The position numbers and the translations under genes were made by a program. A stretch of DNA of 64,000 bases. Source: Longimicrobiales bacterium. GTDB taxonomy: Bacteria; Gemmatimonadota; Gemmatimonadetes; Longimicrobiales; Gaopeijiaceae. Within the stretch, counting starts at the first letter, position 1; each line of letters starts with the position of its first letter. The DNA is taken from positions 1,056,001-1,120,000 of the forward strand of contig CAXXKM010000001.1 of assembly GCA_963664435.2 (NCBI GenBank). The letters run 5' to 3'. Below, piece by piece: positions 1 through 64,000 of this stretch. Under the pieces are notes generated by a model. It saw only the letters and a program-made list of their open reading frames with translations, was not told the origin of the DNA and made no database searches.

Positions 1-1819
1 CGACGGAGAATATGCGGTGCGCGCTCCTCGCGTAGCGTCGGGCCATGGCCCCGGCCCCGCGCAGGCCGCCTTCCTCGTGGACCGACCAGGTGAAGATGAC
101 CTTCGAGTCGAGCTCGTCCGGGTCGATGGCGTGGATGGCGAGGAGGATGGCCGTGGTGCCGGCGCGGTCGTCGAGGGCGCGCGCGACGAAGCGGTGCCGC
201 CCCAGGCGCAGGCCCTCCTTGTACATGGTGATCGCGTTGCCCTCGCGCACGCCGCGGGTGGCCAGCTCTTCGGCGTTCATGCCGAACCAGGCGCGCTCGC
301 TGGTGACGTTCCTGCCATCGGCGACGTCGCGGGTGAGGAAGACGCCGGGGATGGGCGGCGGCGCCGTGGCGGCGAGCGACTCCGCCTTCCAGCGCGGGCT
401 GGTGTCGCTCCCGTCGCCGGTCAGGGCGGTCGGCGCGCCCGGCGGGTCGAAGTGGAGGAGCGCGGTCTGGCCCTCCCAGGCGGTCGCGACCGCTCCGCCT
501 TTGCGGCGGAGGGTGACGACCCCGTCGGGCGCGATCGACTCCACCTCGTAGCCGACTTCGTCCATGTGGGCCATGAAGACGGTGGTGTCGCGCTCCGGGC
601 CGGCCTCCACCATGACGTTGCCCATGTCGTCCACGACGGCGCGGTCGCGGGCCCAGTCGGGGAGGGATTCCAGCACGAACCGGCGCACCGGCCACTCATG
701 GTCGGGGACGGCGTACAGGTCGACGAGGCTGCGCAGGAGGTCGGCGGTGCCGTCGAGCGATCGGTCGACGTGGCTGGTGCGCAGGGGCGCCGGCGCGGGG
801 GCGGGCACCCAATCCGCCTGCGGGTCTGCCTGCACCCCCATGGCGCCGGCCGCCGCCGCCAGCAGGGTGGTGGCATCCTCCAGCCGCACCTGCTCCATGT
901 GCGAGCCGGGGGCGGTGGCCGCGGGGACGATCCAGGTGACCTCATCCAGCCCCGCCGACGCGAGCACGGCGCCGAAGCGGCCGAACGAGTCCGCCGGCCG
1001 GAGGGTGATGCCGCCCTCCGCCTCGCCGGGCGCAAGCACCACCACCTGGTCGAACGACCCGCCGCGTGCCACGTAGGAGGAGAGCCCCACCCACCCCAGC
1101 ACCTCCTGGGCGCTCATCACGAAGTGGGTTTCCCCCGCGGGCGCGCGGCCGTCGCGCGCGGCTTCCGCCAGGGTGGCCACGGCGGCACAACCCACCCGGC
1201 GCCCGGCGTCCGGTCCCGCCACCCCGCCCGCCATCGGCCACGGGGGGAGGTGGCGCGCGATCGGGTCGAGCAGTTCGATCCCGAGGGCCGCCACCTCCGC
1301 GGCCGACTCGGCCCCCACGTCCACCCACAGCTCGTCCGCGCCCACCACGGCGGTTTCGTGGCGGTGCTGGGCGGAGAAGTGGCCGTTCGAGCGCGCCACC
1401 ACCCCCGCGACCGGGCCGGTGCGCGTCATCACCCGCACGTGCTGCGCCTCGAAGGCCTGGTCCCACAGCGGGTGGCTCGACCCGCGGCCGATGCGGTGGA
1501 CGCGCAGATACCCGTCCGCGGTGATCTGGCTGGCCGCGTAGCTGGGCCGGTCGAGCGCGCACGCCACGATCCGGCGCGAACTCCCCGACCCCACGACCGC
1601 CACCAGGTTGCCCCAGCGGTCGGAGATCCAGCCGGGCATCGCGTCCGCCACCCGCGGCGTGAGCCGGGTCTCGTAGCCGGTGGGCGCGTCCACCGCCACC
1701 CAGGAGGCCATCGCCTTCAGGCGGGCATCGTCCTGACCCATGAGCGGCCCCGCGTCCGCCGCAGCCAGGGTCAGCAGCATCGCCAGCAGGGATCCAGCAG
1801 GTGCGCGACTCGCCATCAT
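1..1819 (-). CDS. M42/M20-clan metallopeptidase-like secreted protein, runs off the left edge of the window
   Basis: Manual minus-strand translation from ATG 1819: signal-like MMASRAPAGSLLAMLLTLAAA, then VAVDAPTGYE and later VFMAHMDEVGY (M42-type motif); same register as the antisense shadow ORF 17..3043. Confidence 0.75.
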   Translation of the reverse strand, partial: MMASRAPAGSLLAMLLTLAAADAGPLMGQDDARLKAMASWVAVDAPTGYETRLTPRVADAMPGWISDRWGNLVAVVGSGSSRRIVACALDRPSYAASQITADGYLRVHRIGRGSSHPLWDQAFEAQHVRVMTRTGPVAGVVARSNGHFSAQHRHETAVVGADELWVDVGAESAAEVAALGIELLDPIARHLPPWPMAGGVAGPDAGRRVGCAAVATLAEAARDGRAPAGETHFVMSAQEVLGWVGLSSYVARGGSFDQVVVLAPGEAEGGITLRPADSFGRFGAVLASAGLDEVTWIVPAATAPGSHMEQVRLEDATTLLAAAAGAMGVQADPQADWVPAPAPAPLRTSHVDRSLDGTADLLRSLVDLYAVPDHEWPVRRFVLESLPDWARDRAVVDDMGNVMVEAGPERDTTVFMAHMDEVGYEVESIAPDGVVTLRRKGGAVATAWEGQTALLHFDPPGAPTALTGDGSDTSPRWKAESLAATAPPPIPGVFLTRDVADGRNVTSERAWFGMNAEELATRGVREGNAITMYKEGLRLGRHRFVARALDDRAGTTAILLAIHAIDPDELDSKVIFTWSVHEEGGLRGAGAMARRYARSAHRIFSV

Positions 1820-2002
1820 CCGATCTCCGGTTCAAGGTCCAGGGACGGAACCCGGGCGTCATCCCGCTCCCACGCGCGGACAGCGCGTCGGCGCCTGACG
1901 CGCCACCGGAGGGCCCGCCCATCGCAACCCGTCATCATGCCGTCTGCGCGGCCCCGCGGCCAGCGCCAACGCCCGGGATCCGGCCCGGCCGGCCGGCCCT
2001 CC

Positions 2003-2749
2003 TCAGGCCGCGGCACCCCTCGAGCGCTCGAACCTTCGACGGTACCGCCGGGTCCAGATGACGATGGCCGGAACGCCGACCACCGTCGGCAGGATCCAGG
2101 GGACGATCGCGAGCGGGCCCTCGATCTCGTAGGCCCAGAACCGCTGCGCCCCGAAGACCAGGAACGCGGTGTGGAAGGCGATGCCGCCCCCGAGCATCGA
2201 GGCCAGATGGCTGTAGAACCAGCCCATGCGCTCGCCGCCCGGATCGCGCATCAGCCGCAGCATGCGCCGTCCCGTGAAGAGGCCGATAGGGCTCATCCCC
2301 AGCAGGATCGGCGAGACGTCGGACCATGCGGCCAGCCCGAATGCGACGACGATGACGCTGCTGGACATCGACACCCAGACGAGCGCCTCGTGTACCGGAG
2401 TGCGCAGCTTCTCGGGCGCCCGCCGGGTCGCCAGCACGCGCAGTCCCTGGCGCACCATGACGAAGGTCACCACGCCCAGGTATCCCAGGAGCACGGCGAA
2501 CCCGTAGCGCTCGGGTTGTTCCGCGACGCCGATGCCCATGTACCGAAAGGATGCGATCCGGCCCGCCGCCGCGACGATCGCCGACAGCGTCACGACATAC
2601 GCGCAGTACGCATAGACGCGGCCCACCACGACGTGCACCCGGCCGCCCTTGCGCGCGAACACCGGGAACCAGAACGCCGCCAGGCCGACGAAGCCGGCCA
2701 CGACGTGAACCAGGAGGAGGGCATCGAAGAGAAGGTTGAAGACCGTCAT
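2003..2749 (-). CDS. Multi-pass membrane protein (DUF2306-like)
   Basis: MTVFNLLFDALLLVHVVAG...RKGGRVH..GRVY, about 6 hydrophobic helices, WFYSHLASMLGGGIAFHTAF; ATGA overlap with padR stop. Confidence 0.75.
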   Translation of the reverse strand: MTVFNLLFDALLLVHVVAGFVGLAAFWFPVFARKGGRVHVVVGRVYAYCAYVVTLSAIVAAAGRIASFRYMGIGVAEQPERYGFAVLLGYLGVVTFVMVRQGLRVLATRRAPEKLRTPVHEALVWVSMSSSVIVVAFGLAAWSDVSPILLGMSPIGLFTGRRMLRLMRDPGGERMGWFYSHLASMLGGGIAFHTAFLVFGAQRFWAYEIEGPLAIVPWILPTVVGVPAIVIWTRRYRRRFERSRGAAA

Positions 2750-3477
2750 GAGGGGCCCTCCCGCTCGCCGGCCATGGTCCGCCGCCTGCCCGTCATGGTT
2801 TCCGGCTCGTGCCGGTGGCTTTCGGCCGCAGCCTCCACGCCGGACCGATCCCCCACCTGCCGCTCGCCGGCCACGGTCTCCGGCTCGCGCGGGCGCGTTC
2901 CGGCCGCAGCTTCCGCCGCGGAGCGGGACGCCACCCGCCGCTCGATCGCGGCCAGGGTCTCGTCGCACCAGGCCACCTTCGACCCGATGGAGTGGATGCC
3001 CATGCGGAGCGTCGCGAAGCGGTGGAATCCCGCGTCGCCGTAGCGGTCCGGGTTCCCGTGGGCGGCGATCAACTCCTGCTCGAGCGACTCCAGCTGCGCC
3101 AGCCAGGCGGCAAGATGAGACCGAAGCTCGGTCATGAACGCGCGCGTCTCCCGGAGGTCTCCGATCGCGTCCATGAAGTAGAGCTGGGCCAGGTACGCGA
3201 ACCGCTCCGTGCCGACCGAGGGGCCGCTGCGCAGCCACCGCAGCAGCTCCTCGCGGCCCTCCTTCGTCAGCGCGTAGACCTTGCGGTTCGGCCCTTTCGG
3301 AGACGGCTCGATCCGGCTCCGCAGCATCCGGCGCCGCTCGAGACGCTTCAAGCTCGGGTAGATCTGGCTGAGTTCGGCGGACCAGAAGTGCCGGATTCGC
3401 TCGCTGAAGGTGCGCTTGAGCGCGTAGCCCGTCGCCGGGTCGCGGAGCAGGCCGAGGAGGATGTGGTCGAGGCTCAT
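2746..3477 (-). CDS. PadR-family transcriptional regulator
   Basis: MSLDHILLGLL...TGYALK...FWSAELSQIYPSLKRLE...PNRKVYALTKEGREELLRWL winged-helix signature. Confidence 0.9.
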   Translation of the reverse strand: MSLDHILLGLLRDPATGYALKRTFSERIRHFWSAELSQIYPSLKRLERRRMLRSRIEPSPKGPNRKVYALTKEGREELLRWLRSGPSVGTERFAYLAQLYFMDAIGDLRETRAFMTELRSHLAAWLAQLESLEQELIAAHGNPDRYGDAGFHRFATLRMGIHSIGSKVAWCDETLAAIERRVASRSAAEAAAGTRPREPETVAGERQVGDRSGVEAAAESHRHEPETMTGRRRTMAGEREGPS

Positions 3478-3557
3478 GATGGGCGCCGCCTGCGTGGTAG
3501 GAGCCTGAGTCACCCCAGGAGCGCGACGGGAGCGCACCAGGAGCGCGATCAGCTCAC

Positions 3558-3609
3558 GCTATATCAATATCTATATAGCTACTATATCGATGTTTCCATA
3601 GCGTGTCAA
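3558..3609 (-). promoter_or_regulatory. sigma70-type promoter of padR with overlapping palindromic operator-like boxes
   Basis: Minus strand TTGACA (3609-3604), 17 bp spacer, TATAGT (3586-3581); inverted repeat GCTATAT-N8-ATATAGC at 3558-3579 and a related box at 3582-3601. Confidence 0.7.
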
Positions 3610-3838
3610 GGACGCGACCCCGTGGCCGGAAGGGCCGTGGCCCCGGAGCCGTCCCGGAGCCGTCCCGGCGCCGCATCCGGCGCATCGACAGGAGGAACCC
3701 GGCCTCCCCCCGGATCGGCGAATCGGTCGGGCCAGCCCGTCCGGCGGCGGCTTTCCGAGCCGTCCCGCTACTGGCGCGCGCGGCATCGGATGCCGAATTT
3801 GCGAGGGTTGATCGACGCACGCTCTCCGGAGGAAACCC

Positions 3839-5875
3839 ATGTCATCGACTCATCGAGGAAGCTTCGGGACCGGCCTCGTTCTCGCCGCGCTGCTTGCGCT
3901 GACGACGGCCATCCCCGCGCAGGCGCAGGAACGCGGCAACCCCGACGGCGAGTGGCGCTTCCAGAGCGCGGACTCGTGGGGCACCCGCTACTCGCCGGTC
4001 GACCAGGTCAACGCGTCCAACTTCGGCGACCTGGAAGTTGCGTGGGTGTGGCGGGCCGACAACTACGGGCCCGAGGTCGACCCGCAGATGAAGTCGACCC
4101 CGACCTACATCGACGGCATCCTGTACACGGTGGCGGGGCAGCGCCGCACCGTGGCCGCCATCGATCCCGCGACCGGCGAGACGCTCTGGACGTACCGCGA
4201 GCCCAACACGACCCGCTGGGAGCGGTCGATGCGCCAGAACTACGGCAAGGGCGTGGCGTACGGCGAAATCGACGGCCGCGGCGTCATCTTCTACACCTCT
4301 CCCGCCTTCTTCCTGCACGCGCTGGACGCGAAGACCGGCCGGCACCTGGAGGGATTCGGGGAACCGGTGCCGATCGAGGACTTTCCCGCGACCGGCGTCG
4401 TCGACCTGCTGGTCCCGCTGCTCGAGGGCTGGGGACCGTGGGAGGACTACGATGGCGAATACGATGCCGACTACGGCATCCCGCGCGAACTCGGCTTCAT
4501 CACGACCTCCTCCCCGCCCATCGTGGTGAACAACACCGTGGTGGTGGGCAACTCGGCGGAGCAGGGCTACAACCAGACCCGCATCGAGAACGTGCCCGGC
4601 GACATCCTCGCCTTCGACACGCGCACCGGCGACCACAAGTGGAAGTTCCACGTGATCCCGCGGCCCGGCGAGTTCGGGCACGAGACCTGGGAGAACGACG
4701 CCTGGATGTACACCGGGGACGTGTCCTCGTGGGCGCCGATGTCGGCCGACCAGGAGCGGGGCATCGTCTACATCCCCACCAACCCGCCGACCATCGACTA
4801 CTTCGGCGGCTTCCGTCCCGGCGACAATCTTTACGGCACCAGCGTGATCGCGCTGAACTCGGAGACCGGCGAGCGCGTCTGGCACTTCCAGACCGTGCAT
4901 AACGACCAGTGGAACTACGACCTGCCCAACGTGCCCATCGTCGTCGACCTGGAGGTGGACGGCGAGGCGGTTCCGGCGGTGATCCAGACGTCGAAGACCG
5001 GCCAGATCTTCACCTTCAACCGCGAGACCGGCGAACCCGTCTGGCCCATCGAGGAGCGGGACGTGCTGCAGACCGTGGTGCCCGGAAACTGGACCGCGAA
5101 CACGCAGCCCCATGTGACCCGGCCCGAGCCCATGGAACCCTTCGGGTTGGCCGAGGATCAGGTGCTCGACTTCACGCCCGAACTGCGCGCGGAGGCGCTC
5201 GAGGTCCTGAGCCGGTACCGGGTGGGCGGGCCCTTCATGCCCCGGCTCTATCCGGACCACAACGAGGACGTGCTGGACAACATCCGCTGCTACGGGGGGC
5301 TGAACATCACGCACCCGGCGACGCTCGATCCGACGACCGGCATCCTCTACGCCGCCAGCTCACGCAACTGCAGCGGGGGCATGGTGATGCAGGGGATGGA
5401 CGCGGACGAGCCGGATAATCCCCGGACAACCGGGACGACGATCTCGCAGTGGGTGGCGGGCCGTGGGGGCGCGCTCCCGCGGGTGCAGGGGCTGCCGATT
5501 CCGAAGCCGCCCTACAGCCGCATCTCCGCCTACGACATGAACACCGGCGAGCGGCTCTGGTGGATTCCGGTGGGTGACGCGCCCGAGGCGGTGGCGAACC
5601 ATCCGGCCGCGCAGGGGGTGGACCTGTCGCGGGCCGGCAGCGGCGCCAACTCGATCCAGATCGTGGCCGGGGATCTGCTGCTGGCGACGGAGGGATCGCG
5701 CGGGCCGCCGGTGCTGAACGCCTTCGACAAGATGACCGGCGAGTTCGTGGGCGAGGCGGAGATGCCGGGCGCGGGCCAGTACGGGATGATGACGTTCAGC
5801 CACGAGGGCCGCCAGCACATCGTGGTGCAGGTCGGCGATCCCGGACGGCTGGTGGCGCTGAGGCTGCCGATGTAG
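3839..5875 (+). CDS. PQQ-binding beta-propeller quinoprotein (glucose dehydrogenase-like), secreted
   Basis: Signal peptide; TRYSPVDQVNASN, FGGFRPGDNLY, WHFQTVHNDQWNYD, GEPVWPIEER, KPPYSRISAYD. Confidence 0.85.
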   Translation: MSSTHRGSFGTGLVLAALLALTTAIPAQAQERGNPDGEWRFQSADSWGTRYSPVDQVNASNFGDLEVAWVWRADNYGPEVDPQMKSTPTYIDGILYTVAGQRRTVAAIDPATGETLWTYREPNTTRWERSMRQNYGKGVAYGEIDGRGVIFYTSPAFFLHALDAKTGRHLEGFGEPVPIEDFPATGVVDLLVPLLEGWGPWEDYDGEYDADYGIPRELGFITTSSPPIVVNNTVVVGNSAEQGYNQTRIENVPGDILAFDTRTGDHKWKFHVIPRPGEFGHETWENDAWMYTGDVSSWAPMSADQERGIVYIPTNPPTIDYFGGFRPGDNLYGTSVIALNSETGERVWHFQTVHNDQWNYDLPNVPIVVDLEVDGEAVPAVIQTSKTGQIFTFNRETGEPVWPIEERDVLQTVVPGNWTANTQPHVTRPEPMEPFGLAEDQVLDFTPELRAEALEVLSRYRVGGPFMPRLYPDHNEDVLDNIRCYGGLNITHPATLDPTTGILYAASSRNCSGGMVMQGMDADEPDNPRTTGTTISQWVAGRGGALPRVQGLPIPKPPYSRISAYDMNTGERLWWIPVGDAPEAVANHPAAQGVDLSRAGSGANSIQIVAGDLLLATEGSRGPPVLNAFDKMTGEFVGEAEMPGAGQYGMMTFSHEGRQHIVVQVGDPGRLVALRLPM

Positions 5876-5901
5876 CGCGGAGGCGCGAGAGCAAGGGCTT
5901 T

Positions 5902-5945
5902 CCCGGAGGCCGCTTCCAGCTCTCGGAGTTGGGGCGGCCTTCGGG
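5902..5945. terminator. GC-rich hairpin between convergent genes
   Basis: CCCGGAGGCCGC...GCGGCCTTCGGG stem with inner CCAGCTC/GAGTTGG pairing. Confidence 0.55.
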
Positions 5946-5968
5946 CTGTTCGGGGAGCTGGCAGCCGG

Positions 5969-6967
5969 TCAGATCCGTTTGCCGTAGCGGGCCAGCCAGG
6001 ACGCGCGGCGGCCCTCCGGCGGCGGTATCGGCGGCCCTGGAATGGTCATCGTGCCGCGGCTGACGAAGGTCGCGGCGCCACCCACCCGGACGGCGGTGAT
6101 GCGGCCGGCGGCCTTGTCGACCTCGACCCTGATGAGGCTGGGCCGGCCGACTTCCTCTCCCTGTGCGACCTGCCAGCTGATGGTGCCGTTGAGGCGGCGG
6201 CTTGCCTCGCCCAGGTATCCTCCCAGCACCGCGGCGGCGGAACCGGTTGCGGGGTCTTCGGGCACGCCGGATCCGGGCGCGAACATGCGGACACGCACGT
6301 CGCCTCCGTAGAGCGGGCAGACCAGGTACACGTGGTGCGCCCAGGAATCGGCGAGCAGCTCCTGCCAGATCGCCGTGTTCAGGACGCCACGGCCGAGAGC
6401 GGCGAGGGTGCGCACCGGGATGACGTGAAAGGGGAGGCCGCAGGACATCATGGCGGGGGTGAGGGGACGGGGGGCCTCACCGCCGAGGTCGTCCGCCTCC
6501 AGGCCGACCATCGCGGCGAGCCGCTCCAGCGAGTGCGGGGACTCGCGCCGCTCCGGCAGCACCGCCGTGGTGAACTGCGCGAATACCGGACGGCCGCGCC
6601 GGTACTCCACCAGCGTGGGCACGAGGCCGACGTTCTCTTCAAGCACCAGGCTGGCGTGTCCGTCCTCGCTCCGGCGAATGCCGGCACGTCGCCGAACGGA
6701 TCGCGTGCCCGCCAGATAGATCGCGGCCCCCACGGTCGGGTGCCCCGCAAACGGCACCTCCACCTCCGGCGTGAAGATGCGCACACGCGCCGTTCCCTTC
6801 GGCGTCTCCGGAGGACCCAGGAACGCCGTCTCGGCAAGGTTCATCTCGCGCGCGATCTTCTGCATCAGCTCCGCAGGCAGCTGCGCCGCGTCGGGAAAGA
6901 CCCCGAGCGGGTTGCCGCCGAACGTCTTCTCCGTGAAGACATCGAGCGTCCGAAAGTCGAGTTCCAT
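5969..6967 (-). CDS. PhzF-family phenazine biosynthesis-like isomerase
   Basis: DVFTEKTFGGNPLGV, EMNLAETAF, EVPFAGHPTVG, EDPATGSAA. Confidence 0.9.
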   Translation of the reverse strand: MELDFRTLDVFTEKTFGGNPLGVFPDAAQLPAELMQKIAREMNLAETAFLGPPETPKGTARVRIFTPEVEVPFAGHPTVGAAIYLAGTRSVRRRAGIRRSEDGHASLVLEENVGLVPTLVEYRRGRPVFAQFTTAVLPERRESPHSLERLAAMVGLEADDLGGEAPRPLTPAMMSCGLPFHVIPVRTLAALGRGVLNTAIWQELLADSWAHHVYLVCPLYGGDVRVRMFAPGSGVPEDPATGSAAAVLGGYLGEASRRLNGTISWQVAQGEEVGRPSLIRVEVDKAAGRITAVRVGGAATFVSRGTMTIPGPPIPPPEGRRASWLARYGKRI

Positions 6968-7080
6968 GTGAAGCCGCCCATCCACCCAGGTTGAAAAAGG
7001 CCGTCTACCAGATGACGGGAAACCTCACTATCTTACACGCCCGATGCCTCCCCGTTCGCAGGTTGGCGGAGAGGCCAGCC

Positions 7081-7154
<74 letters not shown>

Positions 7155-7294
7155 TTGCAGTTGCGGGATTGTCGGGGGCCCAGCTCGCCAATCATGGGGA
7201 GTTGAGAATGAGTCTCATTTCATGCAGATTGTTGCTCCGTGCCTGCGCGTGGACGCCATACGCAACCAGGCTCACCTCATGAAACGGAGGCAGC

Positions 7295-7990
7295 ATGTCC
7301 CGCCACAGCGTAACGCTCGCCCTTGTCATGATTCCGGTGCTATCGGCCGGCTGTGGGGGTGGCGACGCGCCAGAACCTGAACCCGCCGCCAGGGAGTCCA
7401 TCGAGGCCATGGGCGATATGGGTGCCGCAGATGCAATGGCCGCCCTCTCCAACCCCAACCTCGCCACTGAAGACGAGCTGACCACGGTACCGGGGGTCAC
7501 GGCGGAGGTTGCCGCGGCGGTTGTCGGCGGACGGCCCTACCTGCGCGCGGCGGATCTGCACGCCGTGCTGGCCGGGACGATCGGAGAAGAGGCGGCACTT
7601 GCGGCTTACGGTGCGCTCTGGCTGCCGATCAACCTCAACGACGTGACGAACGACGAAATCCTCCTGATTCCGGGTGTGGGGGATCGGATGGCCCACGAGT
7701 TCGAAGAGTACCGTCCATACGTGGACCTGGGCGAGTTCCGCATGGAGATCGGCAAGTACGTGGACGAGGACGAGGTGGAGCGGCTCGCGCGCTACGTGTA
7801 CGTCCCGATCGACCTGAACAGCGCCACCCGCGAAGAGATCATGGCGGTTCCGGGGATGAGCGAACGCATGGCTCACGAGTTCGAGGAGTACCGCCCGTAC
7901 ACCGACCTGGACCAGTTCCGGCGCGAGATCGGGAAGTATGTGGACGAGAACGAGGTCGCGCGTTTCGAGCGCTACGTGACGTTGAACTAG
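7295..7990 (+). CDS. Lipoprotein with three helix-hairpin-helix (ComEA-like) repeats
   Basis: Lipobox LSAGC; repeats NLATEDELTTVPG, NLNDVTNDEILLIPGVG, DLNSATREEIMAVPG; RBS GGAGG. Confidence 0.75.
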   Translation: MSRHSVTLALVMIPVLSAGCGGGDAPEPEPAARESIEAMGDMGAADAMAALSNPNLATEDELTTVPGVTAEVAAAVVGGRPYLRAADLHAVLAGTIGEEAALAAYGALWLPINLNDVTNDEILLIPGVGDRMAHEFEEYRPYVDLGEFRMEIGKYVDEDEVERLARYVYVPIDLNSATREEIMAVPGMSERMAHEFEEYRPYTDLDQFRREIGKYVDENEVARFERYVTLN

Positions 7991-8045
7991 GCGGACAGGG
8001 CCGCGCGCGGGCGCGGGCTTCGTCGGCCCCGGCGGTGTCAAGGCG

Positions 8046-9194
8046 ATGATCCGGGCAACCATCTTCTGGCTGCACCTCACCGTGGCCGCGGCCGCCGGGC
8101 TGGTCATCCTGATGTTGGCGGTGACGGGCGTAGTCCTGTCGCTGGAAGAGACTGTGGCCGGGCTTGCGGAGCGACGGTACTTCGTGGCCGCGCCGGAAGG
8201 TGCGGAACGGCTGCCTCCGGAGGAGATCGCGGGGGCGGCGGGGTTCACGGCGACTTCGATGAGCTACCGGTCAGATCCGCGCGCGCCCGTGCGCGTCCAT
8301 GAGGGACAGGACCGGTACGCCCGCGTCAATCCGTACACCGGGCAGGTGCTGACAACGGGACCAGGCGGACTCGAGCGGTTCTTCGAAGGCGTTCACAACT
8401 GGCATCGCTGGTTCAACGTCTCGCGAGGCTCGGTCCGACGTGCCCGGGCGGTGACGGGGGCGGTCAACGTGGCCTTCCTCTTTCTGCTGCTTACCGGACC
8501 GATCCTGTGGCTTCCGCGGCCCGTCACCCGGCGGTCGCTCGCCAACGTGATCCTTTTCCGTCCCAGGGCGACGGGCGCCTCGCGCGACCTCAATTGGCAC
8601 CAGGTGGTGGGGATCTGGTCGGTCCTGCCACTGGCCGTGATCGCGGCAACGGGGGTCGCCACGTCGTATCCGGCCGTGGGCGATCGCGTTTATCCGATGG
8701 TGGGGAACGCAGTGTCCACCGGTGCATGGGCGGTTGGGCCGGCGTCCGAAGAGGTGGGACCTGAGCGAGCGTTGATTTCGGAGGACTCCGCTCGTGGGCC
8801 GGACGCGGACCTGAGGGCCGTGCTCGCAACCGCCGAGGCATGGGCGCCGGGGTGGCGGACCTTGATCCTGAACGTGCCGCGCCCCGAGGACAGTGAGGTC
8901 CGCGTCGAGCTGCAGGAGGGCCGAGCAGGCCAGCCCCACAGGACCGGCTTTCTCACCCTGGACGCCGCCTCCGGAGCCGCGCGCGCATGGGAGTCCTTCG
9001 CCGACCACACGCCCGCACGGCGCGCACAGCAGTTCCTGCGGTACGCGCACACGGGAGAGTACTGGGGGCTCGGGGGCCAGCTGTTGGCCGGACTCTTCTC
9101 GTTGGCGGCCGCCCTGATGGTGTGGACCGGCCTTTCCCTGGCGGTGCGCCGGCTGCGACGCTTCGTCAGGTTCCGGCGGGCAGCGCGGGGATAG
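8046..9194 (+). CDS. PepSY-associated TM helix protein
   Basis: FWLHLTV...LAVTG, VNPYTGQVL, WHRW, DLNWHQVVGIW, AHTGEYWG, VWTGL. Confidence 0.88.
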   Translation: MIRATIFWLHLTVAAAAGLVILMLAVTGVVLSLEETVAGLAERRYFVAAPEGAERLPPEEIAGAAGFTATSMSYRSDPRAPVRVHEGQDRYARVNPYTGQVLTTGPGGLERFFEGVHNWHRWFNVSRGSVRRARAVTGAVNVAFLFLLLTGPILWLPRPVTRRSLANVILFRPRATGASRDLNWHQVVGIWSVLPLAVIAATGVATSYPAVGDRVYPMVGNAVSTGAWAVGPASEEVGPERALISEDSARGPDADLRAVLATAEAWAPGWRTLILNVPRPEDSEVRVELQEGRAGQPHRTGFLTLDAASGAARAWESFADHTPARRAQQFLRYAHTGEYWGLGGQLLAGLFSLAAALMVWTGLSLAVRRLRRFVRFRRAARG

Positions 9195-10116
9195 GAGATG
9201 GGACCCCGCGCGAGAAACCTCCACCGGTCTCGATGTCGACGGCTATCGATCCGATCAGGTTCCCGATCGCCTTCTCCCCGCGGCGCAACGCGTATCGATA
9301 CAACCCGCGCCAGCCCCGCGCCGTCAGCCAGCCGACCGCTGCTCCGCTAGCAAGGAAGCCCAATACCGCCGCGCCCGCTGCGATACCCCCGATCCCGAGG
9401 GCGGCGGCCGCGCCCGCTCCCGCAAAGGCGCCACCGACGCCGCTCGCCGATCCGGCCAACCCCGAGAAGCTGCCCCCGACCCACATATTGAGCTTGTGGC
9501 TGTGAATCAGGCTCCCGCGCACGGTCAACTCGGTCGCAGGCGGATCGGTGTCCAGGCGCCGGAGGCTGAAGAGCAGCTGCTTGAGGTCGATCCAGGCCAT
9601 CTCGTACGCGAACGACTGATCTCCCAGGGTTGCCAGGTATGCAGGCACCTTGAAGACCAGCACGCCCCCGTCGAGGGGATCGGCTCCGTGCTGATCGATA
9701 ATGCTCAGGCGAAACGGGTTCTCCGGAAGGATCCTTTGCATGGCGCCATAGACCTCCTCCGCCGGTGCATGGATGACCCGGGAGACCTCCAGCGCGAGCG
9801 GCGGTTGGCCCAGGAAACGGGCTGCCATCGCCGACGGCCGGGCCTCGGCTCCCTCGACAAGGGCCCGACTGCGAGCCTCCGCGAGCGCACCATCAACGAA
9901 CTCCGGCGAGATTCCGGCTTCTTCGGCAGCAGCCCGGACATCCGCCAGGCGGTACCCTTCGACCTCCGCCGTGCCGGAGTCGGAGGGATGCCCCCGCGGA
10001 GCCAGCTGCCGCGAACGCTCTTCGAGGCGACGAGCGGCCTCGGCCTGCAACTCGGCCGCACGGTGCCAGAGTGCGCGTGCCTCCTCTTCGGAGATGCGGG
10101 TTTCTTCCGGGCTCAT
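9166..10116 (-). CDS. Hypothetical membrane protein with Gly/Ala-rich C-terminal helices
   Basis: 316-aa ORF, ATGA-coupled to upstream gene; N-terminal RAAELQ...AAEEAGISPEFV helix, glycine-rich hydrophobic C-terminus. Confidence 0.65.
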   Translation of the reverse strand: MSPEETRISEEEARALWHRAAELQAEAARRLEERSRQLAPRGHPSDSGTAEVEGYRLADVRAAAEEAGISPEFVDGALAEARSRALVEGAEARPSAMAARFLGQPPLALEVSRVIHAPAEEVYGAMQRILPENPFRLSIIDQHGADPLDGGVLVFKVPAYLATLGDQSFAYEMAWIDLKQLLFSLRRLDTDPPATELTVRGSLIHSHKLNMWVGGSFSGLAGSASGVGGAFAGAGAAAALGIGGIAAGAAVLGFLASGAAVGWLTARGWRGLYRYALRRGEKAIGNLIGSIAVDIETGGGFSRGVPSPIPALPAGT

Positions 10117-11000
10117 GGAGCCATGGCAAAGGCTGCACGCGGAGCCACCTCGGAGGCGGCGGTCCCTGCAGTCCCCTTGAGAGCCGTTATTCGCTCACTT
10201 AGTTCGTCGAGAAACTCAGATAGCGTCAGTCCGAACGCACACGCGAACCTGGTCGCAGCCTCGACCGTGAGACGCACTTCCTCCTTTTCCAATCGCCGGA
10301 CGTGCCTTTCCGACAACCCCGGGATCTGTGTCTGCCTTAGCTGCCGATCGTTTCTCATATCCAGCAGGGCCAGCGAAATCTTCTCCAGCTCGTACCGCCG
10401 GATTTCCACGTCAGCCAAGTACATGGGATCCACGGCCTGCAGCATCTGAGACGGACCCATATGCACATCAGCGTCGGGCCAAAACAAATAGGAACCAGCT
10501 GAATCGATAACGAAGTTGCTCAGCACTGCTGGCTCAAACCGGCCTATCCGGGGCAGCCTTTGGATCGGGAACTCTCGTACGCTCATGTCCCCAAGGACCA
10601 CCACGAGAGAGTCCTCAAGGACATATGCGTCGAGAATTCCCTCCCACGGTGCCGGTCGCTTGAGCGCGATGACCAGACGCTTCACAACCAAGGGGTCCCG
10701 GCACACTTGCAGTCGCTGATCTGGCTTATGAAGTCGAAGTGTCGACGCGAGGCGAAATACTGCCTGCTCCGGCAGGTCCAGGACAACCAAATAGCGTGTC
10801 TCCGTTCCCACCCAGTTCGGAAGCGTGATCCGGCGCGGACCGATCAACTCACTTGCCAGAGCCACGACGAGGCTCGGCTCCGGTCCAGTGGGGGTGGTAA
10901 CCGAAAGCTCTCTCGCCAGAGAGCGGAACTCGGCGTCCGGAAGACAATCTGCTACCGTCCCACAAAAGGCAACCTGGCTGAAAGGTCTTGCGTCACTCAT
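10113..11000 (-). CDS. DUF2442-like domain plus C-terminal HTH protein (putative antitoxin) with extra N-terminal domain
   Basis: FVIDSAGSYLFWPDADVHMG resembles DUF2442; GLSERHVRRLEK HTH-like; ATGA overlap with DUF4160 stop; lower GC. Confidence 0.6.
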   Translation of the reverse strand: MSDARPFSQVAFCGTVADCLPDAEFRSLARELSVTTPTGPEPSLVVALASELIGPRRITLPNWVGTETRYLVVLDLPEQAVFRLASTLRLHKPDQRLQVCRDPLVVKRLVIALKRPAPWEGILDAYVLEDSLVVVLGDMSVREFPIQRLPRIGRFEPAVLSNFVIDSAGSYLFWPDADVHMGPSQMLQAVDPMYLADVEIRRYELEKISLALLDMRNDRQLRQTQIPGLSERHVRRLEKEEVRLTVEAATRFACAFGLTLSEFLDELSERITALKGTAGTAASEVAPRAAFAMAP

Positions 11001-11254
11001 CCGCTCTGACTCCGCTCCCATTCCGCGAACAACTCCGAGCGGTGCGCGGCAGCTAGCCGTAAGATTGCCATCACCGTCTTCGCCGAAATGTGTCTCAACC
11101 TGAACCTCACGTCATACTCTGGGGGCTCTTGCAGGAAATACACACGTATCTCCCACGCGTCCGCGACTCGTGCGTGGAAGTGCGGCGGCAGGTGGTCGCC
11201 GGTGTAGAACCACAAGCGACATCCGGGTAGCTGAAACGCCTGAAGCAGTCCCAA
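10997..11254 (-). CDS. DUF4160-family small protein (putative toxin)
   Basis: WFYTGDHLPPHFHAR...HRSELFAEWE motif. Confidence 0.8.
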   Translation of the reverse strand: MGLLQAFQLPGCRLWFYTGDHLPPHFHARVADAWEIRVYFLQEPPEYDVRFRLRHISAKTVMAILRLAAAHRSELFAEWERSQSG

Positions 11255-11282
11255 GAACTACTTCCGGGTGAGAGCGAGAGCC

Positions 11283-11510
11283 TCAGCCCTTGGGTGGGTA
11301 GGGATCTCGGCCATATGTGTTTTTCTCCCGAATCCTCCCATCACGTCCATGGATCAACAGCTCAGACTGCTGATTCCTTGCGATCTTACGCCCTCTCTCG
11401 ATCGCTTCCTGCTGCGTGTCAAACACCTTGGTTGCTTTCGGGCTTCCTGCCCCCTTGACCGCCCATCCATCCTTCGTTGGAACAACGTGCTGGTTACGCT
11501 TCCTCGTCAT
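11283..11510 (-). CDS. DUF2188-family protein
   Basis: HVVPTKDGWAVKGAG...TQQEAIERGRKIA...ELLIHGRDGRIRE..TYGRDP. Confidence 0.9.
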   Translation of the reverse strand: MTRKRNQHVVPTKDGWAVKGAGSPKATKVFDTQQEAIERGRKIARNQQSELLIHGRDGRIREKNTYGRDPYPPKG

Positions 11511-11634
11511 GAAGTGTACCTCCCTCTACCTGCCGTGAACCGGACACGATTACATCGTAACTTACCATATATGTCCGGTCAAGGCGTTTCTACATGTCCT
11601 CCTGGGGGCGCCCAGGCCGCGCCGGGTCGTGCCA

Positions 11635-12831
11635 TCACGCGGCGTTCCACCAGCGGGACGGTTTCAGTCGCTCGCCGCGTCCACTGACCCGGTCGAGCCA
11701 GAGCGCGAGTCGTCTGAGCCGCGTGCCCGCCAGCCATCGCCACACTCGACTCCAGGGGTGGCGATAGTCGCGGTTGTATGGGCAGACGCGCACGCAGATC
11801 GAGCAGTCGGTGTTCTGGTTGGCCCAGAAGCGGAAGCACTTCTCGGCATCCGTGGTCCATTTGCGGATGCCCTGGATGTTCGACCGATTGTGGACCACGG
11901 TGGAAGGTTCGCCGTCGTCGATGGCCTTGGCGGGGCAGCCGTTCGTGCATGCGCGGCAGATGTCGCACGTCTCCTGCACGCCGAATCGGACCGGCCGGTC
12001 GTGGGCGAGCGGCATGTCGGTGAAGACCTTGCCGAGCCGGACCCGGGGACCGTACTCGCGGGTGATGAGGAGCCCGTGGCGTCCGTACTCGCCCAGCCCG
12101 GCCTTGATGGCGAGCGGGATGGCCAGTGCCGAGTCGTTCATGCTGGCCACGGCCTGGTAGCCGAGATTGGTGATGTACTGCGCGATCGCCAGCAGCACGA
12201 TGGTGTCCCGGGAGTAGGTGGCTCCCGTCGCGGCGCCGCTCAGCGCGGAGGGCGCCGTGCGCAGCAGTTCCCGGTCCATGGATTGCGCGATCACGATCAC
12301 GTTTCCGAGATCGGTGGAGATCTCCTGCGGCTTCTCGTGCTCGTTCTCGCGGCTGTAGGCATGCGTGTAGAGCCACCGCTCGTCGTTGCCGGTGATCCCC
12401 ACCAGGTCGGCGCCCAGGGTCTTCGCGGCGTGCTTGATCTCGCGCGCCGCCTCCTCGGGAGAGGCGACCGGCAGCGCGCTGCCCGGGCCGTCCCGAACGA
12501 CGGTGTACGGATCCAGGAAGCCCTCGCGGCGGTCGTCGCCGTCACGCAGCTCGGCGAAGATGTCCGTGACATGCCAGGACGCGTTGCGCAGCGCGTAGTC
12601 ACGCTGGGTGAAGCCGTCGACGGAGCGCCAGGTCAGCTTCGGCGTGCGGTAGGTCTCGTAGAACATGTCCGAGCGGTCCGTCCGCACCTCCGCATCCCAG
12701 AACGAGCGGCAGAAGATGTCGTCCCTCTGCGAGAAGCGCCGAAAGTCCTCTCCGATGTCGAAGCCGGCTTCTTCGTCCGTGACGCCGGATCCGCCGTCTT
12801 CCGCGCAACCCGGGTCGGTTGAGTCGTCCAT
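11635..12831 (-). CDS. Reductive dehalogenase (RdhA)-like cobalamin/2x[4Fe-4S] protein, no Tat signal
   Basis: GADLVGIT, IPLAIKAGLGEYGRHGLLIT.EYGPRVRL.KVFTDMPL, CDICRACTNGCP and C-x10-CSICVRVCP. Confidence 0.8.
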   Translation of the reverse strand: MDDSTDPGCAEDGGSGVTDEEAGFDIGEDFRRFSQRDDIFCRSFWDAEVRTDRSDMFYETYRTPKLTWRSVDGFTQRDYALRNASWHVTDIFAELRDGDDRREGFLDPYTVVRDGPGSALPVASPEEAAREIKHAAKTLGADLVGITGNDERWLYTHAYSRENEHEKPQEISTDLGNVIVIAQSMDRELLRTAPSALSGAATGATYSRDTIVLLAIAQYITNLGYQAVASMNDSALAIPLAIKAGLGEYGRHGLLITREYGPRVRLGKVFTDMPLAHDRPVRFGVQETCDICRACTNGCPAKAIDDGEPSTVVHNRSNIQGIRKWTTDAEKCFRFWANQNTDCSICVRVCPYNRDYRHPWSRVWRWLAGTRLRRLALWLDRVSGRGERLKPSRWWNAA

Positions 12832-12835
12832 CCGG

Positions 12836-14836
12836 TCAGCTCATCCCGTCGGCGCCGGTGGTCCGGGTCCGGGCGCGGCTTCGAACGGCCAGCTGCTCGC
12901 GGGCCGCTCGATGCGCCTCGTCGATGGCCGCGTCCGTGTGCGGGGTGGCGGCGGCATCGGAGTTCGCGATCGAGATCCGTCCGAATCGGCGCCTGCCGAT
13001 CACGCACGGCCGATCGTCGGGGGCGAAGAGCGCCCATTCGATGGGATCGTTCAGGGTGTCGTAGCTGTAGGCGTAGCCGTGCGGCCAGCGATTCACGGTG
13101 ATCGCCTCGATGTCGCGCGCCGGGTCGAAGCCCCCGTCTGCGAGCATGCGGCCGAGCTGATCCCTGATCTTGCGCTCGAAGGTCTCGAAGGTCGTCTCCA
13201 GGAGATCCGCCCTTCCGATGCGGTGCTGCTCCTTCTTCGGCAGACCGGGAGCGCAGGGGGTCCGCGTCATGTGCAGGACCATCGGCCCGTCGGGCGATCG
13301 GGAGGGGCGGTAGTCGCCCAGCTGCACCGACCGGCCCAGGTTGACGCCGGTGTGGTACATCCCCGGAGAACTCGCCCTTGAGATGCCCAGGTTCGTGAAG
13401 GCGGTCCACCGGCGGACGAGCACGCTCGTGTAGACAAGCGGCATCTTGACGCCGTACATGAGCGCCGCCCGCTGCGCTTCGGGCATCTCCGGCACGAGGT
13501 GCGGGATGACCCGGTTGTAGCACGCCATCACGCAGTGATCCGCCCGGACCTTCTCGGCCCTGCCCCCCCGCACGTAGGTGACCTCGACCTGGCGGGCCGC
13601 GTCGGGATCGCCCAGGTGGCGGGCGGATACGACCGTGCTGTTGAGTCGGATGCGGGCGTCGGAGCCCTCCCGGTCGAGCCGCTCGTACGCGAGCCGTGAC
13701 GTGATCGAGTCCTCGAGCGTGGACCCCGGAAGCGCGTCGGGGATCATGGCCCGGACCAGCAGCCGGGCCAGCGTCGCGTTCCCGTCCGGAAGATCGATGG
13801 TGGGTCCTCCTCCCCATTCGCGCTCGCGGCCGTGTTGTCCTCCCCCGATATGCGTGAGGGGCCCCACCGGCGAGAACGGCTCGAGATTCATCCCCTGGAA
13901 TCCGGGATAGCCCTCGGCCCACGCGTAAAGAGCGGGATAGGCGTCGATGCCCACGCAGAAGAGCCCCTTGGGGCCGTCGTCGTAGAAGGGAATGACGTCG
14001 GGGTGCACCTTCGCGAGGTCGAGGAGGAAATCGCGGTAGCTCATCCTGGCCAGCCGATCCTTCTTCTCCCAGTCCGGGAGTCCCGGCATGTGGTCGGGAT
14101 TCGCGCTCTCGTCGTTGAGCCGCGCGATATCCCTGCGGGCGTCCGCGGAGAGCGGGGTCCGGGCGAGCCAGTCGGCCCAGTCGATGTCCGCGTTGCGTCC
14201 GGGCCGCCCCTGCACCAGCCGATCCTCGCCGAACACCTCCCTCGCGAAGAAGGTGGCGCTGCCGAGCCCCAGGGAACGGTAGAACTCCCGGCTTCCCGCG
14301 CTTGCCGCCTGCGCCCTGTCCAGGTCCAGGCCGACCGCGGCGAGCAGCGTCCGCGAGACCGTGCTGTAGTGGTTCACGGACTCCAGGTTCGACGTCCCGC
14401 CGTTGAGGAGGAGCGTGCGGCCCCCGTAGGTGAACTCGTTCCGCTTGGCGTGACCCCCGAAGTCGTCGTGGTTGTCGAGAACCAGCACGCGCGCGCCCGG
14501 CCCCGCCGACGTCAGGAAGAAGTACGCCGCTGAGAGTCCGCTCAGCCCCGCGCCGACCACCACGAGGTCGTAGCTCTCGCGCGTGTCGGCGGCGGTCCAG
14601 GTGATCCCGTCCCGGAGCTGGTGGGCCACCTCGAAAGAGCCCGGATGGCTCCCGCGCATCCCCGTCAGAGCAGGCGGATAGTATTCCTGTGGGCCGCGGA
14701 AGTGCCGACCATCGAGGGCCGACAGCCATCCCGGCGCAAGGAGAGAGCCCGTCACGGCAACCCCCACGCCGTTGATGAAGTCGCGTCGGGCGATGTCCCG
14801 GTGCATGCCGAGATCGCGATCCTCACTGGTGGACAT
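12836..14836 (-). CDS. Tat-exported FAD oxidoreductase, spermidine dehydrogenase (SpdH)-like
   Basis: IARRDFINGV Tat motif, YYPPALTGMRGSHPGSFEVAH, VVVGAGLSG, DNHDDFGGHAKRNEF, ITVNRWPHGYAY. Confidence 0.82.
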   Translation of the reverse strand: MSTSEDRDLGMHRDIARRDFINGVGVAVTGSLLAPGWLSALDGRHFRGPQEYYPPALTGMRGSHPGSFEVAHQLRDGITWTAADTRESYDLVVVGAGLSGLSAAYFFLTSAGPGARVLVLDNHDDFGGHAKRNEFTYGGRTLLLNGGTSNLESVNHYSTVSRTLLAAVGLDLDRAQAASAGSREFYRSLGLGSATFFAREVFGEDRLVQGRPGRNADIDWADWLARTPLSADARRDIARLNDESANPDHMPGLPDWEKKDRLARMSYRDFLLDLAKVHPDVIPFYDDGPKGLFCVGIDAYPALYAWAEGYPGFQGMNLEPFSPVGPLTHIGGGQHGREREWGGGPTIDLPDGNATLARLLVRAMIPDALPGSTLEDSITSRLAYERLDREGSDARIRLNSTVVSARHLGDPDAARQVEVTYVRGGRAEKVRADHCVMACYNRVIPHLVPEMPEAQRAALMYGVKMPLVYTSVLVRRWTAFTNLGISRASSPGMYHTGVNLGRSVQLGDYRPSRSPDGPMVLHMTRTPCAPGLPKKEQHRIGRADLLETTFETFERKIRDQLGRMLADGGFDPARDIEAITVNRWPHGYAYSYDTLNDPIEWALFAPDDRPCVIGRRRFGRISIANSDAAATPHTDAAIDEAHRAAREQLAVRSRARTRTTGADGMS

Positions 14837-15012
14837 GGCCTCTCCGATTCCTCGAGTCGCGCGGCATGGCGTGGATCGCGAACGCTCCGTACTCCGTCCG
14901 GTTCGCGAGATGGCGGGCCTCACATGTAGGTTTCCTGCAAACTCCCCCGGCCCAATACCCCGTGTCAAGCAAGCGATGGGCTGGTGGAAAACCGGAACCC
15001 GGGAGAGCGCTC

Positions 15013-17001
15013 ATGCCAGGTCGTCTGCGGTGGATCGGAGCGGGCTCGCTCGCATGCATGGTGTGGCTCGGGGCCTGCGAGCCCCGTTTCGGCGGCGGGG
15101 GCGCCGACTCCGGCGGCGGGGACGGTGACTCCGGCGACCGGGAGGCCGGCTCCGGCGACTGGGCCTACTTCGGAAGCGACAAGGCGTTCACGAGGTACTC
15201 GCCTCTCGATCAGATCACGCACGACAATGTCGGAGACCTGGAGATCCTGTGGCGACGCCCCGCCGTCGATTCGGCCCTGACGTCCTCTTTCCCGGGCCTG
15301 GGGGTCTCGGGCTATCTCAGGGCGACGCCGATCCTCATCGACGGCGTGCTCTACGCGCCCAACGGTGTCGGTCTGGCCGAGGCCTTCGATCCGGCAACCG
15401 GAGAGACCCTCTGGATCCAGCAGCCGTTTCCGCAGACGATCGAGGAGGCCCGCGGCCGGTCGTCACGGGGGATGGACTACTGGACCGACGGCTCCGACCG
15501 TCGCCTGATACACGTGCGCGGCGGATACCTCTACGCCCTGAACCCCGAAACCGGCCACGCCCGTCCCGATTTCGGCGACGGCGGGAGGGTCGCCCTGGTC
15601 CCGCCCTCGGCCCAACGGTTCAGCTGGAGTTCCGGTCCCATCGTCGTGAACGACGTCATCGTGGTCGCGGGCACGCTGGACGGAGCGGGCGACTCGGGAA
15701 TGCGCTGGAAGGGAAGCGCGCCCGAGAACCTGCGCGGATACGACGTGCGCACCGGCGAGCTGCTCTGGACCTTCAACGTCGTGCCGCGGGAGGGCGAGTT
15801 CGGCGTCGACACCTGGGGCAACGAGTCGTGGCGGGAGTCGGGCGACCTCGGCGCATGGTGTTGCCTCAGCGCGGACGAGGAGCTCGGCTTCGTGTTCGTG
15901 CCCTTCTCGGCGCCGACCGCCGCCTATTACGGGGGCCATCGTCCGGGTGACAACCTGTTCTCCAACAGCCTGGTGGCGATCGACGCCGCGACCGGGGAGC
16001 GGGCATGGCACTTCCAGATGGTGCACCACGACCTGTGGGAGTACGACACCGTGGGTCCGCCGACGCTGGGCGAGATCGTGGTGGACGGCCGCCGCATCGA
16101 CGCCGTCATGCAGCCGAGCAAGACGGGCTTCCTGTACGTCTTCGACCGCGTGACCGGCGAGCCGGTATGGCCGATCGAGGAGCGTCCCGTGCCCCAGTCC
16201 ACGGTTCCGGGAGAACGCACCGCCGCTACGCAGCCGTTTCCAACCAAACCGGCGCCGTTCGCCAGGCACGGCATCACCCCTGACGACCTCATCGACTTCC
16301 CGGGGCTCGGCGACCGCGCGCGCGCGGTCGCAGATTCGTTCGTCATCGGCCCGATCTTCACCCCGCCCTCGCTTGTAAGCGACGAGCCGGGCGCCAAGAA
16401 GGGAACGCTGATGGTGCCCGGGTCGTGGGGGGCCGGGAACTGGAACACGGGTGCGTTCGATCCCGAAACCGGCATGTACTACGCGTTCGCCCACACGATC
16501 CCGCGCGTGTACCGGCTCGTGAAGGCCACCGACCCGACGTCGGAGATGGAGTACTGGAGCCCGAATCGGGACGCGCCCTACATCGACGGGCTGCCGATCA
16601 CCAGGCCGCCATGGGGCCGGATCACGGCGATCGACATGAACCGGGGCGAGCACGTCTGGGCGAAGGCGAACGGGGATGGCCCGAGGGATCACCCGGCCCT
16701 TCAGGGTGTGGAGGTCCCGCCCCTCGGCGTGGCCAGCCGGCCCGTGGCGCTCGTCACGAAGACGCTCCTGCTGATGGGCGAAGGAGGCCAGGGAGTATTC
16801 GGGGGCGTTCAGGCGAACATGTGGGGCAGGAGCTTCCGCGCCTACGACAAGGCCACCGGAGAGGTGATCTGGGAAACCGAGCTGGACGCCGGCACGACGG
16901 GAGGCCCCATGTCGTACATGCACGACGGGAAGCAGTTCATCGTCGTGGCCATCGGCGGCAGGCAACATCCACCCGAATTCGTCGCGCTCGGGCTACCGTA
17001 G
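15013..17001 (+). CDS. PQQ-binding quinoprotein dehydrogenase-like lipoprotein
   Basis: Lipobox WLGAC; TRYSPLDQI, YGGHRPGDNLFSNS, WHFQMVHHDLWEYD, GKQFIVVA. Confidence 0.85.
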   Translation: MPGRLRWIGAGSLACMVWLGACEPRFGGGGADSGGGDGDSGDREAGSGDWAYFGSDKAFTRYSPLDQITHDNVGDLEILWRRPAVDSALTSSFPGLGVSGYLRATPILIDGVLYAPNGVGLAEAFDPATGETLWIQQPFPQTIEEARGRSSRGMDYWTDGSDRRLIHVRGGYLYALNPETGHARPDFGDGGRVALVPPSAQRFSWSSGPIVVNDVIVVAGTLDGAGDSGMRWKGSAPENLRGYDVRTGELLWTFNVVPREGEFGVDTWGNESWRESGDLGAWCCLSADEELGFVFVPFSAPTAAYYGGHRPGDNLFSNSLVAIDAATGERAWHFQMVHHDLWEYDTVGPPTLGEIVVDGRRIDAVMQPSKTGFLYVFDRVTGEPVWPIEERPVPQSTVPGERTAATQPFPTKPAPFARHGITPDDLIDFPGLGDRARAVADSFVIGPIFTPPSLVSDEPGAKKGTLMVPGSWGAGNWNTGAFDPETGMYYAFAHTIPRVYRLVKATDPTSEMEYWSPNRDAPYIDGLPITRPPWGRITAIDMNRGEHVWAKANGDGPRDHPALQGVEVPPLGVASRPVALVTKTLLLMGEGGQGVFGGVQANMWGRSFRAYDKATGEVIWETELDAGTTGGPMSYMHDGKQFIVVAIGGRQHPPEFVALGLP

Positions 17002-17041
17002 GGTCGTGCCATGGCGCGGCGGCTATTCGAGGCGGCGCCTC

Positions 17042-18580
17042 CTACCAGAACACCACGTACAGCCCCACGGTCAGGATCACCACGACCGCGCCCGCCCACC
17101 TCGCCGAGGGCGCGGGTTCGAGGTCGACGGCATCGGACTGCGGCAGGGGCCGGGCCTCCTCCAGCGGCCGGACGCGCGACCCGACGACCATCGCCAGGCT
17201 CGAGAGCACGAACGCTCCCGCTGCGGCGTTCAGGTACGCCTGCGAGTTGAAGAACACATCGAGCGCGAGCGTCAGCAGCCCGTAGGCCACCGGGCCGATC
17301 AGGAGCGCCACGGTCGCCGCCCGCGGCGGGGCCTTGGGCAGGACCATCCCCATGAGGAAGACCGCGAGGATACCCGGCCAGATGAAGTTCCAGACGCGCT
17401 GCATGTACTCGTAGATCCCGCCGACCGAAGCGAGCTGCGGGGCCAGCAGGCAGCCGATCACGACGAAGACGCCGGTCGCGATCCTGCCGATGCGCACCGC
17501 CCTGCGCGGCTCGAGCTCCTTCTTCACGACGTGGCGCGAGTAGATGTCCAGCGTGAAGATCGTGGACGCCGAGTTCAGCATGGAGTCGAGCGAGCTCATC
17601 ACCGCCCCGAAGAGTGCCGCGAACATGACGCCGCGAAGCCCCGTGGGCAGCAGGTCGGCCATGAGCGTCGGATACGCCTGATCTCCGATCGCGATGTCGC
17701 CCGCGTAGAGTTGATACGCCGCGATCCCCGGCATCACGATCAGAAACGGGATCAGCAGCTTGAGGAACGCCGCGAAGATCACGCCCTTCTGGCCCTCGGC
17801 CAGGCTCCTCGCGGCCAGCGCCCGCTGGGAAATGAACTGGTTCAGCCCCCAGTACGCGATGTTCGGGACCCAGATGCCCATGATGTAGATCGTCCACGGC
17901 AGCGTCGGATGATCGGCCGGCAGCATCAGGTGGAGCCTGTCCTCGTTCGCGGAGAGGAACGCGCCGAATCCGCCCACGGCCTCCATGGCCAGGAAGAACA
18001 GCACCGCACCACCCCCGAGCAGCGCAACGCCCTGCAGCATGTCGGACCAGACGACCGCCTTCAGCCCGCCGTAGATCGTGTAGCCGCCCGCGAGCAGGCC
18101 GATGGCCCAGACCCCGGCCGCCAGGTCGAGCCCGAAGATGCTCGTCAGGGCCAGGCTTCCCGCGTAGAGGATTCCGGCCAGCCCCACGACGACGTAGACG
18201 ATCATCAGGTACGCGGCCATGATGACGCGCGGCGTCGGCCCGAATCGGAACTCGAGGTATTCGGGCAGCGTGTAGATGCCTGCCTGGAGAAACCTGGGCA
18301 GGAGCACGAGGGCGACGAAGACGAGCGCGATGGCCGCAATCCACTCGAAGGCGGCGATGGCCAGCCCGGTCTGAAACCCCTCGCCGGACATGCCGATGAA
18401 GTGCTCGGACGAGATGTTGGAGGCGATCAGCGAGATGCCGATGAGCCACCAGGGCAGGTTGCGGCCGGCCAGGAAGTAGTCGGCGGTCGTGTCCTCCCTG
18501 CGGCCCGCGTAGAGCGACACGCACACCACGATGCCGAGGAAGACGAGGAACGCGGCGAGATCGATCCGGTCCAGCGCCAT
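17042..18580 (-). CDS. Sodium:solute symporter (SSS, sugar type)
   Basis: YFLAGRNLPWW, SNISSEHFIGMSG, GGLKAVVWSD, NQFISQRALAA. Confidence 0.92.
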   Translation of the reverse strand: MALDRIDLAAFLVFLGIVVCVSLYAGRREDTTADYFLAGRNLPWWLIGISLIASNISSEHFIGMSGEGFQTGLAIAAFEWIAAIALVFVALVLLPRFLQAGIYTLPEYLEFRFGPTPRVIMAAYLMIVYVVVGLAGILYAGSLALTSIFGLDLAAGVWAIGLLAGGYTIYGGLKAVVWSDMLQGVALLGGGAVLFFLAMEAVGGFGAFLSANEDRLHLMLPADHPTLPWTIYIMGIWVPNIAYWGLNQFISQRALAARSLAEGQKGVIFAAFLKLLIPFLIVMPGIAAYQLYAGDIAIGDQAYPTLMADLLPTGLRGVMFAALFGAVMSSLDSMLNSASTIFTLDIYSRHVVKKELEPRRAVRIGRIATGVFVVIGCLLAPQLASVGGIYEYMQRVWNFIWPGILAVFLMGMVLPKAPPRAATVALLIGPVAYGLLTLALDVFFNSQAYLNAAAGAFVLSSLAMVVGSRVRPLEEARPLPQSDAVDLEPAPSARWAGAVVVILTVGLYVVFW

Positions 18581-18583
18581 CTT

Positions 18584-18934
18584 CTACCTGGGGTCCAGGA
18601 GCTGGTCGCAGTGCATCCAGAGGACTCGCGAGTAGCGGAACAACAGCGGAACCAGCAAGGGAACCATCGCCGCAATCGCCAGGATGCTCCGATTCGCCGA
18701 GAAGCCCGCGAATACCATCAGGAACACGCCGAGCGGCGCGCACAGGGCCAGCCCCAACGCGTAGCTGAAGTACATCGCCCCGGTGAAGTAGCCCGGCTCT
18801 CTCTCGTATTCCAGCCGGCAGGAGGGACAAAGAGGATGCATCTTCCAGAGGCTCGCGAAGACCGCGCCGTTCAGACAGCGCGGGCACCGGAGCCGGACCA
18901 CGGCGTGGAGGCGCCTCGGCAGCGTTTCTCTCAT
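18584..18934 (-). CDS. DUF983-like Zn-ribbon membrane protein
   Basis: RCPRC..G.VF...CPSC...EREPGYFTGAMY followed by two TM helices. Confidence 0.75.
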   Translation of the reverse strand: MRETLPRRLHAVVRLRCPRCLNGAVFASLWKMHPLCPSCRLEYEREPGYFTGAMYFSYALGLALCAPLGVFLMVFAGFSANRSILAIAAMVPLLVPLLFRYSRVLWMHCDQLLDPR

Positions 18935-18991
18935 GGACGGGGGACGGGGCGGCACGCGATCGTGCGGGACCTGGAGCAGGGCCAACGAGCC

Positions 18992-19786
18992 TCAGGACCG
19001 ACCTGAGGGCGGCGTGTACCTTCCGTCGATCGCCGTCCAGCCGCCGTCCGCGAACAGGACCGAGCCGGTCACGTAGCTGGCGGCGTCCGAAGCGAGGAAG
19101 ACCGTCGGGCCGGCCATCTCGCGGGCGCTGCCCCAGCGGTCGAGGATGTTGCGCGCGGCGTAGGCGCCGTACCAGTCCGGGTGGTCCTTGATGGGGCTCG
19201 TGAGCGGCGTGTCGATCACGCCCGGCGCGACCGCGTTGACCCGCACCCCGCGGGGCCCGAGTTCGGCCGCGGCGACGCGCACCATCTGCACGATCCCCGC
19301 CTTGGTGGCGGCGTACATGCTCTGGCCCGGCTCGACCACCACGGACCGGATCGAACTGAAGAGGATGATGGACCCCGAGCCCTGCGCGCTCATGATTCGT
19401 CCCGCCGACTGGATGACGTGCGCGCCGCCCTTGAGGTTGAGGCCCAGGACGCGGTCGATCTCCTCGTCCGTGTAGTCGAGGAGAGGCTTGCGCACGTTCA
19501 CTCCGGGGGTGCAGACCACGACGTCGAGCGATCCGCGGGCGGCCGTGATGTCCTCGAACGCGCCGGTGACCGCCGCGCCGTCCATGATGTCCAGGTGCGC
19601 GGAGGCGGCCTCGCCCCCGGCCGCGCGGATGGTCGCGGCGGTGTCGGCGGCCGCGGCCGCGTCGATGTCGAGGCAGGACACGTGCGCGCCTGCCTCCGCG
19701 CATCCGATCGCAACGGCCTCGCCGATGCCGGAGCCGCCTCCTACAACTGCGGCCGCACGTCCGGCCAGGCTGAACATCGTGGTCAT
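18992..19786 (-). CDS. Short-chain dehydrogenase/reductase
   Basis: GGGSGIG, YAATK, RVNAVAPG, DGGW. Confidence 0.92.
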   Translation of the reverse strand: MTTMFSLAGRAAAVVGGGSGIGEAVAIGCAEAGAHVSCLDIDAAAAADTAATIRAAGGEAASAHLDIMDGAAVTGAFEDITAARGSLDVVVCTPGVNVRKPLLDYTDEEIDRVLGLNLKGGAHVIQSAGRIMSAQGSGSIILFSSIRSVVVEPGQSMYAATKAGIVQMVRVAAAELGPRGVRVNAVAPGVIDTPLTSPIKDHPDWYGAYAARNILDRWGSAREMAGPTVFLASDAASYVTGSVLFADGGWTAIDGRYTPPSGRS

Positions 19787-19825
19787 GGGGAATCCTCGCA
19801 GGGTTTTGTGTGATGTCGGGGTGGG

Positions 19826-19858
19826 GCACAATGTTAGTCGGGGCGGCGCACAATGTTA
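19826..19858. promoter_or_regulatory. 11-bp direct repeat GCACAATGTTA x2 in divergent intergenic region
   Basis: Copies at 19826-19836 and 19848-19858 (22-bp period). Confidence 0.5.
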
Positions 19859-19983
19859 ACCGTCACGCCCGCCGGCAGCCCGGTCGCCCGAAGTCCCGGG
19901 CGGGCGGGACCCGGGGCTCACGGGCGCCCCATACGCCCCGCGCGCCACCTCCCCCCCTCCAGCCCTCGACCCCGGAGACCCGC

Positions 19984-21279
19984 ATGCACCACCCAGGCCC
20001 GTCGCCCCGCATCCGCCGGGAGGACCGCGTCCTCGCCGAAGTGGAAGCCGCGCGCGACGAGATCGTGGCCTTCACGGCGGAGATGATCCGGATCCCCACG
20101 GTGAATCCGCCGGGCGCGTGCTACCGCGACTGCGCCGAGCTGATTGGCCGGCGGTTGCGCGCGACGGGCCTGGCGGTGGAGTACGTGGAGGCCGAGGGGC
20201 GCCCCGAACACACCGCCGACTACCCCAGGGTGAACGTGCTCGGGCGGGGACCGGCCGTTCCGGGACGCCGGCGGCTCCACCTGAACGGCCACTTCGACGT
20301 GGTTCCGCCGGGTGACGGCTGGACGGTCGACCCGTTCGCGGGCGTGGTGCGCGACGGGCGCATCTACGGGCGGGGCGCCTCGGACATGAAGTCGGGAATC
20401 GCCGCCGCCGTCTCCGCGGTCGAAGCTCTGCGGCGGGCCGGCACCGAACTCGAGGGAGCCATCGACATCAGCGCAACCGTCGACGAGGAGAGCGGCGGCT
20501 TCGCGGGCGTGGCGCACCTGTGCGAAGCCGGGATCATCTCGAGCGACCACACCAGCTACGCCATCATCCCCGAGCCGTTCGGGCCCACCCGCGTGTGCCT
20601 GGGACACCGGGGCGTCTACTGGTTCGACGTCATCGCGCACGGGCGCGTGGCGCACGGCAGCATGAGCCATCTCGGGCGCAGCGCCATCGAGGACATGGGC
20701 GCCCTCCTGGAAGCCGTCCGGACCCGGCTCGTCCCCGAGCTCGCAACGCGCATTTCAGCGCTGCCCATCGTGCCGGAGCCCTCCCGGCGCCCTTCTCTCA
20801 ACGTCAACGCGATCGCCGGCGGCCAGGCCGGCGAGGGGACCCAGTCGCCCTGTGTGGCCGACCGCTGCGTCGCCACCTTCGACCGCCGCTTCATCCCCGA
20901 GGAGCCCTTCGAACAGGTCCGCGGCGAAATCGCGCGCCTGGTCGGATCGGTGAAGGACGACGACCCCGGACGCCGTTTCACCATCGAGGAGCTCATGGTG
21001 GTCCACCCGACCGCCGCGCCGCCCGGATCGCCGCTCGTGGCCGCCGTGAGCCGCGCGGTGGAAACGGTAGGCGGCCGCCCCGCGGAGCTCGTGGCCAGTC
21101 CCGGCACCTACGACCAGAAGCACTTCGCCCGCATCGCCGGCATCGAGCACTGCGTCGCCTACGGGCCGGGGCCGCTCGAGGAGGCCCACCAGCCGGACGA
21201 ATCCTGCTCCGTCGACGACCTCGTGGCGAGCACGCAGGTGCTGGCGCTGGCGGCGCTGGAGCTCGTGGGCTCCGGGTAG
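19984..21279 (+). CDS. M20 ArgE/DapE-family deacylase
   Basis: LNGHFDVVP, GRGASDMKSG, DEESGG, EAHQPDE. Confidence 0.9.
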   Translation: MHHPGPSPRIRREDRVLAEVEAARDEIVAFTAEMIRIPTVNPPGACYRDCAELIGRRLRATGLAVEYVEAEGRPEHTADYPRVNVLGRGPAVPGRRRLHLNGHFDVVPPGDGWTVDPFAGVVRDGRIYGRGASDMKSGIAAAVSAVEALRRAGTELEGAIDISATVDEESGGFAGVAHLCEAGIISSDHTSYAIIPEPFGPTRVCLGHRGVYWFDVIAHGRVAHGSMSHLGRSAIEDMGALLEAVRTRLVPELATRISALPIVPEPSRRPSLNVNAIAGGQAGEGTQSPCVADRCVATFDRRFIPEEPFEQVRGEIARLVGSVKDDDPGRRFTIEELMVVHPTAAPPGSPLVAAVSRAVETVGGRPAELVASPGTYDQKHFARIAGIEHCVAYGPGPLEEAHQPDESCSVDDLVASTQVLALAALELVGSG

Positions 21280-22056
21280 GCCGCTCGTCGTCCGAGGGGG
21301 GTCAGCCTGGTTCCCGGGCTCGCTCCTCCCACTGCTGCAGCAGCGGTCGGATCGGGCTCAGAATGTGGGCGGATTGAGCCGGAGTTGATTCGCGTACGTC
21401 GGGAGCGATACCGGGGGAAGCCGTCCAGCGACAAAACGCGTCGCATCAGCTCCGCCTGACCCGAGATGCCCTGCTTGCGGAAGATCCGGTTGAGGTGCCA
21501 GCGGACGGTGCCTTCGCTGCGCCCCGTGCGCACGGCGATGTCGCGCACGCGTTCCCCGGCGGCCACCATCGTCGCCAACTGGCTCTCGGCGGGTGTGAGG
21601 CCCAGGGCCGCCCGCACGACTTCGACGTCGATCCTCGGCTGGCTTTCAGGGTCGGCGACCAACACGACGACGGCCACCTGCTGCGGCCCGGATTTTCCGC
21701 TGGTGCGCGGACACGGGGACGATATGGACCACCAGCCGGGTTGGAACCGACGATCGCGCGATGGTCATCGAGCCGGACGACCCGGGGCCGCCCGGGGAGG
21801 GAGCCGCGCGCGCCAGCAGTCGCTGCAGCTCCCTGTTGTCCCGCGACCCCGTGGCGCGCAGGAGGCCATCCACACCGCACAGACCCTCGTCGCGCCGCAG
21901 GAGCCGGCGCGCCCGATCGTTCGCCGCCACGATCCGCCCCTGCCGATTCAGCTGGATGACGCCGAAGCGGCTGCCCGCGAGCAGCGCGGAGCGCGAACTG
22001 CTCAGCGCGTGCCCGTACGCAGTGTCGCCTGAGTCGGAGTCCTCGGCTTGGGTCAT
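21159..22056 (-). pseudogene. PAS-like plus LuxR-type HTH regulator, frameshifted near 21680-21700
   Basis: ORF 21646..22065 (GVIQLNRQGRIVAANDRA) continues in another frame as GLTPAESQLA...RSEGTVRWHLNRIFRKQGISGQAEL. Confidence 0.7.
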
Positions 22057-22312
22057 AGCAGGCACCTCGCCCCACGGCAGGAGTGCGATCCTGCGGGCAG
22101 GGTCTCGAGGCCCCGCAGGGATGACATCGCCTTAAATCTAGCGAGATTAGTATGTCCAACGTGTGTTCAAATGTGCTATTATCATGTTGATATCATGATA
22201 CATGGGTAATTTTATCACGAATGCCCCGGACCGGCACCCAACCGCAAACCCGGAATCGCCGCCGGACCAGCGCCGCGCGGGTGGCGGTGCATGAGCAGGG
22301 AAGGGAGAGCCC

Positions 22313-24646
22313 GTGGCCGACGTCAACGAACTCAGACGCCAGAACAGGGCATTGCGGGACCGGTTCGTTCGGCTGAGCAGCGCCGTCCTGCGCATCAACT
22401 CAAGCCTCGACCTGGCCATCGTGCTGCAGGAGGTCGTCGACAGCGCCCGCGCGCTGACCGCCGCCCGCCTGGGCGTAATTACGACGATCGACAAGCAGGG
22501 GCAGCTTCGGGACTTCCTGACCTCCGGCTTCGCCCTCGACAAGCAGCGGACGATGACGGCGTGGCCCGACGGGCTGCGGCTCTTCGAGCATCTTCGGGAC
22601 CATCGGGAGCCATTTCGGCTCTCGGATTTCCCCGGTCACCTCAGGTCGCGCGGCTTCCGCCCTGCTCCGTGGGTCCCGAGAACGATGCAGGGAGCTCCGA
22701 TGTACCACCGGGGCGAACATCTCGGTCACTTCTTCCTCGGAGAGAAGGAGGACGGCGAGGCGTTCACGGCTGACGACGAGGAGATCCTGACCCTCTTCGC
22801 CTCGCAGGCGGCCACGGCGATCGCGAACGCTCGCGCGCACCGTGAGGTCGAGCGGGCGCGCGCCGACCTGGAGGCCCTCGTGGAAACCGCGCCGGTGGGT
22901 GTAGTGGTGTTCGACGCCAGGACGGGTCGTATGGTGTCGGTCAACCGGGACGTGGAGCGGATCGTCGAGGGTATCCGTACTCCCGGCTGTCCGCTGGAGC
23001 AGCTTCTGGAAGTGATGACGTGCCGGTACGGGGATGGACGGGAGTTCTCCCTCGCAGAGCTCTCCCTGGCCGCGCAGTTCGAGACCGACACCGCGGTGCG
23101 TGCCGAGAAGATCGAGCTCTCGGTGCCCGACGGCCGGCGCGTCCGCACGCTCATCAACGCGACACCGATCCTTGCCGAGTCGGGGGAGGTCGTCTCGGTA
23201 GTTGTGACCATGCAGGACCTGGCACCGCTCGACGAACTGGGACGGCAGCGGGCGGAGTTCCTCCGCATGGTAGGCCACGAGCTCCGTGCCCCGCTCACGT
23301 CCATCAAGGGTTCGGCCGCAACCGTTCTCGAGGCCTCTCCGGTTCCGTCCCGGGCCGAGATGCTCCAGTTCTTTCGCCTCATCAACGGCCAGGCCAACCA
23401 CATGAGGGGCCTCATCGCCAACCTGCTTGACGCGGGGAGCATAGAGGCAGGCACGCTCACCGTGGCACCCGAGCCCTCCAACGTGGCCTCGCTCGTGGAC
23501 CAGGCCCGGACGACCTTCCTGAGCGGCGGCGGCCGGCACCCCGTCCTCATCGACCTCCCGCCGGACCTTCCGTGGGCGATGGCCGACCCCGAGCGAATCG
23601 TACAGGTGCTCATCAACCTCTTCTCCAACGCGGGGCGCCACGCCCCGGAGTCGTCTCCGATCCAGGTGGGGGCGGTGCGCGACGGCACGCACCTCGCAGT
23701 CTCGGTCTCGGACCAGGGACGGGGGATTGCACCCGAGCAGCTCCCGCACCTCTTCCGGAAGCGCGTCGACCTTGCGGGAGGCCCCGGGCTGGACCTGACG
23801 ATCTGCAAGGTCCTCGTGGAAGCACATGGCGGACGTATTCGCGCCGAGAGCGAAGGCCCCGGGCTGGGCGCGCGCTTCACCTTTACCCTCCCCGTGGCCG
23901 TCGAGCCCGCGGTCGCTTCCCCGCAGAGCCACAGGCAACTGACCTCTGAAGGGCACGAGCCCACGCGCGTACTCGTGGTCGACGACGACCCGCTGACGCT
24001 GCGCCTTGTGCGCGACGCTCTCGCGACGGCGGGTTACGCTTCGGTGATGACGGGTGACCCGCAGGAGCTGTCGCGCCTGATCCGGACCGAGCAGCCCGAG
24101 CTTGTCGTCCTTGACCTGATGCTGCCCGGCACGGACGGCATCGAATTGATGGAGCGGATCCCGGAGCTCGCAGACCTGCCGGTCATCATCATCTCCGGCT
24201 ACCGCGGGGACGAAACCATCGCGAAGGCGCTGGAACTCGGCGCGGCCGACTACATCGTCAAGCCTTTTTCGGCAACGGAGCTGGTGGCCAGGGTACGGGC
24301 GGCGCTGCGACGGCAGACCGTGCCCGAGTCGTTCGAGTTGGACGAGCTCCGCATCCACTACGGCCAGCACCGGGTGACCCTGGCGGGTCGCGCGGTGAAG
24401 GTGACGGCCACGGAGTACATGGTGCTGCGCGTGCTCGCGCGCAACGCGGGGCGGGTGACGACCTACGCGATGCTGCTGCGCCAGGTGTGGGGTCGGCGCG
24501 GCGGAGGCAACCTGGGGCCGGTGCGCACGATCGTGAAAAAGCTCCGCAAGAAGCTCGGCGACGACGCGGCCGAGCCAGCCTACATCCTCACGCAGCGCGG
24601 CGTCGGCTACCGCATGCCCGGGCCGGGCACCCGGGAAACCCGCTGA
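22313..24646 (+). CDS. Hybrid sensor: GAF-PAS-HisKA-HATPase-REC-winged helix (OmpR-type output)
   Basis: VGHELRAPLTSIKG, QVLINLFSNA, SDQGRGI, VLVVDDD/LDLMLP/YIVKPF, YILTQRGVGYRM. Confidence 0.9.
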   Translation: MADVNELRRQNRALRDRFVRLSSAVLRINSSLDLAIVLQEVVDSARALTAARLGVITTIDKQGQLRDFLTSGFALDKQRTMTAWPDGLRLFEHLRDHREPFRLSDFPGHLRSRGFRPAPWVPRTMQGAPMYHRGEHLGHFFLGEKEDGEAFTADDEEILTLFASQAATAIANARAHREVERARADLEALVETAPVGVVVFDARTGRMVSVNRDVERIVEGIRTPGCPLEQLLEVMTCRYGDGREFSLAELSLAAQFETDTAVRAEKIELSVPDGRRVRTLINATPILAESGEVVSVVVTMQDLAPLDELGRQRAEFLRMVGHELRAPLTSIKGSAATVLEASPVPSRAEMLQFFRLINGQANHMRGLIANLLDAGSIEAGTLTVAPEPSNVASLVDQARTTFLSGGGRHPVLIDLPPDLPWAMADPERIVQVLINLFSNAGRHAPESSPIQVGAVRDGTHLAVSVSDQGRGIAPEQLPHLFRKRVDLAGGPGLDLTICKVLVEAHGGRIRAESEGPGLGARFTFTLPVAVEPAVASPQSHRQLTSEGHEPTRVLVVDDDPLTLRLVRDALATAGYASVMTGDPQELSRLIRTEQPELVVLDLMLPGTDGIELMERIPELADLPVIIISGYRGDETIAKALELGAADYIVKPFSATELVARVRAALRRQTVPESFELDELRIHYGQHRVTLAGRAVKVTATEYMVLRVLARNAGRVTTYAMLLRQVWGRRGGGNLGPVRTIVKKLRKKLGDDAAEPAYILTQRGVGYRMPGPGTRETR

Positions 24647-24722
24647 GGCGCTGCCAGGCTAACCCGTCCTGACGGCCCTCCGCGCGCCGGCGACCGCGGA
24701 TTGCATCGCGTGCGCAAGCCCC

Positions 24723-24766
24723 GGTTGAGGCTCCGGCAGATCGCAAGCCCTGCCGGAGCCTCAACC
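24723..24766. terminator. Perfect 17-bp inverted repeat between convergent genes
   Basis: GGTTGAGGCTCCGGCAG (24723-24739), 10-nt loop, CTGCCGGAGCCTCAACC (24750-24766). Confidence 0.7.
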
Positions 24767-24776
24767 TTCCATCTCT

Positions 24777-27700
24777 TTACCGTAGCTTGATCCTTCCGCG
24801 GATACCCACCGAGTGCCGGGCTCCCTCGAGCCCGCTCTCGCGCCGCGTGCCTTCGAGGCGCAGCCCGACGCCCGCGCCGAGGTCGTAGCGTACGCCGCTC
24901 GAGAAGGCGCGCACCCCGCTCTCGCCGAGGTAGAAGCCGCTGTAGGGCGTTCCCTGGAAGCCGGCGATGCCGTAGGCCACCTCGCCGTCCACGTTGGGAC
25001 CCATGCCCAGGCCGTGGCCGCCCACCGCATCCGAGACCCCGCGCTCCCAGAGCTGGTTCACCCCGCTCGCGTGGTCGCCGTACGAAGACGCCACCCGGAT
25101 CTGCAGCCCCTGACCGCGGGCCGCAGGATCGAACATGAGCGTGCCGCCGAGACCCCATTCCTCGTAGCCGTCGCGCGCCGAGATCACGAACCGGCCGCGG
25201 CCCTCCGCGGTCACACCCAAGCGGGAGTTCGTATAGCGGAGTCCGCCGCCGACTTCCGCGCTGGTGCCGTTGATGGCGTCCCCGTCGTCGTAGCGCATTC
25301 CGCCCTCGAGCACGAACGCCATCTCGCTGTCGGTGTCCGTGCGGAAGTTCTGAGTCAACTCCAGGGCAAGCTTGCCGCGCTGCATCTCGAGCGTCACTTC
25401 CTCGATCTGCTCGCTGCCGTCGACCGTGACCTCGCCGTACCAGCCCTCGGCCTTGATGCGCACGCCGCCCGTGCCGCGCGTGAACAGCTGATAGCTGGCG
25501 CCTCCCGCCCCCGTAAGCATGCTCGCGGGGCTGGTGCGCAGCCCCTCGCGCTCGTCGTCTACCTCGATGTCGCCCCGGCCGAGCCCGGCCGAGCCCCACA
25601 CCGAGGCGCCGCCCGCCCCGGAAAACCAGGCCATGTAGGGATGCACGCTGGTCATGGTGGCGCCGTAGGTGCCCTTCACCGGACTGGCGCCGGTCTTGTC
25701 GGTGAAGTCGAAGCTGCCCGAGTTGTACGAGCCCGCGACACCCGCCAGGATGTCCGGCCCCACGCGCACGTCCAGGCCGGCGTGGGCGCTCACCATGTTG
25801 CCCTTCCAGTCGAGGGTGCTCTGGCCGGGTTCTCCGAGGTGGTGGTACTCGCCCGCGCCCCAGCTCCCCAGCTGCGTGCCCGTGGCGGACTGCTGCTGCG
25901 CGTCGGAGGCACCCAAGGGCATCTGGAATGAAGTGCCGCCGAAGAGGGCGGCCAGGCCGGCCTGGTCGCCCTGCGCGAGGCCGAGACCCCCCGCGTCCGG
26001 CGCGGACAGGCTCGCGGCCATCGACGAGAGCCCGTTCGTCTCCACGCGCCGCTGCATGCCCATCCCGCTGGCCACCGCGTCCACGCGGCGGGCGATCGCC
26101 GAGACCGTGCTCGATGTCATCGCCGCGGCCACATGCGGCAGGACCCGCGTGTTGAGCCGCCCCGCCCGCCCGACGGGGTCGTCGGTCTCGGCCGATGCGC
26201 TCACCGACGGCGCGCCGGCGCCCACCCGGTTGATCGCCGAGACGCGGTAGTGCCGCTCGCTCCCCGGCAGCAGGCCGGTGTGCGAGTACGTGGTGGCCCT
26301 GGACCCGGTGTTGACCACCAGATCCGTCCACGCGGCGCCGGTCTCCGAGACCTCGACGCGGTAGCCGATGACGGGGGCGCCGCCGTCGTAGGCGGGCGCG
26401 GCCCAGAACAGGTCGATCTGCGTGGGCGAGACATCGGTGGCGACCAGCCCGGTGGGCGCGTCGGGCACGGTCGCGTCGGTAATGGCGCTCGCCACCCGCG
26501 ACGCCCGGCCCTCGCCGATCCGGTTGATCGCCGAGACGCGGTAGTGGCGCCTGGTGGCCGGCTCGAGCCCCGTGTGCACGTAGGTCGTGCGCGTGTTGCG
26601 CGTGTTGGCCACCAGGTCCTCCCAGCGGACGCCGCCGTCTTCGGAGACCTCGATGCGGTAGCCGGTGATGCTCGCGCCCCCGTCTCTCGTGGGCGCGAGC
26701 CAGGAAAGCTCGATCTGCGAGGTGCCGCCGGCCTCCGCGTCGAGACTCCGGGGCGAGCCCGGCACGGTGGCTTCGGTCGTCGCGCGCGCGATGTTCGAAA
26801 ACGGCCCGGTCCCCGCGGTGTTGCTCGCGGCAACCCGGTAGTGCCGCGTGGTCGCGGGCTGGAGGTTCACGTCGGAGAACGTCGTCCCTCTGTTGTTGCG
26901 GCGGATGAGGTTCCAGGTCCTGCCCCCGTCGCCGGAGGCCTCGACCCGGTAGCCGAGAATCGGGGCGCCGCCGGTGTTGCGGGGCGCGCTCCACGACAGG
27001 TCGATGCGCGAGGTGCCTACCGCCCGGGCCGTCAGCCCGACCGGCGCCCCGGGGGCCTGGGCGTACGTGCTCGTGCTCGTCTCGAACGACCACTGGCCGG
27101 GTCCCACGCGGTTGATCGCCCTCACCTGGTACCGGTATGTGGTCGCCGGCTGGAGACCGGTGGTGTCCGTGAAGGTGGTCGCCGTCGAATTCGTGTTGGG
27201 CTGAATCGGGATCAACGTGCCATTTAGGGGGCCGCGCCGAATGGTGTAGCCGGTGATCCGCTCCCCGCCGTCGCTGTCCGGCGCCTCCCAGTTGAGGGTG
27301 ATGCTGGTCGGTCCCGTGGCCCGCGCGTGCAGGTCTTGAGGCTGGCCGGGCGGCGCTGCGCGGGTGGTGCCCCTGACCGGGCTCGAGTAGTTCCCCTGGC
27401 CCTGGGCGTTGAGCGCGGCCACCCGATAGAACCGGGTCGTGTTGGGGGCGAGGCCGGTGTGCAGGTAGGTGGTGGCCGTGCCGGTGGGGCCGGGTACGAG
27501 GATGACCCAGTCGGTGACGCCATTGGGGGATCTCCAGATCCGGTAGCCGGTGATCGGGCTCCCGCCGTCCGTGGACGGGGCCCTCCAGGTGAGTTGGATC
27601 TGAGTGCTCCCCCCCACCCCCAGGGGCGCAGTAGCCGTGAGGCTCGTGGGCGCGCCCGGAACGGTGAGATCGTCGGTGGTCGCGTGCGCGACGTTCGACC

Positions 27701-29255
27701 AGTCGCTCGTGCCCGCCGCGCTGATCGCCGCGACGCGGTAGTAGCGCGTGGTGGCGGGTGACAGACCGTCATCGATGTGCCTCGTCGTCGTCGAACCCGT
27801 GTTGGCCTCAAGAGTTCGCCATCTGCCAGTGCTCGTGCTCGACCACTCGATCCGGTAGCCGGTCACCGGGGACGTTCCACTGGACGATGGCCGCGTCCAG
27901 TCCAGCTCGATGGCCGATATCCCTCGGGCCTGGGCCGTCAATTGCCTGGGCGCATCCGGCACGTCCAGCGGGGTGATGTCGCCGTCGATGTTCGAGGGGG
28001 CTCCCGTGGCGAAGGAGTTGATCGCCGAGACCCGGTAGTAGCGGGTCTCGTTCGGCGTGAGGCTCGTGTCCTGGTAGGTCCTGAGCGTGTTGTCCGTGTT
28101 GGCCACGAGATCGCTCCATACGCCGGTTTCCGTGCTCGACCACTCGATCCGATACCCGGTGATCGCGCTGCTGCCGGGACTCAGCGGGGCGCTCCAGCTC
28201 AGCTCGATCGTCGAGGAACCGATGGCGGTCGCGGTCAGGGCACGGGGCGGCCCCGGCGGCGTGCCCGTTGACGTGGTGGCCATCTCCGCGGACGTCCAGG
28301 GCCCGAAGCCGATGGCGTTCCTCGCCCTGACCCGGTAATGGCGGGTCGTGCCCGTGGTAAGACTCCCGTGCTGGAACGAGGTCAGGCCCGTGGTCGTCAG
28401 CAGCGTCCACGGGGCGACGCCATTTGTCGACATTTCGACCTGATAGTCGATGATCGCGCTCGCGCCGATCGAGGCCGGTGCATCCCAGTCGAGGTCGATG
28501 ATGGTGGGCCCGGCGGCGGTCGCCGTCAGGTTGAGGGGTACTCCCGGTATCCCGGTCGCCGCCGTGGTGACGGTAACGAACTCCGGGGTTCCCGCGCCGC
28601 TGTTGTTCCACGCCGTCACCCGGAAAGTAGTGCGGACAACACCCACCGCCACCGGGCCCACATGGCTGGTCGCGGTGGCGAGCTTGTCCGCCAGCCGAGT
28701 CCAGGCGCCGCCGTCCCTGGACACGTCGATCTCGTAGCGGATGATCGAGCTGGCGCCAGTCGAGGTCGGTGTCTCCCACGCGAGGGTGACGATCGAGCCG
28801 ACGATGGTTGCCGTGAGATTGCGTGGTGGCGAAGGCGTCACCGTGCTCCCCGTGATGGTGATTCCCTCGGAATAGTTCGAGTAGTCTCCCGGCCCCAAAG
28901 TGTTTATCGCGGCGACGCGATAGAAGACAGGGGTGCCCTGAGGGGGATTTGTGTGCACGTAGGTGGTGACCGTGTTGGCAGTGTTGGTCACGACCTCTTC
29001 CCAATACGAGAGGGGAGTGTAGGTGATTTCGATCTTGTAGCCGGTGATCGGGAAGCTCCCAACGGGCAATGTCGGAGCTGTCCAGGTGAGATGGACCGTA
29101 GACCCGACGGCAGTCGCCGTCAGATTCTGCGGTGCCGGAGGTGTCTGAACCAACGGCATGCCCGCCGCCGCCGCGGGAACGCACGGAATCCAGCAGGCCA
29201 CCGCGGTGGCGACCATGAGGAAGCGGGCCGGCAGGCCCAGTCGGTTCCGAATCAT
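24777..29255 (-). CDS. Fibronectin type III repeat (10 domains) protein with autotransporter-like C-terminal barrel
   Basis: Signal peptide; ten P..P..LTA...W..P...G...ITGYRIE...YRVxAIN units; C-terminal beta-rich region (GLDVRVG, LEGGMRYDDGD). Confidence 0.85.
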   Translation of the reverse strand: MIRNRLGLPARFLMVATAVACWIPCVPAAAAGMPLVQTPPAPQNLTATAVGSTVHLTWTAPTLPVGSFPITGYKIEITYTPLSYWEEVVTNTANTVTTYVHTNPPQGTPVFYRVAAINTLGPGDYSNYSEGITITGSTVTPSPPRNLTATIVGSIVTLAWETPTSTGASSIIRYEIDVSRDGGAWTRLADKLATATSHVGPVAVGVVRTTFRVTAWNNSGAGTPEFVTVTTAATGIPGVPLNLTATAAGPTIIDLDWDAPASIGASAIIDYQVEMSTNGVAPWTLLTTTGLTSFQHGSLTTGTTRHYRVRARNAIGFGPWTSAEMATTSTGTPPGPPRALTATAIGSSTIELSWSAPLSPGSSAITGYRIEWSSTETGVWSDLVANTDNTLRTYQDTSLTPNETRYYRVSAINSFATGAPSNIDGDITPLDVPDAPRQLTAQARGISAIELDWTRPSSSGTSPVTGYRIEWSSTSTGRWRTLEANTGSTTTRHIDDGLSPATTRYYRVAAISAAGTSDWSNVAHATTDDLTVPGAPTSLTATAPLGVGGSTQIQLTWRAPSTDGGSPITGYRIWRSPNGVTDWVILVPGPTGTATTYLHTGLAPNTTRFYRVAALNAQGQGNYSSPVRGTTRAAPPGQPQDLHARATGPTSITLNWEAPDSDGGERITGYTIRRGPLNGTLIPIQPNTNSTATTFTDTTGLQPATTYRYQVRAINRVGPGQWSFETSTSTYAQAPGAPVGLTARAVGTSRIDLSWSAPRNTGGAPILGYRVEASGDGGRTWNLIRRNNRGTTFSDVNLQPATTRHYRVAASNTAGTGPFSNIARATTEATVPGSPRSLDAEAGGTSQIELSWLAPTRDGGASITGYRIEVSEDGGVRWEDLVANTRNTRTTYVHTGLEPATRRHYRVSAINRIGEGRASRVASAITDATVPDAPTGLVATDVSPTQIDLFWAAPAYDGGAPVIGYRVEVSETGAAWTDLVVNTGSRATTYSHTGLLPGSERHYRVSAINRVGAGAPSVSASAETDDPVGRAGRLNTRVLPHVAAAMTSSTVSAIARRVDAVASGMGMQRRVETNGLSSMAASLSAPDAGGLGLAQGDQAGLAALFGGTSFQMPLGASDAQQQSATGTQLGSWGAGEYHHLGEPGQSTLDWKGNMVSAHAGLDVRVGPDILAGVAGSYNSGSFDFTDKTGASPVKGTYGATMTSVHPYMAWFSGAGGASVWGSAGLGRGDIEVDDEREGLRTSPASMLTGAGGASYQLFTRGTGGVRIKAEGWYGEVTVDGSEQIEEVTLEMQRGKLALELTQNFRTDTDSEMAFVLEGGMRYDDGDAINGTSAEVGGGLRYTNSRLGVTAEGRGRFVISARDGYEEWGLGGTLMFDPAARGQGLQIRVASSYGDHASGVNQLWERGVSDAVGGHGLGMGPNVDGEVAYGIAGFQGTPYSGFYLGESGVRAFSSGVRYDLGAGVGLRLEGTRRESGLEGARHSVGIRGRIKLR

Positions 29256-29358
29256 CTTGCCGCCTCCTTCCGCGCGGTGGAAAAGACGTGTGCGCGTCTG
29301 TGTGTGAAATCCATCTCGATTGGTTGGCGAACCTTCGCCCCCGCCCCCCGTGGCGCCG

Positions 29359-32315
29359 TCATCGCCGCCACGCCGCCGCGTTCGGTATCCCGCGGCTGAA
29401 AAGGACATCGAATTCCGGCCCCGGGGACCGTCCCACGGCATCCATGGCGGCCCGGGCCGGGAGCGGCAGCTCGCGCAGAATGCCCCGCACCCGGCCGGTG
29501 CGCGGATCGCGCAGGATGGCCGTCGGGACATCGCTGTCGTCGTTCAGAGCGAATGTGCCGCCGGGACCGGCGAGGATGATGCCGGCAAGCTCGCCCGCCC
29601 ACCCGGGTTCCACCGGAAGGACAAACGCGAAGCCGGACCCGCCGTCGCCATCGGCCGCGCGGGGCATCGCGAAGCTGAACGAGAAGAGCTCGGTCCCGCC
29701 CGTGGTCCAGCCCGTCAGCGTGTACGCGCCGGCCGAGTCGGGGAGCGCCGGCGGCGCCTCGACGACAAAGGCCGGGTTCAGGAACGGCGCGCCGTCGGCG
29801 TCCGCGCCGCCCCACAGCAGGAGCGACCTTGCAGAGGCGGAGGCGACCGTCCCTGCCTCCGCGCGCGCCTCGAACAGCCGGTAGCGGAGCGCGTTGGCGA
29901 AGTGGTAGTCGCTGATCCCGTCGGGGGGGCCGCAGTACGACATCACGTCCGGGGTCGTGGGACGCACCAGTTCGCCGCGCGCGAAGTCGTAGCCCCAGGC
30001 CCCCGCCGATCCGTCCGGGTGGGGGAACGACGGGTCGGGAGCCCCCGCGCCGCCGCACGGGGCGTGATGGAGACCCAGGTTGTGGCCGAGCTCGTGCGCG
30101 ATGGTGCCCGAGCGGGGGATCGAGAAGCCCGCCCGGCCGGGGACGAACGCCGCCCCGGAGGGCCCCGTCACCGAGCCGGCCATCGTGCCCAGGTAGTGGC
30201 CGCCTCCGCCCTCCAGAACGCGGATCGCCTCCGTCTCCTCCATCAGGCGGCGGGCGTCGTTGCTCGAGCTCAGCACGGGCTCGTGCGCCGTCAGCTCGAG
30301 CGCTCCCACCGGGAGCAGCGCGCGCACGTCCGCGAGCAGCGCGTCGCCCTGCGGGTCCGCCGCCATCCCCCGGACCGCGTCCAGGATCGAGGAGTCCGGC
30401 GCCTGCGCCCACAGGAACGGAACGACCGTCAGCTCGAGCGGCGGCAGGGCCCGCACGTCGACCGCCAGCCGCCCGGTCGCGGGAATCCGCCGCGCGACGC
30501 CCAGCGCGGGGTCGAGCGTCCCGTCGGGGTCCACCTCGACGACCATCTCGAGGCCGGGCCGCACCACGCTCCCCGGGATCTCGGCGCTGACCGAGGTGGC
30601 GAGCGAGCCCTCGTCGACCCCCGTCGGAATCGTCCCGGACCCGCCCGGAACGTACTCCGCGTGCGTCTCCCGGTCGTCGACGAAGAACCGGGCCCGGACC
30701 GCCGGAACGCCGGCGCCCGCGGCCCGCGCCGCCGTCGGGAACACGCGCAGCAGCGCCTGCGCGCCCGCGACCAGCGGGACCGGGAACGCGCGCGACTGCA
30801 CCGCCTGCACCAGGTACGCCGCCGGCGCCTCCCGCCCGGCACAGGGCGCGACGCGGCGCGTGTGGACCCCGTCGAGCCAGGCCGCGAAGGCGGGGTCCGC
30901 GGGCGCGCACAGCCCCGTGCGCCCGGCCAGGAGCCGCTCGAGCCGGCCGAGCGACATCAGTTCGGCGGGAAGCGAGCCCGACATCCGGGGGTTGCCCGTG
31001 AGCGCCAGTCCGCGCAAGCTCGCGAGCCCACCGAGTTCGGGCGGCAGCGGTCCCGACAGGTCGTTGTTCTCGACGCGCAGCTCCTCGAGGGCCGGGAGGT
31101 CGCCGAGTTCGGGCGGGATCGCGCCCGTGAGCGCGTTGCCGTCGAGGGCCAGGTGCCTGAGTGCAGACAGGCCGCTCAGTTCCGACGGAATCGCGCCCGT
31201 GAGCGCGTTGTCGCTGAGCCGCAGGTATTCCAGGTGCGCCAGGTCGCCGAACTCGGGCGGCAGCCGGCCCGCCAGGCCGTTGTCCCAAAGCCGCAGTTCG
31301 ACAACCCTGCCCTGGTCGTCCACCTCGACCCCGCGCCACTCTGCGAGCGGCGCTTCCGTGAGCCAGTTCCTCGAGTCGATCCAGTCGCGCCCCACCGTCG
31401 CGGCGTGGAGCATCTCGAGGATCTCCCGGTCCGTGGCCGGCGCGCACTCCGCCCCGGTGTCCCCCAAGACCGCGATGGCGTCCAGCCATCCCCGGAACGC
31501 CTCGTCCGCCGGGGCACACAGCTCCGTGCCGGCGTAGTCCAGCTCGCCCAGCGACAGGCCGAGCAGGGTGCGCGGCAACCGCCCGGACAGCGCGTTGTCG
31601 CCGACGCGAAGCGCCGTCAGCTCGCCCAGACCCGCCGGCAGCCGCCCCGCCAGTCCGTTGCCGGTCAGGTCGAGGGTCGCGACGCGGCCCAGGGAGTCGG
31701 TCTCGACCCCGTGCCACCCCACGAGCACCGCGTCGCCCAGCCAGCCCTCCGAGTCGGTCCAGCCCGCGCCGCCCGCGGCCGCGTGCAGCGCGGTCAGCGC
31801 CGCCCGGTCTGCCTCGTTGCAGAACGGCCTCTCTCCGGTCTCCCCGATCCCGTCCAGCCAGGCCATGAACTCGGCGGTGCCCGGCGCGCAGAGACCCGCA
31901 TTCTGCTCGATGCGGAACCGCACCAGCCCGCCGACCTGCAGGAGATTCCGCGGGAGCGCGCCCGTCAGTGCGTTCCCGCTCAGGTACAGGAACTCCAGGC
32001 GCCGGAGACCGCCCAACTCCGCCGGTACCGGACCCTCGAGCCGATTGCCGTCCAGGGACAGCCCCCGCAGGTGCACGAGGCTCCCCAGCTCCGGCGGAAT
32101 CGGACCCTCGAGCCGGTTGCCGTTGAGCCACAGCCCCTCCAGACCGGCGAGATTCCCCAGCTCTGGAGGGATCGGACCCGCCAGCGCGTTGCCGCTCAGG
32201 CTCAGCGACGTCAGGCCCGCGAGATTCCCCAACTCCAGCGGAATCGTGCCCTCGAGCGTATTGCCGTCGAGCCACAGCTCCTCCAGATCGGCGAGATTCC
32301 CCAGTTCCGGCGGAA
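29359..32315 (-). pseudogene. 3' part of interrupted LRR lipoprotein: plant-type LRRs plus zinc metallopeptidase domain
   Basis: 24-aa LRRs (LxLxGNxLxGPIPPELGxL), AHELGHNLGLHH and Met-turn DVMSYC; begins mid-repeat at the element junction. Confidence 0.85.
32304..32315 (+). repeat. att core, left copy GTTCCGGCGGAA
   Basis: Identical to 38646-38657; contains palindrome TTCCG-G-CGGAA. Confidence 0.9.
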
Positions 32316-32496
32316 CTAGATATCCGTTGTCCCATGTAGTCCAATGAGGTACATGAGTGCGTTCATAACACGTTATTGGACAACCGTTTCCGGTGGTACT
32401 GTCTCGTTTCATCGTCCCTTGCCGTCCGTTGTGATCCCGTGTATTCTTCCCTGTAGAGTGATTTGGTATGTGATACACAACGGCAGGAAGGACCGC

Positions 32497-33651
32497 ATGA
32501 CGAAGCGACCCAAGACGCTTACCGCCGCCTTCGTTCGGACGGTCAGCCGACCCGGAGTCTACGGCGACGGACGAGGAGGCCGCGGGCTGAGCCTCCGGGT
32601 GTACCGGACGGCCAACGGTCGGATCACCAAAACGTGGCGTCAGCGCGTCCGGATCGACGGGCGACTCACCTCGATCGGTCTCGGTCCGTATCCCGAGGTC
32701 ACGCTCGCCGACGCCCGGGAAAAAGCGCTGGACAACAGCCGGAGGGTTCGCCGGGGACAGGATCCGCGCGGGCGCGGCGTGCCGACCTTCGCCGAGGCGG
32801 CCCGGCGGACCATCGAGCTTCACCGCGACTCGTGGAAGGCCGGGAGCCCCTTGCCTCAGCAGTGGGAATCCACGTTCCGGCTCCACGCCGCCCCGCTCCT
32901 CGACAAGCCGGTGGACCGGATCACGAGCGCGGACGTGCTCGGGTGCCTTGGCCCGATCTGGAACTCGATGCCCACGGCCGCGCGGAAGGCCAAGCACCGG
33001 ATCGCCGCCGTGTTCCGGTGGAGCATCGGCCGCAATTACCGCCGGGACAACCCGGTCGACCGGGCGGTTGCGGCGTTGCCGAAGCCGAACGGGAACCCAG
33101 GAAGCCATCACCGCGCCCTGCCGCACGGGGAGATCGCTGCGGCGCTTCGTTCCATCCGCCGGGTGGGGGACGGGAGTCTGGCTGCGTTGTGCGCCGAACT
33201 GATTGTGCTCACGGCAGTCCGTCCCGGCGAGGCGCGTGGCGCGCGGTGGGACGAGATCGACATGGACGCGGCAAGGTGGACGATTCCGGTGGCGAGGATG
33301 AAGGCGGGACGCGAGTTCACGGTCCCGCTCAGCACGGGCGTGCTGGAGGTGCTGATTCAGGCGCGCAAGCTGTCGGACAAGTCGCCGCTGGTGTTCCCGT
33401 CGCGGACCGGCCGGACGCTTGCGCCGAAGACGGTGTCGCGGGTGCTCCAGATGGCCGGGGTGGACTCGACGCTGCACGGATTCCGGTCGAGCGCCCGGTC
33501 GTGGATGGCCGAGACCGGCGTCCCGGCGGAGGTCGCGGAAGCCTGCCTCGCCCACGTTCCCAAGAGCCGGGTCGTTCAGGCGTATCAGCGCTCCGACCTG
33601 CTGGAGAGACGCGCCGAAGTCATGCAGGCTTGGAGCGACTACCTCGGGTAG
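32497..33651 (+). CDS. int: Tyrosine integrase, P4-like with N-terminal arm-binding domain
   Basis: PGVYGDGRGGRGLSLRV, IGLGPYPEVTLADARE, catalytic R (VRPGE), K (RMKAG), HGFR, LAH, AY; RBS AGGAAGGA. Confidence 0.95.
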   Translation: MTKRPKTLTAAFVRTVSRPGVYGDGRGGRGLSLRVYRTANGRITKTWRQRVRIDGRLTSIGLGPYPEVTLADAREKALDNSRRVRRGQDPRGRGVPTFAEAARRTIELHRDSWKAGSPLPQQWESTFRLHAAPLLDKPVDRITSADVLGCLGPIWNSMPTAARKAKHRIAAVFRWSIGRNYRRDNPVDRAVAALPKPNGNPGSHHRALPHGEIAAALRSIRRVGDGSLAALCAELIVLTAVRPGEARGARWDEIDMDAARWTIPVARMKAGREFTVPLSTGVLEVLIQARKLSDKSPLVFPSRTGRTLAPKTVSRVLQMAGVDSTLHGFRSSARSWMAETGVPAEVAEACLAHVPKSRVVQAYQRSDLLERRAEVMQAWSDYLG

Positions 33652-33952
33652 CCACTTGCCTCCCCCAACGCCGATCAGCACCACCCTTCCACCTCCGTAG
33701 CGCGGTTCGGCGGTCGCCCGCGACCGCGTTGCCGGCATCCACGGCGTCAGCCGGGTCGAACCGGGCCTCGTCGGACCGGTTGTCACACCTTCGGACGATC
33801 ACTCCGCGGTTCGCCAGGGGGGGATCTTGCCACGCCGCTGGCAGCGACCGCAAACGGGTCGTAGACGGCGTTGGAACCCCATGGAAGGCTGTGGAAAGGT
33901 AGGGAATTTCCGACCGTTGACGCCGTCCCGAATGGTCCACCAGCGTTCAGGC

Positions 33953-34180
33953 ATGGAGACGCTGGAAGAGCTATTCAGATCGCGGGTTAGCGCGTTCCTC
34001 GGGCGTTCGAGCCTGAGCCCGACGGCGTTCGGCAAGAAGGCGCTGGGCGACCCGAACCTGATGCGCCAGATCGGTCGGGGACGCTCGCCGACGCTGAGGA
34101 CGGCGGACCGGATTCTCTCGTTCATCGCCGAGCAGGACGGAGCATCGGGCGGTGGACGCGATCCGCCTCGACGCCCGTGA
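33953..34180 (+). CDS. Small Cro-like HTH protein
   Basis: LSPTAFGKKALGDPNLMRQIGRGRSPTLRTADRI. Confidence 0.65.
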   Translation: METLEELFRSRVSAFLGRSSLSPTAFGKKALGDPNLMRQIGRGRSPTLRTADRILSFIAEQDGASGGGRDPPRRP

Positions 34181-34228
34181 GACCGGAGACCGACCAGCAA
34201 GCAGCGAACAAGGAGGAGGAGAAGGACG

Positions 34229-34525
34229 ATGACCGAGAACACGATGGAACGGAGGATGAACCCGCCGATCCGCTTCCTGCGGCTGCCCGAGGTGATGGCG
34301 CGCACCGGCCTGTCGCGGAGCACGATCTACGTGCGGCTGGCAGAGGGGCGCTTCCCCCGGCCGGTCGCCCTGGGCGGGCGGGCCGTGGGGTGGATCGAGG
34401 CCGAGGTGGACGAATGGGTCCGCGAGCGCATCGCCGAGAGCCGGTTCGACGGCGCGCGGGCCGGTGAGCGCGGCGAGGCCGCGCGGGGGATTCGCCGGGC
34501 GGCAGAGGCCGGCCCGGTTCGATGA
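34229..34525 (+). CDS. alpA: AlpA-family regulator/excisionase
   Basis: FLRLPEVMARTGLSRSTIY...FPRPVALGGRAVGWIEAEVDEW; strong RBS. Confidence 0.93.
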   Translation: MTENTMERRMNPPIRFLRLPEVMARTGLSRSTIYVRLAEGRFPRPVALGGRAVGWIEAEVDEWVRERIAESRFDGARAGERGEAARGIRRAAEAGPVR

Positions 34526-34574
34526 GCCGGCGCGCTTCGCGGCGGTCGGGGAACAGCCCGTCGGACTCGTCTAA

Positions 34575-34700
34575 GGCCGGTGAGCCAGCACACGCGATGT
34601 TGAACATCGCGGCTGGCGAGGGGTTGCTGCGCCCCCTTCGAACCCCCGGCCTGCCGCGTCCCTGGCGGAGCAGCGGACGCGCGGGGGCGAGGCCCCCGAA
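34575..34700 (+). other. Candidate oriT region
   Basis: TGAGCCAGCACAC (34581-34593) resembles ColE1 nic region TAAGCCAGTATACAC, upstream of mobC; GC-rich hairpins follow. Confidence 0.45.
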
Positions 34701-34719
34701 ACCCGTCTCCGGTGCGACC

Positions 34720-35058
34720 GTGGCTGAGCATCGCACCGTGATGGTCGCCGCCCGGGTCACGCCCGCGGAACACGCCGCCTGGCGGGAGAAGGCGGCTGCG
34801 GCGGGCGTGTCGCCGTCCGCGCTGCTGCGCGAGGCGATGGCGCGGACCCAGACCTGGACCGCATCGGCACGGGCCGTCGAGCGCAAGCGCACCCGCCAGA
34901 TCGCGCGCATCGGAAACAACCTGAACCAGCTGGCGCGCTGGGCGAACACACACGCCTCGACGGCCGAGGCGGTCTCGGTGATCGCCCATTTGGTGTCGTT
35001 CGAGCGGTCGCTGCTCGCCGTGGCACGCATCGGCGAGGAGGCCCGCGATGCTCGTTAA
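34720..35058 (+). CDS. mobC: MobC/MbeC relaxosome accessory protein
   Basis: RHH-like ARVTPAEHAAWREKA..AGVSPSALLRE and QIARIGNNLNQLARWAN. Confidence 0.9.
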   Translation: MAEHRTVMVAARVTPAEHAAWREKAAAAGVSPSALLREAMARTQTWTASARAVERKRTRQIARIGNNLNQLARWANTHASTAEAVSVIAHLVSFERSLLAVARIGEEARDAR

Positions 35059-36571
35059 GTTCCTCTCCCATGGGAAGGGCTCGGCCCGGGCGGCGGTCGA
35101 GTATCTCGTCGGCGAGCGGGACGCGGCGGGACACGAGCGCGAAGGCGTCGAAGTCTTGCGCGGGAACCCGGAGATGGTGGCCGCCGTGGCCAACTCGCTC
35201 GACTTCGAGCGCAAGTACACGTCGGCCGTGATCGCATGGGCGCCGGAGGACCGGCCGACCGGCGAGCAGATCGGAGCCGTCCTCGACGAGTTCGAGAAGA
35301 CCGCCTGGGCGGGACTGGAGCCGGACCGCTACGCGTGGACGGCCGTCCTGCACCGCGAGCGCGGCGGTGGCGTCCACGCGCACATCCTCGCCGCGCAGTG
35401 CGACCTCCAGACCGGGCGGAGCCTGAACATCGCGCCTCCCGGCTGGCAGCAGACCTTCGCCCCGCTTCGCGACGCCTTCAACCACGAGCACGGCTGGAGC
35501 CGCCCGGACGACCCGGCGCGAGCCAGGGCGCAGCGGCCGGGCCACGTGGCCTACATCGAGGCGTCGAAGCTGCGGGCCGGACTCGAACACGAGGCGGACC
35601 CCCGCACGCTGATCCGCGACTATCTGGTGCAGCGCGTCGAGCACGGCGCGGTCAAGGGCCGCGCCGACGTGGTCTCCGCGCTGGAGGACGTGGGGCTTGA
35701 GGTGCCCCGCCAAGGCAAGGACTACATCACCGCCCGCGATCCGGAGAGCGGCAAGCGGTGGCGGCTGAAGGGAGAACTGTATGAGCGAGACTTCGAGCCC
35801 GAACGACTTGACCTCGCGGCTGAGGAGCAGGCTGGAGGCCGACCGGAAGGAGATCGAGGAGACGGCCACGCGCGAGCTCAGGCGGCTTGGCGAGAGCTTA
35901 GGCGCCGTCAGAAGCGACGCGCTGCGTTCCATCGAGGCCGATACGGTCGAGGCGACCGGGCGGATGCGCGAGTTGCTGATGAAGGCCTGGCTCCGGCCGC
36001 TGGTGGTCGGCATGAGCCTCTTCCTTGGTATCTGCGGCGGCAGCTGGGCGACGATGCACTGGTTGTCGAGGAGCATCGACTCCCGGATCGAGACCTTGGC
36101 GGAGGTCAAGCTCAGGATCGTGCGGGCGCGCGACACCTTGGCGGTGATGCACGAGACGACGTGGGGCATCGAGTTGCAGGAAATCAACGGGGATCGGTAC
36201 GTGTTGCTGCCCGCCGACACTCCGGGCCGTCCGGCATTCACCATGGACGGACGGCCCTACATGAAGCTCTCGAGAGAGTGAGGAGGGAGTTGCATGAACG
36301 ACTTGGAACGGCAGTTGACAACCGCCTTGGAGCGGTTGTCCGAGCAATACGAAACGGAACAGCGGCGGCACTGCGGACAGATCGAAACGTTGCGCGAGCA
36401 GGTCGAAGCCTTGCAGCGGCAAGTCGAGCGGCTGAGCGGGCGGGTGACGGAGTTGACCGGATACTCCGGGACCTACGGCGCAGGGCCAGGGCGCGGGTGG
36501 AGATGACGCGCCGACTGGTGGAAAAGATCAGGCGTCCCGGGCCGGATCGGGACTCGGGGCCGAGCCGGTGA
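35048..36571 (+). CDS. Relaxase, ColE1 MbeA-like
   Basis: MLVKFLSHGKGS..AVEYL, VLRGNPE, KYTSAVI, HRERGGGVHAH, GWSRPDDPAR, RLKGELYE. Confidence 0.9.
   Translation: MLVKFLSHGKGSARAAVEYLVGERDAAGHEREGVEVLRGNPEMVAAVANSLDFERKYTSAVIAWAPEDRPTGEQIGAVLDEFEKTAWAGLEPDRYAWTAVLHRERGGGVHAHILAAQCDLQTGRSLNIAPPGWQQTFAPLRDAFNHEHGWSRPDDPARARAQRPGHVAYIEASKLRAGLEHEADPRTLIRDYLVQRVEHGAVKGRADVVSALEDVGLEVPRQGKDYITARDPESGKRWRLKGELYERDFEPERLDLAAEEQAGGRPEGDRGDGHARAQAAWRELRRRQKRRAAFHRGRYGRGDRADARVADEGLAPAAGGRHEPLPWYLRRQLGDDALVVEEHRLPDRDLGGGQAQDRAGARHLGGDARDDVGHRVAGNQRGSVRVAARRHSGPSGIHHGRTALHEALERVRRELHERLGTAVDNRLGAVVRAIRNGTAAALRTDRNVARAGRSLAAASRAAERAGDGVDRILRDLRRRARARVEMTRRLVEKIRRPGPDRDSGPSR
35781..36281 (+). CDS. MbeB-like mobilization protein nested in relaxase (+1 frame)
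   Basis: RBS AAGGGAG; helical N-terminus, central TM segment (LVVGMSLFLGICGGSW), TWGIELQEINGDRYVLLP. Confidence 0.7.
   Translation: MSETSSPNDLTSRLRSRLEADRKEIEETATRELRRLGESLGAVRSDALRSIEADTVEATGRMRELLMKAWLRPLVVGMSLFLGICGGSWATMHWLSRSIDSRIETLAEVKLRIVRARDTLAVMHETTWGIELQEINGDRYVLLPADTPGRPAFTMDGRPYMKLSRE
36294..36506 (+). CDS. MbeD/MobD-like protein nested in relaxase (+1 frame)
   Basis: RBS GAGGAGG; MNDLERQLTTALERLSEQY coiled coil like MbeD. Confidence 0.75.
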   Translation: MNDLERQLTTALERLSEQYETEQRRHCGQIETLREQVEALQRQVERLSGRVTELTGYSGTYGAGPGRGWR

Positions 36572-36800
36572 TGATGCCCTTGCTGCTGGTCGGCCAAGTG
36601 GCGGCCTCAGTCCCAGAGCGACTCGAAGACCCCTGACATCAGCCGAGTCCTTCCCATTGCGGGGCTTGCCCGAACAGGCTTGCACGAAAGGCTTGATGGC
36701 TAACCACATTTGCGTTAGCATGCGGGCGTTCACGGGCCGTGTCTCCCCGACGGGTGGCGCGGCCAATCTTTGGCAAACCTCTTATGGGAGCCCAACACAG

Positions 36801-37007
36801 ATGTCATTCCTCACCCGTTCTTTCCGTGGCTTGGTCGGTTCGCTCTGCGTCGCCGCCGCGGTCGCTTTCCCTGGAACCGCTCAAGACGTCGGCGACTTGG
36901 ACCCATGCTTCGACACCTGTCACAGTGTCGCCATGCTCATCTATCTGGGCGGTGACGAGGACGGAGCGTCGGACTTCTTCGACGAGTGCATGGACACCTT
37001 TTGCTAG
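36801..37007 (+). CDS. Small secreted acidic Cys-paired peptide (element cargo)
   Basis: RBS GGGAG; signal peptide ending GTA-Q; mature part CFDTC...CMDTFC. Confidence 0.6.
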   Translation: MSFLTRSFRGLVGSLCVAAAVAFPGTAQDVGDLDPCFDTCHSVAMLIYLGGDEDGASDFFDECMDTFC

Positions 37008-37024
37008 TTGCCGGTCCTGACTCG

Positions 37025-38158
37025 GTGTTTCGCAGTTGTTGGGTGGTCGCGGCAATCTCAGCACTCGCCGCGACCGCCTGCCAGACCGAGCCCGCACATG
37101 TCGCTATACCTGAGTCGCTCGCGTTGTTTCCTGCGGCGGCGTCTCCGGCACCACTGAGCGTCAGCAGGAGCATCGCCCTCGCTGACGAAGAGACAGCCTG
37201 CGTCGTCGATTCGTTTGAATTTCGGGTGGTTTGTGGCAGGCGTGAAGGCGAAGAGGGCGTCGCATTTGGGCGGCAGGGCGATGGCCCAGGGGAGTTCCGT
37301 GGCCTCAGTTTGGTGGCCCGTGTTGGGCTTGGCCGCTTGGGCGTCGTGGACGGTAGGCTGAACCGGTTGACCATATTCAGCGCCACTGGTGACCGCGTAT
37401 CGGAGGTCACTTTGCCTCCGATGTACTTCGCCGATGGAATTCGACAGACGACCTTATTCGGGTCCGAGGTCGATCTAGCAGCGTATTCCCCGGGAGATTC
37501 GATCTTGACGCGGGTCTACTCCCAGGTGGACGTCAATTCGGGAGAGGTCACATGGACGCGCGGAGATATGAACGGGCTCGCCGATACTGAGTGCGGCGGA
37601 TTGGACAAGGGCGTGCCTCGACCGGCGGCAGGATACGTGTTCTGGGCATGTCGCAAAGAGTTGGTCTTTCTTGACTACAGTGACGCCGACGCCGCGACTG
37701 TAATCACGTCTCCAGCCTATCGGGAAGAACTCCCGAGCCAGCGTGATGTCGAGGCTTTTGCTGAGGGGCTGACGAGGCTTGGAGGTAGGATGGCCATGCC
37801 GAGGTCGGCGGCCAATCCCTACGTCGAGACATTCCGTGAAGCACCTAAGCGGTGGTTCAACGTGCCGGGCGCGCTGCTGTTTGATTCAAAGGACCGGTTG
37901 TGGGTGGCAACCACGCTCGACCGCGACACCTTCTCTTACTTCGAAATCTGGATTGGGACCGAATACGCTGGTTCCGTTCGGGTGCGGGATCGCGCGATGG
38001 GCTTCGACCTCTTCCGCAACACTCTGGCGGTATTGGTCGAACGGCAACCGGGACCCGACGGAATCGCACCTCGGGGTATCGACTGGTACGACATCCGTGA
38101 CCTCGATTGCCGAGCATCAGAGGCCGACCGAGGTTGCAGTCTAAGCCCTAGCAGCTAG
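37025..38158 (+). CDS. 6-bladed beta-propeller lipoprotein (element cargo)
   Basis: Lipobox ATAC; FGRQGDGPGEFR; FDSKDRLWV; lower GC; start uncertain. Confidence 0.75.
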   Translation: MFRSCWVVAAISALAATACQTEPAHVAIPESLALFPAAASPAPLSVSRSIALADEETACVVDSFEFRVVCGRREGEEGVAFGRQGDGPGEFRGLSLVARVGLGRLGVVDGRLNRLTIFSATGDRVSEVTLPPMYFADGIRQTTLFGSEVDLAAYSPGDSILTRVYSQVDVNSGEVTWTRGDMNGLADTECGGLDKGVPRPAAGYVFWACRKELVFLDYSDADAATVITSPAYREELPSQRDVEAFAEGLTRLGGRMAMPRSAANPYVETFREAPKRWFNVPGALLFDSKDRLWVATTLDRDTFSYFEIWIGTEYAGSVRVRDRAMGFDLFRNTLAVLVERQPGPDGIAPRGIDWYDIRDLDCRASEADRGCSLSPSS

Positions 38159-38645
38159 TAGCCCCCTTCCATCTTTGGTTTGACGCTAGGCGCGCCGGCG
38201 ATAATCGGGTGCCCCGGTCCCGATGGAGGTGAAAGGGAGGATGCTTCGTCGGGCTGCCCGGTCGCGATCAAGGGCAAACGCCGCACGAGGTAGCGCCCAA
38301 GCCACGAATGAGGCGGCTGGCCCGCCGCCCGCGGATAGGCCAACCGAAGGGGCTCGCCAGCCGGCGATATCGTTTCGACACCACGGGTATCGTCTTCGCT
38401 CTCTACTCCGCGTCCCGATGGAGGTGGCAGCGGGGCGCTTCGTTGGTTGCTCGGTCCCCGCTGAGCCTCACCCCCACGATCCGCACAACCGGTCGCTCGC
38501 CACGGCCTGACCGAACGGTTACATCCAACGGCATCCGGTGCGGTCGCGTGGATTCCTGCTCATTTCTGTATATCTCAGGTGGTACATGAACGCCAAATGT
38601 CCGTGTAACCCGTTGTAATATAGTCGTTTAGCATCGTGTGCAATG

Positions 38646-38657
38646 GTTCCGGCGGAA
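38646..38657 (+). repeat. att core, right copy GTTCCGGCGGAA
   Basis: Identical to 32304-32315. Confidence 0.9.
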
Positions 38658-39330
38658 TCGGACCCGCCAGCGCGTTGGCGCGCAGATTCAAGGACGTCAG
38701 GCCCGAGAGACGCCCCAGTTCCGACGGGATCGTCCCCCGCAGGCCGTGCGACACCCACTCCCCGGTCTCCCCGTCCTGGCGGCCGCCGAGGTCCAGGCGG
38801 ACGACCCGGCCGAAGGCGTCCGTCTCCACCCCGCGCCAATCCTCCAGCGGCCCGTCGGTCAGCCAGTTCTCGTCGTCGGCCCAGTTCGGCCCGTCCGTCG
38901 CCGCGTGGAGCGCGGCCAGCGGCGCCCGGTCCCCACTCTCCACCGCGACGGTCACCGTCGCCGTGCCCGCAACCGCACCGACCGTCGCCGCGACCGTGGT
39001 CGTCCCGTTGCCGGTCGCCGCCACCAAGCCCGACCCGCCGACCGTCGCGACCTCGGGGCGCACGCTCGTCCAGATCACCGCCACGCCGGACATCGCCCGC
39101 TCGTTGCCGTCGCGCACGTGCGCGCTGAGTTGCACGGTCGCGTCCGGCGCCGTGAGCGACGCGGCCGCAGGCGTGACCGTCACGCTGGCCACGCCAAGCG
39201 TCTCGGAGGGAGGGCGCGTTGCGTCGTCGCCGCACCCCGACGACGCACACGCCGCGACCGCGCAGATCGCCAACAACGGGACGCGAATCCGTGTGCGGAC
39301 GTTCGGGGCCCCATCGCTCTCTCGTTCCAT
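38646..39330 (-). pseudogene. 5' part of interrupted LRR lipoprotein: signal, Ig-like (Big_2) domain, LRR N-cap, first LRRs
   Basis: SSGCG lipobox-like, VASVTVTP...VATVGGSGLV, NWLTDGPLEDWRGV, ...NALAGPIPPE then unrelated element sequence. Confidence 0.85.
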
Positions 39331-39426
39331 GCCCGCGGGATGATTCGGCCCCGGCTCCACGACGGGCTCGGAGTTCGTTCGGCGGACCGACCGGGACCGG
39401 GTTGTTGTCGTCATTGCTGAATAGGG

Positions 39427-39464
39427 AGCAACCCCCCGCCCGGCGAACCGGACGGGGGGTTGCT
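39427..39464 (-). terminator. Hairpin downstream of the giant surface-protein gene
   Basis: AGCAACCCCCCG (39427-39438) / CGGGGGGTTGCT (39453-39464). Confidence 0.6.
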
Positions 39465-39501
39465 GCTGCCATCGGTCAGGCCGATGGGGTTGGAGGGTGG
39501 A

Positions 39502-42500
39502 TTAGCTGGGTGGAATGGCTGCCGGGGTGCCCTTCGCCCACGTGCCCCCGTTGTCCACCCTCGTATCGACGCGAAGCTGGCTCGCCTTCGTCAGGTTGGA
39601 CTGGCTGACTGTGTAGAGAAGGGCTGGAGCGTCATCGTCTACCCATCCGTCGGTTGCTGCGTTGGCAGGAAGGTTGAGGTCAAAGTCACTCGAGTTCCAC
39701 TTGCCCCAGTCGGATCCAGAGTCGGTTTCTGGGTCGGTGTCCCTCGATACGGTAGGCGCCGTGATGGTGCCAGCGACGACCCATTCCCATCTGTTCTCCG
39801 TGGTGGAGCCGGTCTCGACCTGGACATATAGCGCGATTCGGTGCTCCAACTGCGGGCTGCCCGCTCCAGACCAGGAAGCTGTGATCACGTCTGTCACATC
39901 GGCGCCTCCTACGCCGCCCCCGATGTCGCGGTCCACCGTGACGCCCGAGGCACCCGAGGCCACGCCGGCAAGCTCTGCAGCGGCACTGACGGCGGCCGCG
40001 GCGTCGCGCGCGGTTCCATCTGCATCTACCACTGCGTTGCCGATCTTGACGTTGATCTCCCGGTAGTCATCATCGTCGTCTTCAGGAATGATGTACGTGG
40101 TAATCCGATCGTGCTTTACGGTGGTACCGGCGCTCGCCGTCCCGCGGCCGGCGGTACCGGCGGTGTTCGCACTAGTCCTCGTCCCGCGGATGGCGGGGGC
40201 CACGGTGGTGACGCCGCCCGAGGGCGCAGCAAAGGTGCTGCCGGTCGCGGTTGTCAAGGCGACGGTCGCATCATCCGCGGCCGTGTACGGGTTCGTGTTG
40301 CCGGCGCCGTCGTCGCCGGGTGCATTTCTGGTCTCGTAGTGCCACGTCACCACGATCGTGTCCGTAGGTTCTCCCTGGACGAGGCTGAATCCACGGGTGG
40401 CCGCGTCCGGTGTAATGGCGCTGGCCGGAACGGCCTCGCCTTCATGGGCGGCCCTTATCGTCACCCGCCTGACGCTCGCGATTCGGGGCTGGACGCTGTT
40501 TCCGGTGAACGTGCCGAACTGCAAGGTCTGGCCGGGGATGACGGCGATCGTGCCGCCGGGTCTGGTTGCCGGCGGATCGAACCAGGTATACCTCTCCGCG
40601 TCCCTCAGATTCAGGAAGTTCGGATGGGTGGGATCATAGTCGTCCCGAGGCGCGGCGCTGAGGGTGACGGTGCCGCTCAGGGTGGGCACCTTGAGGCTGA
40701 ACGTCCCGGTCTCCGTGGTTGTCACTTTAGTGCTACCCGACGTGGGAGCAGTCCAGGACGCCGTGACCGTAACCTCGGCGTGGGGCATGCCGCCTCCCGG
40801 ACCGGTCACCAGGCCAACAATCTCGGTGGCCGCGTAGCCTGTGAAGTCGATGCTCTGGCTCCCCCCGGCGATGGCCGAGGCCTGGCGGCTGGCGGGTATG
40901 AAGTGATAGCCGGTCTTACTCGGAGTCACGTCAACGAGTGGGTCATTGTTCGGCTGGATTTCGACGACCGCCGTGTAGGTGCCATCATCATCCGTCGTGA
41001 CCTTCCCTGATCCCTGCCCTGATCCCGCGTTGAGCGGGGCCTTGCCGTCCACCTTGATCTCCACGCCCTTGATCGGTGCGTTGGTACCGGCTTCCGTGAC
41101 CGTGCCGGTGATCGCGACGGTGTTGTTCGCGCCACTGAGGGAGATGTCGTGCCTCTCCACCGTGTTGGCGGCGAACGCGGGGGGGTGGGTTCCGGAGCCG
41201 GGGTTGTTAGTGGAATCCGCCTTGGCCGCCGGATATCCCGCCCTCTCCGTATTCACGAAGAGCTGTCCCCGCACGGCGCTGATGCCGGACACGATGTAGC
41301 GGCCCAGGTCGTCGGTCGTGGCCGTCATGCCGTTCACGGTCACGGTCACGTTCTCAAGGCCGACGCCGAGCGCGTTCCGCACGAAGCCGTAAAGGGTGGA
41401 GGTGGACGGTGTGACGTCGATGTGGACGTTCGTACCGTGGCCTCCCTGCCCAAGCGGGCTGAGCGCGTCTTCCGCCTTCATGGCGCCGACCATGCCCCGC
41501 CATCCGTCGGGAAGGCCGAGCTCGTAGGCGCCGGCCGCCATGGTTTCGAAGTCGTGATCGGTGCGCTCGTCGATGTCTGTCGTCGGGTCGTTGCTCGACG
41601 CAGTGGTGAAGGACCGTCCGACACCCGCGAGATTCTTGCCTTCGGCCGGTGTCAGGCTGACCTCGACCCCCGATTGACGCTTATCCCTGGCGTCGGTCGT
41701 ACTGAATCCGGCGCCCGACTTCCTGACTCCGTTCTTCGACACGTTCGCGGTCACATCGTGCGTGGTGACGACGGCGAACGAACCGCACTTGCCGAAGTCC
41801 TGGCCGGTGGGCTCGGTCTCCGTCAGCGGACAGAGCGTCACCGTGTGCCCCCAGCCGCCCATCGCGCCGAACGCACCGCCCATCACGCCGTTCTCGGCCA
41901 TGTTGCGGTAGGTGTCAAGCCCGTGGAGGTCAAGCAGCATGTAGCCGTCCATGGCGGTCGCATGAACGACAATGTCCAGGTCCGCCGGCAGGTGGGCGAA
42001 GGTGTATGCGCCCCTGCTGCCGCTCGTGTTCGCCCTGGAGTCCCAATCATCGCTCGAGATCGGACTGGTGAACCTGCCGTCGTTCCCGCTCGCCTGCCGG
42101 ACCTCGAGATCGACCAGCCCGGCTGCCCTGACGTCGCCACCCAGGACGCTGCCCGTGTAGCCGCGGACCTGGTCGCGCTCGTGGTGCACGTAGACCTTCA
42201 GCGTCTGGGTCGTGTAGGTCACCACGATCGGAGTGGCGTCCATGTTGCCAGCCAACTTGAGTCCGTTGTGCTCGTACATGCCGCCGGACGCCTCGTACAT
42301 CTCGCCGCCGTCCAGCTCGTCGTCCTGGTCCTCGGCGGCCGCAAAGGTGAAGACTGCGGGCAGGGCGTCGGGGGCCACGACGGTCGTGAACGCCGCGTTG
42401 CCGTCGTCGTCCAGCATCGTCGGCGCACCTGGGACCGCGTCTGCGCCGGACATGACGCTGATCTCCCAGCCAGCGAGCGCTTCGCCGCCACCGTAGTCGG

Positions 42501-44388
42501 TCATGACCGTGGCGCCGCTGACGTTCACGTCAACGTTCAGGTTGACGATGTCGGCGTCGTTGAGAACCGCAGGCGGATCCGCGCCCGCCGCCGGATGCAC
42601 AAACGACTGTGGATCCCACGTCACGGCCTGCATCTCGGCCGTCGGATCCACGAAGTAGTCGTCCGCAGCAACCATCATGTGGACCGTGTTGTCGCTGGTG
42701 CCGGCACGCGCAACCTTGATCGACGCATAGACGCCGGCCTCGCTGGCCTTGGTCTCCCCGCTGCCGACCATGGCGTTGTTCGCCCCGTAGAACGTCACGC
42801 TGGCGCCGGGAATCGGATCGCCGCGATACTCGCCGCCCTTCAGCGTGACCGCGACGTTGATCGTCGTGTGTGTGATGTCGAACGGAACGGCCTGCATCTT
42901 TTGCTCACCGACGTCGAGGTCGAAGGCGTAACCCACCCCCGGTCCGCCGTACGCGACATCGTTTGCCGCGAGCGCGGCTGCAACCGTGGCGTCGATCGGC
43001 ACGACCAGCTGGTAGGAGCCGGCACGCAGACCCGGGAACATGAACGAGCCATCCGGCCCGGTCGCGCTCAGCCGCTGGTCATTGACGCCCGGGCCCACCA
43101 GCGCCACCGGAACACCAGGTGCCGGCAACGGGTGCTCGCCCGCGTCCATCATGTCGTTCTTGTCCAGTTCGTCGAGGAACAGCATCCCCGAGACGCTCGC
43201 CGTGGTGGCGTGCGCACCCTCGAAGTTCACGATCACCGACTCGTCGTCGCCGACCGTCACGCTCGAGCTCATCCCATCGAACACGTAGGCATCGCCCATG
43301 ACCGCGATCGTGACCGTGTAGTCGCCCGCTGCCAGGCCCGCGAAGGCGTACTGGCCGCTGACGTCGGTCATCGTGCTCGCGTCGGCCGCGCCTGATAGCG
43401 TGACCGCGATGTCTCCGAGTCCCATGCCCTCGACGCTCACCCGGCCGCTGATGCCCGAGGTGCGGAGCAGGACGCCCGTGAACGACACCGTGCCGGTCTC
43501 GTCGAGATCCACGCTCACGTCCTGCGACGTGGCCGCAAACTCGTAATCGCGCGGGTCGAAGTCCGCGATCTCGACCCTGTAGTCACCGGGGCGAAGTTCC
43601 TCGAACCGGAACATGCCATCGCCGTCCGTCATCATCGTGTAGCTCTCGTCGGACGGACCGCCGGTCAGCGTAACCGTAATGCCGGCAAGCCCCTCGCCTT
43701 CGATGATCACCTGACCCTCGACCGCGGAGGTGCGGATGAAGTGGCCCGTGAAGTCGGCCTGGCCGACATCGCCCACGTCAACCTCGATCTCGACGCTCAC
43801 CGTCTCGAAGGAGATGTCCTCGGGATAGTCCGAGATCGTGACCGTGTAGGTGCCCGCGCGGAGTCCGGTGAAGGCGAAGCCGCCGCTCATGTCGGTCTCC
43901 ATGGTCTCGCCCATGGCGTGCTCGCCGCCGAGGGTGACCGTCACGCCAGCCAGCGTCTCGGGCTGACCGTCGCCGCCGCTCATCATGGCGTCTGCCGCAA
44001 CCACGTTGCCGACCACCGCGGAGGAGCGGACGTACTCGCCGGCGAAGTTGAGTTGGACGTTCTGACCATCGGTCGCGATGGTCGCGGACTGCGTCACCTG
44101 GGCGAACGTCGCATCCTCGGGGAAGCCGCTGATGGTGACCGTGTAGGTCCCGGCTTCCACGCCCGAGAAGGCGAAGCTGCCACCCGACCCCGTCGTCGTG
44201 GTCGCACCCGACGACAAGGTGGCGGTGATGCCGCTGGCGGCCGTGCCTTCAATCGTCACCGTCCCCGAGATGGTTCCCACGGGAGTGGGCGGCGGGGGCG
44301 GCTCCACAGGCGGTGGAGTGCCCTCGTCGCAGGCGGTGAAGGCCAAGGCCATCAGCGTAGCTGTGGCGAAGAGTCTGAGTCGATTCAT
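39502..44388 (-). CDS. Giant surface lipoprotein with tandem carboxypeptidase-regulatory/prealbumin-like beta-sandwich repeats
   Basis: Lipobox FTAC, RBS AGGAG; repeats ISGxVxxEG..L.G.TVTL.G...T...G.F.F.GL.AG.YTV. Confidence 0.88.
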   Translation of the reverse strand: MNRLRLFATATLMALAFTACDEGTPPPVEPPPPPTPVGTISGTVTIEGTAASGITATLSSGATTTTGSGGSFAFSGVEAGTYTVTISGFPEDATFAQVTQSATIATDGQNVQLNFAGEYVRSSAVVGNVVAADAMMSGGDGQPETLAGVTVTLGGEHAMGETMETDMSGGFAFTGLRAGTYTVTISDYPEDISFETVSVEIEVDVGDVGQADFTGHFIRTSAVEGQVIIEGEGLAGITVTLTGGPSDESYTMMTDGDGMFRFEELRPGDYRVEIADFDPRDYEFAATSQDVSVDLDETGTVSFTGVLLRTSGISGRVSVEGMGLGDIAVTLSGAADASTMTDVSGQYAFAGLAAGDYTVTIAVMGDAYVFDGMSSSVTVGDDESVIVNFEGAHATTASVSGMLFLDELDKNDMMDAGEHPLPAPGVPVALVGPGVNDQRLSATGPDGSFMFPGLRAGSYQLVVPIDATVAAALAANDVAYGGPGVGYAFDLDVGEQKMQAVPFDITHTTINVAVTLKGGEYRGDPIPGASVTFYGANNAMVGSGETKASEAGVYASIKVARAGTSDNTVHMMVAADDYFVDPTAEMQAVTWDPQSFVHPAAGADPPAVLNDADIVNLNVDVNVSGATVMTDYGGGEALAGWEISVMSGADAVPGAPTMLDDDGNAAFTTVVAPDALPAVFTFAAAEDQDDELDGGEMYEASGGMYEHNGLKLAGNMDATPIVVTYTTQTLKVYVHHERDQVRGYTGSVLGGDVRAAGLVDLEVRQASGNDGRFTSPISSDDWDSRANTSGSRGAYTFAHLPADLDIVVHATAMDGYMLLDLHGLDTYRNMAENGVMGGAFGAMGGWGHTVTLCPLTETEPTGQDFGKCGSFAVVTTHDVTANVSKNGVRKSGAGFSTTDARDKRQSGVEVSLTPAEGKNLAGVGRSFTTASSNDPTTDIDERTDHDFETMAAGAYELGLPDGWRGMVGAMKAEDALSPLGQGGHGTNVHIDVTPSTSTLYGFVRNALGVGLENVTVTVNGMTATTDDLGRYIVSGISAVRGQLFVNTERAGYPAAKADSTNNPGSGTHPPAFAANTVERHDISLSGANNTVAITGTVTEAGTNAPIKGVEIKVDGKAPLNAGSGQGSGKVTTDDDGTYTAVVEIQPNNDPLVDVTPSKTGYHFIPASRQASAIAGGSQSIDFTGYAATEIVGLVTGPGGGMPHAEVTVTASWTAPTSGSTKVTTTETGTFSLKVPTLSGTVTLSAAPRDDYDPTHPNFLNLRDAERYTWFDPPATRPGGTIAVIPGQTLQFGTFTGNSVQPRIASVRRVTIRAAHEGEAVPASAITPDAATRGFSLVQGEPTDTIVVTWHYETRNAPGDDGAGNTNPYTAADDATVALTTATGSTFAAPSGGVTTVAPAIRGTRTSANTAGTAGRGTASAGTTVKHDRITTYIIPEDDDDDYREINVKIGNAVVDADGTARDAAAAVSAAAELAGVASGASGVTVDRDIGGGVGGADVTDVITASWSGAGSPQLEHRIALYVQVETGSTTENRWEWVVAGTITAPTVSRDTDPETDSGSDWGKWNSSDFDLNLPANAATDGWVDDDAPALLYTVSQSNLTKASQLRVDTRVDNGGTWAKGTPAAIPPS

Positions 44389-44764
44389 GGAATCTCCTGA
44401 GTGATGGGAATGAATACCGGCCTGAAGCGGCTGGAGAGAGTCGCGTGCCCTCGGATAAGCAAAGGTGGTGCCAGTTTGGAAACCTTCATATTTCTCAAGC
44501 AGTTACGGACTATCCTTCTGCTCCACGGCACAGCCTCATCGGTGAAAATCCTCGGATAATCGAGGATCAACGCTGTTTTCTGAATATGACAAAAGCGATG
44601 GTTATACATCGGTATTGACCTACACTGTCCTCCCGCTTGTCGCATGCCGTGATCAGAAACCCGGCTCTCAAGATACCGGCTCACCTTCCGTCGTCATAGT
44701 GACAATAACGGGGATCGCAAAGGACACAAACGATGACGGCTACCCGGGCCGGACCCCTACTATA

Positions 44765-44791
44765 TGATAGGCGCCTATGATTTGATAGGCG
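44765..44791. promoter_or_regulatory. Direct repeat TGATAGGCG x2 with palindrome ATAGGCGCCTAT in AT-rich divergent intergenic region
   Basis: Copies 44765-44773 and 44783-44791; palindrome 44767-44778. Confidence 0.5.
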
Positions 44792-44898
44792 TGACAAAAT
44801 GGTGACTCTGCCCTACTGGTATTGTCGGGCTCACTAGTGGGCAAGGAAGTCGCCGCGATGGTCGCTCGCGCATCCTGCTCCCAGGGACGGCGTGGCGG

Positions 44899-45762
44899 AT
44901 GGAATCGGAACGAACTGTCTACTCGCTGTATTGCACGGACGACGATCTTGGAGACCGACTCGAGCGGGTGCTTCACGGTGTCGCCGTCCAGCGAGTGAGG
45001 TCGAGAAAGGCACTCGTGGCGGCGTCCGTGAGCACTCGGGCGGCGGTCGTCGGCATCACCGCGTGCTCCGATACCGAGATCGCATGGCTGCGGTCGGGCT
45101 TCGGGCTTCTGGGTCCGCCTTGCGTCGTGGTGGCGCGCCTCTCGGTGGGCTGCGTGCGACGATTGCAAGCGCTCCGTTCCGGCAGGGTGCGGGTCATCTG
45201 GGCGGACGAAGTGGAAAGCCGCCTCGTCGAGGTCCTGGAGGGCTTCGCGGGAACGCACCGGGGTCCGATGTGGCGGCTCGGCGTGAAGCTGCTCTCCGAT
45301 CACTCCTTCAGACCTTCACTCCGGGAGACCATCAGCCGGGTCTGCGGCCTGCACGACGATGTCGGGGACGCCCCGTTCATCCCGGCAAACTCGGTCGGCC
45401 GACTGGCGCGCCGCGTCGACCTGGCCCCTCCTACGCTGAGGCAATACTGGAGGGAGGACATGCCCCTCCGGTGCAGCCTGAAGGAATTCCTGGGCTGGGC
45501 GGTCATCCTCTGGGCCGTGCGCGCTCGCTCGCGGGACGGCTGGAACGCCATCGCCGACCGGGCGGGACTGCAGCGCCGCACCCTGCAGAGGAACTTCAAC
45601 CGGCTGGCTGGCTGTACGCTCGCGGCGGCGGCCGAGGATCCGGAGCAGGTCGTTCGGCGATTCAACGAATGGGTCGATTCGGTGTGGGAGCCCCACGCCG
45701 GCAACGGGCCCGGGAAATCCCATCCGGTTCCCGCGCGGGCAGCCGTCGAGCGGATATCGTGA
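44899..45762 (+). CDS. AraC-like double-HTH regulator with degenerate receiver-like N-terminus
   Basis: HTH1 SVGRLARRVDLAPPTLRQYW, HTH2 WNAIADRAGLQRRTLQRNFNRLAGCT. Confidence 0.7.
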   Translation: MESERTVYSLYCTDDDLGDRLERVLHGVAVQRVRSRKALVAASVSTRAAVVGITACSDTEIAWLRSGFGLLGPPCVVVARLSVGCVRRLQALRSGRVRVIWADEVESRLVEVLEGFAGTHRGPMWRLGVKLLSDHSFRPSLRETISRVCGLHDDVGDAPFIPANSVGRLARRVDLAPPTLRQYWREDMPLRCSLKEFLGWAVILWAVRARSRDGWNAIADRAGLQRRTLQRNFNRLAGCTLAAAAEDPEQVVRRFNEWVDSVWEPHAGNGPGKSHPVPARAAVERIS

Positions 45763-46805
45763 CCGTGGCCGGATCGACTTACCGGCGTTACGTCGGCTGG
45801 CGCTGCAGGCTCTATCCGAGTCCCTCACAGGACGCGGCGCTGCACCGATGCAGGAACGGCCTGCGCGAGCTCTCCAATGAACTGCTCGTCGCCTCCCAAC
45901 TCAGGTACGGGGAATCCGGACGGCGGCTCTCCCTGACCGAGATGCGCGCCTTCGCGCGGGACTGGAAGCGGCAGCCGGAGCACAGGGGGTTCCCCGCCAG
46001 CGCCACCTACCGCGTCGCCGACGATCTCGACCGCGCCTTCCGCACCTGGTTCAGCAAGCCCGGCAGACGTGGGCGAAGCGGGTTCCCCCAGCTGAAGGCC
46101 ATCGGGGGAGAGCCCGGCATCTACTTCAGCAACCAGGGCATCCGCATCGAGGGCAGCCGGGTGTGGCTGCCCAAGTACGGCTCGGTGCGCTGGAAGGGCG
46201 GGAGGCTGCCCCCCGGGAGACTCGCGGGACCGTCCGGACGCAAGACCCTCGGTCTGCTCTCCGGACGAGTCTGGCTGGACGCGGGAAACCGGTGGATGCT
46301 CTCCTGCCTGTTCGAGTGCGAGCCGCTCACCCCTTCCAGGGCGAGAACGGACAAGGCCGCGGTCCGACAACACGGCCGCGAAATCATGGTGTCGGTCGAC
46401 GGGGAATCCGTCCACGTGATCCGCGAGAGCAGGGCGCTCCGCAACGCCAGACGCCGCCTGGCAAGGCTCGAGCGGCGGCTGGAGCGATGCGAATTCAAGT
46501 CCGAAGGCCGCAAGCGCACCCTGGCTCTCATGCGCAACCAGGCGCGCAAGGTCCGGAACCACCAGGCGGATCTGCAGCACAAGGCCACGACCGGCGTCGT
46601 GCATGAAGCCCGCGAGATCGAAGTCGAAGGCGCGAGCTCGGAACTGCTGCGCCAACTCGAATACAAGGCGGAGTGGCACGGCCGCCGACTGAAGGTACGG
46701 CGAGGCCCGCCGGAACCGGGGACCGGCAATCCCCGACGCGCGCGGAGACCGGGGAGCCGGTCGCTGAAACGCGAATCGCGGACGCGAAGGTCGAAAGCCC
46801 TGTAG
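45759..46805 (+). CDS. TnpB (IS200/IS605/IS607 OrfB)-derived protein, predicted nuclease-dead
   Basis: RCRLYPSPSQ, DLDRAFRTWF, GFPQLK, VWLPKYGSVR, KVRNHQADLQHKATT, LLRQLEYKAEWHG; RuvC-I Asp absent, no zinc finger or RuvC-III; GTGA overlap with upstream stop. Confidence 0.85.
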   Translation: MTVAGSTYRRYVGWRCRLYPSPSQDAALHRCRNGLRELSNELLVASQLRYGESGRRLSLTEMRAFARDWKRQPEHRGFPASATYRVADDLDRAFRTWFSKPGRRGRSGFPQLKAIGGEPGIYFSNQGIRIEGSRVWLPKYGSVRWKGGRLPPGRLAGPSGRKTLGLLSGRVWLDAGNRWMLSCLFECEPLTPSRARTDKAAVRQHGREIMVSVDGESVHVIRESRALRNARRRLARLERRLERCEFKSEGRKRTLALMRNQARKVRNHQADLQHKATTGVVHEAREIEVEGASSELLRQLEYKAEWHGRRLKVRRGPPEPGTGNPRRARRPGSRSLKRESRTRRSKAL

Positions 46806-46850
46806 CCGTCTGCGAAGGCCGGAACGAATCAGGGGGGCCAGGCGATAGCC
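46717..46850 (+). ncRNA. Candidate omegaRNA-like scaffold overlapping the tnpB-like 3' end; limits uncertain
   Basis: Hairpins 46717-46735, 46747-46762, 46776-46815 and motif ACGCGCGCGGAGA...GCTGAAACGCGAA. Confidence 0.5.
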
Positions 46851-46915
46851 GACGCGAGGCCCGGGCGGGAACGAAACCACAGAGCTCGGTGCTACACGTC
46901 CGGATGGACACCGAG

Positions 46916-48106
46916 ATGAAGCGGAGGACGACGACGGCGATCCTGGCCCTGGCCGCGATGGTTGCCGGTTGCGAAGCGCCCCCCGTCTCGACGAGCACGT
47001 CGCGCGACAGCCTCGGGGTCACGATCGTCGAATCGGTCGCGCCCTTGTGGGGTGCGGGTGACGCATGGCGGATCGAGGAGGAACCGATCCTCGACCTGGC
47101 CGGGACCGGCTCGGGCGAAATGCACACCTTCTTTCGCGTGAGGGACGTGCTGCGCGCGGGATCCGGGCATCTGGCCGTTGCCGACGGGGCGTCCCAGCAG
47201 GTCCGGGTCTACGATGCAACGGGGCGATTCGTCCGTGCATTCGGTGGGCCGGGCGAGGGACCGGGCGAGTTTCGCTCCCTCTGGACCATCGTGCTGAGGC
47301 CCGACGGGCGACTCGTGGCACTGGACCGCACGGCGGGGGGAAGCGGCGCGGAGTTCGACCTGGAATCGGGGCTGATCGCTTCGTTCCGGTTGCCGGAGGG
47401 CGTCTCGCCGGTTCGGCACCCGGTGCCCTCGGACGTGGTCTGGGGGCTGGATCCGGCGCCCGCCGCGGACGAGGAGAGGCGGCGCGCGGGTCTACGGCGT
47501 CCTCCGGTCACCATCGTTCGGTTGTCGGAGGACCGGATGTCGGGCGACTCGGTCACGAGCCTTCCCGGATACGAGAACTTCATCATTACCGAAGGGGACG
47601 ACATCCCGATCATGGGTCGGTTGCCCCATGCAGTGCCGGACGGCGCAGGACGAATCGCAATGGGCACGGCGGACGCGCTGGAGTACTCGATCGTCGATGG
47701 CCGGACCGGCGAGCTGCGCCTGATCGCGAGGATTCCCGGAGTTCAGCTGGCCGTGTCCCGCGCGGAAGTGGACCGTGAACGGGAGGAATGGCTGGGACCC
47801 GATCCCAGTCCCTTCATTCGCGACTTCATGGCCCGCTTGCCCGAGCCCGCGGAGAAACCGGGCTATCAGCGGATGATCGTGGACGCCGACGGAAATGTGT
47901 GGGCGGGAGAATACCTCGGACTCGCCCGGCGCAACGAACCGCAGGAGTGGTACGTGCTGGACTCGTCGGGGGCGTGGCTCGGAATCGTCGACACGCCGGC
48001 ACGCTTCGAGCTGATGCGGGTGGGCGCCGATGAGGTGTTCGGGGTGCGGCGTGACGCCAACGACGTCGAGCATCCGCAGGTTCTGCGGCTGGTTAAGCCC
48101 TTGTAG
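46916..48106 (+). CDS. 6-bladed beta-propeller lipoprotein
   Basis: Lipobox VAGC; RDSLGVTIVES; FGGPGEGPGEFR; VDADGNVW. Confidence 0.8.
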   Translation: MKRRTTTAILALAAMVAGCEAPPVSTSTSRDSLGVTIVESVAPLWGAGDAWRIEEEPILDLAGTGSGEMHTFFRVRDVLRAGSGHLAVADGASQQVRVYDATGRFVRAFGGPGEGPGEFRSLWTIVLRPDGRLVALDRTAGGSGAEFDLESGLIASFRLPEGVSPVRHPVPSDVVWGLDPAPAADEERRRAGLRRPPVTIVRLSEDRMSGDSVTSLPGYENFIITEGDDIPIMGRLPHAVPDGAGRIAMGTADALEYSIVDGRTGELRLIARIPGVQLAVSRAEVDREREEWLGPDPSPFIRDFMARLPEPAEKPGYQRMIVDADGNVWAGEYLGLARRNEPQEWYVLDSSGAWLGIVDTPARFELMRVGADEVFGVRRDANDVEHPQVLRLVKPL

Positions 48107-48146
48107 GCCTCGATGGGACGTTTCAGCTGAAACGCGAAGGGCGCGA
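48107..48146 (+). repeat. 40-bp intergenic copy (2 mismatches) of galK-internal sequence 49301-49340
   Basis: GCCTCGATGGGACGTTTCAGCTGAAACGyGAAsGGCGCGA in both places. Confidence 0.85.
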
Positions 48147-48198
48147 CACCGGCCCCGACGGCATCGGGTTGACTGGATCACGCCGGCAGGACACCGGG

Positions 48199-49578
48199 CT
48201 ACACGTGCTGGACCCCTGCCCCTCCGCTGGGTTGCGCGGAGAACATCATGTCGCGGGTGGGTGGCCTGCCCAGGCGCGGCTGGTAGAATCGGGCGGTTAA
48301 CGCCTCCATGACGGGCGCTACGGTCGCCTCGTCACACAGCGCGACGGCGCAACCACCGAAGCCGGCGCCTGTGAGGCGCGCGCCCGCCGCACCCGCGTCG
48401 AGGGCCACCGTGACGATCGCGTCCAGCGCGCCCGTGCTCACCTCGTAGTCGTCGCGGAGGCTCTCGTGGGACCGCACCATGAGGTGGCCGAAGCGGCGTA
48501 GATCGCCGTCGCGCATGGCCCGCTCGGCGAGCGCCACCCGGCGGCCCTCCGTGACCACGTGGCGGAAGCGGCGGAGCAGCACGGGGGAGAGGGCGCGGCG
48601 GGCGTGGCTTGGCAGGCCGTCGGGGTCGTCCAGCGCGACCAGGTCCCGGAAGGTTGGGGGGCGTCCACCGGAGCGCTCGCCGTCCCTCCGCGACGGACCA
48701 CGCTCGCCCACATCCGCGTGCTCCGCCGTCTGGCCGCCGTGATCCGTCGCCGTCCGCCGGCGCGACCCGTCGTGGCCGAACGCCGCTCGGGGCGCCCCAC
48801 CATGCTCGGCCCCGGCCGCCGCTCCGACCCGACTGCCCACCAGCCTGAGCGCCTCCCGGCACTGCCGCGCGCGTTCGTTATATGCCTCGCGCGCGCCCGC
48901 GGACTTCTCGGCCCGCACCAGCGACGACGCCACCACCCACCGCCACCCGTCGGGCACGGGCACCGGAGTCACCCGCAGCGGGTCGAACTCGATGCGGAGG
49001 GCGTGTCCGTCGACCCCGTGAAGACACGCGGCCTGGTCCATCCCGCCCCCTTCGAGCCCCACGAAGCGCTCGGCGCGCGCCATCAGGGCGGCGAGTTCGA
49101 GGCGGGGCAGGGTCACCCCGCTCGCCTTCAGCAGCGCCAGCGCCGAGGCCACCACCAGAGCCGACGAGGACGACAGCCCCGACGCGACGGGGACATCGCC
49201 GGTCACCGTCCCCTCGATGCCTCGCTCCAGCGGCATCCCGTGCTCGAGCAGTCCCCGAGCCGCGGCCCGCACATAGTTTGACCAATCTCCCTGGTCCGCT
49301 GCCTCGATGGGACGTTTCAGCTGAAACGTGAACGGCGCGAAGCGGGGCGAAGGGCTGTCCAGGCGCACCACCGGATCGTCCACGACGCAGAAGTCCACGC
49401 GGACATCCCGGTCGATCGCGATGGGAAAGACCGGCAGGCCGTTGTAGTCGGTGTGCTCGCCGATCAGGTTGACGCGGCCGGGCGCGATGGCTTGCCAGCG
49501 TCTGCCGGTTGGCCGCCCGCCCGAAACGCCTTCGAGCGTCGGTCCGGAGCGCCTGCCTCCTCCATCGTCACCGCTCAA
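48199..49578 (-). CDS. galK: Galactokinase-family GHMP sugar kinase
   Basis: APGRVNLIGEHTDYN, PVASGLSSSSA, GGMDQ, SHESLRDDYEVS, GARLTGAGFGGC; TTG start overlapping upstream stop assumed. Confidence 0.88.
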   Translation of the reverse strand: MSGDDGGGRRSGPTLEGVSGGRPTGRRWQAIAPGRVNLIGEHTDYNGLPVFPIAIDRDVRVDFCVVDDPVVRLDSPSPRFAPFTFQLKRPIEAADQGDWSNYVRAAARGLLEHGMPLERGIEGTVTGDVPVASGLSSSSALVVASALALLKASGVTLPRLELAALMARAERFVGLEGGGMDQAACLHGVDGHALRIEFDPLRVTPVPVPDGWRWVVASSLVRAEKSAGAREAYNERARQCREALRLVGSRVGAAAGAEHGGAPRAAFGHDGSRRRTATDHGGQTAEHADVGERGPSRRDGERSGGRPPTFRDLVALDDPDGLPSHARRALSPVLLRRFRHVVTEGRRVALAERAMRDGDLRRFGHLMVRSHESLRDDYEVSTGALDAIVTVALDAGAAGARLTGAGFGGCAVALCDEATVAPVMEALTARFYQPRLGRPPTRDMMFSAQPSGGAGVQHV

Positions 49579-51346
49579 TCCGAAAAGCCCAACTTCGGCA
49601 GCAGCCGGAAGAGCCAGACCCCGGCCGCGGCCGAGATCGCGAGCGCGACCACCGCCGCCACAGCCTGCCCGTACAGCAGATACCCCGTCCCGAAGAGCGC
49701 CGCGTAGACCAGCACGCAGCCGAGGAACCAGGCGAGGAAGGCCGCGGTGATGGACTCGGCGCCGCGCGGCCCGTCGCCCACGTCGACGACCCGCCGCCAT
49801 CCCCTGCCCATCGGCCGGATCCTGTCGTAGAAGCGCTGCAGCGTCGCCGAATCGGCGGGCGAAGTGAGGAAGGTCACCCCGAGCCAGCCGACCGTCGTGA
49901 CCGCCACCCCGATGACGAGCTGCGTCCATGCCGGGAGGGGCGCGAATCCCAGCCCCGTGTGCATCCACGCGAAATAGACCGCCACCAGGAACGAGATGGT
50001 CATGCCGGCCAGCTCGCTCCACACGTTCACGCGGTACCAGAACCAGCGCAGCAGGAAGATGAGCCCCGTCCCGGCGCCGATCTGGAGGAGGATCTGGAAC
50101 CCCTGCCCCGCAGTGTCGAGCTGAAGCGCGATCAAGGCGCCCAGCACCATCAGCCCTACGGTCGACAGCCGCCCCATCGTCACGAGCTGCCGATCGCTCG
50201 CGGCCGGGTTCACGAACCGCCGGTAGAAGTCGCTCACCACGTACGACGAGCCCCAGTTGAGCTGGGTGCTGATGGTCGACATGTACGCTGCAGCCAGGGA
50301 GGCGACCACCAGGCCGAGCAGTCCTGCGGGCAGGAACACCAGCATGGCCGGATAGGCCAGGTCATTGCCCACCAGCCGGGGTCGAGGTCCGGGAAGCGGG
50401 CCTGGATGTCCGACAGCTCCGGGTACACGAGCATCGAGCACAGCGCCACGATGATCCACGGCCAGGGCCGGAGCCCGTAGTGCGCGATGTTGAACCACAG
50501 CGTGGCCTTCATCGACTCCTTTTCGTTCTTCGCCGCGAGCATGCGCTGGGCCACGTAGCCACCGCCCCCCGGCTCGGCCCCGGGATACCACGCGCTCCAC
50601 CACTGCACCGCGATCGGGATGATGAAGATCCCCGCGGCGACGCTCCAGTCGGAGAAGTCCGGGAAGAAGTTCCTCGCCGACTGCAGATCAGGGTGCGAGA
50701 CGAGCCCCGCGAGCCCCCCGACCTCGGGCTGGCGCAGCGCGAACACGGCGGCCGCAACCGAACCGATCATCGCCACGACGAAGAGCACGAGGTCCGTGAC
50801 GACGACGCCCCACAGCCCCGATGTCGCGGAGTAGATCATGGTCACGGTTCCCGCGATCAGGACCGTGGTCAGCGGATCCAGCCCCAGGAGCACGCCGCCG
50901 ATCTTGGTCGCCGCGAGGGTCACCGTCGCGATGATCATCACGTTGTAGAAGACGCCCAGATAGATGGCCCGAAAGCCCCGCAGGAACGCCGCCGCGCGCC
51001 CCGAATAGCGCAGCTCGTAGAACTCGATGTCGGTCAGCGCGCCCGAGCGCCGCCACAGGCGCGCGTAGAAGAAGACCGTGCACATGCCGGTGATCAGGAA
51101 GGCCCACCACGACCAGTTCTGCGCGACCCCGCCGCCGCGCACGAAGTCGGCGATCAGGTTGGGCGTGTCGGTCGAGAAGGTCGTCGCGACCATCGACGTG
51201 CCCAGCAGCCACCACGGCAGCTTCCGCCCCGAAAGGAAGAACTCGTCGGCCCCGGACCCCGCGCGCCGGGCGAAGCGGAGGCCGATGGCGAGGGCAGTGA
51301 GCCCGTACAGCGCGATGACGATCCAGTCGAGCGTGGTGAGTTGCAT
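49575..51346 (-). pseudogene. Sodium:solute symporter with 1-nt frameshift at G4 run 50378-50381 (or sequencing error)
   Basis: ORF 50234..51346 (FFLSGRKLPWW...DLDP) continues in 49575..50603 frame (RLVGNDLAYPAML...STQLNWGSSY). Confidence 0.8.
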
Positions 51347-51352
51347 TCGGCT

Positions 51353-52378
51353 TCACTCGCGGGAGAAAGGAGATGGCCGGGCGTCCCGGAGGGGTGACCG
51401 CGCCTCCCCGAGGGTCGGCCGGGCGTCGCCGAGGGTTGGCCGGGCGTCCCATAGGCGCATCGGATAGACCCCCGAGTCTACCAGCGCCCGCAGCGATCGG
51501 GCCACTCCCGCGTGATCGCCGGGGAACGTGACGCCGAGCCACGGCTCCCGGGTGGGCAGGACGGTGCAGCGCGCGCGGTCCGCCGCGATGAGGTCGTTCA
51601 CGGCCTCCGAGAGGTAGAACTCGCGGTCGAGCCCCGGTCCCGACGCGAGGAACGCGGCAAACAGTTCGCGCAGGGGCGCAAGGATGTCCGGCTGGAACCC
51701 CCAGAGGTTGGTGCAGACAGGGGCGTGCAGGGGCACCTCGAGCCGGCGGCCGGCCACGTCGCGGCCCGCGGCGCGGTCGCCTTCGCGGCGGAGTTCCAGC
51801 CCCTCGGTCAGCCGCTGGAGCGCGCCCGATTCGTCGACCTCGCAGAGGCCGCGGGAGACGCCCCCGCTCTCCGACAGGGTGCCCCCGAGGGGGTATCCGA
51901 TGGTGAAGGTCTGGATCGGTTTGGGCCGCGCACCGCGCACCGCCCACCCATCCGCCTGCTGGTCCACGGCGATGCCGAGCGTCGCGTACGCCCCCCGCCC
52001 ATAGAAGTCGTCCGCGTTGCACACCGCGAAGGGGCCGTCGACCAGTTCGCCCGCGGTCAGGACTGCAAAGCCCGTGCCCCAGGGGCGGGTTCGTCCGGGT
52101 GGGGGAGCATCCACGAGTCCTGGATGGGCCATCCCCTGGTACGCGTAGCGGATGTCGCGGTGGGCTGCCGCATCGCGCAGATGCGCGTCGAAGTCGGGGC
52201 GAAGCGGCTCCTGGATGACGAGCAGGAGGCGCTTGAACCCGGCGAGCGCGGCATCGTAGAGGGCGTAGTCGAGGAGGGCCTCCCCGCCCGGGCCGATGGG
52301 CGCGAGCTGCTTGAGGCGGCCGAACCGCGTGGAACGGCCGGCCGCGAGGATGACGAGGGTGAGGGCTGGGCAAGACAT
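51353..52378 (-). CDS. Sugar-phosphate nucleotidyltransferase
   Basis: LVILAAGRSTRFGRLKQ, RPWGTG, FAVCNADDFYG, WLGVTF. Confidence 0.88.
   Translation of the reverse strand: MSCPALTLVILAAGRSTRFGRLKQLAPIGPGGEALLDYALYDAALAGFKRLLLVIQEPLRPDFDAHLRDAAAHRDIRYAYQGMAHPGLVDAPPPGRTRPWGTGFAVLTAGELVDGPFAVCNADDFYGRGAYATLGIAVDQQADGWAVRGARPKPIQTFTIGYPLGGTLSESGGVSRGLCEVDESGALQRLTEGLELRREGDRAAGRDVAGRRLEVPLHAPVCTNLWGFQPDILAPLRELFAAFLASGPGLDREFYLSEAVNDLIAADRARCTVLPTREPWLGVTFPGDHAGVARSLRALVDSGVYPMRLWDARPTLGDARPTLGEARSPLRDARPSPFSRE
51375..51450. repeat. Degenerate 21-bp tandem repeat (about 3.6 units) in gene 3' end
   Basis: Encodes DARPTLG-DARPTLG-EARSPLR-DARPS. Confidence 0.7.
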
Positions 52379-52417
52379 GTTACCGTATACGACACCGAAG
52401 TCGACCACCGCGACAGG

Positions 52418-52447
52418 GGGAGTTCCGGACACGGGAGTTCCGGACAC
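52418..52447. repeat. Perfect 15-bp tandem repeat GGGAGTTCCGGACAC x2 in divergent intergenic region
   Basis: 52418-52432 and 52433-52447. Confidence 0.8.
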
Positions 52448-52492
52448 GATGACTGTCCGGGAGCGCGCCTGCCAACACCGGAGTTTCCCGCA

Positions 52493-53455
52493 GTGAGCCA
52501 AAAGGTCCTGATCACCGGCGGCGCCGGCTTTGTCGGCGGCCACGTCGTCGACGCCCACATCGCGCGGGGCGACCGGGTGTGGGTCATCGACGACCTCTCA
52601 TCGGGACGGCCCGCAAACGTTCCCTCCGGCGCCGAACTCGTCGAGATGGACCTCGCCGATCCGCGCGCCAGGGAACTGATCCTCGACGTCGACTTCGACC
52701 TGATCAACCACCACGCGGCGCAGATCGACGTGCGCGGCTCGGTGGCCGACCCGATCGCCGACGCCCGGGTGAACATCGCGGGCCTCCTCAACATCCTCGA
52801 GGCGGCGCGCGACGCCGGGACCGGGCGGGTGGTGTTCGTGTCCAGTGGAGGCGTGGTCTACGGAGAGCCCGAGGTATATCCCACGCCCGAGGATGCCCCC
52901 AAGCGCCCGGTCTCCCCTTACGGGGTGTCGAAGCTCGCGGGCGAGTACTACCTCGACTACTACCGCGCGGTGCACGGACTCGACTACGTGACGCTCAGGT
53001 ACAGCAACGTCTACGGCCCCGGGCAGGATCCCCATGGAGAGGCGGGCGTCGTGGCCATCTTCTGCAATCGTTTGATCGACGGCGAACCTCTGGACATCTA
53101 CGGCGACGGCGGGCAGGCGAGAGACTACGTCTACGTGGAGGACGTGGCCGCGGCCAACCTCATCGCCGCCGACATGCCGCTCAAGAACGACGCCGGAATC
53201 GACGCGAGAGCCTTCAACGTGTGCACCGGAGAAGCGACGAGCGTGAACACGCTGGCGACCCTCCTGGAAGAGATCGCGGGCGCCCGGCCGGGCCGCGTCC
53301 ACAGAGACACCCGTGCCGGCGAGGTTCGCCAGAGCGTGCTCTCGACCGCGCGGATCCGCGCGATGGGCTGGTCACCGGCGCATACCCTGCGCGAGGGGCT
53401 GGCCCGCACGTTCAGGCACATCGCTTCCGAGAGGGCGGCGGGTCGTTCCGCGTGA
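52493..53455 (+). CDS. NAD-dependent epimerase (UDP-glucose 4-epimerase-like)
   Basis: ITGGAGFVG, HHAAQIDV, SSGGVVYG, YGVSK, RYSNVYGP. Confidence 0.9.
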   Translation: MSQKVLITGGAGFVGGHVVDAHIARGDRVWVIDDLSSGRPANVPSGAELVEMDLADPRARELILDVDFDLINHHAAQIDVRGSVADPIADARVNIAGLLNILEAARDAGTGRVVFVSSGGVVYGEPEVYPTPEDAPKRPVSPYGVSKLAGEYYLDYYRAVHGLDYVTLRYSNVYGPGQDPHGEAGVVAIFCNRLIDGEPLDIYGDGGQARDYVYVEDVAAANLIAADMPLKNDAGIDARAFNVCTGEATSVNTLATLLEEIAGARPGRVHRDTRAGEVRQSVLSTARIRAMGWSPAHTLREGLARTFRHIASERAAGRSA

Positions 53456-53591
53456 TCATCGCGGGGTTCCGCCGCTACTCACAGCGTGCCGTCTGATCTC
53501 CCGAGGGTGCAAATGACCCACGAGGTGGGTGATTATCACCCATCAGGTGGTTGGCTCCGGTCCAGCGCGCGAGGCCGTCTCGTCTGCTCGA

Positions 53592-53621
53592 AACCCGAGC
53601 CTCCAGACCACCATCTGCGGG
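53592..53621 (+). repeat. 30-bp direct repeat, left of hicAB
   Basis: AACCCGAGCCTCCAGACCACCATCTGCGGG identical to 54289-54318. Confidence 0.9.
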
Positions 53622-53644
53622 CCAGTTCGGGTCGGTCTCTCCCC

Positions 53645-53678
53645 TTGACCTCGCTGCGGCGTGTGCATATATGTGCAC
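53645..53678 (+). promoter_or_regulatory. hicAB promoter/operator candidate
   Basis: TTGACC at 53645-53650 and near-palindrome GTGCATATATGTGCAC 53663-53678 just before the start. Confidence 0.55.
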
Positions 53679-53679
53679 C

Positions 53680-53874
53680 GTGGAGACACAAACCGGCAAG
53701 ATCAAGCGGCGGCTGGAAAAGGACGGGTGGTACCTCGTCCGGCATGGTTCCAGCCACGAAATTTACCGGCACCAGGATATCCGGGGGATCATTACGCTGC
53801 CCCGGCACAGGACGCTATCCCCCGGCGTGGCCCGGTCCATCGCCAGGAAAGCGCAGTGGCCAGATGACGAATAG
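53680..53874 (+). CDS. hicA: HicA-family toxin
   Basis: LEKDGWYLVRHGSSHEIYRH...ITLPRH...GVARSIARKA. Confidence 0.9.
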   Translation: METQTGKIKRRLEKDGWYLVRHGSSHEIYRHQDIRGIITLPRHRTLSPGVARSIARKAQWPDDE

Positions 53875-53884
53875 GGAGAAGATC

Positions 53885-54271
53885 ATGCTTCGGTATCCAG
53901 CCCTGATCGATGGAGAAAACGGCGCTTACGGCGTCAGCTTCCCGGATCTTCCCGGTGTCGTGGCGATGGGAGAGACTGTGGATCAGGCTCTGGTCAACGC
54001 CGAGGACGCGCTGCGCGACTACGCCATCGAGACGGAGAAGGATGGTCAGGCCCGAATCGCCCCCAGCGCCCTCGAGGACGTGACGCCCCCGAGGGGGAGC
54101 ACGCTCGTGTCCGTTCCGCTGATCCATCTCTCCGGTCGCAGCATCCGCGCCAACATGATGCTTGACGAGGGCGTCATTGGCTTCATCGACAGCGAGGCGA
54201 GGCGGCGGGGGATGACGCGCACGTCCTACGTGGAGTGGATGACGCGCCGCATCGCCCAGGCGGGAGGGTGA
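53885..54271 (+). CDS. hicB: HicB-family antitoxin with C-terminal RHH
   Basis: YGVSFPDLPGVVAMGET..AL.NA.DAL; IRANMMLDE...ARRRGMTR. Confidence 0.92.
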   Translation: MLRYPALIDGENGAYGVSFPDLPGVVAMGETVDQALVNAEDALRDYAIETEKDGQARIAPSALEDVTPPRGSTLVSVPLIHLSGRSIRANMMLDEGVIGFIDSEARRRGMTRTSYVEWMTRRIAQAGG

Positions 54272-54272
54272 C

Positions 54273-55448
54273 CTACCTCATCGCGTCGAACCCGAGCCTC
54301 CAGACCACCATCTGCGGGTAGTACTGCTCGTTCTCCACGGTCTCGATGACCAGCCCGTCACCGATGAAGGCCTCAAGCAGCGAATCGTGACGGCGGGTTG
54401 CGATGAACGAGCCGCTGGCGAGATCGATCAGGTCGATGCGCATCTGGAAGATCTCACGGAAGTCATCGTCGATTGGGGCATAAGCTACCCGGCCATTGGG
54501 CATGCGCCGCAGCTCCATGTGATCCTGCCAGTCGTCCTTGCGAGCAGAACTGATCACCCAGAGTCGCTGTTCGTCGTCGACCTGCATCGCGTACATCCGG
54601 TTCCGCGGAGGGTTGTCGGGAGACCAGGGTTCGCGTGACGCTTCCCTCTCGTTCAACCTCGGTCCGCTGAGCCCGAGGATCCTGCGGCCGCTCTCGCTCC
54701 ATACCTGAATGAGATAGTCGTCGGAGCGAGCGCTGTAGATCCGCCTCCGCCGGTCGACCGCCAATACCCGAGGTGCGAAGCCCGGTGCGTCAAGGCCCTC
54801 CATCCGGTCGAAGGAATGGAGCATGTCAGGTGCATCGACGATGTGGAGAGGCATGCCCACCAACCCGGCTCTCGTCGTGCCCATGTTCAGCAGGTACCTC
54901 CCATCTTCCCCGAGCGGGACTGCGAGATGGCTGTACCCCGGGTAGATGGACCTGTCCGAGTGGAATGAGAAGTCGGGATTCACAACGGTCTCTCGTCCGA
55001 TATCGAGGTCGACGATGTGTACCCGCCCCTCGCTGTCGGTGCGGACCGGAGCCGGCCGCTGGAACTCCATGGGTCCGTCCCCCCTTCGGCCGACCTGCCT
55101 CAGGAAACTCCCCTCAGCGTCCCAGACCTTCACCACGCTCTCCTGCTGCTGGCCGACCCAGTAGTTGCCAGCACCATCGAGCGTCGCGTACCTCGACCAG
55201 CTGATGTACCCCGGGCCCGCGGTGTCGCCCAGAGCTACGACGCGCTCTACGGTGATGCAGCTTGAGCACGTGGCCGAGTTCTCGAGGATGTCGACGGTGG
55301 CGGTGCTGTCCTGCAGCGTGTTGAGATCCCGCGGGGCGTCGGGCGCGCCGCAGGCGGATAGCCAACCGGTTAGAGCAGCAGCGATTGGCAGTGGAGCAAC
55401 AGCGAAGGGCAACGATGCCCTGGTGGACGTTCCGAACACTCGATCCAC
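54273..55448 (-). CDS. 6-bladed beta-propeller lipoprotein
   Basis: Lipobox LSAC; CSSCITVERVVALG; VGRRGDGPMEF; VDDEQRLWV; start uncertain. Confidence 0.75.
   Translation of the reverse strand: MDRVFGTSTRASLPFAVAPLPIAAALTGWLSACGAPDAPRDLNTLQDSTATVDILENSATCSSCITVERVVALGDTAGPGYISWSRYATLDGAGNYWVGQQQESVVKVWDAEGSFLRQVGRRGDGPMEFQRPAPVRTDSEGRVHIVDLDIGRETVVNPDFSFHSDRSIYPGYSHLAVPLGEDGRYLLNMGTTRAGLVGMPLHIVDAPDMLHSFDRMEGLDAPGFAPRVLAVDRRRRIYSARSDDYLIQVWSESGRRILGLSGPRLNEREASREPWSPDNPPRNRMYAMQVDDEQRLWVISSARKDDWQDHMELRRMPNGRVAYAPIDDDFREIFQMRIDLIDLASGSFIATRRHDSLLEAFIGDGLVIETVENEQYYPQMVVWRLGFDAMR
54289..54318 (+). repeat. 30-bp direct repeat, right of hicAB, inside 3' end of propeller gene
   Basis: Identical to 53592-53621; encodes PQMVVWRLG(F). 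Confidence 0.9.
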
Positions 55449-55546
55449 CCCCTGCGGCGGGCCGCCCGATCGAGCGGGCAGCGAGATACTTCCCCCTTCA
55501 GCTACCGGTCTTACCCTGTTTGGCGCAAAATGCTCTCTGGTGCGTC

Positions 55547-56128
55547 TCAGCCAGTCCCGTCCCGAGCATCGCCACTCGCCTTCTCCACGTTCTCCGCGTA
55601 CGTCAAGGACTTCTCCAGCGCGGGATTCTTGTTGTAGGCCTCGGACTGGCCCGGCGGAATGCTCAGATACTGCCAGTCCGCTCCGCGGAAGGACTTGGCC
55701 AGGTACACGATCTGTCCCACGTGGGAGGCGGCGTGGGCGAGGGAACGGAGCAGCGCTTCGTCTACACGATGAGGTACGCGGCGGATGGTCACTTCGGAGG
55801 TCAGATCGTCGTCGGTGAGTTCCCGGAGGGTGTCGAAGAGGATGCCCCAGCCACGATCCCACTTCGCTGTGACTTCCGAAGGCGACACGTCGCGGGCCTC
55901 GAACTCCGACTCCCGGTCGCGCCACGGCTTCTCTCCGTCCGTGGTCAGGAAGTCGGTGAAGCGCGACTCCAGGTTGCCGGCGACGTGCCAGACGATGGTC
56001 GCGATCGAGCTCGCGTGCTCAGAACCGGCCGTGAGTTGTTCGCCATCCAGCTGGCCGAACGCGCGTTCCCCGAGGATCTTGTAGCGTCGGTATTCGGCTT
56101 CGATCAGGGCCACGACTGTGCGGCTCAT
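55547..56128 (-). CDS. DinB-like DUF1572 protein
   Basis: SIATIVWHVAGNLESRFTDFLTTDGEKPWRDRESEF, HVGQIVYLAK, LSIP. Confidence 0.88.
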   Translation of the reverse strand: MSRTVVALIEAEYRRYKILGERAFGQLDGEQLTAGSEHASSIATIVWHVAGNLESRFTDFLTTDGEKPWRDRESEFEARDVSPSEVTAKWDRGWGILFDTLRELTDDDLTSEVTIRRVPHRVDEALLRSLAHAASHVGQIVYLAKSFRGADWQYLSIPPGQSEAYNKNPALEKSLTYAENVEKASGDARDGTG

Positions 56129-56194
56129 GCTGTCATTCCGTGTGTTAATGTTGCGATAATGCGATCAGCCCGAGCCGTCTGCGGATGATGCCCT

Positions 56195-57538
56195 TCAGCT
56201 CGCCTCCGGTGGCCTCCTCAGCACCCCCGCAAACAGGATCGCGCCCGACTCTCGCGCGCGGATCACGTAGGCGAACGGCCGGTTCGCGATCACTGATGGA
56301 GGAAGGCTCGTGACCCCGATCCCCACGGACGTTGTGGCGGCTCCCTCCGCCCCTTCTTCGGCCACCTCGATAAACGTCTTCTGCTTGACTTCGGAAATGT
56401 AGAGCGGAGGAGAAGACCCGGAGATGCCTGTGAAGTCGGCGATGTTCGGGGTGAAGGCGTCCGTCATGCCGAGCGACTGCAGAATCTCCTTCAGATTCCT
56501 CTCATACTCCACCCGGAACCGGGGAAGCACGACCCTCACCTTCCTCTCGTTCAGCGTGTCGAGCAGGCCCTGCCAGCGCTTCGCATCCATCGACGCGATC
56601 TCCGCATCGATGCTGGTGTTCGTGCCGGGAACCAGCACCATCATCGAGAAGGCTCCTTCCCCGAACGGCAGCTCGACGATCTGAAGGCCCTCGTCCCCGC
56701 CATGGGGGAACTCGGCGGTCTGGTCCATCATGGGCATCGACTGCGACTCGCCCTCGGCGATGTGGAAGGGAGCAACCTGGGTCTTTTCCGGATCGAATGC
56801 GTACGTCCAGGGGCCCTTGAAGTAGGTGGCGTTGATGAGAAAGAGCATCGTCAGAGCGTCGATGGGGGATTCGATGATCTCTTCGATGCGTCCGTTGGTC
56901 CCGTCAGAGACCCATTGATTGATGATATCGGCGGCGGCGGGACTCGAGAAGTCGAGCCCTGCGAACTCCGCGTCGAAGAAGGCCCGGAGCGTGTTCAGGA
57001 AGCCCTGGTCGACGGGGAATCCGTCGCGACGCCAGGCCGAGTTGGCGATCTGCATGCTCACGGAGGAATCCGCTGCCGGCAGCTGGGTCATCAGGCCGTG
57101 ATAGCCCAGGTTGATCGTGTCCAGCGGGGCATCCTCGAATCCGAGAGTGGCCTGGATCTGACTGTACGTCGCGCCCCGGGCTCCGTTGAGCGCCATGCCA
57201 AGCGCCATCGAGGCGCTGAGTGGCGAGACGAGGACATTCTCTTCCGGATCGGCCGCCATCATGGCGGGAAGCAGACTCCAGGCGAAGGCGTTGCTCTTCT
57301 CGAGGACTGCCGCCTCGGCGGAGGCCGAGCGCGGGGGGACGGCGATCGAGTCGGCCGGTGGCGGGTCCGGAGGTTCGGCAGGTTCCGGCACGATCGGCTC
57401 GGCGGGATCGCCCGAGCAGGCCAGCGCGGCAAGTACCGCCGGCATCCACAGAGCAGCAAGAACGCGGAGAGCCGGCGCGATCCGGACCGTCACGATCCGA
57501 AGAACGCGTGGGCTGTGTCCGGCGTTGCCAGCTCTCAT
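56195..57538 (-). CDS. Serpin-family lipoprotein
   Basis: NVLVSPLSASMALGM, LINATYFKGPW, hinge EEGAEGAATT, ANRPF; lipobox ALAC; start uncertain. Confidence 0.92.
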   Translation of the reverse strand: MRAGNAGHSPRVLRIVTVRIAPALRVLAALWMPAVLAALACSGDPAEPIVPEPAEPPDPPPADSIAVPPRSASAEAAVLEKSNAFAWSLLPAMMAADPEENVLVSPLSASMALGMALNGARGATYSQIQATLGFEDAPLDTINLGYHGLMTQLPAADSSVSMQIANSAWRRDGFPVDQGFLNTLRAFFDAEFAGLDFSSPAAADIINQWVSDGTNGRIEEIIESPIDALTMLFLINATYFKGPWTYAFDPEKTQVAPFHIAEGESQSMPMMDQTAEFPHGGDEGLQIVELPFGEGAFSMMVLVPGTNTSIDAEIASMDAKRWQGLLDTLNERKVRVVLPRFRVEYERNLKEILQSLGMTDAFTPNIADFTGISGSSPPLYISEVKQKTFIEVAEEGAEGAATTSVGIGVTSLPPSVIANRPFAYVIRARESGAILFAGVLRRPPEAS

Positions 57539-57739
57539 CAGCCGGCCCGAAGGGGAGGGACGCTTCAACATCAACTCGCTCATGGTGAAAAGTAGCACTG
57601 TCCTCGGGGAACCGGCGGCATCTCGGGGATCCGGGGAAAGCCCCGCAGCACTAGGCAGAACACCGACCGAACCCCAATATCTTTCCTGTCATCCTGCCTC
57701 CAGGCCTCAACGGCCTGACCCAACCCCTGCGGACTCCTC

Positions 57740-58132
57740 ATGCAACTCGGCGCATTCTCCATCAGCCTTTCCGTCCAGGACCTCGAAGCCTCGAAATCCT
57801 TCTACGAAAAGCTCGGCTTCAAGCAGACCGGCGGGGACGGCACGGGATACCTGATCATGGTCAACGACACCACGATCATCGGCCTCTTCCACGGGATGTT
57901 CGAGGGCAACATCCTCACCTTCAATCCCGGGCTCGCCCAGGACATGTCGCGGCCGGAGATCTTCACGGACGTGAGGGAAATCCGGGCGTCGCTGTTGGCG
58001 GACGGCGTGGAGATGTCGACCGATACGGACCCGGATGGCAACGGCCCCGCGCACATCGTGGTGGTGGATCCGGACGGGAACCCGGTGCTGATCGATCAGT
58101 TCTTCCCGAGACCGGGGAGCGAGGGCGCCTAG
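57740..58132 (+). CDS. VOC/glyoxalase-family protein
   Basis: [25 protein letters not shown]...[11 protein letters not shown]. Confidence 0.9.
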
Positions 58133-58228
58133 GCGACGCCTCCGTTGCCTCCCCGCCGGGGCGCCGTCTATCCTTCGGCCGCCGGAGTCCAGGCCCGGCC
58201 GCCCATTCCAACGCCCCGGAGCAGCACC

Positions 58229-58681
58229 TTGAGCCGAACCGAAGTGCAACGCACGATCGCCGCGCCCGCCGACAAGGTTTTCGCAGCGGTCGCAGACGTG
58301 AGACAGTTCTCGCGCGCCGTAGAGAACATCGAGCGCGTCGAGTTCGTGTCCGACACCCGCACCGGCCTGGGCACCCGCTTCCGCGAAACCCGCCTCATGC
58401 GTGGGCGCGAGGCCACGGTCGAACTCGAGATCACGGAGTTCGCACCGCCCGAGCGAGTCCGGTTTCTGTCGGAGGCGGGTGGTGTCCGGTGGGACACGGT
58501 CTTCACGGTCGCGGCAGCCCGGGGCGGGAACACGCGCCTCGCGATGGTCATGGAGGCGACGCCTCTCACCCTCCCCGCCCGACTCATGGTGCCGCTGATG
58601 AAAGGCATGGTCCGCAAGGCGATTGCCGCGGACATGGACGCGGTCAAGGCGTATTGCGAGAAGGCGGCTGGCGACGCCTAG
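58229..58681 (+). CDS. SRPBCC (polyketide cyclase/START-like) protein
   Basis: RTIAAPADKVFAAVAD, GLGTRFRETR, ITEFAPPERV, C-terminal helix. Confidence 0.8.
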   Translation: MSRTEVQRTIAAPADKVFAAVADVRQFSRAVENIERVEFVSDTRTGLGTRFRETRLMRGREATVELEITEFAPPERVRFLSEAGGVRWDTVFTVAAARGGNTRLAMVMEATPLTLPARLMVPLMKGMVRKAIAADMDAVKAYCEKAAGDA

Positions 58682-58914
58682 CGCGCCGGGTCGGGCCAGG
58701 CATGGCCGCAGCCGGCGATGCCCGCCAGTACCGGGAGCCAACTGACGAATGGTGCCCTGAATCGGGCTCGAATGAAGTCCGTCACCGGCATTCCCTGCCC
58801 CGGGGCCCCGACGCGCGGGCACCGGGGTTTGCATCGTCGTTCGAGCGCATCCAGCTTTGGGCGCTTAAGGTTCGGTAGCTGCACCCACCACGACACCCCC
58901 AGAGACGCACAAAC

Positions 58915-61185
<2,271 letters not shown>

Positions 61186-61215
61186 CAGCCCGAATCTCTT
61201 CCGAAGGAGCAAGAC

Positions 61216-62637
61216 ATGACATTCGATGCACGCGCGAGGCGCTCCGGCGGCAAGGCGCTCTTCCTGCTCGCGTTGGCCCCGGCGCTGCTTGCGCTGGCCC
61301 CGGCGCTCGCGGGCGATCTTGTGGCCCAGAAGCCGGCTTTCGTCCCGGAGGATGTCCCGGCCCGGGTCCATCCCCTGCCCTCCCTGCGCGAGCAGGCGGT
61401 GGAGCAGCAGGAGTGGCTGGAGCTGCGCATCGGGCGCATTCTGCCGGCGCTGATGGCGGAATACGACGTGCGCATGTGGGTCCTGTCGATGCGCGAGTAC
61501 GCGGAGGATCCGGTTTTCTGGTCGATCACCTCGCCCACCACCTTCGCCGCCCGCCGCCGCTCCATCTACGTCTTCACCCGCCAGGATGACGGCGCGGTCG
61601 AACGGCTGGCGCTGGGCGGGACCGACCAGGGCGGAGTCTTCCAGGCGTACCGCTCCACGCGGCCGGCGCCCACCCAGCCCACCGCGGAACTGGTCGGCAA
61701 CGAGCAGTGGCGGCTGCTGCGCGAGCTGGTGGAGGACCGCGACCCGGAGAACATCGTCCTCAACATCGACCCGGACTGGGCATTCTCCGACGGGCTGCAC
61801 GCCGGGGAGCGCGAGGAGCTGGAGGAGGCGCTGGGCCCGGAGCTGATGGGGCGCGTGAAGCGCGAGCCGCGCCTGGCCATGAACTACATCGCGCTGCGCC
61901 TGCCGGAGATGATGCCCCGCTACCGCAAGGTCGAGGAGACCGTGCACGCGGTCATCTCGGAGGCCTTCTCGAACGCGGTGATCACGCCCGGGGAGACCAC
62001 GGTCGAGGACGTGGAGTGGTGGATGCGCCAGCGGGTGCGCGACCTGGGCTACACGACCTGGTTCCAGGCCAACGTGGACGTGCAGCGCGCGGGCGAGGTG
62101 CCCTCGGACGGCCCCGCGGTGATCGAGCGCGGCGATCTGCTCTGGACCGACTTCGGGGTGGTGGCGCAGAACCTCCACACCGACACCCAGCACCTGGGCT
62201 ACGTTCTGCGCGAAGGCGAGACCGAGGCGCCGGCAGGGCTGCGGCAGTGCATCGCCAACTCGAACCGCCTGCAGGACATCCTGCTGGAGCACATGGAGCC
62301 GGGGCTGACCGGCAACGTGATCCTCGCCAACACGCTGGCGCAGATGCGGGAGGAGGGGATCAACGGGACGGTGTACACGCATCCCATCGGCGATCACGGC
62401 CACGGCGCGGGGCCGCTGATCGGGCGCTGGGACGGGCAGGAGGGGGTGCCGGTGCGCGGCGACGCGGTGCTGCTGCCCTCGACCTGGCACTCGATCGAGC
62501 TGCAGGCCACGACCCCGATCCCGGAGTGGGACGGCAAGCCGGCGAGCTGCCGCCAGGAGGAGGAGGCGTACCTGGACACCGACGGCGCGCGGCACTGGGT
62601 GTTCCGGCGGCAAAGCAGGTTTCACATCGTGTGGTAG
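61216..62637 (+). CDS. M24 Xaa-Pro peptidase-family secreted protein
   Basis: GDLLWTDFG, TDTQH, YTHPIGDHGHGAGP, SIE, EEE metal ligands. Confidence 0.85.
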   Translation: MTFDARARRSGGKALFLLALAPALLALAPALAGDLVAQKPAFVPEDVPARVHPLPSLREQAVEQQEWLELRIGRILPALMAEYDVRMWVLSMREYAEDPVFWSITSPTTFAARRRSIYVFTRQDDGAVERLALGGTDQGGVFQAYRSTRPAPTQPTAELVGNEQWRLLRELVEDRDPENIVLNIDPDWAFSDGLHAGEREELEEALGPELMGRVKREPRLAMNYIALRLPEMMPRYRKVEETVHAVISEAFSNAVITPGETTVEDVEWWMRQRVRDLGYTTWFQANVDVQRAGEVPSDGPAVIERGDLLWTDFGVVAQNLHTDTQHLGYVLREGETEAPAGLRQCIANSNRLQDILLEHMEPGLTGNVILANTLAQMREEGINGTVYTHPIGDHGHGAGPLIGRWDGQEGVPVRGDAVLLPSTWHSIELQATTPIPEWDGKPASCRQEEEAYLDTDGARHWVFRRQSRFHIVW

Positions 62638-62809
62638 AGTGCCCCGGGTCCCGCATCCAGCCACACCCGCCCGGAGAGCAGCTGCGGTCGGGAAGGCAAT
62701 CGGAGATAACAACAGTAGTTGTCAGTAAATAACAGTTGATGGAGAGGCAGCGGCTGGCCATGGCCGTCGGATGCGATTTTGGCGGAGACACCTGCAGATG
62801 GGAAACGGA

Positions 62810-64000
62810 ATGACCATGAAGGCGACACGGAATTCGATCCGGAGCACGGCCCACACGATTCGGCGCAGAGCTCATTCGATTCGGCGCACGGCCCTGGGGA
62901 TAGTGCTGGCCTCGGGCGGAGCGATGGCCGGGGCGGCCGAGCCGGCGGCAGCGCAGGGATTGGCCGTGCCGGATCCCGTCCTTGAGGGCATCTGGACCGA
63001 GGCGATGGACAACTCGCAGATCGAGCCCATGGGGCAGGTGCTGCTGGACGCCATCGGGCCCCGGCTCACCGGCACGCCGCACATGGAGCGTGCCCAGGAA
63101 TGGGCGGTCTCGATGCTGTCCCGCTGGGGCGTGGAGGCGCGCACCGAGGAGTACGGCACCTGGGAGGGATGGGACCGCGGGGTCAGCCACGTGGACCTGG
63201 TGGCGCCGCGGGTGCGCTCGCTGGAGGGGCGCATACTGGCGTGGAGCCCGGGCACCGGGGGCGAGCCGGTGGAGGGCGGAGTGGCCGTGCTTCCGGAGAT
63301 GCGCTCGCCGGCGGACTGGGAGGCCTTCCTGGGCACGGTGAGCGGGAAGTGGGTGATGTTTTCCTTCCCCCAGCCGACCTGCCGGGCGGACGAGCAGTGG
63401 GTCGAGTTCGCGCAGGAGGGCTCGTATGAAGCCATGGCCCAGGCGCGCACGGCGGCGAACCGGGCCTTCAACCAGGGCTTGGCCGCCACCGGCTCGCGCG
63501 ACCCGCGCCGCCGCGACCTGCACGCGCGGATCGAGGAGGCGGGCGCGCTGGGGATCGTGACCTCGCTCTGGCCGGGTTCGTACGGGACCACGCGCGTCTT
63601 CAACGCCTACAACCGCGAGACCCCCACCTTCGAGTTGGGGTGCGAGGACTACGGGCTCGTCCATCGTCTGGCCGCCAACGGACAGGAGCCGGTGCTGCGG
63701 CTGACCGCGGAAGCCGAGAACCTGGGCGAGGTGCCGGTGTCCAACGTCATCGGCACCATCCCGGGGACGGAGCTCCCGGACGAGTACGTCATGCTCTCGG
63801 CCCACTTCGACTCCTGGGAGGGCGGATCGGGCGCGACCGACAACGCCACCGGGTCGCTGCTCATGCTCGAGACCATGCGCATCCTGTCCGAGGTCTACCC
63901 GAACCCGAAGCGCACCATCCTCATCGGGCTCTGGAACGGAGAGGAACAGGGGCTCAACGGCTCGCGTGCCTTCAGCGAGGACCATCCCGAGGTGGTGGAG
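62810..64000 (+). CDS. M28-family (carboxypeptidase Q-like) peptidase, runs off the right edge
   Basis: Manual translation: LLDAIGPRLTG, NVIGTIPG, LSAHFDSW, GATDNATG, WNGEEQGLNGS. Confidence 0.88.
   Translation, partial: MTMKATRNSIRSTAHTIRRRAHSIRRTALGIVLASGGAMAGAAEPAAAQGLAVPDPVLEGIWTEAMDNSQIEPMGQVLLDAIGPRLTGTPHMERAQEWAVSMLSRWGVEARTEEYGTWEGWDRGVSHVDLVAPRVRSLEGRILAWSPGTGGEPVEGGVAVLPEMRSPADWEAFLGTVSGKWVMFSFPQPTCRADEQWVEFAQEGSYEAMAQARTAANRAFNQGLAATGSRDPRRRDLHARIEEAGALGIVTSLWPGSYGTTRVFNAYNRETPTFELGCEDYGLVHRLAANGQEPVLRLTAEAENLGEVPVSNVIGTIPGTELPDEYVMLSAHFDSWEGGSGATDNATGSLLMLETMRILSEVYPNPKRTILIGLWNGEEQGLNGSRAFSEDHPEVVE
62833..62895 (+). repeat. Three degenerate 21-bp units in the signal-peptide n-region
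   Basis: Encodes SIRSTAH-TIRRRAH-SIRRTAL. Confidence 0.65.

Follow-up and report, generated by a model that had tools for sequence, protein, structure and literature searches.

Why does a mobile element lie inside the leucine-rich repeats (LRRs) of a surface-protein gene, at the very codons of a conserved turn of the repeat? The window analysed here (64,000 nucleotides of a Longimicrobiales genome, contig CAXXKM010000001.1) contains a 6,342 bp element, made up of a tyrosine integrase, AlpA, ColE1-like mob genes and cargo, that splits an LRR lipoprotein gene. An earlier note on this DNA had proposed that excision would rebuild the gene, that a protein-repeat motif present in many copies is the element's specialised target and that the element might be a reversible on/off switch. 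The features of the locus are as follows (positions in the window).

29359..32315, minus strand: host gene, 3′ part (five LRR units, more LRR blocks and caps, M66-like HExxH peptidase; stop codon at 29359-29361)
32303..32317, plus strand: attL core, i.e. host half-site, 5-nt spacer CGGCG (32308-32312) and element half-site GAACT (32313-32317); same layout at 96 LRR insertions
32313..32496, plus strand: conserved left end, bearing putative arm-type sites and the ribosome-binding site of the integrase (16 left and right ends aligned; profile match)
32497..33651, plus strand: tyrosine integrase, 384 aa, IntSXT/P4-like (Arm-DNA-bind_3, Phage_int_M, Phage_integrase), with R242-K269-H327-R330-H353-Y363 present
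33932..34180, plus strand: small conserved ORF, in most complete LRR elements; an HTH regulator as a guess from its sequence (no Pfam/NCBIfam match)
34229..34525, plus strand: AlpA-family protein (PF05930, E 2e-23), likely excisionase/directionality factor, cf. PMC10111431
34522..35058, plus strand: MobC/NikA relaxosome accessory protein (Pfam NikA/MobC); true start probably further downstream
34563..34610, no strand assigned: candidate oriT/nic region upstream of mobC, presumably resembling a ColE1-type nic region; short motif recurring in 25/66 stretches scanned
35048..36571, plus strand: MbeA-like relaxase (PF03432; NF047848 MbeA E 3e-34, under the curated cut-off)
35781..36281, plus strand: overlapping MobB/MbeB-like ORF in a second frame, conserved in complete elements, named by position only (no family match)
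36294..36506, plus strand: MbeD/MobD-like protein (PF04899, MbeD_MobD, above cut-off; NF033829 under cut-off)
36801..37007, plus strand: cargo, small cysteine-containing peptide, probably secreted (no family match; found only here among the elements compared)
36986..38158, plus strand: cargo, probable six-bladed beta-propeller, DUF5128/NHL-like (ESM Atlas features 0.94-0.96, a lead; no Pfam match)
38511..38649, plus strand: conserved right end with putative arm-type sites (alignment of ends; profile match)
38646..38659, plus strand: attR core, i.e. element half-site GTTC, spacer CGGCG (38650-38654) and host half-site
38646..39330, minus strand: host gene, 5′ part (lipoprotein-like signal, Big_2 Ig domain, LRR cap, first LRR unit)

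The 12-bp direct repeats at 32304-32315 and 38646-38657 are 6,342 bp apart and do not extend on either side, which confirms the coordinates and spacing first proposed for the bracketing of the element. The 12-mer alone is weak evidence, with 10 copies in the genome and 5/8 of the other copies within LRR code. We take the boundaries as real because of comparative support, namely conserved end motifs, intact homologues of the host gene, and zero-difference contigs from independent public runs across both junctions. The same contigs bear on the suspicion of an assembly or binning artefact, to which LRR arrays and multi-copy element ends, both repeat-rich, could give rise, several relatives being fragmented MAGs. 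With both ends marked by conserved motifs, and the same architecture present in chromosome-scale records, GTDB genomes and JGI/ENA metagenome contigs, this explanation is refuted and retains practically no probability.

The reconstructed empty site is 3,630 nt long and encodes 1,209 aa with no internal stop, an in-phase 24-aa LRR spanning the junction, as predicted; the 5′ part now terminates 23 codons inside the element. Pfam likewise bears out the domain content first read from the sequence, with Big_2 in the N-terminal part and LRR_1/4/8 and Peptidase_M66 in the C-terminal part. The 3′ part is 84-89% identical to intact homologues (L143, L145, L149-L155). Such homologues occur within the same genus; ten complete ones lack the element. 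Three further homologues (L142, L146, L148) are interrupted at LRR units. A conserved restart for the C-terminal half was considered and rejected: the frame is open into the element here, but most relatives stop within 2-25 codons. The name of plant-pathogen LRR effector was also rejected for this half, as the NCBIfam scores are far under cut-off and cover only the LRRs. In the intact homologues the first array has between 4 and 8 unit entries; we do not use this variation as evidence of mosaicism, since slippage is an equally good explanation.

The integrase most likely starts at 32497 and not at 32344, because the core lies 181-185 nt upstream of that ATG in relatives. Its three domains (PF13356, PF22022, PF00589) all score above cut-off, PRK09692 is matched under cut-off (E 3e-40), and the PDB matches are 2khv and 3ju0. 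The catalytic residues, rightly described before as intact, are invariant in 57-59 of 59 aligned LRR-clade integrases, the remainder being gaps. A GTGATAC-like motif is present in both the left and the right ends of the 16-end alignment, and MobA is found in 18/18 complete LRR elements compared. Having an integrase and a relaxase module between att sites, and no T4SS of its own, the element is an integrative mobilisable element. No replication gene was found in the element, no sigma-70-like promoter in its left end, and no PICI or phage-satellite gene (primase-replicase, packaging-interference) among its ORFs.

The choice of target becomes clear across the family. Among 127 distinct element left ends (a count that includes two hand corrections), 96 sit at the I-P-P-E-L codons of LRR units (51 antisense, 45 sense), in keeping with the proposed specialisation on a multicopy protein-repeat motif. 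Nearly all the sites compared are distinct (64/66, judged by flanks at 75-85% identity thresholds), and the partner LRR half is in phase in 24/27 complete LRR elements. A near-identical copy of the element (5 mismatches and a 1.55-kb insertion) is found in a different LRR gene of genome G574, which belongs to another genus; this implies recent transfer between genera. The copy occupies a P-P-G site and has the 5-nt spacer of the window's element, so that it is DNA that is recognised, not one particular gene. LRR targeting is thus a trait of an element family of sponge-dwelling bacteria, which enters dozens of surface-protein genes in either orientation. Some records are labelled Gammaproteobacteria or Acidobacteria, yet one of them (L034) shares its insertion with a Ca. 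Palauibacter record (L036), and we do not claim cross-phylum spread.

As far as the alignments tell, the functional core is not simply the 12-bp repeat; it is a quasi-palindrome of inverted 4-5-nt half-sites around a 5-nt spacer, probably lying within a 7-bp overlap. The spacer is identical at both ends in 24/27 complete LRR elements. The integrase would have adopted as attB the DNA encoding the I-P-P-E-L turn of the 24-residue units and, because the half-sites are near-symmetric, the element could enter in either direction provided that the spacer read on that strand is the same as its own. The spacer CGGCG would thus lead to P-P-E codons antisense and to P-A-E codons sense. A subfamily with the end GAACTCGC has the spacer CGCCG and lies sense at P-P-E (5) and antisense at P-A-E (3). 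Occasional single-base spacer mismatches (L041, L054 and four more in a group at a non-coding att-like site) would allow the spacer to drift.

How many such sites does a genome offer? The 15-mer combining the commoner observed half-sites with the element's own spacer occurs 10 times in the genome, 10/10 in LRR code (0.3% of the genome). With the seven observed spacers, 26/31 sites are in LRR code; the motif was built from LRR sites, and the scan shows only its rarity outside LRRs. The 13-nt core is much less specific, with 69/166 genome sites in LRRs and 97/166 outside, and selection against other insertions may therefore contribute. Each genome would then hold roughly ten to thirty sites across many accessory surface-protein genes, and hence a many-copy landing pad, presumably of low cost, common to sponge-symbiont genera. 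Integration would truncate the host gene, the element supplying no replacement sequence.

The 97 core sites outside LRR code could also be taken to mean that the integrase is transposon-like and follows a short motif with no special tie to LRRs, the predominance of LRR insertions arising from lethality or purging elsewhere. The spacer mismatches fit this explanation, as does a sister clade of 65% identity inserted in several unrelated genes. It is countered by the single extra base on each side that brings the scan to 26/31 LRR sites, by the matched end spacers, and by the survey of homologues. The earlier note held that close homologues at tRNAs or unrelated sites would count against specialisation; within the two LRR-targeting subclades, the sole full left end off an LRR is L044 (L009, 96% identical, has no left-end core). 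Moreover, essentiality is unlikely for most genes in a genome of 4.5 Mb. We consider a short-motif integrase very unlikely.

It could also be asked whether the element is a domesticated switch that keeps the LRR-peptidase lipoprotein off until excision at some stage of symbiosis. The empty site is exactly in frame, both gene halves are intact, the integrase and AlpA look intact, and the absence of a replacement sequence is typical of regulated gene integrity in the excerpted text of PMC10111431. A dedicated, conserved target gene is nevertheless what such a switch calls for, and the distinct sites, the ten homologues without the element and the use of both orientations show none. Several genes are hit twice (L028/L159, L033, L040, G574), the N-terminal half is frameshifted in L049, and the mob genes are intact. 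The G574 copy points to a recent insertion, and the intact halves therefore need no further explanation. The suggestion of an on/off switch thus finds no support, given the many targets, the double hits and the lack of any excision joint among those listed, and we give it very little probability.

Our preferred reading, which we hold to be very probable, is that of a selfish integrative mobilisable element whose tyrosine integrase uses LRR-unit codons as a distributed attB. The site preference, both orientations, the matched end spacers, the in-frame empty sites and the recent movement between genera can be read directly from the compared sequences.

The earlier note had stated that P4-type integrases mostly target tRNA or single-copy conserved genes. 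Here tRNAs adjoin only some distant homologues (about 30-40% identity); the close sister clades use other, non-tRNA targets. The insertion is not at a tRNA or conserved single-copy gene, as in P4-cluster islands, and the one tRNA of the window is at 7081. In a FastTree tree of the homologues gathered in this analysis (seven short integrases, all of the LRR class, were left out), a set of 19 elements at the non-coding att-like site, together with a few inserted in other genes, falls between the two LRR groups, which argues with moderate support that LRR targeting is not one clean clade. Retargeting over short evolutionary distances, among LRR codons, a non-coding att-like site, another protein repeat and unrelated genes, would offer a natural series for studying specificity change in tyrosine integrases.

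The usual picture of a site-specific integrase is of an enzyme that chooses a single conserved locus. A P4/SXT-type enzyme with a protein-repeat consensus as a distributed attachment site, in many paralogous genes of several genera, would represent a third strategy between single-site integration and transposition, its rule being quasi-palindromic codons plus a 5-nt spacer address. No description of an integrative element targeting LRR-unit codons was found in the literature searched. We take Arm-DNA-bind_3 (PF13356) to be the DUF4102 family. This N-terminal arm-binding domain is the mark of IntSXT, and clusters of the IntSXT subgroup (P4/Sf6/SXT-like) insert at fixed loci near essential genes (tRNA, prfC), according to the excerpted text of PMC8138268. 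So far as that excerpt describes such islands, the LRR element shares with them an arm-binding integrase next to attL, AlpA, and inverted core half-sites with arm-like motifs. It differs in that its target is a degenerate coding motif, present in many copies among accessory genes and entered in both orientations, that insertion disrupts the gene, and that the element can occur many times per genome.

The tyrosine transposons of the Tn916/CTnDOT type are homology-independent, enter many sites per genome in both orientations and carry non-matching coupling sequences. The LRR element resembles them in its many sites and both orientations, whereas its spacer is the same at both ends and was kept on moving (G574 copy); matched and retained spacers point to homology-dependent strand exchange. 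Bibb and Hatfull reportedly found in 2002 that phiRv1 uses several REP13E12 copies, and we know of no repeat-unit transduction by it. The attB of this Mycobacterium tuberculosis element lies in the REP13E12 repeat family (excerpt of PMC9317374), a likeness to our element, but phiRv1 is prophage-like, has a serine integrase and uses a handful of near-identical copies, while the LRR element enters an internal tandem protein repeat in two orientations. Helper-embedded PICIs (HE-PICIs) combine a tyrosine integrase with AlpA, interrupt protein genes without replacement sequence and, as a clade, repeatedly change attB while keeping spaced arm-like motifs (excerpt of PMC10111431). As described there, they are co-oriented with prophage late genes and have one site per site group, whereas the LRR lineage reaches many genes through one repeat motif, with no regulatory timing evident. 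Finally, the mob genes follow the ColE1-type MbeA/B/C/D order (mobC, relaxase with overlapping second-frame ORF, mobD) with weak MbeA/MbeD matches; unlike that module, they belong to an integrative element and score under NCBIfam cut-offs.

Excision, probably assisted by AlpA, should restore the gene, and the MbeA-like relaxase would mobilise the excised circle through a helper conjugation system. The genome encodes four TraG/VirB4-like ATPases, which could belong to helpers; PF03135 (VirB4) has no match in it. Among the joints listed for the contigs of 4 out of 20 public runs none is an empty site or circle joint, but there are 14 further joints and rare variants are lost from contigs, so the result cannot be taken to show that such joints are absent. 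Across 48 distinct right ends, no direct junction with a left end was seen. In three runs the depth of an identical cargo contig is 5-10 times that of the LRR flanks; this depth is not a copy number. Viral contigs contain only 33-36% homologues, and plasmids only homologues under 60%. The 20-letter core pattern occurs in 118 viral stretches, 0 with a left-end profile match, and these were discarded as chance matches. Nine other mob modules of the genome were set aside as unrelated, having neither a close integrase nor an LRR within 15 kb.

Loss, regain and possibly remixing of LRR surface proteins in sponge symbionts could thus have a mechanism, and many ‘split’ LRR genes annotated in these genomes may be occupied sites. 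We propose only tentatively, and with some doubt, that this family of integrases drives repeat shuffling in the symbionts' eukaryote-like LRR surface proteins. Every LRR unit would be a potential att site, and occasional excision at a neighbouring unit would pick up whole 72-bp units and move them between genes. Co-oriented re-insertion followed by normal excision would leave a new gene, perhaps of another genus, with the foreign units in its reading frame, and host-facing receptors would diversify in exact repeat steps. The L172/L043 element, a possible intermediate, carries two LRR units that lie in the opposite orientation to the host gene and are bounded by the element's own spacer. For an intact close homologue of the L172 host gene, 120 other genomes give only a 69% match, in one of them, and the distinction between transduction and inversion therefore rests on the spacer logic and unit identity. 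The two units share at most 64% and 71% identity with units of the host gene, but 85% and 76% with a unit of another LRR gene of the same genome, which suggests repeat shuffling.

The earlier note had described a 12-bp direct repeat around the element and a gene that would be rebuilt by excision, and both stand: the repeat extends in neither direction, and the in silico empty-site junction gives a gene of 3,630 nt and 1,209 codons with zero internal stops and with Big_2, leucine-rich-repeat (LRR) and M66-like domains. The proposed content of the element is likewise confirmed, namely a tyrosine integrase (arm-binding, central and catalytic domains), AlpA, MobC, an MbeA-like relaxase, whose gene contains an overlapping ORF, and MbeD. 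As cargo it carries a small peptide and what is probably a beta-propeller. The 12-mer occurs ten times in the 4.51-Mb genome and LRR code holds five of the eight other copies, so that the repeat by itself is little proof. The features concerned, with the neighbours of the split gene, are as follows.

24777-29255, minus strand: large surface protein, carrying some nine fibronectin type III repeats and a beta-barrel end probably set in the outer membrane, immediately downstream of the LRR gene, with synteny kept in relatives
32304-32315 and 38646-38657: the two copies of the 12-bp direct repeat
32344-33786, minus strand: frame of the C-half of the host gene, open for about 490 codons across the left end and the entire integrase gene; also open in a few close relatives, but not conserved and probably a consequence of GC-rich codon usage
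39502-44388, minus strand: lipoprotein of 1,628 aa, lying upstream of the LRR gene, in which carboxypeptidase-regulatory/SdrD B-like domains recur; a paralogue adjoins another integrase in the same genome (G000:C3:1,778,000)

Contigs of two sequencing runs (X1 and X2) cover the LRR side plus 21 element bases past each core with zero differences, and a contig of a third run (X6) spans the right junction, also with zero differences. Among 14 same-genus regions compared, nine hold complete unbroken homologues of the host gene (1,141-1,235 codons), two homologues leave the contig end, unbroken as far as seen, and three are broken. The break lies at the LRR unit equivalent to that of the window in L148, one unit beyond it in L146 and in the second LRR block in L142, where an element is attached; in L143 synteny with the window is kept on both flanks.

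The integrase search of genome contigs returned 75 loci, mostly in records titled Gemmatimonadota, Longimicrobiales or Ca. Palauibacter MAGs, and several of the sequencing runs containing the stretch are labelled sponge metagenome. Whole-genome searches added further copies, with a maximum of ten per genome at at least 73% identity. The target classes of 100 distinct elements (integrase identity of at least 60% and an N-terminal match, partial integrases left out; L009 is without a core, and three class calls were amended by hand) are LRR for 66, a conserved non-coding site for 19 and elsewhere for 15. When every locus was scanned with a profile, 127 distinct left ends were obtained, classed by script as 52 LRR antisense, 44 LRR sense, 16 att-like and 15 other; after correction by hand (L292 to LRR, the spacer-TGCCG entry L117/L137 to not LRR), 96 of the 127 lie at LRR, 51 antisense and 45 sense. 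Left ends are present in 25 of 401 genomes of the phylum, in three genera of two families (two candidates scored per genome). The specialization on a multicopy protein-repeat motif is borne out, and we consider the element very probably selfish and mobilizable, with LRR codons serving it as a distributed attB. The earlier suggestion of an on/off switch, in which the element regulates the integrity of the host gene, agrees with the reading frame restored at the empty site, but the target is not conserved (64 of the first 66 LRR insertion sites are distinct), some LRR genes carry two elements and one interrupted gene (L049) has a frameshifted half; we regard it as highly improbable. Integration always cuts the N-half short, with a stop within 5-23 codons, and no conserved restart for the C-half was found across the LRR elements compared.

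Alignment of the ends reveals a left and a right arm, both conserved and with a short motif in common, and the core with the element half-site GAACT lies 181-185 nt upstream of the integrase ATG. In 27 two-ended LRR elements the partner LRR half is in phase in 24, and the same number have an identical 5-nt spacer at both ends; the exceptions are L043 and L034, with discordant flanks, L323, with a doubtful right-end call, and L041 and L054, whose spacers differ by one base between ends. The spacer varies by lineage (GGGCG, CGCCC, CGGCG, CGCCG and rarer ones). Within the GAACTCGC lineage, spacer CGCCG occurs at five P-P-E sites, all in sense, and at three P-A-E sites, all in antisense, as predicted by homology-dependent exchange on a quasi-palindromic core. 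LRR code makes up 0.3% of the DNA of the window's genome, which holds 166 sites matching a 13-nt core (all observed half-sites and spacers), 69 of them in LRR, and 31 matching a 15-nt version, 26 of them in LRR; with the spacer of this element all ten 15-nt sites, attL itself among them, are in LRR. As the motif was derived from LRR sites, these scans measure rarity outside LRR and are no independent prediction. A purely promiscuous integrase with an LRR bias produced by selection is unlikely.

In a tree built by FastTree from 93 elements plus five outgroups (seven short LRR-class proteins left out; moderate support for the deep order), LRR targeting forms two subclades with a single off-target member, L044. 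Between them lie the 19 elements (L123-L133, L174-L183 and L194; integrase identity 73-81%) whose target is a conserved non-coding stretch of about 90 nt, resembling the region where a different mobile element attaches, together with L178 and L184 at another protein repeat and two others. L178 and L181/L184 interrupt a different repeated protein domain, with right ends mapped without certainty, and may represent an independent retargeting to a second protein repeat. A sister clade at 65% identity is inserted in several unrelated genes: L134, L138, L140, L137 and L139 lie in several protein genes, one gene family being hit three times and one target looking, by eye, like a radical-SAM cysteine motif, and L066, L071 and L074 are also in the ~90-nt non-coding sequence, in the opposite direction. 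Several 30-40% homologues adjoin tRNA genes.

The element has moved recently: in another genome of the same family but a different genus (G574; two contigs, 97% complete), a copy that differs by five mismatches across about 6.3 kb and has gained a transposase-like insertion of 1.55 kb occupies a different LRR gene. It sits at P-P-G codons, and the spacer at each of its ends is CGGCG. In X1, X2 and X6 the depth of the identical cargo contig exceeds that of the LRR flanks 5-10x (167 versus 34-36, 24-27 versus 4-7 and 117 versus 6-13, respectively), consistent with the presence of several hosts or sites in each sample, depth not being copy number. Excision itself was not observed: the joints listed for contigs of the sequencing runs include no circle or empty site, and none of 48 distinct right ends runs directly into a left end. 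The element is real, probably active and without prior description as far as the literature was searched (mostly titles and abstract openings), where no integrase targeting LRR or protein-repeat codons is described; some sites may be listed in the supplements of Mageeney et al. (2020) or by TIGER. Coding sequence is the location of 43.4% of mapped islands in PMC12424338, leucine or LRR is not mentioned in passages of PMC12884075, and parts of PMC8138268, PMC9317374, PMC10111431 and PMC8546597 served for comparison. Within that scope the kind of element is known and the kind of target is new.

One of the 27 elements carries extra LRR units. At this locus (L172, the same as L043) two LRR units that run opposite to the host gene adjoin the true right end; beyond them come a third core, its spacer unchanged, and then the N-half. 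The host halves join in frame when the inverted units are omitted. These units reach at most 64% and 71% identity to 18 units in or beside the host gene, versus 85% and 76% to a unit that belongs to a different LRR gene in that genome. The simplest reading of this arrangement is that the element, in an earlier host, excised at the unit next to its own and formed an enlarged circle, which then integrated; an inversion would require a spacer mismatch. Only the inverted order of the units makes the case visible, and it is doubtful that such repeat shuffling is general in the family. L034, with N-halves on both sides of the element, is an element-bounded rearrangement.

Two elements lie inside one LRR gene at L015, L019, L033, L034/L036, L040, L050, L165/L167, L028/L159, L206, L292, L315 and L317, often just 1-8 units apart and back to back, face to face or in tandem; a gene that is already inactivated may be open to further insertions at no cost, or the elements may hop locally. 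The window's genome has four TraG-like ATPases, no match to PF03135 and nine additional ColE1-like mob modules (about 73% identical), without a close integrase or nearby LRR. Outside the window, another LRR gene of this genome (G000:C3:618,700-620,230) is interrupted too, here by what the translation, judged by eye, shows as an IS3-like two-frame transposase.
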